From: an uncultured Ignavibacteriales bacterium
Lineage (GTDB): Bacteria; Zixibacteria; MSB-5A5; GN15; FEB-12
Reading direction: 5' to 3'
Assembly (NCBI GenBank): GCA_964464605.1
Contig: CAYXJN010000005.1
Coordinates: 301,184-321,183 of the forward strand
DNA length: 20,000 nt
Shown: piece after piece, positions 1-20,000 of the stretch
Layout: the number at the start of each line of letters is the position of its first letter
Numbering within the stretch: position 1 is the first letter of the stretch
The notes under the pieces: generated by a model
What the model was told of the DNA's origin: nothing
Seen by the model: the letters and a program-made list of their open reading frames with translations, nothing else
Databases searched by the model: none
Translations under genes and position numbers: made by a program

Positions 1-502
1 TTCAATATCGGTGCTTTCCGGTGATCTGCGCGAACAGGAAGCTTCTGTGCGTTCCGTATTAGGTTCTGAACTTGCCATGCAGTTTGCCTGTACCCCTCAC
101 GATAAACGTGAATATGTTACTAATCTCGTCAAGAACGGAAAACGTACGGTAATGATTGGTGACGGGTTGAATGATTCCGGCGCAATTAAAGCGGCTTCGG
201 TCGGGATTTCGGTAACCGACGATATGTCGGCATTTACCCCGGCATGCGACGGTATTCTTGACGCCGATAAACTCAGTTTGCTTGATCGGTTTCTTCGCAT
301 GGCAAAGCAAAGTAGACATGTCATTGTCGCCGCCTATGCGCTTGCGTTAGTTTATAATGTTGTCGGTTTAGCATATGCGGTAACCGGAAACTTGTCGCCG
401 CTAGTATCGGCAATTCTTATGCCGATCAGCTCCATCACTATCGTGTTATTCTCAACACTGATAACCCGCCGCGTTGCACAACGAGAAGGGTTGCTCTCGT
501 GA
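1..502 (+). CDS. ccoI: Heavy-metal (Cu) P1B-type ATPase CcoI/FixI, C-terminal part (5'-truncated by window)
   Basis: Frame is open from the window edge. Carries P-type ATPase motifs 'PHDK', 'MIGDGLND' and the TM motifs 'YNVVG' and 'AILMPISS'. Overlaps ccoS start (GTGA) at the head of the cco operon. Confidence 0.9.
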   Translation, partial: SISVLSGDLREQEASVRSVLGSELAMQFACTPHDKREYVTNLVKNGKRTVMIGDGLNDSGAIKAASVGISVTDDMSAFTPACDGILDADKLSLLDRFLRMAKQSRHVIVAAYALALVYNVVGLAYAVTGNLSPLVSAILMPISSITIVLFSTLITRRVAQREGLLS

Positions 503-687
503 GCGTCATTCTCGTTTTATTGGTTGCATCTGTTCTCGTCGCCGCCGGCTTTCTGGTGGCGTTTCTGTGGGCGGTGCGAAACGAGCAATATGATGATTTC
601 GATACACCGGCGGTACGGATACTCTTCGACAATCCGGCCGCGACACCTGATACTGAAAATAAAAACGCTTCCACCGGGGAGAATTAA
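499..687 (+). CDS. ccoS: cbb3 oxidase assembly protein CcoS/FixS
   Basis: 62 aa with a hydrophobic N-terminus followed by 'FLWAVRNEQYDDFDTPAVRIL', the typical CcoS W-x4-QyDD-x2-P motif. Lies between ccoI and ccoN. Confidence 0.92.
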   Translation: MSVILVLLVASVLVAAGFLVAFLWAVRNEQYDDFDTPAVRILFDNPAATPDTENKNASTGEN

Positions 688-690
688 TGT

Positions 691-2835
691 ATGTCGGTTG
701 AATCATTTTCGTATGACAACAAAATAGTCCGCAACTTCGCCCTTGCATCGCTCTTGTGGGGTGCGGTGGGCATGTTAGTCGGATTGATTGTTGCCATTGA
801 ACTCTATTTCCCAGGATTGAGTCTTGATAGTCCGTATCTGACTTTTTCCCGCATCCGTCCGCTGCATACGAACGCGGTAATTTTCGCCTTTGTCGGCAAC
901 GGAATTTTCATGGGCGTGTATTACTCGCTGCAGCGATTGTGCAAAGCGAGAATGTTCAGTGATACCCTTAGTAACCTCCATTTCTGGGGGTGGCAGTTGA
1001 TAATCGTTGCTGCTGCTATCAGTCTTCCGTTGGGGTTCACTACCAGCAAGGAGTACGCTGAACTTGAATGGCCGATCGATATTCTCATTGCGGTTGTCTG
1101 GATTATCTTCGGATGGAACATGTTCGGCACGATTGCAAAACGGCGGGAAAAGCATTTGTACGTTGCTATCTGGTTTTATATTGCCACCTGGGTAACGGTA
1201 ACGATGCTGCACGTGGTCAATTCGCTTGAGCTTCCGGTATCATTCATGAAGAGCTATCCGATTTACGCCGGTGTACAGGATGCGCTGGTGCAGTGGTGGT
1301 ACGGTCATAATGCGGTCGCGTTCTTTCTTACCACTCCCTATTTAGGGCTGATGTATTATTTCATGCCGAAAGCGGCCGACCGGCCAGTTTTCTCCTATCG
1401 ACTTTCTATTATTCACTTCTGGGCGCTTGTGTTTTTATATATCTGGGCCGGGCCGCACCATCTGTTGTATTCCTCGTTGCCTGATTGGGCGCAGTCGCTG
1501 GGCACGGTATTCTCGATTATGCTGCTTGCACCCTCATGGGGTGGCATGCTGAACGGGTTGCTGACGCTTCGGGGCGCATGGGATAAGGTGCGGGAAGATG
1601 TCGTATTGAAATTCATGGTAGTTGCGGTTACCGCTTACGGAATGGCGACCTTTGAAGGGCCGCTTTTGTCAATAAAGAGCGTCAACGCGCTGTCTCATTT
1701 TACCGACTGGACGATTGCCCATGTGCATATCGGAGCCCTCGGGTGGAACGGGTTTTTGACTTTCGGTATTCTCTATTGGCTGATTCCCCGGCTGTACAAA
1801 ACGAAATTATATTCTGACAAACTGGCCAACCTGCATTTCTGGATTGGTACTATCGGCATCGTCGTCTATGCGCTTCCGATGTACTTTGCCGGTATCACTC
1901 AGGGATTGATGTGGAAAGAGTTTACCCCGGAAGGAATTCTCAAATATCCTAATTTTCTTGAGACTGTTCAGCAGTTGATACCGATGTACATTATACGGTC
2001 AGTCGGTGGAACGCTGTATTTGGCCGGTGTCATCGTCGGTATTTATAACGTGTTCAAAACGATGAAACAGGGTCGACTGCTTGCTGATGAACCGGCTCAA
2101 GCTCAGGCGCTTGTTCACGAAGCGCCGACGGCGCCAAAAGCACGTTTCACCCATCGGGCGCTGGAAGGGAAAGCTGTTCCCTTTACTATTTTGGCGGTAA
2201 TCGCTGTCGTTATCGGCGGCCTGATCGAAATGCTGCCGACGTTTCTGGTAAAATCAAATATACCGACTATCGCCGCCGTCACGCCGCTTTCACCGTTGGA
2301 GCTTGAAGGGCGCGATCTTTACATTCGCGACGGGTGCAATAACTGTCATTCACAGTTGATTCGTCCCTTCCGCTCAGAAACGGAGCGGTACGGTGATTAT
2401 TCAAAAGCGGGTGAATATGTGTTTGACCATCCCTTCCTGTGGGGTTCAAAACGAACCGGTCCGGATCTCACGCGGGTAGGCGGGAAGTATCCTGACGCCT
2501 GGCATTTCAATCATATGAATGACCCGACATCGATGTCACCCGGTTCAATTATGCCGAAATTCCCCTGGTTAGCCGAGAATACGCTTGATACTGAATCGAC
2601 GGCGTCAAAAATCCGTGCGTTGCGCGCCCTGGGCGTCCCATACGCAAACAACTACGACCAGCAGGCGAATGCAGATTTGACTCGACAGGCTGATTCGATC
2701 TCAGTCAATCTGCGCGATGCAGGTATCGATTGTGCAAGCGATAAAGAGATTATTGCGTTGATTGCCTATTTGCAGCGGCTCGGCGCCGATATTAAAAATG
2801 CCGGACAACAGGCAAATCTGCCGGAAGGGAGGTAG
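691..2835 (+). CDS. ccoNO: cbb3-type cytochrome c oxidase subunits I+II, fused CcoN-CcoO
   Basis: CcoN motifs RPLHTNAVIFAF, QWWYGHNAV, WAGPHHL and HVH are present. In the same frame follow the CcoO motifs CNNCH, WGSKRTGPDL and SIMP. Confidence 0.97.
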   Translation: MSVESFSYDNKIVRNFALASLLWGAVGMLVGLIVAIELYFPGLSLDSPYLTFSRIRPLHTNAVIFAFVGNGIFMGVYYSLQRLCKARMFSDTLSNLHFWGWQLIIVAAAISLPLGFTTSKEYAELEWPIDILIAVVWIIFGWNMFGTIAKRREKHLYVAIWFYIATWVTVTMLHVVNSLELPVSFMKSYPIYAGVQDALVQWWYGHNAVAFFLTTPYLGLMYYFMPKAADRPVFSYRLSIIHFWALVFLYIWAGPHHLLYSSLPDWAQSLGTVFSIMLLAPSWGGMLNGLLTLRGAWDKVREDVVLKFMVVAVTAYGMATFEGPLLSIKSVNALSHFTDWTIAHVHIGALGWNGFLTFGILYWLIPRLYKTKLYSDKLANLHFWIGTIGIVVYALPMYFAGITQGLMWKEFTPEGILKYPNFLETVQQLIPMYIIRSVGGTLYLAGVIVGIYNVFKTMKQGRLLADEPAQAQALVHEAPTAPKARFTHRALEGKAVPFTILAVIAVVIGGLIEMLPTFLVKSNIPTIAAVTPLSPLELEGRDLYIRDGCNNCHSQLIRPFRSETERYGDYSKAGEYVFDHPFLWGSKRTGPDLTRVGGKYPDAWHFNHMNDPTSMSPGSIMPKFPWLAENTLDTESTASKIRALRALGVPYANNYDQQANADLTRQADSISVNLRDAGIDCASDKEIIALIAYLQRLGADIKNAGQQANLPEGR

Positions 2836-2838
2836 CCG

Positions 2839-3027
2839 ATGCTGCGTGAAGCTATACTGAATGTCGATAATATAGAAGTATTCGGCGCGATAGCGCTAGT
2901 TGTCATGCTTCTGGTTTTTGCCGGAGTTATTGTCTGGGTCGTCCGGCTCGACAAGCAGGTTATCGATACGCTCGGACGTTTGCCGCTTGATTCTGCAGCG
3001 AAAGGAGAGGAGGCCGACCGTGTCTGA
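2839..3027 (+). CDS. ccoQ: cbb3 oxidase small subunit CcoQ
   Basis: 62 aa, single TM helix followed by 'GRLPLD'. GGGAGG RBS upstream. Sits between ccoO and ccoP. Confidence 0.85.
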   Translation: MLREAILNVDNIEVFGAIALVVMLLVFAGVIVWVVRLDKQVIDTLGRLPLDSAAKGEEADRV

Positions 3028-3685
3028 AAATTACGATGAAAAACTCATGACTGATCATGAGTATGACGGTATTTACGAACTGGATAATGATCTCCCGCAA
3101 TGGTGGGTGTGGCTGTTCAATCTCTGTATCGTCTGGGCTGTTTTATACATGGCATATTTCCATATTTTGGGAATAGGCTATCTCAGTGCCGATGAATATA
3201 AAAAAGAAGTAAACCCCAATTATGTTCGTTCAGAAAGCGGGCCACCGAAACTTTTCGGCATTTTCCCCGAATACCGGCCGGTATATTACGATGATAAGCA
3301 ACATCGCCGGGCTGTCGGCGTACCGCTGAAAGTGTTTGTCGAGGAAAAGCGTGAAAGCGATACCATGACGTATGTCGCCTTGACCGATCAGGCATCGCTT
3401 GCAGGCGGCAAGGAGATATTTACCGCCAAGTGTGTTTCCTGCCACGGCAAATTTGGTGAGGGAGGGATCGGACCAAATCTCACCGATCAATACTGGCTGC
3501 ACGGCGGAGACTTCAGCAATATCCTGAAGACCGTCAAGTTCGGCGTTCCGACAAAGGGAATGATAACCTGGCGATATGAACTCAAACCCGAGCAGATTCT
3601 GCAGGTTGCCAGTTTTGTCGCGACATTACAAGGTACAAACCCGCCGAACGGCAAGGCGCCACAGGGAGAATTACTGACGAAATAA
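3020..3685 (+). CDS. ccoP: cbb3 oxidase subunit III CcoP, monohaem type (221 aa from GTG)
   Basis: N-terminal FixP_N motif 'DHEYDGIYELDNDLPQWW', one CVSCH, 'GPNLTDQYWLHGG' and distal Met in 'KGM'. Start placed at GTG 3020 after GGAGAGGAGG, not at the ORF-track 2900. Confidence 0.92.
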   Translation: MSENYDEKLMTDHEYDGIYELDNDLPQWWVWLFNLCIVWAVLYMAYFHILGIGYLSADEYKKEVNPNYVRSESGPPKLFGIFPEYRPVYYDDKQHRRAVGVPLKVFVEEKRESDTMTYVALTDQASLAGGKEIFTAKCVSCHGKFGEGGIGPNLTDQYWLHGGDFSNILKTVKFGVPTKGMITWRYELKPEQILQVASFVATLQGTNPPNGKAPQGELLTK

Positions 3686-3692
3686 ACGGAAT

Positions 3693-5084
3693 ATGAACGA
3701 TTCATTTCGGGATACGCTGGCGACCATCGATAAGCGAGGGAAACGGATGTGGGTTTATCCTACGCAACCGAAGGGAAAATACTACTCTATCCGGACTGTG
3801 CTTTCCTTTTTCCTGCTCGCATTTTTGTTCGGTGCGCCGTTTATCCGGGTGGATGGACATCCGTTTCTCCAGTTCGATATACTCAACCGGCATTTTTATA
3901 TTTTCGGATTGGTCTTCTGGCCGCAGGATCTCCATTTGTTCGTGCTGGCAGGCATAACTTTTTTCGTGTTTATCATTCTCTTTACCACCGTTTATGGCCG
4001 GTTGTTCTGCGGATGGATTTGCCCGCAGACGATTTTTCTTGAGATGGTATTCCGTAAAATCGAATACATCATTGAAGGAAACGGGCCAAGGCAGAAACAA
4101 CTTGATCATGCGGAATGGTCGCCGCAGAAACTGTTCAAAAAGAGCAGCAAGCTCATTATTTTTTATGCGATCGCGTTTCTTATCGGCAACACGTTTCTCG
4201 CTTACATTATAGGTATCGAGAGTCTCTGGGATATCGTTTCCTCGCCGCCAACGGAACATCTTACCGGTTTTATCGCCATGGTGATTTTTTCTTTTATCTT
4301 CTTCTGGGTATTCACCTGGTTTCGGGAGCAAGCCTGTACCCTTGTTTGTCCGTACGGGCGCCTGCAGGGGGTCTTGCTCGACAAAAACTCAATGGTGGTT
4401 ATGTATGATTTCAAACGGGGTGAGCCGCGCGGACCGGCCAAGCGCAATCAAACGCGTGTGGGTGGTGATTGTATCGAATGTGACGCCTGTGTGAGAGTAT
4501 GTCCGACCGGAATCGACATTCGTAACGGCATACAACTGGAGTGTGTTAACTGTACGGCATGTATGGATGCTTGCGACCGGACGATGGAGCGAATGAAATT
4601 TCCGACCGGCCTTATTCGTTATGCTTCGCAAGATCAGATTACCTACGGCGGATCGCGAAAAATAACACCGCGAATCATACTATATTCGACAATATTTCTT
4701 GTTCTTCTCGGAGTCACGTCGACGCTGCTGATTTTACGATCGGAAGTCGAAGCATCCATCCTGCGGACGACCGGGTCGCTCTATGAAGAATTGCCGGACG
4801 GGAACATCCGAAACCTCTATACTATTCGGGTGACGAACAAAACGTCAAAAGAACTGCCTGTCACGCTCAAGCTTGCCGGCAACCGCGGGACTATTGAACT
4901 GGTCGGACCGGAACTAACCGCCCCGCCCAACGGGCAGGACCAATCGGTTTTTACCATCGTTATTCCGAAAAAAAATCTTTTCACATCGAATACGCCGGTT
5001 GTTGTTGAATTGTATTCTCAGGATGAACTTCTGGAAACAGTTCCTACAACTTTCGACGGACCGATGCCGGGAAAATCAAAATGA
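3693..5084 (+). CDS. ccoG: Cytochrome c oxidase accessory protein CcoG/FixG (4Fe-4S membrane protein)
   Basis: Motifs GRLFCGWICPQT, CPYGRLQ, CIECDACVRVCPTGIDIR and CVNCTACMDAC, followed by a C-terminal beta-rich domain. Confidence 0.96.
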   Translation: MNDSFRDTLATIDKRGKRMWVYPTQPKGKYYSIRTVLSFFLLAFLFGAPFIRVDGHPFLQFDILNRHFYIFGLVFWPQDLHLFVLAGITFFVFIILFTTVYGRLFCGWICPQTIFLEMVFRKIEYIIEGNGPRQKQLDHAEWSPQKLFKKSSKLIIFYAIAFLIGNTFLAYIIGIESLWDIVSSPPTEHLTGFIAMVIFSFIFFWVFTWFREQACTLVCPYGRLQGVLLDKNSMVVMYDFKRGEPRGPAKRNQTRVGGDCIECDACVRVCPTGIDIRNGIQLECVNCTACMDACDRTMERMKFPTGLIRYASQDQITYGGSRKITPRIILYSTIFLVLLGVTSTLLILRSEVEASILRTTGSLYEELPDGNIRNLYTIRVTNKTSKELPVTLKLAGNRGTIELVGPELTAPPNGQDQSVFTIVIPKKNLFTSNTPVVVELYSQDELLETVPTTFDGPMPGKSK

Positions 5085-5560
5085 CTCAGCAAAAACCAAA
5101 AAGCCTGTGGGGGAAAGGGGTCTGGATAGCCTACGGCACTTTTGTATTGTTCATGCTCGGAATTGTTGCCTTTGCAGCGTACCAGCATTTTGATCTGGTC
5201 GAGCCGGATTATTACGAGAAAGGGCTTGAGTACCAGCATCGGCTTGATGGGTCTGCCAGAACCCGAACAGAGCAAAAGCAGCCCGTCATATCATTCACGT
5301 CTGACTTGAAGCAGATACAAATCTGCTTTCCGCACAGTGAGGCTGCCGATGTCATGAAAGGTACGATTTTGTTCTTTCGACCGTCGACTGCGGCTTACGA
5401 CATTCGTGATTCGCTTACTCTTGATGCAAGTGGCTGCCAGACGATAATGGATACACGGCTTATGCCGGGCTATTGGCGTGTCAAAATCGATTGGATAGAA
5501 AACAGTCAGCAATACTATTATGAGCAGCAGCTCTTTCTTGAAACGGAGCAGGGCAGATGA
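5081..5560 (+). CDS. ccoH: FixH/CcoH family protein
   Basis: N-terminal TM helix followed by 'DLVEPDYYEKGLEYQ', 'FFRPS' and 'GYWRVKIDW'. ATGA overlap with ccoG. Confidence 0.88.
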   Translation: MTQQKPKSLWGKGVWIAYGTFVLFMLGIVAFAAYQHFDLVEPDYYEKGLEYQHRLDGSARTRTEQKQPVISFTSDLKQIQICFPHSEAADVMKGTILFFRPSTAAYDIRDSLTLDASGCQTIMDTRLMPGYWRVKIDWIENSQQYYYEQQLFLETEQGR

Positions 5561-6285
5561 TGGAAGGTATGCTCTGGTCGGCGCTGTCATTGGGCTTTAT
5601 CGGTAGCCTGCACTGCGTATGCATGTGCGGACCGATTGCCGTTGCGTTGCCCAAACAGGCGAAGAATAAATTTACCTTCATCGTAAATCGCCTGATATAC
5701 AATGTGGGAAGAGTATTAACCTATGTCCTGTTAGGGAGTGTTTGCGGAGTCGTCGGTGGAATAATTGCGATGGCGGGATTTCAACAGGTCATGTCGATCG
5801 CTGCCGGAATAGCAATCATCGCAGCTTTATGCGTGCCGAAACTGACTCGGCTGCTCAATACTGATGCATCGATTCTCAAATTTGTAAATCGTGTTGGAGA
5901 TACGTGGCGGCGACTGTTTAACTCACCGCGCGCGCTTTCTTTTTTGGGGATAGGCGTTCTCAACGGATTCCTGCCGTGCGGTTTGTTGTACGTTGCTTTG
6001 GTAGCGGCAGCAACAAGCGCCGGAGCGGTTCAAGGTGCGGAATATATGCTGCTTTTTGGATTAGGCACGTTCCCGGCTATGCTGCTTATTTCCGTGATGG
6101 GCGGCTTGCTGCCGCTTTGGTTGCGCCGGACAGCATCGCGCGCCATTCCTGCCGGGGCCATGCTTTTGGCCGTATTGTTAGTGTTGCGGGGACTGTCATT
6201 GGGAATTCCGTATATAAGCCCGAATCTGAATGCATCGAAACCTGCGGGTGCATCACCGACTGCCGTGCATGATTGCTGCAAATAA
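5557..6285 (+). CDS. DsbD_2 / TauE-SafE-like membrane protein of cco operons (probable Cu/thiol assembly factor)
   Basis: Motifs 'GSLHCVCMCGP', 'YNVGR', 'NGFLPCGLLY' and 'FGLGT', about 6-7 TM helices and a C-terminal HDCC. Confidence 0.88.
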   Translation: MMEGMLWSALSLGFIGSLHCVCMCGPIAVALPKQAKNKFTFIVNRLIYNVGRVLTYVLLGSVCGVVGGIIAMAGFQQVMSIAAGIAIIAALCVPKLTRLLNTDASILKFVNRVGDTWRRLFNSPRALSFLGIGVLNGFLPCGLLYVALVAAATSAGAVQGAEYMLLFGLGTFPAMLLISVMGGLLPLWLRRTASRAIPAGAMLLAVLLVLRGLSLGIPYISPNLNASKPAGASPTAVHDCCK

Positions 6286-6376
6286 TGCTGAAGGCAAGAT
6301 GGAAGAACGCTTTTGTATCTGGGCGTCGACTTCTGCTACTTGTTTCTTCTGGTTAGGCGCGTGAAAGGCGCACTGC

Positions 6377-8503
6377 TTACCGTTTGACGTCGGTGAGGCC
6401 ATGTTTTTGAAGAAGAGAATAGAGCTGTCCTCGCGAAATCCCCAGCAGCTTTGCGGCTTTAGATTTATTCTCCTTCGCTTTTGCCATCGCTTTCACTAAC
6501 ATCTCCTTCTCAACCGTTTCAAGCGCAACTCCTTCAACCGGAAAATCTACAGAAGCGGGAGCGGCAGCGGCGATACGTGCTGATTGTGGTCGTGATACGG
6601 TGATTGGTAAATGTTCTCTTGTAACCAACCCACCCTGACAGAGAATCACCGCGCGCTCGATTGCATTGCGGAGTTCACGCACATTACCGGGCCAATTGTG
6701 TACTAACAATTGTTCTCGTGCGTCTTCTGATATACCTGCCGCAGGACGGCCGATACTTCTCCCAACCTCTTCTAAGAATGTTTCCGCAAACGTGAGTATA
6801 TCGTCCGGCCGCTCACGAAGCGGGGGGAGATGAATTTCAAATGTACAGAGCCGATAGTATAGATCTTCACGGAATGATCCATTTGCAATGGACGTGCGTG
6901 GGTCCCGGTTTGTTGCGGCAACAATTCGCACGTCTGCTTTAATCGTTCTCGCGCCGCCGACCCGGTTGAATTCCCGCTCCTGCAACACCCGCAGCAGTTT
7001 TGCCTGCATTGGTGGTGCCATCTCTCCGATTTCATCTAAGAAGAGCACACCTCCATTTGCCTGTTCGATTTTTCCGATTCGTGCTTCGACAGCACCCGTA
7101 AATGCACCCCGCTCATGCCCGAATAACTCCGATTCCAGCAGATGTTCCGAAATCGCCGCACAATTGAGTGCGATGAACGGCCCCTTTTCTCGTTTCGAAC
7201 CGCGATGAATATATCTGGCTATCACTTCTTTACCGGTTCCTGATTCTCCGGTGATGAGCACAGTTGTATCAGTTGCTGCTACCTGAGTGGCAAGGGCCAA
7301 AGCTTCCTTCCATGCTGGAGAACTGCCTATTGCCCGGTGTGCACTGTACCTGTCCAGCTCATGAGTAAGGACGGCAACCTTTTTCTCCAATTGCTGGGCG
7401 CGTTCTTCGGTGAGAGCAATCAGCCGTTCTTCATCTGCGAGTTTCTGGTGTGCGAGTGCGAGTGCGACAAGATCCGTGATACGGGAGGCGAGCATTCCAT
7501 CCTCTGCATCATATGCGTCAGGTTTACTTGACATGAATGCAATACCGCCGATCGGTTTGTCTTTGCTTCGGATAGGGACGCGCATAGTCGAGCGAATACC
7601 TGCCCGCGAAACGAAGTTTACCCAATTCTTACCGGGTCGCACAACCACTTCCACAGGTGGAGTCACATGCTTCGGGGAAATTCGCGCCTTGACCGACTCG
7701 GCATCTACCGGAGACAGATCATAGGCCAACAGAAATTGCCAGTTCGCGTCGAGCGCTTCCTGTTCGTTGCTAAATCGGTATTCCGGAAGCTCCATTACCC
7801 CCATAACTGTAGCCGCCTGAACCCGGACTCCGCCGCGATCGGGGCTGAGTAGAGCAAATGCAAGAACATCATGCGGAACGACTTCCTTAATCACTGTGGA
7901 CATCTGAACGAATACCTTTCGCACATCGAGCGATTGCGCAATGGTAGGCACCAGCGTTTCGAATTTCGCCCGCCTTCGCTGACGAATCTGTTCCTTTTCC
8001 CAGAGTTGCTCTCGTTCGGTTGCTATAGCTAAGTATTCCTTGATTGGTTCGAGCGCTCGCACATGCGTGTCGTTGAAATCATCTGCTTTATTGCTTGTCA
8101 TAATAAGCAGGCCGACCTCACCATGTTCAGTGGTGAGCGGTGCAAGCAGTAAAGACTGAGCGCCTGATTCTATCAACGTGCGATCCCCTTCGTAACTTCG
8201 GTCGAGTACCTCACTCGCATTCTTTATAATGTAGGTAGCTGCATTTGTGCGTGGCCAGAGTTTTTCAGAATACCGTCTGCGCAAGGTGGGAATAGGTTTA
8301 GGCTGTTCCGATGCTCCACGCTGTACCGTTACTGATTGAACCGCCGCTTCATCTTCGAGAAAAACAAGCTGGGCGTTGTCGTATGGAATCGATTTTTCGA
8401 GTGTCGATATCACACGAACAAAAAGCGTGACGAGACCCTCATACGATGGTTGTTCCTTCGATCCTTCTGTGCTAGTGTCGCTGGGTTTTGGGGGCGGAAA
8501 CAT
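6377..8503 (-). CDS. Sigma54-dependent transcriptional activator (GAF-GAF-AAA+-Fis-type HTH; NifA/FhlA-like architecture)
   Basis: Walker [24 protein letters not shown], Walker [18 protein letters not shown] and HTH '[17 protein letters not shown]'. Two GAF-like segments ('SLLLAPL...GLL...F', 'STMRVPI...GGI...Y'). No receiver domain. Confidence 0.95.
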
Positions 8504-8545
8504 GATGCGATTCTATCAGCCACCCATAGACTTTGTCAAGCTGCA

Positions 8546-8580
8546 TTGTCCATTTATGGACAACTGTCCAATCCCAGACA
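8546..8580. promoter_or_regulatory. Tandem upstream activator sequences (two TGT-N10-ACA boxes)
   Basis: TTGTCCAT-TT-ATGGACAA (8546-8563, perfect 8-bp arms) is followed by TGTCCAATCCCAGACA (8565-8580). They lie about 120-150 bp upstream of the predicted sigma54 start site. Confidence 0.75.
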
Positions 8581-8670
8581 CCTCAAACCACCAAACGGTC
8601 ATTTCCGGGCGCTCTCGTAAAACGCTACATCCCATAGACTTATAAACCTATTTCGGGTGCTCGAATGCGA

Positions 8671-8687
8671 TTGGCACACCGATCGCA
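8671..8687 (+). promoter_or_regulatory. Sigma54 (RpoN) -24/-12 promoter
   Basis: TTGGCAC-ACCGA-TCGCA versus consensus TGGCAC-N5-TTGCW. GG at 8673-74 and GC at 8685-86 have exact spacing. Adjacent to the divergent sigma54 activator. Confidence 0.85.
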
Positions 8688-8699
8688 ATACAAGTCGCC

Positions 8700-8969
8700 A
8701 TGCACAAGAACGTTGAAATACTGATCGGCCGACTGGCCACTGACCCGACGCTGCTCGAGCACTTTGCAAAGAATCCTCTCGCAGTTCTTCGCGAGCAAGG
8801 ACTCGAACTCAACGCGATCGAGTTGGATGCCTTAGCCGCCACCAGTCCCAAGGCGTTCAGTGCGCTCACCGCTGCGCTCGATGCTCGCATTTGTAAAGCA
8901 TCGATAGCGATCGAAAATCGGTCCAATCGCGGCATAACAACAACGGAATCGCAAAAAGATTCCAAGTAA
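8700..8969 (+). CDS. Small helical protein resembling the Os1348-type NHLP (nitrile hydratase leader peptide) clan
   Basis: 'VEILIGRLATDPTLLEHFAKNPLAVLREQGLELNAIELDAL' matches the NHLP-like pattern (I-x-R-x-x-x-D-x5-F-x-x-x-P-x3-L-x3-G-x-x-L). First gene after the sigma54 promoter. Family assignment is from recall. Confidence 0.7.
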   Translation: MHKNVEILIGRLATDPTLLEHFAKNPLAVLREQGLELNAIELDALAATSPKAFSALTAALDARICKASIAIENRSNRGITTTESQKDSK

Positions 8970-8981
8970 GGAGACGGTACA

Positions 8982-9779
8982 ATGAAACGCAGCAACACTC
9001 TTTCAGGCATGATGAAACGACGCGCCCTCTGCAGCGCGGCGTGCCTGGCCATGATTTTCATCACCAGCACGGCGAACGCAGCCGGATGGCATTTCTCATT
9101 CACACCTTACGCCTGGTTGACTGACATCAGTGTCGAAGGAAAGCTGGATGGGCGCACGGTTGTCGACGAAGAAATCTCGGTCGGTGATCTGATTGAGGAT
9201 CTCAAGACAACTTTTCAGGGAAGGTTTGAACTTCAGCATGGAGAATTCAGTGCGATGGTTGATCTGTTCGATGTCACGCTTGGCGATGAAGTTGCCGGCG
9301 TTGCGCTTCCGAACGGTGCCGGCAGCGCGGATCTCTCATCCGATATCGGCATGACACTGCTGGACATTGCCGCTACGTATGATCGCGGCGGTAACCATCA
9401 GGGGTTTTCGTTTCTTTATGGGACACGCCTGATCAACAATCGGTCTGAAATCGATGCGACTTTTCATCTTACTTCCGGTTCGGACGTTTCAGAAAGCTAC
9501 GATACAGATGAATGGCTCGCAGACATGCTCGTCGGAATGAGCTATACAAAGCGGTTCTCAAACCACTTTCTCTATCAGACAGAGGCTGATTTCTCGGTCG
9601 GGGGCACCGATTACACCTGGAGCCTCGGTCCGTCACTTACTTACGCTTTCGGTAAATACGGACGCTATGGCATCACTGCCGGGTATCGCCGGATGACAAT
9701 TAATTACGAGGAAGAAAACGACTTTGGTGCGCAAATGACGATGTCCGGCGCAGAGGTCAGTTTCCGCGCTTCATTCTAA
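8982..9779 (+). CDS. Outer-membrane beta-barrel protein of unknown function
   Basis: AAGGAG RBS and a signal peptide ending ANA-A. Mature start 'WHFSFTPYAW', alternating amphipathic strands, 'ITAGYR' and a C-terminal Phe (VSFRASF). Confidence 0.75.
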   Translation: MKRSNTLSGMMKRRALCSAACLAMIFITSTANAAGWHFSFTPYAWLTDISVEGKLDGRTVVDEEISVGDLIEDLKTTFQGRFELQHGEFSAMVDLFDVTLGDEVAGVALPNGAGSADLSSDIGMTLLDIAATYDRGGNHQGFSFLYGTRLINNRSEIDATFHLTSGSDVSESYDTDEWLADMLVGMSYTKRFSNHFLYQTEADFSVGGTDYTWSLGPSLTYAFGKYGRYGITAGYRRMTINYEEENDFGAQMTMSGAEVSFRASF

Positions 9780-9811
9780 CCGTGAGCAAGAATACAAAGG
9801 AGAATATAAGA

Positions 9812-10675
9812 ATGTCTGAGAAACTTATTAACCCCCGCCCAAACGCGTTAAATCGCATTGGGCGGGCAATTCTGAGGATGATTGGTGTGCATCCTTTCGA
9901 TACGGAAACGACAAGGTACGATCTTTGCAATAGCTCTGCGCTTTGCATCGCAACCAATCATGGTGTACTCGATATCGGTGTACCAACCGGCGTGTTCGGT
10001 TCGGAACTGACCGTACCATACTACTGCTTTCTCGATGCTGGAATGCAGGTCGATGTTGCCAGCCCTAAGGGTGGAATGATTCCCGTCGAACCGCTTTCAG
10101 TGAAAGAGATGCTTCGCACCGCAGAAGATGACCGGATGCTCGGCGATGACTTCTTCCGCGCAAAACTGACAAACTCACTCGCGATCGAAGCTGTCGACTT
10201 CACTGCCTACGATATTATCTATTTCGCAGGCGGTTGGGGTGCGGCCTTCGATCTCGGTCAATCTGAAATACTCGGTAAAAAAGTCAGTGAAGCGTTCGCG
10301 GCCGGACGGGTAATTGGCGGTATCTGTCACGGCCCGCTTGGCCTTTTGAAAGCCCGTCGCCCTGACGGTGAATTGCTCGTCAAAGGGCGCAGACTTACCG
10401 CTGTCACCGACCGCCAAGTGCAGCAGCTCGGTGTTTCGATCACGCCCCTGCATCCGGAATCGGCGCTTCGCGCTGCCGGCGCACAGTTCGAATGTAAACA
10501 CCACTCACTACGTGACTTTTTCGCGAATCACTTCGTCGTCGACGGCGACCTCATCACCGGCCAGAATCAAAATGCCGGACCGATGGTCGCTCGGTTGATG
10601 ATGAATCGTGTAATAGAAAAAAATCAATCCGTTCGCAGAGCAGATGTCTTTGCGGACCAAACAAAACTGTCATAA
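9812..10675 (+). CDS. DJ-1/PfpI (Hsp31-like, class I glutamine amidotransferase-like) protein
   Basis: 'GVFGSELTVPY' (catalytic Glu), 'VASPKGG', 'AGGWG', nucleophile elbow 'GICHGP' and 'ITGQN'. ATG 9812 follows AAGGAG, so it is preferred over GTG 9782. Confidence 0.88.
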   Translation: MSEKLINPRPNALNRIGRAILRMIGVHPFDTETTRYDLCNSSALCIATNHGVLDIGVPTGVFGSELTVPYYCFLDAGMQVDVASPKGGMIPVEPLSVKEMLRTAEDDRMLGDDFFRAKLTNSLAIEAVDFTAYDIIYFAGGWGAAFDLGQSEILGKKVSEAFAAGRVIGGICHGPLGLLKARRPDGELLVKGRRLTAVTDRQVQQLGVSITPLHPESALRAAGAQFECKHHSLRDFFANHFVVDGDLITGQNQNAGPMVARLMMNRVIEKNQSVRRADVFADQTKLS

Positions 10676-10711
10676 CACAAACGTATATTCTTGAAAGGAA
10701 AGAAAACGGTC

Positions 10712-12202
10712 ATGAAAACATTTAGCAGAATCCTCGTTTCGCTCGTCGCGATTACCTTCTTCGCAGTCGGGCTTGAATTTTGGATGGTTCCTGAGCAAGC
10801 AGCTCAACAGTTTGGAATCGAAGCAATCCGCGGCGTCGGCATTATGAATGTTCGCGCCGATCTGGGTGGTCTCTTTATCGGTATTGGCCTGTTGGCAGCG
10901 GCCGGCGCCTGGACTCGCCGTCGTGCGGGACTGGTAGCTGCTGCACTGATCCTCGGTGCAATTATTGTTGGCCGTACTGCCGGCTGGTTCATCGACGGCG
11001 AGATGGAAATCGGTGCCACTGAGCTGATTATTGAACTGCTAGCATTGGTTTCATTGATTCTGTTGGTAAAAAGTTTGGACGCCCCTTCCGCAAGTGAAGA
11101 GCATAGTGCACATCGCCCGCTCAAGATTGCGCTGAATACGCTTGCTGTCTTGGTCGTTGGCTCAGCGGTTGCCCTTCTGATTCCTTCGGTGCAGCAGGCA
11201 ATTTTCGACAAGGCCGCTGAGAAGATGTCTGCGCGAACTAATACTGCTCCACTTGTTGATGATGCGCTTCGCGTTGCAGTAGCCGGTTCTTCAGCGCCGC
11301 TTCCCAGCAAATCTCGCGCAAAGGCATCCGTTGTTGTCTTCGCTGGCGGGAAATTTTGGGTTGTAGATGCGGGTCCGGAATCTGTTGAGAATCTGGTTCT
11401 TTGGGGCATTCCGCTGTCTGAAATCGGGGGAGTACTGCTTACCCACTTTCATTCCGACCACATTGGTGATCTCGGTGAACTGCAGCTCCAGACCTGGGCT
11501 GGTGGTCGCAGGGAAAAACTTGCCGTCTATGGCGGTCCCGGTGTCGATCATGTTGTCGAAGGGTTCAACAGAGCCTACGATTTGGATCAGGGTTATCGCA
11601 CTGCCCATCACGGCGAAGAGGTGATGCCTTCTACGACCTGGGGAATGGTTGCGCACACCGTTACTCTTGATGGTCCCGCGACTCGGGCAAAGGATCGCAC
11701 TGCATTGGTTTATGATGACGGGTCACTTCGGATCACTGCAATCGAAGTTAACCATGCGCCGATCGAACCTGCTTATGCATTCCGTTTTGATTACAAAGGA
11801 CGTTCTGCTGTCATCACCGGAGATTTGACGTACCACCGGCCGCTTATTGCGAGTGCTATGAATGCGGATGTGCTCGTTTCAGAAGCGATCTCACGTACTA
11901 TGACACATTCACTCGAAGATGCTGCCCATGCGGTCGGCCGTGACCGTACGTCTGCGATCATGCATGATGTTCAGGACTACCATATCTCTCCTGAAGAGGC
12001 TGCGCAAATTGCGAATGACGCGGACGTCAAGCTGCTTGTGTACTATCACTTGCTTCCGGCTCCGGACGGTTTCCTTGCCCGCCGCTTGTTCTCTAACGGC
12101 GTCAATGATGTCAGAAAAGGGGACTGGACAATGGCCGAAGACGGCAGCCTCTACACCCTTCCACTCGGTTCGGATAACGTCCGCATCGGTCGCATTGAAT
12201 AA
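10712..12202 (+). CDS. Fusion of an N-terminal 4-TM DUF4345-like domain, a TM linker and an RNase Z/AtsA-type metallo-beta-lactamase-fold hydrolase
   Basis: MBL motifs 'VDAG', 'THFHSDHIGD', 'VNHAP', 'TGD', 'DYH' and 'YYHL'. The N-terminus has 'RADLGGLFIGIG' and 'GR...G' typical of DUF4345. ATG 10712 preferred over TTG 10691. Confidence 0.82.
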   Translation: MKTFSRILVSLVAITFFAVGLEFWMVPEQAAQQFGIEAIRGVGIMNVRADLGGLFIGIGLLAAAGAWTRRRAGLVAAALILGAIIVGRTAGWFIDGEMEIGATELIIELLALVSLILLVKSLDAPSASEEHSAHRPLKIALNTLAVLVVGSAVALLIPSVQQAIFDKAAEKMSARTNTAPLVDDALRVAVAGSSAPLPSKSRAKASVVVFAGGKFWVVDAGPESVENLVLWGIPLSEIGGVLLTHFHSDHIGDLGELQLQTWAGGRREKLAVYGGPGVDHVVEGFNRAYDLDQGYRTAHHGEEVMPSTTWGMVAHTVTLDGPATRAKDRTALVYDDGSLRITAIEVNHAPIEPAYAFRFDYKGRSAVITGDLTYHRPLIASAMNADVLVSEAISRTMTHSLEDAAHAVGRDRTSAIMHDVQDYHISPEEAAQIANDADVKLLVYYHLLPAPDGFLARRLFSNGVNDVRKGDWTMAEDGSLYTLPLGSDNVRIGRIE

Positions 12203-12215
12203 AGAGGAGAGTGAT

Positions 12216-12262
12216 GAAAACGAACCGGTCGATCTGCGAGAAGTTAGCGCGCGATCGACCGG
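12216..12262 (-). terminator. Stem-loop, probable intrinsic terminator with U-tract on the - strand
   Basis: CCGGTCGATC (12225-12234) and GATCGACCGG (12253-12262) form a perfect 10-bp stem. On the - strand it is followed by TTCGTTTTC; on the + strand it is followed by A's. Confidence 0.5.
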
Positions 12263-12371
12263 AAAAGATGACGTACTTCCCGGTGATGCAAGTTTTAGCA
12301 AGAATGCTTTTGTGAATAATTTATTGAAGAACATTCTGTGATCTGAAAGAACTCTCTTTGTCTCAAGAAAG

Positions 12372-12389
12372 TTGCTCCCCCAACAGGAC
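12372..12389 (+). repeat. Degenerate direct repeat of the tRNA-Asn 3' end (putative att site)
   Basis: TTGCTCCC-CCAA-CAGGAC versus TTGCTCCC-GAGG-CAGGAC at 19944-19961: 14/18 identical, same orientation. Confidence 0.55.
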
Positions 12390-12556
12390 GTTCTTAGAAC
12401 TTTTGAGGGATTCATTAAGTATATTTTAGCTGCTTGACTATCTCAGGGTATGAGATCCACCACATGCGTTTCGCAACTGGACTCTCGAATTTGCCGCTTG
12501 AGATTCTTTTGCCGAAACATAAATCCCAGGATCATGCTTCGCAAGTATGACCTCCT

Positions 12557-12578
12557 GATTGTGACAAGAGTAACAATC
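12557..12578. promoter_or_regulatory. CRP/Rex-like palindrome
   Basis: GATTGTGAC-AAGA-GTAACAATC has 8/9 arm symmetry. Its core TGTGA-N6-TAACA matches CRP TGTGA-N6-TCACA at 9/10. Confidence 0.35.
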
Positions 12579-12649
12579 GGTGGTTGATTGAAAGTGACCG
12601 TCAATGGGGCAAAAATAAAAGTCTTTCATAAAAGCACTCAATCTTGTAA

Positions 12650-12680
12650 GGTTTGGTATAACTTATAGTTATACCAAACC
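12650..12680. promoter_or_regulatory. Perfect 14-bp inverted repeat, probable operator
   Basis: GGTTTGGTATAACT-TAT-AGTTATACCAAACC lies in AT-rich intergenic DNA about 150 bp upstream of the cytochrome cluster. Confidence 0.55.
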
Positions 12681-12832
12681 AACTACGACTCGCTTAGTCC
12701 TGTTTTTACCATAAATTCCTTCTGCTTTTAGGTCGATAATATTGAGATGAAGATTAGATATGCATATCTGCCGTGTGGCGGCAGGCTTCTCTCATAAGAA
12801 CGAGTCGGGAAATAGGAGAATGTCCTTTGCCT

Positions 12833-13777
12833 ATGAGTATGGACCGTGCATCCGCAGTCAACATGCCCCAGTCATCTATGAGTGGTTCAACTAATGTGCA
12901 GAAACAGCGACAACATCGCTGGGTGTCATGGTGCATCTACCTGATTTCCATTTGCCTGCTCACTTGGTTATTTGTTGATGGAGCGTCATATTATTTGACT
13001 CCTTATAATGAACGGCCATTTCACCCGGACTATCGCGAACTTCGTCCGGCCGGGTCACGCGGACTTATGTTTGGAATAATCGGAGCGAGCATGATGGTAC
13101 TCATGCTTATTTATTCGGTCAGAAAACGGACGAAGGCACTTGGCGGCAAAATCCCGCTTCGGAGCATGCTCAATGTCCACATATACTGCGGGATCATAGG
13201 CCCGCTCTTTATTGTGCTGCATACATCGTTCAAAGTTCAGGGATTAGTTGCCGTCAGTTTCTGGTCCATGGTTGCGGTTGCCTTAAGCGGTTTCTTCGGT
13301 CGGTATCTTTATTCGCAGATTCCAAGAAACATCCAGGGAAATGAGCTTGGCCTGAAAGAAATCGAACAGGAAAGCACAGCGATGACGAAGACTCTTAAAA
13401 CTCGCTTCAATCTTGATGATCCGATCCTTCAACAGATAGAATCGATCTTCTCACGAGAGTTAATTCACACCCAGCGCGGCACCATCAGGTCTATCGTGAC
13501 TCTCATGTTCGATGATCTTATTCGACCATTCACGCGACGAAGTCTTTGGAGAAAGCTGCGAAGAATAATCATCTTACCCAAGTTGCAATTCCAGGATTTG
13601 TTTGAACTATCTTTCAAGCGGACGCTTTTGCGGAGGCGACTTGCCGCCCTGGCGAATGTTCAAAAGCTCTTTCACTACTGGCATGTTATCCATAAACCGT
13701 TCGCGATTATTATGTATCTCATTATGTTTGTGCATATCGGCGTTGCCTTATGGATGGGGTACGCTTGGTTCAACTGA
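12833..13777 (+). CDS. Inner-membrane protein with conserved-looking TM histidines (ferric-reductase/cytochrome b-like); start codon uncertain (12773-12878)
   Basis: About 5-6 hydrophobic segments, 'YSVRKR', and His in or near helices (NVHIYCG, VLHTSFK, YWHVIHKP, FVHIG). A basic soluble loop is present. First gene of the multihaem cluster. Confidence 0.72.
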   Translation: MSMDRASAVNMPQSSMSGSTNVQKQRQHRWVSWCIYLISICLLTWLFVDGASYYLTPYNERPFHPDYRELRPAGSRGLMFGIIGASMMVLMLIYSVRKRTKALGGKIPLRSMLNVHIYCGIIGPLFIVLHTSFKVQGLVAVSFWSMVAVALSGFFGRYLYSQIPRNIQGNELGLKEIEQESTAMTKTLKTRFNLDDPILQQIESIFSRELIHTQRGTIRSIVTLMFDDLIRPFTRRSLWRKLRRIIILPKLQFQDLFELSFKRTLLRRRLAALANVQKLFHYWHVIHKPFAIIMYLIMFVHIGVALWMGYAWFN

Positions 13778-13790
13778 ATACAGGTTCAAC

Positions 13791-15467
13791 ATGAACTTTC
13801 GGAATATCGGAGTTCTGGTCATGATGTTGCTTTTGTCTGAAGTAGCAGTCGTACAGGCACAACTCTCGCCGGGTGAATTGCACAAATCGCATGCCTTTCT
13901 GGACGGCGTTGAGAATTGTACTAAGTGCCATGGCACCGATCAAAAATTGGTAGCAGACAATTGCCTCAAATGCCATGCGACTATCGGCGAAGAGCTTGTA
14001 TCTCAAACCGGGCTGCATGGAAAACAGCAATATAAAGACTGTCAGCTCTGTCATGTCGAGCATCATGGGCGCGACTTTGCTCTGATTCACTGGAAAGAAG
14101 GGGAATTGAATTTTGATCACTCGCTTACCGGCTATAGGCTGGAAGGGAAGCATGCATCAATTGATTGCCGATCCTGTCATCAAAAGAAGCTCCTTGTTGC
14201 GGCGTCGAAGCTGTTAGAACAAAAAATCACTCTCGCAAAAACCTTTCTGGGCTTGAGCAACGAATGCAAGAACTGCCACTTTGATGAACATCGCGGACAA
14301 TTGAATGAAACCTGCGGCAACTGCCATTCAAGTGATGACTGGAAACCGACGAAAGGGTTTGATCATGCAAAGACAGTATTTCCATTGGTCGGAAAGCATG
14401 CAGATGTTTTCTGCGCAAAGTGCCATCTCACGCAATCGGATGGTTCAACATCAGATGACGGGCAGTTCGCTAAATTCACTAAAATAGCGCATGATCAGTG
14501 CACCGACTGCCATACCGACGTACACAACGGAAAGCTCGGAGCAAACTGCATGAATTGCCACAGTGTGGATGGCTGGCATGTTGCCAACCGAGCCGAATTC
14601 GATCATAGCAAAACGAGATATCCGCTTAACGGAAAACATGCGGCGGTTGCTTGCGATAAATGCCATATCCCGGGAAAAGAGCGAGGGAAACTGAAGTTTG
14701 AAAAATGTCAGGATTGCCACGCCGATTTTCACAAGGGAGAGTTTGCCTCAAGAAATTCAAAAGGAGCCTGTGAGGAATGCCACACGGTCGGCGGATTTTC
14801 TCCTTCACTGTTTACCATTGCGCTGCATGAGGAGAGCAAGTATCCGTTGCGTGGCGCACATCAGGCCGTTCCCTGCATAGCTTGCCATGTTGAGCCGACC
14901 AAGGGAACACAAAAGAAAAATCTTCATTTCGAATTTGCATCGACACAGTGCTTCGCTTGTCACAAAGACCCGCACCGGGGAGAAGTTACTAAATATGTCG
15001 ATGAAAGCGGATGCGAGTTCTGTCACAGCGTAGATAGCTGGCAGCTTATTAACTTTGCTCATGGCATAACAAAGTTTGGGCTTGAGGGTAAGCATGCTGA
15101 TGTCTCCTGTAGAAAATGCCATACCTCTGACATGAATGGCCTGTCACAACTAACTTTTGTAAGCGCGCTGGAGGATTGTCAGAGTTGTCATACCGATACT
15201 CATGCCGGACAGTTCGCTTCCAACGATGTGGGAGGCGCTGATTGTCAGCGATGCCATTCACCGAGATCATGGAAACAACTTACGTTTGAACATAACCGCG
15301 ATTCCAAATTCAAACTTGAAGGGGCGCATCAGAAGGTCCCATGTACTAAGTGCCATACGCAAAGAACAGAACAAGAACCTCGGACTATAGTATACAAACC
15401 GCTTGCGATAACCTGCGCTTCCTGCCATGGAACCAATAACCTCATGGACAAAGAGAAGGAATCATGA
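13791..15467 (+). CDS. Secreted multihaem cytochrome c, 20 CxxCH (558 aa)
   Basis: Signal peptide MNFRNIGVLVMMLLLSEVAVVQA-Q. 20 CxxCH counted by hand, in trihaem repeats FDH-x4-(F/Y)xLxGxH-x4-CxxCH...CxxCH-xDxHxG...CxxCH. Start ATG 13791, not 13602. Confidence 0.93.
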   Translation: MNFRNIGVLVMMLLLSEVAVVQAQLSPGELHKSHAFLDGVENCTKCHGTDQKLVADNCLKCHATIGEELVSQTGLHGKQQYKDCQLCHVEHHGRDFALIHWKEGELNFDHSLTGYRLEGKHASIDCRSCHQKKLLVAASKLLEQKITLAKTFLGLSNECKNCHFDEHRGQLNETCGNCHSSDDWKPTKGFDHAKTVFPLVGKHADVFCAKCHLTQSDGSTSDDGQFAKFTKIAHDQCTDCHTDVHNGKLGANCMNCHSVDGWHVANRAEFDHSKTRYPLNGKHAAVACDKCHIPGKERGKLKFEKCQDCHADFHKGEFASRNSKGACEECHTVGGFSPSLFTIALHEESKYPLRGAHQAVPCIACHVEPTKGTQKKNLHFEFASTQCFACHKDPHRGEVTKYVDESGCEFCHSVDSWQLINFAHGITKFGLEGKHADVSCRKCHTSDMNGLSQLTFVSALEDCQSCHTDTHAGQFASNDVGGADCQRCHSPRSWKQLTFEHNRDSKFKLEGAHQKVPCTKCHTQRTEQEPRTIVYKPLAITCASCHGTNNLMDKEKES

Positions 15468-16927
15468 GAAAGTTACTTTTGTTCATTCCAGTGATGATGC
15501 TTGTCGGTACCGGCGTTATTCTCAGTCAGTCGTCAACGACCAACCCGCATGGCAATCTGAAATGGGATTGTCAGGACTGCCATACGTCGGAATCATGGTC
15601 GTCATTGCGAAAGTATATAGCGTTTGATCATGACGAAACCGGATTTCATCTGACCGGAGCTCATGAAACGGCGAATTGCATCGGCTGTCACAAGAGTCTC
15701 GAATTCAGCCATGTCGGTGTTGCCTGTGTCGATTGTCATACTGATCAACATGAGGGACAACTTGGTCTCGCCTGTCAGAACTGCCATACTCCCCGGAATT
15801 GGGAGAACCGGAAAGACATATTGGAACTACATGCACAGAAGGGTTTCGCGTTGACTGGAGTGCATGCCGTCGCCGATTGCGAGTCATGTCATCGTGGAAG
15901 CTCGAGTCAGGATTATGCCGGAACGCCGATGAATTGCATCGACTGTCATACCACCGAATTTACCGCTACTACCAATCCGAGCCACACTCTCGCCGGATTT
16001 CAAACTGATTGTCAGCAGTGTCATCATACGGCTTCAGGAACATGGCAAAATGCAACATACGCTCATACCGCTCTATTCCCATTGACAGGTGGTCACCGTA
16101 TCACCGACTGTAATTCCTGTCATGCTACAACCTATGCCGGTATAGCCACTGATTGCTACGCTTGTCATAGTTCGGAGTTCGCAGCTACCAGCGATCCGGA
16201 TCATGAACAGGGAGGCTTCGATCATGATTGTGCGCTCTGCCACAATACAAACCGATGGGAACCGGCAAACTTTGACCACAGCGTGAGCGGTTTCCCGTTA
16301 ACTGGTCGTCACGTTTCAGTTTCCTGTAATTCCTGTCACGCTTCCGGTTATACAGGAACGCCATCGGATTGCTATGCTTGTCATCAATCCGACTTTCAGA
16401 ATGCTTCTGATCCGAACCATGTGCAGGCAAACTTTGATCAGGACTGCACAAGTTGTCACTCTACGAATGGCTGGACGCCATCCTCGTTCGAACATAACAA
16501 CACAAGCTTTCCGCTCACAGGCCGGCATGTGACTGCTTCCTGTATATCCTGCCATGCATTTGGCTACTCCGGAACGCAGTCAGCTTGTTTCGCCTGCCAT
16601 CAGTCTGATTACGACGGCACCACTGATCCGAATCATGTCTCTGCTAATTTCCCGAATGATTGCCTGAGTTGCCACACAACATCAGGCTGGACGCCTTCGA
16701 CTTGGGATCATGATGCACAATACTTTCCAATTTATTCAGGCACACACAGAAATGAGTGGAACGATTGTTCCGACTGTCATGTGCAGCCTGCAAATTATGC
16801 AGTTTTCGAATGTATTGATTGCCACCAGCATTCACGAACTGAAACGGACAATCATCACAATGAGGTTAACAACTACCAGTATCTAAGTACCGCTTGCTAT
16901 AGCTGTCATCCGAGAGGTACCCACTGA
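15464..16927 (+). CDS. Secreted multihaem cytochrome c, 19 CxxCH (487 aa)
   Basis: Signal peptide MRKLLLFIPVMMLVGTGVILS-Q. 19 CxxCH counted by hand, in the same repeat family as the upstream gene. ATGA overlap with the upstream cytochrome. Confidence 0.94.
   Translation: MRKLLLFIPVMMLVGTGVILSQSSTTNPHGNLKWDCQDCHTSESWSSLRKYIAFDHDETGFHLTGAHETANCIGCHKSLEFSHVGVACVDCHTDQHEGQLGLACQNCHTPRNWENRKDILELHAQKGFALTGVHAVADCESCHRGSSSQDYAGTPMNCIDCHTTEFTATTNPSHTLAGFQTDCQQCHHTASGTWQNATYAHTALFPLTGGHRITDCNSCHATTYAGIATDCYACHSSEFAATSDPDHEQGGFDHDCALCHNTNRWEPANFDHSVSGFPLTGRHVSVSCNSCHASGYTGTPSDCYACHQSDFQNASDPNHVQANFDQDCTSCHSTNGWTPSSFEHNNTSFPLTGRHVTASCISCHAFGYSGTQSACFACHQSDYDGTTDPNHVSANFPNDCLSCHTTSGWTPSTWDHDAQYFPIYSGTHRNEWNDCSDCHVQPANYAVFECIDCHQHSRTETDNHHNEVNNYQYLSTACYSCHPRGTH
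16058..16702 (+). repeat. Intragenic tandem repeats of the trihaem unit (213, 216 and 216 bp)
   Basis: Units start at 16058 (YAH), 16271 (FDH) and 16487 (FEH), and the next starts at 16703 (WDH). They share FPLTGxH, CxSCH, CxACH, DPxH and a Trp. Confidence 0.85.
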
Positions 16928-18543
16928 TGCGCAAGGTACGTTTCCTGTTTCTCTTGGCCTCTCTGACACTTTTCGTCGGTGCAAACTCTTTTGGTGGATC
17001 GACCTTTGTGATAAAATACATTTCAGCAGAGAATGTTTATCTCAACGGCGGTAAAGCGGATGGCCTTAAGGTTGGTGACCGACTTACTGTAGGCTGCGGC
17101 GTGGACTGTTCGTGTGAGTTAGAAATAGTCTTTGTAGCGGATCATTCTGCTTCCTGCAAGATGTTGACACAACCTTGCGATCTTATTGCAGGGGATAAAG
17201 CAATGTTATCATACTCTGTTCCAGCAGATACGGTGGCTCTACCAGTCATTTCAGTAGATTCAGCCCTGCCTCCGAAAACTGCTCCTGAACGAGCGCTGTC
17301 GTCAATTAGCTATGCAGATCAACCGATTGCGCATTTGTCCGGCAGCATGTTCTTACAGTATTACACGATCGACGATCGGAATTCTTCAAATCTTGATTTC
17401 TCGCAATTGACCGGGCGGCTTTCAATGAAAGCGCGCCATCTCTTTGGACAGCCGTTGACTTTAGGGATACGAACACGCGGAAGGTATGACCAGCGCCAAC
17501 GGGAATTTGGGGAGGTGCCGCAGAAAGGTTGGGTGAACCGGGTTTGGGAATTATCGCTCAGTTATGATGATCCCCGTTCGCGAATCAGTTTCCAGGCCGG
17601 AAGAATATCACCTCGTCGAATCGGAAGCGCCGGTTATCTCGATGGAGCACTCTTGGAGACACGAGTTACCGAGAATTTTAGGATCGGATTTTTCGGCGGT
17701 ATCGAACCGAAGTGGGCGTATGCGGATGGTGTATTATCGATGAACAAGACCGGTGCATATGTTACGGTTCTAAGAGGGGAACCGGGCAAAGCATACCTTG
17801 AACAAAGTATTGCCGGCGTTGGAGAGTATTTTGCCGGAACGGTCAGCAGAGAGCTTCTCATATCACAGGGAAGAATACAAACAGGAAATCGGTGGAGCCT
17901 GTTTCACACAATCGAATTTGATATTAACCGGAGTTGGCGCAAAGACAAGACCGACAAGTCGCTCTCTCTTTCGAGTCTCTACATGGTCAGCTATTATAGA
18001 TTCAGTTCGGCCATTCGTTTTGGTCTTAGCTATGATAATCGCACCAATTACTGGACGCTTGAAACGAGATCATTGGTCGATAGCATATTCGACGACCGCC
18101 TTCGGCAGGGGGCTCGCGCACAGCTCGATCTCAGACTTCCCCTGCGTGTGCAAACATCCTATTCTTTTGGATTTCGCGAACGGGAGGGTGATTCTGATCC
18201 TACCCTCACTCATTCTGTCTATGTTAACCGGTCAGGACTTATTCGAAGAACAATCACCGCAAGTGTTCAATGGAGTTCGTTTGACGGCCCGTTTGAACAG
18301 GGGAGGAATTATTCGGCGCAGGTTGGTGACTACTTGCTGCCTCAGGTATATGCGTCAGTGTCGTATGGCGGCTATGAGTATGGTCTTACGACTGAAAATG
18401 TCTGGCGTCGAAATCACAGGATTTCATTATCAACACAGGTCGATTTTGCTCGTCGCTATTCTCTCAGCGGCTCAATCGAATTCGACAATGGGGATGATCT
18501 GAAGGGAACGCGATTCTTAACCGAGCTTGGCTATCGGTTCTAA
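16927..18543 (+). CDS. Large outer-membrane beta-barrel (putative cytochrome-associated porin) with an N-terminal FlgT_C-like beta domain
   Basis: Signal peptide, then 'VYLNGGKADGLKVGDRLTV...LEIVFV...SASC', then a Pro/Ala linker. About 400 aa of amphipathic strands follow ('GRI...GYLDGA'), ending in the BAM-type 'ELGYRF'. TGATG overlap with the cytochrome. Confidence 0.8.
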   Translation: MRKVRFLFLLASLTLFVGANSFGGSTFVIKYISAENVYLNGGKADGLKVGDRLTVGCGVDCSCELEIVFVADHSASCKMLTQPCDLIAGDKAMLSYSVPADTVALPVISVDSALPPKTAPERALSSISYADQPIAHLSGSMFLQYYTIDDRNSSNLDFSQLTGRLSMKARHLFGQPLTLGIRTRGRYDQRQREFGEVPQKGWVNRVWELSLSYDDPRSRISFQAGRISPRRIGSAGYLDGALLETRVTENFRIGFFGGIEPKWAYADGVLSMNKTGAYVTVLRGEPGKAYLEQSIAGVGEYFAGTVSRELLISQGRIQTGNRWSLFHTIEFDINRSWRKDKTDKSLSLSSLYMVSYYRFSSAIRFGLSYDNRTNYWTLETRSLVDSIFDDRLRQGARAQLDLRLPLRVQTSYSFGFREREGDSDPTLTHSVYVNRSGLIRRTITASVQWSSFDGPFEQGRNYSAQVGDYLLPQVYASVSYGGYEYGLTTENVWRRNHRISLSTQVDFARRYSLSGSIEFDNGDDLKGTRFLTELGYRF

Positions 18544-18569
18544 GAATTCCTGTACAAACAGAAAAGCAT

Positions 18570-19904
18570 ATGGAACAATTACTCATCTGGATAGCGGTCG
18601 CGATTGTCATTCTTATCATAATCATCCCGTATTTTTTTCAGTTTCGAAAGCAGCAGAAAGTTGTCGCTGAGCGAAAGAAGGAAGCTCAGGCAATGGGGTT
18701 CGATCGTCCCCGCGCGCAATATCCAATGGTTGACCGTGCTGTTTGCATCGGTTGCGGTGCCTGCGTGGAAGCATGTCCGGAAGGGGACGTGCTTGGGGTA
18801 GTATGGGGTATTGCCGAAGTTATCAATGGGGAGCGTTGTGTTGGCCATGGCCACTGCGAAAAAGCATGTCCGGTTGGTGCGCTAAAAGTCGGTCTGGGTG
18901 ATATAACCAGCCGTCCGGATATCCCGATGCTTAACAGCAGCTATGAAACAAATGTGCCTGGATTGTTTATCGTCGGCGAGCTTGGTGGTATCTCACTCAT
19001 ACGGAACGCTATTTCACAAGGCCAAACAGCAGTCGAAGCAATTGCTTCTCGTTGCCGAGGCAACTCCAATGAATCAATCACTGATGTCATGGTTGTCGGC
19101 GCTGGGCCAGCGGGCCTTTCCGCTGCTCTTACTGCTATTCAACACAAGCTCTCATATGTCTTCATTGATGAACGTGAAGTTGGCGGTGCGATTCTGCACT
19201 ATCCGAGAAAGAAGCTGGTGATGACCCAGCCGGTGCAGATTCCATTGTATGGATGGTTTCGGGAAACTGAGTATTCGAAGGAGTATCTCATGGAAACATG
19301 GGACACAATTATTAGGCAATTCGGAATCAAGATACGCACGAATGAAAGACTCGAAACAATCCAACAGTTGGGAGATCTGTTTGAAGTGCATACTTCAAAT
19401 GGCGTCTATATGTCGAGACATGTCGTTCTCGCTTTAGGTCGGAGAGGTACACCCCGAAAATTGGAAGTGCCGGGAGAGGAATCTTCAAAGGTTCTGTACA
19501 CTCTGATAGATACTCGCTCGTATCAGGGGAAACAGATGCTTGTCGTGGGAGGAGGCGATAGCGCTGTTGAAGCAGCCGTCGGTCTTGCAAAACAGAAGGG
19601 AAATACCGTCACGATTTCATATCGTAAGAACAGTTTCTTCCGGGTAAAGAAAAAAAATGAAGACGCAATCAATAAGTTCATCGCTGAAGGGAAAGTTGTC
19701 CCGATTTTTGATTCGCAGGTCACAGAAATTCGTGAGAGATGTGTTGCTTTAGAAACAAAACAAGGGATTCAGGAAATCCCCAACGACTTTGTACTCGTGC
19801 AAATTGGTGGTATTCCACCGTTCGAGCTCTTGCGAAGTATGGGTATTGCTTTTGGCGGCGAAAGTCGCAGCTTGCACGAACAGGCCCTACCGTTGCTGAC
19901 ATAA
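18570..19904 (+). CDS. Membrane-anchored ferredoxin + FAD/NAD(P)H oxidoreductase (TrxB/FNR/YpdA-like fold, no CxxC in the flavin part)
   Basis: N-terminal TM helix, CIGCGACVEACP, CVGHGHCEKACP, ETNVPGLFIVGE, VVGAGPAG, ALGRRG, VVGGGDSA and YRK. Confidence 0.88.
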   Translation: MEQLLIWIAVAIVILIIIIPYFFQFRKQQKVVAERKKEAQAMGFDRPRAQYPMVDRAVCIGCGACVEACPEGDVLGVVWGIAEVINGERCVGHGHCEKACPVGALKVGLGDITSRPDIPMLNSSYETNVPGLFIVGELGGISLIRNAISQGQTAVEAIASRCRGNSNESITDVMVVGAGPAGLSAALTAIQHKLSYVFIDEREVGGAILHYPRKKLVMTQPVQIPLYGWFRETEYSKEYLMETWDTIIRQFGIKIRTNERLETIQQLGDLFEVHTSNGVYMSRHVVLALGRRGTPRKLEVPGEESSKVLYTLIDTRSYQGKQMLVVGGGDSAVEAAVGLAKQKGNTVTISYRKNSFFRVKKKNEDAINKFIAEGKVVPIFDSQVTEIRERCVALETKQGIQEIPNDFVLVQIGGIPPFELLRSMGIAFGGESRSLHEQALPLLT

Positions 19905-19946
19905 CCCCTGTATCTGCTTACTATATATGTAGTTGAAATTCAATTG

Positions 19947-20000
19947 CTCCCGAGGCAGGACTCGAACCTGCGACCCGCTGATTAACAGTCAGCTGCTCTA
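19947..20000 (-). tRNA. tRNA-Asn(GTT), 5' part cut off by window end; CCA not encoded
   Basis: Minus strand reads TAGAGCA-GCTGA-CT-GTT-AA-TCAGC-GGGTC-GCAGG-TTCGAGT-CCTGC-CTCGGGA-G, followed by CAA. Anticodon is at 19984-19986. Confidence 0.96.

Follow-up and report, generated by a model that had tools for sequence, protein, structure and literature searches.

The stretch of DNA analysed here (20,000 nucleotides, hereafter the window) carries, at positions 12833..19904, five tightly packed open reading frames, all on the + strand. We read them, with a probability of about 0.5, as a non-proteobacterial PCC3 conduit with its own putative cytoplasmic electron source. By sequence comparison, g1-g4 are a cluster of the PCC3 family and g5 is an overlooked fifth component that appears to travel with PCC3; this set suggests that the electron wire would start at cytoplasmic NADPH rather than at the quinone pool. 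The genes are:

g1, 12833..13777, + strand, 314 aa: PCC3-type inner-membrane protein (IMP)
g2, 13791..15467, + strand, 558 aa, 20 CxxCH: secreted cytochrome c
g3, 15464..16927, + strand, 487 aa, 19 CxxCH: secreted repeat cytochrome
g4, 16927..18543, + strand, 538 aa, C-terminus YRF: outer-membrane beta-barrel
g5, 18570..19904, + strand, 444 aa: membrane-anchored Fe-S/FAD enzyme

The sequence-only reading had described five co-oriented, packed genes, and the coordinates, the gaps (13 and 26 bp) and the overlaps (ATGA and TGATG) are all borne out by the sequence, as are the total of 39 CxxCH motifs (20 in g2 plus 19 in g3) and the barrel ending in YRF. The five-gene synteny holds as well: all five gene types are present in 35/39 of the full-length GTDB loci with g5 that were fetched, and therefore the cassette is not a product of chance. 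The resemblance to PCC3 that had been suggested proved to be true homology (for g1, g2 and g4), and the idea of a separate architecture found no support, as the cassette is PCC3.

In the definition of He et al. (2017, PMC5566968), the PCC3 IMP measures ~300 aa and has 5 transmembrane (TM) helices, of which TM4 bears SGxxG and both TM3 and TM5 bear WX3HX13H. g1 agrees with this definition in size, TM count, SGxxG (S152-G153-G156, conserved in TM4) and His pairs. The latter form two HX13H motifs, H116/H130 in TM3 and H287/H301 in TM5, and all four residues are invariant in 67/67 homologues; it is these that matter, and g1 as a whole is not rich in His (9 in 314 residues), contrary to the sequence-only reading. 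W283 is also kept in every homologue, and the TM3 Trp of the signature is Met in g1 and Trp in 59/67 homologues. A ~120-residue helical insert lies on the cytoplasmic side, and an RKR basic loop joins TM2 and TM3. The His residues predicted to ligate haem are located on both membrane faces, and g1 is predicted to be a transmembrane di-haem b carrier. This spacing of 13 residues within the His pairs of TM3 and TM5 is also a criterion for the ferric reductase domain (FRD) superfamily. In a Pfam search g1 scored 17.5 bits against PF01794, below the gathering score of 28 (E 0.004). The structural model of g1 (pLDDT 90.5) gave no Foldseek match at E <= 0.001, and a wide structural search yielded generic helical hairpins, with no FRD, NOX or MsrQ chain among the 50 matches listed. 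The sole full-bundle cytochrome among these listed matches was the CybB superoxide oxidase 5oc0, a quinone-using enzyme, with a Z of 7.2 that is not significant (rmsd 3.4 over 133 residues). For g1 the ESM Atlas provided leads.

The two cytochromes carry 20 (g2) and 19 (g3) haem motifs, with 46 and 45 His, respectively, and 27.9 and 25.6 residues per haem, which is inside the PCC3 range of 22-39. As claimed before, they are not MtrA/MtrC-type decahaems (TIGR03508, 46 bits vs a cut-off of 192). g2, which has a hydrophobic N-terminal segment, shares 30-33% identity over ~540-600 aa (E 2e-57 to 7e-71) with the 21/24-haem proteins of loci L069, L071 and L077, and is, by this similarity, an orthologue of the PCC3 periplasmic cytochrome (~21 haems); its periplasmic location is predicted. 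L069 (Amphritea) encodes 63- and 21-haem proteins, and the same numbers are given by He et al. for an Amphritea PCC3. g3 is repeat-rich and acidic (18 K+R vs 50 D+E), with 34% T/S/A/G, and occupies the slot of the PCC3 'extracellular' cytochrome in the gene order. Proteins resembling it are very variable in length and contain 10-63 haem motifs. Its similarity to the proteobacterial second ('extracellular') cytochromes of PCC3 is weak (E 7e-11 to 3e-16), and it is closer to periplasmic-type cytochromes (E 7e-38 to 2e-51). Because of this weak likeness, and since no lipobox was found in the g3 sequence, its export and surface exposure are predictions only.

For g4, an AlphaFold2 model (pLDDT 87.5) showed 22 strands and no plug domain; a small beta domain sits at the N-terminus, and a linker is modelled with low confidence. 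Its best structural matches, in searches that barely probed the N-terminal beta domain, were barrels of TonB-receptor size (Z 17-20), with MtrB at rank 33 among the barrel matches (Z 14.3). No family was matched in Pfam or NCBIfam. Comparison with 10 proteobacterial PCC3 porins (hhalign) gave 97.5%, E 5.3e-12 over 378 columns, by which g4 is homologous to PCC3 porins. The ESM Atlas returned unnamed clusters only for this protein.

The sequence-only reading of g5 as a TM-anchored ferredoxin/FAD enzyme with a cytoplasmic catalytic part was corroborated: a single N-terminal hydrophobic helix (4-22) is followed by a K/R-rich stretch, and the domain search revealed two Fer4 motifs and Pyr_redox, the topology being predicted. 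Judged by its motifs, g5 is a membrane-anchored, circularly permuted, CxxC-less TrxR-like flavoenzyme with two [Fe-S] clusters and an NADPH-type motif. The FAD GxGxxG (G177/G179/G182) and G327-A332 (GGGDSA) are invariant in 69 family members, and the basic residues R352 (69/69), R358 (66/69) and K360 (64/69) are, we take it, of the NADPH phosphate-binding type. CxxC in the NADPH domain was found in 0/69; thus, g5 carries the features of TrxR-like ferredoxin-NADP+ reductases (FNRs), i.e. FAD GxGxxG, GGGDSA, the basic residues and no CxxC. Thioredoxin reductase itself was rejected as an identity (no CxxC; TIGR01292, 92.6 vs a cut-off of 343). In 11/11 weak PDB hits, the part of the TrxR/FNR/GltD/E3 chain aligned with residues ~107-166 is its C-terminal segment, and the same holds for host TrxR-like and FNR-like proteins, showing that the C-terminal segment of the FAD domain is placed before the N-terminal one. 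In one Fe-S cluster of the family an invariant His replaces Cys, and in the other the second Cys is S/A/T/G in 17/69. Both replacements may be signs of higher cluster potentials, which would suit outward flow.

The link between g5 and the IMP is strict. Among 101 Gallionellaceae genomes, 48 have both, 0 the IMP only, 2 g5 only and 51 neither, and among 121 genomes of the host phylum 38 have both, 0 the IMP only and 3 g5 only; g5 is thus present in 86/86 IMP genomes (48/48 and 38/38), which are related and not independent samples. In 46/48 Gallionellaceae genomes the pair lies <=2.5 kb apart, and in 1/48 the genes are far apart. The position of g5 in linked loci varies (last, first, second or divergent). 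In-frame g5-g1 fusions were found in 10/80 GTDB loci and in P0289 (11 sequences), with at least two origins forced by a quick tree only. No additional TM helix lies in the fusion linker, and consequently g5 should lie on the same side as the IMP N-terminus, which is placed in the cytoplasm by its K/R bias. The neighbours or fusion partners of more distant IMPs are other Fe-S or FAD proteins of the cytoplasm. In Sideroxydans ES-1, the PCC3 porin Slit_0867 is adjoined by Slit_0866, a FAD pyridine-nucleotide oxidoreductase of 430 aa with peptides that match the g5 family, and the cassette is also carried by a plasmid of Emticicia (Bacteroidota). g5 is therefore not peculiar to the source genome and accompanies classical proteobacterial PCC3 as well. 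Strict co-occurrence and natural fusions strengthen the earlier idea of NAD(P)H coupling, which remains a prediction. A complex prediction for g1 and g5 with haems and Fe-S clusters (score 0.01, mark 0.32, run without controls) is evidence neither way.

Taken together, these features make a path from NADPH through FAD, Fe-S clusters, two b haems and a c-haem wire to the barrel about an even proposition. g5 would oxidise NADPH at its FAD, and single electrons would pass its two Fe-S clusters to the haem of g1 on the cytoplasmic side. g1 would move them over the inner membrane via two b haems, as in ferric reductases and NADPH oxidases, g2 (20 haems) would bridge the periplasm, and from there g3 (19 haems) and the g4 barrel would together deliver them to the cell surface. 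What we infer are the cofactors and all protein contacts, the specificity for NADPH, the independence of quinones, and the direction and acceptor of the electrons. The flow is most likely outward, from an NADPH-powered reductase that would bypass quinones and serve Fe(III)/Mn minerals, humics, other cells or possibly O2. Since outward flow would spend membrane potential, redox balancing or metal mobilisation fits better than respiration. Such a path is costly for autotrophs, and this counts against the outward reading.

In one RNA run 0.05 of words were present, and two short contigs, at the g2/g3 junction and within g3, show neither transcription nor a single transcript. Promoter and terminator scans gave no excess over shuffles (9 vs 10.8 and 9 vs 7.6, respectively). 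A Rex-like box lies upstream; among relatives it occurs in 7/27 regions vs 5.5 expected, and in view of this lack of enrichment Rex control is not claimed. The host carries a PF06971 gene.

An alternative that we consider unlikely is that g1 is a quinone-reactive cytochrome b, with the wire trading electrons with menaquinone and g5 acting as a side entry (NAD(P)H:quinone via g1). A quinone-active cytochrome b was proposed by He et al. (PMC5566968), and the non-significant match to CybB points the same way; however, an obligate cytoplasmic flavoenzyme would be needless in a purely quinone-linked system, and its presence with every IMP, the fusions and the haem ligands on both membrane faces speak against this alternative. 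It is slightly more doubtful that the same wiring runs inward, from extracellular low-potential donors (Fe(0), reduced minerals, cathodes, partner cells) through g4/g3/g2 and g1 to g5, which would then reduce NADP+ or ferredoxin. The Desulfovibrio Tmc and Hmc complexes offer a likeness for it, TrxR-like FNRs are reversible, and the system is common in iron-oxidising Gallionellaceae (48/101 genomes). In Sideroxydans CL21, the IMP of one PCC3 copy is up in cells able to oxidise iron. Late in growth, Slit_0866 of ES-1 reaches higher levels on magnetite than with Fe-citrate (q 0.018 and 0.0027; 4 unique peptides only). Both would fit inward flow also, but expression in iron oxidisers cuts both ways, as both PCC3 clusters of ES-1 are down-regulated on Fe(II) vs thiosulfate. 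NADP+ lies at about -320 mV, and dissolved Fe(II) is unable to supply the needed potential. Transfer to NADP+ also opposes the inside-negative membrane potential, so an inward donor would have to be at about -450 mV or lower; this uphill step, together with the hint of higher-potential Fe-S clusters, favours outward flow.

Two further explanations concern tasks beside the wire. It is improbable that g5 and g1 serve maturation or maintenance by sending NADPH electrons to the periplasm, where haem iron or the thiols of apocytochromes would be kept reduced during the attachment of 40-80 haems, with the finished wire fed by other quinol dehydrogenases (NrfH, ACIII). In its favour, the Emticicia operon starts with ccsA, ccm genes lie downstream of a related oxidoreductase-IMP-cytochrome module in Methylophaga, CcmF-like ORFs flank several proteobacterial loci, and the host has NrfH-like and ActA-like cytochromes (these last labels and that of CcmF were given by eye). 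Yet the same oxidoreductase-IMP pair also occurs with small 7-haem cytochromes, which pose little maturation load, separate maturation genes with PF01578 exist in the host, and there is no periplasmic thioredoxin-like gene within the cassette. Least credible is a role of g5 as a low-molecular-weight disulfide reductase of YpdA/Bdr type, co-regulated with the conduit but standing outside its electron path. YpdA/Bdr is indeed the best match of g5 in both NCBIfam (TIGR04018, E 1.8e-50) and PDB (7a7b, E 4e-25), but the NCBIfam score of 171.6 is far from the cut-off of 339.9, and the anchor, the ferredoxin domain, the permutation and the fusion to the IMP in 11 proteins speak against it.

In Gallionellaceae and Leptothrix, PCC3 has been put forward as a candidate iron oxidase. 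Having an NADPH-type flavoenzyme as obligate partner changes where its electrons are predicted to come from and, for thermodynamic reasons, the way they are likely to flow. Somewhat short of even odds, in our estimate, is the wider proposal that PCC3 in general is an NADPH-oxidase/ferric-reductase-like machine and not a quinone-linked Fe(II)-uptake conduit. Starting with a circularly permuted flavoenzyme whose Fe-S exit cluster is His-ligated, it would export NADPH electrons across both membranes through a 40-80-haem wire, independently of quinones and at the expense of membrane potential, in >12 phyla. If so, many Acidobacteriota, Bacteroidota, Planctomycetota, Zixibacteria and Proteobacteria would hold an unrecognised reduction route outside the cell, PCC3 would be unfit as a marker of iron oxidation, and extracellular electron transfer in Gram-negative bacteria could proceed without an equivalent of CymA/ImcH/CbcL. 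Two proteins in liposomes, or a single-chain fusion, would suffice to put this to the test, and cultured hosts exist (Emticicia oligotrophica and Sideroxydans ES-1).

Among known systems, the closest is PCC3 itself, predicted from genomes as a four-gene conduit with a quinone link (He, Barco, Emerson and Roden 2017, PMC5566968; Gallionellaceae survey, PMC9900912). The IMP, the ~21-haem periplasmic cytochrome and the porin are homologous, there are 26-28 residues per haem here, and the order IMP - g2 - g3 - porin is that of Slit_1446-1449. The published form is proteobacterial and has four genes, whereas here an obligate fifth, flavoenzyme gene belongs to the operon, the porin is shorter (538 aa vs about 570-910 aa) with an unlike N-terminal region, and the second cytochrome is nearer to the periplasmic type. 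No description of the five-gene form with the flavoenzyme was found in the literature searched. In PCC4 subgroup II (He et al. 2017) the IMP shows the same His motifs and follows an Fe-S gene, the two being annotated as one gene in one genome, but, by description, the subgroup is set apart by another IMP family, according to its authors, and by having three periplasmic cytochromes and lacking an extracellular cytochrome. The SEEP-SRB1 large-cytochrome operon (PMC5539420) and the Deferribacter Pcc (PMC13186404) are different systems. With MtrCAB, MtoAB, PioAB and the Geobacter Pcc the cassette shares a porin and multihaem cytochromes across the outer membrane, but it is without a decahaem MtrA/DmsE, an MtrB-type porin or a CymA/ImcH/CbcL-type gene. 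g5 shares FAD/NADPH Rossmann motifs and the absence of CxxC with YpdA/Bdr and TrxR-like FNRs, to which it adds a membrane anchor, a built-in ferredoxin and a permuted FAD domain. FRE/NOX enzymes move electrons from cytosolic NADPH outward (PMC3591440), and FRE, NOX, SpNOX and YedZ/MsrQ resemble the g1/g5 pair in that TM3 and TM5 each carry an HX13H pair and in a cytoplasmic FAD/NADPH partner. Only if the two-b-haem model is right would g1/g5 work like this superfamily, from which g1 differs in its PF01794 score. The dehydrogenase of FRE/NOX is C-terminal and FNR-type, whereas here it is a permuted TrxR-like protein that contains two Fe-S clusters and is either separate or fused N-terminally, and the predicted output is a c-haem wire with a barrel.

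Five co-oriented genes make up the cassette:

12833-13777, + strand, g1, inner-membrane protein (IMP)
13791-15467, + strand, g2, cytochrome with 20 CxxCH motifs
15464-16927, + strand, g3, cytochrome with 19 CxxCH motifs
16927-18543, + strand, g4, outer-membrane beta-barrel (porin)
18570-19904, + strand, g5, membrane-anchored Fe-S/FAD oxidoreductase

These coordinates, and the haem-motif counts and tight spacing (13- and 26-bp gaps, ATGA and TGATG overlaps) described in the sequence-only reading, were confirmed in the sequence. The window is the terminal part of its contig, and the 2.8 Mb host genome, whose best named homologues come from Ca. Zixiibacteriota and which probably belongs to that phylum, carries one copy of the cassette. 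Only seven ORFs with at least two CxxCH motifs are present in this genome, which encodes elsewhere two matches to PF01578 cytochrome c maturation genes and two to secretins.

Five hydrophobic helices are predicted in g1, and its structure model is all-helical and confident (pLDDT 90.5). Across 67 homologues from many phyla, residues H116, H130, H287, H301, G153, G156 and W283 are invariant. These are the signature reported by He et al., in the passages concerned (PMC5566968), for the IMPs of the predicted porin-cytochrome c clusters PCC3 and PCC4 (about 300 aa, five helices, SGxxG on TM4 and WX3HX13H on TM3 and TM5), which those authors compared with the ferric reductase domain; PF01794 itself matched g1 only below the Pfam cut-off. 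The K/R content of g1 is high at the N-terminus (21%), in loop 2 (38%) and in loop 4 (17%) and lower in loop 1 (10%), loop 3 (13%) and the C-terminus (4%), a bias that would put the N-terminus on the cytoplasmic side and a His pair close to either membrane face, with the basic loop, in which R97 is invariant, turned towards the cytoplasm.

Almost the whole of g2 could be aligned with cytochromes from proteobacterial loci that carry 21 and 24 haems (30-33%, E 2e-57 to 7e-71); most g2-like proteins have 20-24 haem motifs. The acidic, T/S/A/G-rich g3 is built of three-haem repeats; it matched the proteobacterial second cytochromes weakly (E 7e-11 to 3e-16), being more similar to the g2 type, and its positional equivalents contain 10-63 haem motifs. 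No family was found for g4 in Pfam or NCBIfam. Counted by DSSP, the barrel in its model has 22 strands; it lacks a plug and is preceded by a small beta domain at the N-terminus. TonB-receptor barrels are the best structural matches (Z 17-20, rmsd 4-5 Å, about 330-360 residues), with MtrB ranking lower (Z 14.3), and the g4 family profile matched one built from 10 porins of proteobacterial-type loci (97.5%, E 5e-12, 378 columns). Two loci of relatives parallel known clusters: the Amphritea locus L069 encodes 63- and 21-haem proteins, the same haem numbers as in the Amphritea PCC3 of He et al. (PMC5566968, in part), and the Gallionellaceae locus L071 encodes a 743-aa porin, a stretch of which resembles, by eye, a peptide given for the 744-aa Slit_0867 of Sideroxydans ES-1. 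The g1 signature, the homology of g2 and g4 and these two parallels identify genes 1-4 as a PCC3-family cluster, so that the cassette very probably belongs to PCC3; the likeness to PCC3-type clusters proposed earlier is thus borne out by the g1 signature, the g2 alignment and the g4 profile match.

The fifth gene encodes, in this order, one N-terminal helix, a basic stretch, a ferredoxin domain with two clusters and a domain of the pyridine-nucleotide oxidoreductase type. Among 69 g5 sequences, C59, C65, C69, C90, H93, C96 and C100 are invariant and C62 is kept in 52; judged by these residues, one cluster is probably ligated by a His, and in some members the other may be of the 3Fe type. Neither a CxxC nor a Tat-like motif is present in any of the 69. 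Among solved structures, g5 is closest to YpdA/Bdr, TrxR and TrxR-like FNRs, but its alignment with them ends before their C-terminal segment. Residues ~107-166 of g5, ahead of the FAD motif, matched C-terminal segments in all 11 weak PDB matches, and comparison with TrxR-like and FNR-like proteins encoded by the host showed the same swapped order. With a C-terminal segment placed before the FAD motif, g5 is, by its sequence, circularly permuted. It retains R352, R358 and K360, which we take to be an NADPH phosphate-binding pattern.

The association of g5 with the cassette was examined in several genome sets. Matches to g1 were found in 14 of 40 relatives. Three were weak and belong to another module, and near each of the 11 strong ones g5 was present, placed first or last, with unrelated flanking genes; the porin at these loci was full in eight, a fragment in one and cut by contig ends in two. 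In genome G030, g2 and g5 are intact but between them only short pieces of the second cytochrome and the porin are left (L003:4159-4832), which reflects either deletion or misassembly. Among the best 80 of at least 559 confirmed GTDB stretches fetched by g5 alignment (L025 duplicates L010), from Acidobacteriota, Planctomycetota, Gemmatimonadota, Calditrichota, Ignavibacteriota, Marinimicrobia, Myxococcota, Proteobacteria and others, an IMP was present in 70, a porin in 60, two large cytochromes in 52 and all five gene types in 45. Five-gene synteny across genomes had been set beforehand as a test; of the 39 loci that are 20 kb or longer, 35 have all five types. Within the family of G041 (101 genomes), IMP and g5 occur together in 48 genomes, IMP alone in none, g5 alone in two and neither in 51, and 46 of the 48 pairs lie within 2.5 kb (47 within 8 kb). 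In 121 host-phylum genomes, the pair occurs in 38 (33 within 10 kb, five on different contigs), IMP alone in none and g5 alone in three. These counts include kin genomes, which are not independent, and therefore no p-value is given. Metagenome loci fetched with the porin contained g5 in 17 of 21 cases, the remaining four being short contigs. In-frame g5-IMP fusions were found in 10 of the best 80 GTDB loci and in protein P0289; a quick tree of 92 domains requires three changes between fused and separate states, of which well-supported branches force two, and the P0289 branch is long. An Emticicia oligotrophica plasmid carries the order ccsA-IMP-g5-23 haem-40 haem-porin. The cassette is thus well supported as a real, conserved genetic unit, and we put the probability that g5 is its dedicated partner at roughly 0.9.

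Some loci (L031, L133, L134 and L035) have two IMPs or a second multihaem cluster adjoining the cassette. In several proteobacterial loci (L046:11289-13367, L090:11293-13353), g5 is followed by an overlapping gene for a secreted Sel1/ankyrin-repeat protein, possibly a sixth component, absent from the window cassette.

The following features surround the cassette in the window:

2-6285, cbb3-type oxidase cluster (heavy-metal P-type ATPase end, fused ccoN-ccoO, weak ccoP match, ccoG and two other ORFs)
6377-12202, sigma-54 activator with GAF domains, divergent from an operon (Os1348-family NHLP-clan small protein, above cut-off; small beta-barrel-like protein; DJ-1/PfpI protein; membrane protein fused to an RNase Z-like metallo-beta-lactamase fold)
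12557-12578, imperfect palindrome
12650-12680, perfect inverted repeat (14 bp, 3-nt spacer), ~150 bp upstream of g1
19947-20000, - strand, 3' part of a tRNA gene truncated by the contig end, anticodon GTT (Asn) by sequence

The oxidase cluster showed no linkage to the cassette in relatives. The palindrome, which resembles Rex and CRP boxes, was not enriched upstream of relatives. The inverted repeat, possibly an operator or hairpin, was absent from the 26 upstream regions of relatives, and elsewhere in the host genome it has one copy with 3 mismatches. The cassette abuts the tRNA gene, its occurrence is patchy (38 of 121 phylum genomes) and its neighbours differ from relative to relative, so it may move between genomes.

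On the simplest reading of the cassette, whose function is inferred, electrons would pass from NADPH to FAD, through two Fe-S clusters to the inner and then the outer haem b, and on through g2 and g3/g4 to the outside. With the membrane negative inside, electrons leaving NADPH for the outside run downhill and use up the potential; to reduce NADP+ by inward flow, the donor would have to lie at about -450 mV or below (textbook values). These thermodynamics favour an extracellular reductase over the less favoured alternative, Fe(II) uptake with inward flow. Ferric reductases and NADPH oxidases, with the same His architecture, are described as moving cytosolic NADPH electrons outward (PMC3591440, in part). 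Data on Sideroxydans, in the passages concerned, point both ways: in strain CL21, the IMP of one PCC3 copy is up in cells able to oxidise iron (10.1101/2025.02.27.639646), and in strain ES-1 Slit_0866 is higher on magnetite late in growth, by few peptides (PMC12016527), but ES-1 PCC3 expression is lower on Fe(II) than on thiosulfate (PMC8788666), in line with an extracellular reductase. For a direct, quinone-free outward path the chances are about even, and g1 may have a quinone site.

Slit_0866 is a 430-aa FAD pyridine-nucleotide oxidoreductase adjoining the PCC3 porin Slit_0867 in the portion of the ES-1 proteome report concerned (PMC12016527). Its five peptides matched the L071 family member at 8/8, 10/11, 5/7, 8/9 and 8/14 positions and g5 at 5/8, 8/11, 4/7, 4/9 and 6/14, against 3-5 positions in two host control proteins. 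In the same portion, the second ES-1 PCC3 cluster has no g5-like neighbour (Slit_1445 and Slit_1450 are other enzymes), and Slit_0525 (431 aa, with the annotation given to Slit_0866, one non-unique peptide) may be a paralogue.

More distant IMPs likewise have cNMP-binding/Fe-S proteins or FAD and 2Fe-2S oxidoreductases as fusion partners or neighbours, so that members of the IMP family generally have an Fe-S or flavin partner on the cytoplasmic side. A second module with a distant IMP (loci L012, L013 and L014; proteins P0192-P0294) comprises at L012:5885-18038 a cNMP-binding/Fe-S protein, IMP, 10-haem cytochrome, FHA proteins, Pyr_redox-FHA-2Fe-2S protein and kinase-like ORF, and looks like a redox input to signalling; about 100 of its proteins, most of the named ones from myxobacteria, are fusions of the Fe-S protein with the IMP. 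Weak g1 matches occur in 56 plasmid records. Plasmid-borne three-gene modules without a porin (FAD or 2Fe-2S oxidoreductase, IMP and 7-haem cytochrome; L016:5943-9430, L017:6073-9427) sit among heavy-metal genes.

The PCC3 literature compared, in part, includes PMC9900912 and PMC13386937. In full-text searches that covered a minority of subscription papers, no paper presenting the flavoenzyme as a PCC3 component was found. The main text of PMC5566968 contains no 'FAD', and its Fig. 6 or Tables 3-5 could show an oxidoreductase; passages of 10.1101/2025.02.27.639646 mention no oxidoreductase, ferredoxin, thioredoxin, NADH or ferric reductase. Part of PMC13013709 describes as 'lacking synteny' to known modules a cluster from Lentimicrobium whose cytochromes have 61 and 20 haems; it may be the same cassette. 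PCC3 as presented in the passages of PMC5566968 has four genes, is proteobacterial and is linked to quinone; compared with the proteobacterial clusters, the window cassette has a shorter porin and a divergent second cytochrome. Its PCC3 core is of a kind already known, from prediction, and the new element is the obligate, sometimes fused, circularly permuted flavoenzyme g5, which as the electron source would overturn the published quinone link.

Follow-up and report, generated by a model that had tools for sequence, protein, structure and literature searches.

It is, to our knowledge, not known how large porin-cytochrome conduits link their periplasmic cytochromes to the outer ones. The question is raised here by two adjacent multihaem cytochrome genes, A and B, within a window of 20,000 nucleotides of DNA from an uncultured Ignavibacteriales bacterium, in which all features described lie on the forward (+) strand. 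The preliminary description of this window had counted 20 haems in A and 19 in B and had proposed that A ends in a two-haem stub of a trihaem unit, the missing one-haem piece of which stands at the beginning of B. The CxxCH count and the cutting of both proteins into units bore this out; CX3-4CH variants were found in neither protein in the motif count. The span 15285-15600 takes in the stub of A, the ATGA overlap of the two genes and the one-haem piece of B. Clusters of this kind are widespread among uncultured sediment and soil phyla, and a domain made of two chains would be a precise, testable answer as to which residues and haems meet.

Cytochrome A (13791..15467) comprises 558 aa with 20 CxxCH motifs and a signal-like N-terminus. 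Translation of A begins at the ATG at 13791 and not at the TTG of the longest open reading frame. Cytochrome_C7 (Pfam PF14522) matched A with 69.5 bits at a cut-off of 24.8, and 20 conserved ligand-type His match its 20 haems (alignment A2, 74 orthologues). An N-terminal trihaem module is followed by five complete trihaem units (5 x 3 haems; 14094..15272), each with the order His, His, CxxCH, CxxCH, His, CxxCH, W, and by a last, incomplete unit (15273..15428) that contains two ligand His, in FEH and GAH, and two CxxCH and ends at the second haem motif. In this stub, H501, H513 and both CxxCH are invariant among the 74 orthologues and F499, L509, G511 and P537 are conserved to at least 90%, and Y535 is invariant in a smaller alignment of 14 orthologues. 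The stub reached a pLDDT of 76-89 in the predicted model of the whole of A. Downstream lies a tail of 12 residues without His (15429..15467 with the TGA stop, which overlaps the ATG of B). Its sequence is not conserved, and its length varies between 1 and 19 residues in relatives. The haem number of A is nearly constant at 20, sometimes 17, 23 or 26.

Cytochrome B (15464-16927) has 19 CxxCH and was matched by Cytochrome_C7 (PF14522) with 62.3 bits (cut-off 24.8). It starts with a signal-like N-terminus (15464..15526; residues 1-21, MRK and then a hydrophobic stretch), as read from the translation; orthologues have a similar N-terminus ahead of the haem piece. The one-haem piece (15527..15598) contains a His (in NPH), CxxCH and W, i.e. 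the missing third of the last unit of A, and is spelled NPHG, six residues, CxxCH, four residues and W. Among 74 B N-termini, H29, C36, C39 and H40 never vary, and P28 is conserved to at least 90%. Six complete trihaem units (6 x 3 haems by unit cutting) and the stop codon follow (15599..16927), and the C-terminal unit was found again at the C-terminus of B-type and of unsplit relatives.

The stop of A and the start of B overlap by four bases (ATGA), and the genes lie in different frames, as would be expected if a single gene had been broken by a frameshift in sequencing or assembly and the two genes were an artefact. B has its own ATG, AAGGA just upstream of it and its own signal-like N-terminus, and 74 unique pairs, drawn from numerous assemblies and phyla, share the two-gene layout. 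This conservation across relatives refutes an artefact, the probability of which is negligible. The ATGA overlap of four bases recurs in 26 of the 74 A/B pairs, and in 67 of 74 the genes overlap or lie at most 40 nt apart. Such overlaps and the close spacing suggest translational coupling, which counts in favour of A and B as parts of one wire.

That one unit is split presumes that the units correspond to structural domains. If the true domain were shifted, A and B would both consist of whole domains. The units are about 75-80 aa long with three CxxCH each and are recognised by the Cytochrome_C7 family. In an alignment of 72 full units (A4), H8, H19, H61 and the three CxxCH are invariant. The profile built from these 72 units spans 80 positions. 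A-type stubs matched its positions 4-55 in 74/74 cases (median 46 bits), and B-type starts matched positions 68-80 in 74/74 cases, weakly (median 11 bits, i-E 0.003). The best Cytochrome_C7 stretch in B (95-163) is out of step with this register, as it runs from haem 3 of a unit to haem 2 of the following one, and structure searches left the register unfixed: Foldseek against the PDB with the AF2 unit model and the whole-A model yielded nothing at E ≤ 0.001, and VIA-align wide gave no Z ≥ 2 with the unit model. A search of the PDB by sequence with the whole of A gave no hits.

The unit profile matched PDB 3ouq_A, which we take to be a fragment of GSU1996, with E 3.3e-8 (per-domain i-E 0.014 and 0.00037 on its two domains), and all three haems of the profile fell inside each domain of about 80 residues. 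A lone unit in the register of the preliminary description is predicted to fold, with a pLDDT of 86.8 in the AF2 model. Unsplit relatives, described below, begin and finish at unit boundaries: those with 3n haems open with the His-His start and close with the third-haem motif, and each of them would have partial domains at its two ends if the register were shifted. The unsplit termini and the alignment within the domains of 3ouq_A both suggest that register and domain coincide. A shifted domain is therefore considered very unlikely. Since the structure searches with AF2 models gave no significant match, the argument for the register is one from sequence.

By chance, one haem sum in three is divisible by three, and the weight consequently comes from the homologues. 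A haem number of 3n+2 is encoded by 78 of the 79 complete A genes from 85 unique related loci, and one of 3n+1 by 67 of the 70 complete B genes. The same phase was found in diverse cluster representatives, with 3n+2 in 73 of 77 A-type proteins with a truncated end, and in 26 of 27 long B-type proteins (3n+1). The haem count is 3n in 37 of 38 long proteins that start like A and end like B. The preliminary description had looked ahead to both a conserved 3n+2/3n+1 phase and fused A-B homologues, and both exist. An ancestral chain of exactly 39 haems, which it had also suggested, finds no support because unit numbers vary freely. B contains between 10 and 70 haems across the related loci, and B-type proteins reach 112, so that the total of 39 is incidental and has no meaning of its own. 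Several loci carry two or three B genes per single A. At one locus (L124), A and B lie in separate sub-clusters.

Five unsplit proteins could be divided at the joint, namely P0057 and P0088 (26 haems before and 13 behind it in both), P0135 and P0165 (17 and 13 in both) and P0136 (20 and 10), and in all five the joint is closed with canonical spacing. The signatures of the A end and the B start are contiguous within one unit in P0057 and P0088. These were also the only two of 29 unsplit proteins in which, in a BLAST joint search, the best A-end match was directly followed by the best B-start match; placement in the remaining ones was ambiguous owing to the repeats. On a tree of the common N-terminal region, split and unsplit forms are mixed, with 12 changes of state, at least 5 of which are forced by well-supported branches. 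A single unsplit clade was rejected by the AU test (p 7.8e-10). One simple fission, as first envisaged, is not supported by this pattern. The intermixing links the C-terminus of A with the N-terminus of B by Rosetta-stone logic.

The ligand His were then tallied across the joint by motif position, not by solved ligation. The distal His for the third haem was found on B alone in 72 of 129 A/B pairs, on both chains in 32, on A alone in 23 and on neither in 2. Being related, these pairs do not count as independent, and the large B-only class is in essence a single lineage; the A-only class includes one mispairing, which leaves 22 related pairs. Both pairs without the His on either chain are broken genes. 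The placement of this His is thus complementary: it may stand on either chain and is lost from both only in broken genes, which favours a completion of the unit in trans. In A of the A-only class, 20 haems are matched by 21 conserved ligand His, the invariant surplus one being H590; the B of this class has 9 for 10 haems, with none for its first haem. Surplus and matching deficit in one clade point to cross-chain ligation, which is implied by sequence for the 22 related pairs, even if the ligand could instead be a Met or a His further away; several B proteins of this class have a Met four residues ahead of the first Cys. In the pair of the window, the His is on B alone, and the stub of A has two His for two haems and the piece of B one His for one haem. 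Cross-chain ligation in the window's own pair, part of the initial proposal, is not supported by these balanced pieces, each of which could be stable alone.

A and B are probably consecutive segments of one haem wire in which one trihaem unit is re-formed in trans, judging from sequence comparison. This reading, one of two offered in the preliminary description, is favoured by the comparative placement of the His and by the surplus and deficit. The co-fold it had called for was run with A 490-558, B 22-53 and three haems, with a 74-row alignment per protein and without controls; its scores of 0.22 and 0.23, at a mark of 0.32, speak neither for nor against binding. The wire would be made of c7-type trihaem units, with the polypeptide break inside one unit, right behind the second haem motif. 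A and B would be exported via separate signal peptides and loaded with haem separately. The one-haem N-terminal arm of B would then pack on the two-haem C-terminal stub of A, whereby the unit is re-formed and haem 20 of A becomes the neighbour of B's haem 1 inside a single domain. A is likely the periplasm-spanning part with its nearly constant length, and B likely the outward part, with 10 to more than 100 haems and sometimes several paralogues. The docking of A and B, their locations and the direction of electron flow are what we infer in this scheme.

The split could also be a frozen historical accident, in which case A and B would be self-sufficient and the partial units would be stable caps and not a joint. 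Electrons could in that case pass by transient contact, or other parts of the conduit could merely hold A and B close. The balance of ligands in both window-type pieces would fit such an accident, as would the unconserved 1-19 residues of A past its last haem, the fact that one A can precede several B paralogues, and one genome (G024, 71% complete) in which a B-type gene is present and A was not found. However, an accident leaves unexplained why the third-haem His is absent from both chains in only 2 of 129 pairs, both of them broken, why one clade has an invariant surplus His on A and none for the first haem of B, and why independent lineages joined the chains exactly at the same point. It is regarded as rather unlikely, and completion in trans is the preferred reading.

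A and B belong to a conserved five-gene cluster. A membrane protein of the dihaem b type comes first, followed by A and at least one B, then by a probable outer-membrane barrel and last by an iron-sulfur flavoprotein. The inner-membrane protein (12773..13777, start codon uncertain) is probably a dihaem b-type electron carrier. It has five hydrophobic segments, SGXXG at 172 and two HX13H motifs, at residues 136 and 307, of which the first lacks the W and the second is part of WX3HX13H at 303; its matches to Ferric_reduct and DUF4405 are weak. A homologue adjoins A in 88 of 94 related loci. Fusions of this protein to A were considered as a second Rosetta stone and rejected, as the N-terminal extensions of P0192 and P0248 did not resemble the membrane protein, and at L114 the long frame is merely an open high-GC frame. 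The 538-aa protein downstream of B (16927..18543), with a signal-like N-terminus and a C-terminal GYRF, is probably an outer-membrane beta-barrel. It matched no family in Pfam or NCBIfam; the closest named Atlas clusters are outer-membrane beta-barrels or porins, with a score of only 0.86 that serves as a lead. Its homologue follows the last B in 70/94 loci. The iron-sulfur flavoprotein (18570..19904) has two 4Fe-4S motifs and a pyridine-nucleotide-disulphide oxidoreductase domain (Pfam Pyr_redox_3, 8.8e-44, and Fer4 families) and is present in 69/94 loci.

The cluster is predicted to be an envelope-crossing electron conduit similar to PCC3. The inner-membrane proteins of PCC3 and PCC4 are described as having about 300 aa and five helices, with SGXXG in helix 4 and HX13H in helices 3 and 5 (He et al. 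2017, PMC5566968). Compared by these described features, the inner-membrane protein of the window resembles them in its size of roughly 300 aa, its five segments, SGXXG and two HX13H (PMC5566968). Periplasmic PCC3 cytochromes are reported with 21, 24 or 27 haems (3n) and extracellular ones with any count from 10 to 35, the pair of S. lithotrophicus ES-1 having 21 and 18 (PMC5566968, PMC9900912). The window cluster likewise has one cytochrome of about 20 haems, which is periplasmic in PCC3, and a second with a large, variable haem number (PMC5566968, PMC9900912), as well as an adjacent protein that is probably of barrel type and repeat sequences with few residues per haem. It differs in that its counts are 3n+2 and 3n+1 instead of 3n and any number, and in its additional cytoplasmic-type iron-sulfur flavoprotein. 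A split unit is not mentioned in the available parts of the PCC3 accounts (PMC5566968, PMC9900912). It is possible, and put forward tentatively, that the split domain acts as plug and socket: a constant 20-haem A would provide the socket for the one-haem plugs of interchangeable B proteins with 10 to more than 100 haems, the joint being locked in some lineages by a His of one chain that ligates the haem of the other, and would so connect the outer part of PCC3-like conduits with the periplasmic one.

GSU1996 of Geobacter sulfurreducens is described as a dodecahaem 'nanowire' cytochrome, a single chain of c7-type trihaem domains that forms a linear haem wire; each domain can be produced alone and contains one His-Met haem (PMC10138318). 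A and B resemble it as polymers of c7-type trihaem units (PMC10138318), and the unit profile aligned with one unit per domain of 3ouq_A (E 3.3e-8). In contrast to the His-Met haem, the aligned position is a His here, and each three-haem unit has three invariant non-motif His. GSU1996 carries whole domains on one chain, whereas here one domain is common to two chains. In OmcS and OmcE filaments, a haem of one subunit is reported to receive a His ligand from the neighbouring subunit, a bond that makes the interface stronger (10.1101/2022.07.17.500359). The cross-chain His bond implied for the A-only clade would be similar (10.1101/2022.07.17.500359) and, if true, a second kind of cross-chain haem ligation. 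OmcS and OmcE are, however, homopolymers of one hexa- or tetrahaem protein with another fold, whereas the putative joint here is a single one in a head-to-tail hetero-pair, and the pair of the window needs no cross-chain ligand.

Haem modules are said to be joined and separated in the evolution of multihaem cytochromes, by 'grafting and pruning' (PMC9250108; 10.1101/2025.05.29.656830). Whole modules or single terminal haems are moved in that process, whereas the break described here lies inside a trihaem domain, and a phase-fixed break of this kind across phyla does not appear in the parts available of these accounts (10.1101/2025.05.29.656830). In the accessible main text of the open-access literature, neither a split unit nor the phase rule was found described. 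If true, completion in trans would offer a natural design for haem wires whose length can be chosen, and the plug and socket would be a ready-made module by which cytochromes could be joined end to end. Giant cytochromes of this type can be sorted by sequence alone, according to whether their haem count is 3n+2 (A-type), 3n+1 (B-type) or 3n (unsplit).

Cytochromes A (window positions 13791-15467, + strand; 558 aa, 20 CxxCH) and B (15464-16927, + strand; 487 aa, 19 CxxCH) are encoded in the same direction with a 4-base overlap, in which the ATG of B shares bases with the TGA stop of A. AAGGA lies directly 5' of this ATG, and A and B each have a signal-like hydrophobic N-terminus. No haem motifs longer than CxxCH were counted in either protein. 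Cutting of A and B after each haem motif gave a c7-type trihaem unit with the order His, His, CxxCH, CxxCH, His, CxxCH, W. A begins with a trihaem module, continues with five units and closes with a piece that has only two His and two CxxCH (the stub); its chain ends 12 residues past the second motif of this piece. Past its hydrophobic segment, B starts with His, CxxCH and W (the one-haem piece), followed by six full units. The preliminary description, in which one trihaem repeat is divided between the two chains at 15285-15600, was correct by this unit cutting. On a unit profile of 80 positions built from 72 full units, A-type stubs occupied positions 4-55 in 74/74 and B-type starts positions 68-80 in 74/74, the latter with weak matches (median 11 bits). 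Units 4-6 of B (16100-16700) are three successive, very similar units of a subtype unlike the units of A, with the third-haem His about 11 residues past the second motif, which suggests a recent tandem duplication.

By chance alone, one haem sum in three would be a multiple of three, and therefore relatives were examined. Orthologous pairs were taken from 14 loci found in a search of 61 related genomes; 80 further loci came from species-representative genomes scanned with an alignment of A, with assembly labels of Ignavibacteria, Zixibacteria, Calditrichota, KSB1 and others. After removal of duplicates, 85 unique loci remained. Among these, 78 of 79 complete A genes encode 3n+2 haems, namely 17 (n=7), 20 (n=70) and 23 (n=1), the sole exception being locus L093 with 21. 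For B, 3n+1 haems were counted in 67 of 70 complete genes (range 10-70), with the exceptions L043 (14, internal stop), L065 (26) and L087 (8); the B gene of L041 is cut off by a TGA after 4 haems, and its agreement with 3n+1 is accidental. Among 144 diverse cluster representatives, 77 proteins combine an A-type start with a truncated A-type end, and 73 of them have 3n+2 haems (17, 20, 23, 26 or 32). The phase that had been proposed for homologues is thus conserved, and the observation of a split domain is confirmed, with strong conservation.

The unit used here appears to be the natural register of the repeat, because unsplit proteins, with A and B in one chain, start with His-His and finish with the third-haem motif, and because of the three lines of evidence that follow. 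The unit profile matched PDB 3ouq_A, which we take to be a fragment of the Geobacter sulfurreducens dodecahaem cytochrome GSU1996, with three haems inside each of two domains of approx. 80 residues (E 3.3e-8). GSU1996 domains are described as autonomous trihaem units (PMC10138318). One unit was modelled confidently with a pLDDT of 86.8, compared to 81.1 for whole A, in which the stub was on par with the other units. Structure searches with the models gave no significant match, so that the register is a sequence-based conclusion; searches with models that lack the haems often find nothing for proteins of this kind.

Fused A-B homologues, whose existence had been raised as a check, are present. 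The search for long relatives was limited to 985-2810 aa, and the 120 relatives listed (39 to 112 haem motifs) were sorted into classes by local BLAST, the queries being both termini of A and both of B. In 38 proteins a single chain runs from an A-type N-terminus to a B-type C-terminus, and the haem count of 37 of these is a multiple of three. Both ends are B-type in 27 proteins (3n+1 in 26), 26 have an A-type start only (3n in 18) and 16 have neither terminus type (all 3n). P0057 and P0088, with 39 haems each, match A and then B collinearly; in their ninth unit, the A-end signature (Y-R-P ahead of the second motif) and the B-start signature (P-H-G) stand at the canonical spacing of three residues. 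In P0135, P0165 and P0136, the joint signature divides the 30 haems into 17 or 20 on its N-terminal side and 13 or 10 on its C-terminal side. The joint was pinned down in only 2 of 29 unsplit proteins, since all units are alike in the others. Taken together, it is very probable that the split is strongly conserved and that unsplit relatives exist.

A tree of the common N-terminal region (12 haems) was calculated for 99 split and 39 unsplit proteins. On this unrooted tree, 12 changes between the split and unsplit states are needed, at least five of them forced by well-supported branches. A single unsplit clade was rejected (log-likelihood difference 230, p-AU 7.8e-10) in a maximum-likelihood tree of 67 rows picked after sight of the first tree. 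Stub and one-haem piece each correspond by homology to a section of a whole unit, and the unit must therefore once have been contiguous. We infer several transitions after this state; in mechanical terms, repeated fusion would be simpler than the acquisition of a signal peptide several times at the same place. The unsplit P0162, P0195 and P0220 have an odd, partly hydrophobic linker of 16-35 residues at the joint, between an A-type end with 23 haems and a B-type start with 13 or 10. This linker could be a relic of tail and signal peptide after secondary fusion.

The His ligand of the third haem is not always placed as in the window. Some A-type proteins end about ten residues past the second motif instead of right after it and retain x-D-x-H-x-G-x-F, whose His (H590) is invariant in 13 aligned A-type proteins, so that the conserved ligand-type His of A number 21, against 20 haems. 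A metagenome-contig scan added 80 loci of this clade, in which a 20-haem A is followed by a 10-haem B; the latter has an overlapping start of its own, and a hydrophobic segment and a Pro/Ala/Lys-rich linker precede its first CxxCH. Over 129 unique A/B pairs, the third-haem His was on B only in 72 (the window's type), on both chains in 32, on A only in 23 (22 without L107, a mispairing) and on neither in two (L043 and L096, both broken-gene pieces); this tally is motif bookkeeping, not structure, and its counts are non-independent because the classes follow lineages. In the A-only class, the B proteins (20 aligned) have 10 haems and only nine conserved non-motif His, the first haem being without its own; in some of them, a Met precedes the first Cys by four residues. 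A surplus of His on A and a deficit on B would be predicted for a shared domain with cross-chain ligation. Both pieces of the window's own pair are ligand-balanced, and completion in trans is suggested here by homology of the joint.

On these sequence grounds, A and B probably dock to complete the trihaem domain. One domain common to two separately exported chains would be re-formed after export and would link a constant inner cytochrome (A) to a variable outer one (B). More tentatively, A may be periplasmic and B directed outward.

The membrane protein encoded 5' of A combines five hydrophobic segments with SGXXG and two HX13H motifs. Five segments, HX13H and SGXXG are described for inner-membrane proteins of the porin-cytochrome clusters PCC3 and PCC4 (He et al. 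2017, PMC5566968), which it resembles in these features. Homologues of this protein were present in 88 of 94 related loci, those of the downstream 538-aa barrel-like protein in 70 and those of the iron-sulfur flavoprotein in 69; other window neighbours had homologues in none or few. Published haem counts are 21, 24 or 27 for the periplasmic cytochromes of PCC3 and any number for the outer ones (PMC5566968, PMC9900912), in contrast to 3n+2 and 3n+1 here, and the split phase would therefore characterise this form of the system. P0228 (769 aa, 27 haems) has an A-type N-terminus, 3n haems and an end on a unit boundary, and may match the published layout of periplasmic PCC3 cytochromes from proteobacteria. 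Further upstream, positions 691-6285 contain a cbb3-type oxidase operon with a fused CcoN-CcoO (COX1 and FixO in one 714-aa protein), followed by CcoP, FixG-like, FixH and DsbD_2-like genes. A sigma-54 activator with GAF domains (6377-8503, - strand) lies between this operon and the cytochrome cluster; only seven of 94 related loci have a homologue of it near the cluster.

Nine loci contain two complete B genes and one contains three, and every one of these B carries a separate signal-like start and one-haem piece. A small 10-haem paralogue is often located 3' of the large B (L063, L085, L092, L097 and others). Interrupted B genes, possibly pseudogenes or assembly errors, were observed in L041 (genome G042, 4449-4832; TGA after 4 haems), L043 (G040, 5961-7157; TAA after 14 haems) and L096 (frameshifted pieces). 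In L045 (G036, 2572-5727), A and B are in the same frame with one stop codon between them, and a change of one base would give a fusion that retains the signal peptide. L047 (G024:C62) has a 28-haem B-type gene and a barrel gene, with a CPBP-like membrane protein in the upstream place of A; an A-type gene was not found anywhere in genome G024 (71% complete). The cluster of L124 is permuted to B-type gene, barrel, flavoprotein, then membrane protein and A, with non-adjacent cytochromes, an order that suggests inner and outer sub-modules.
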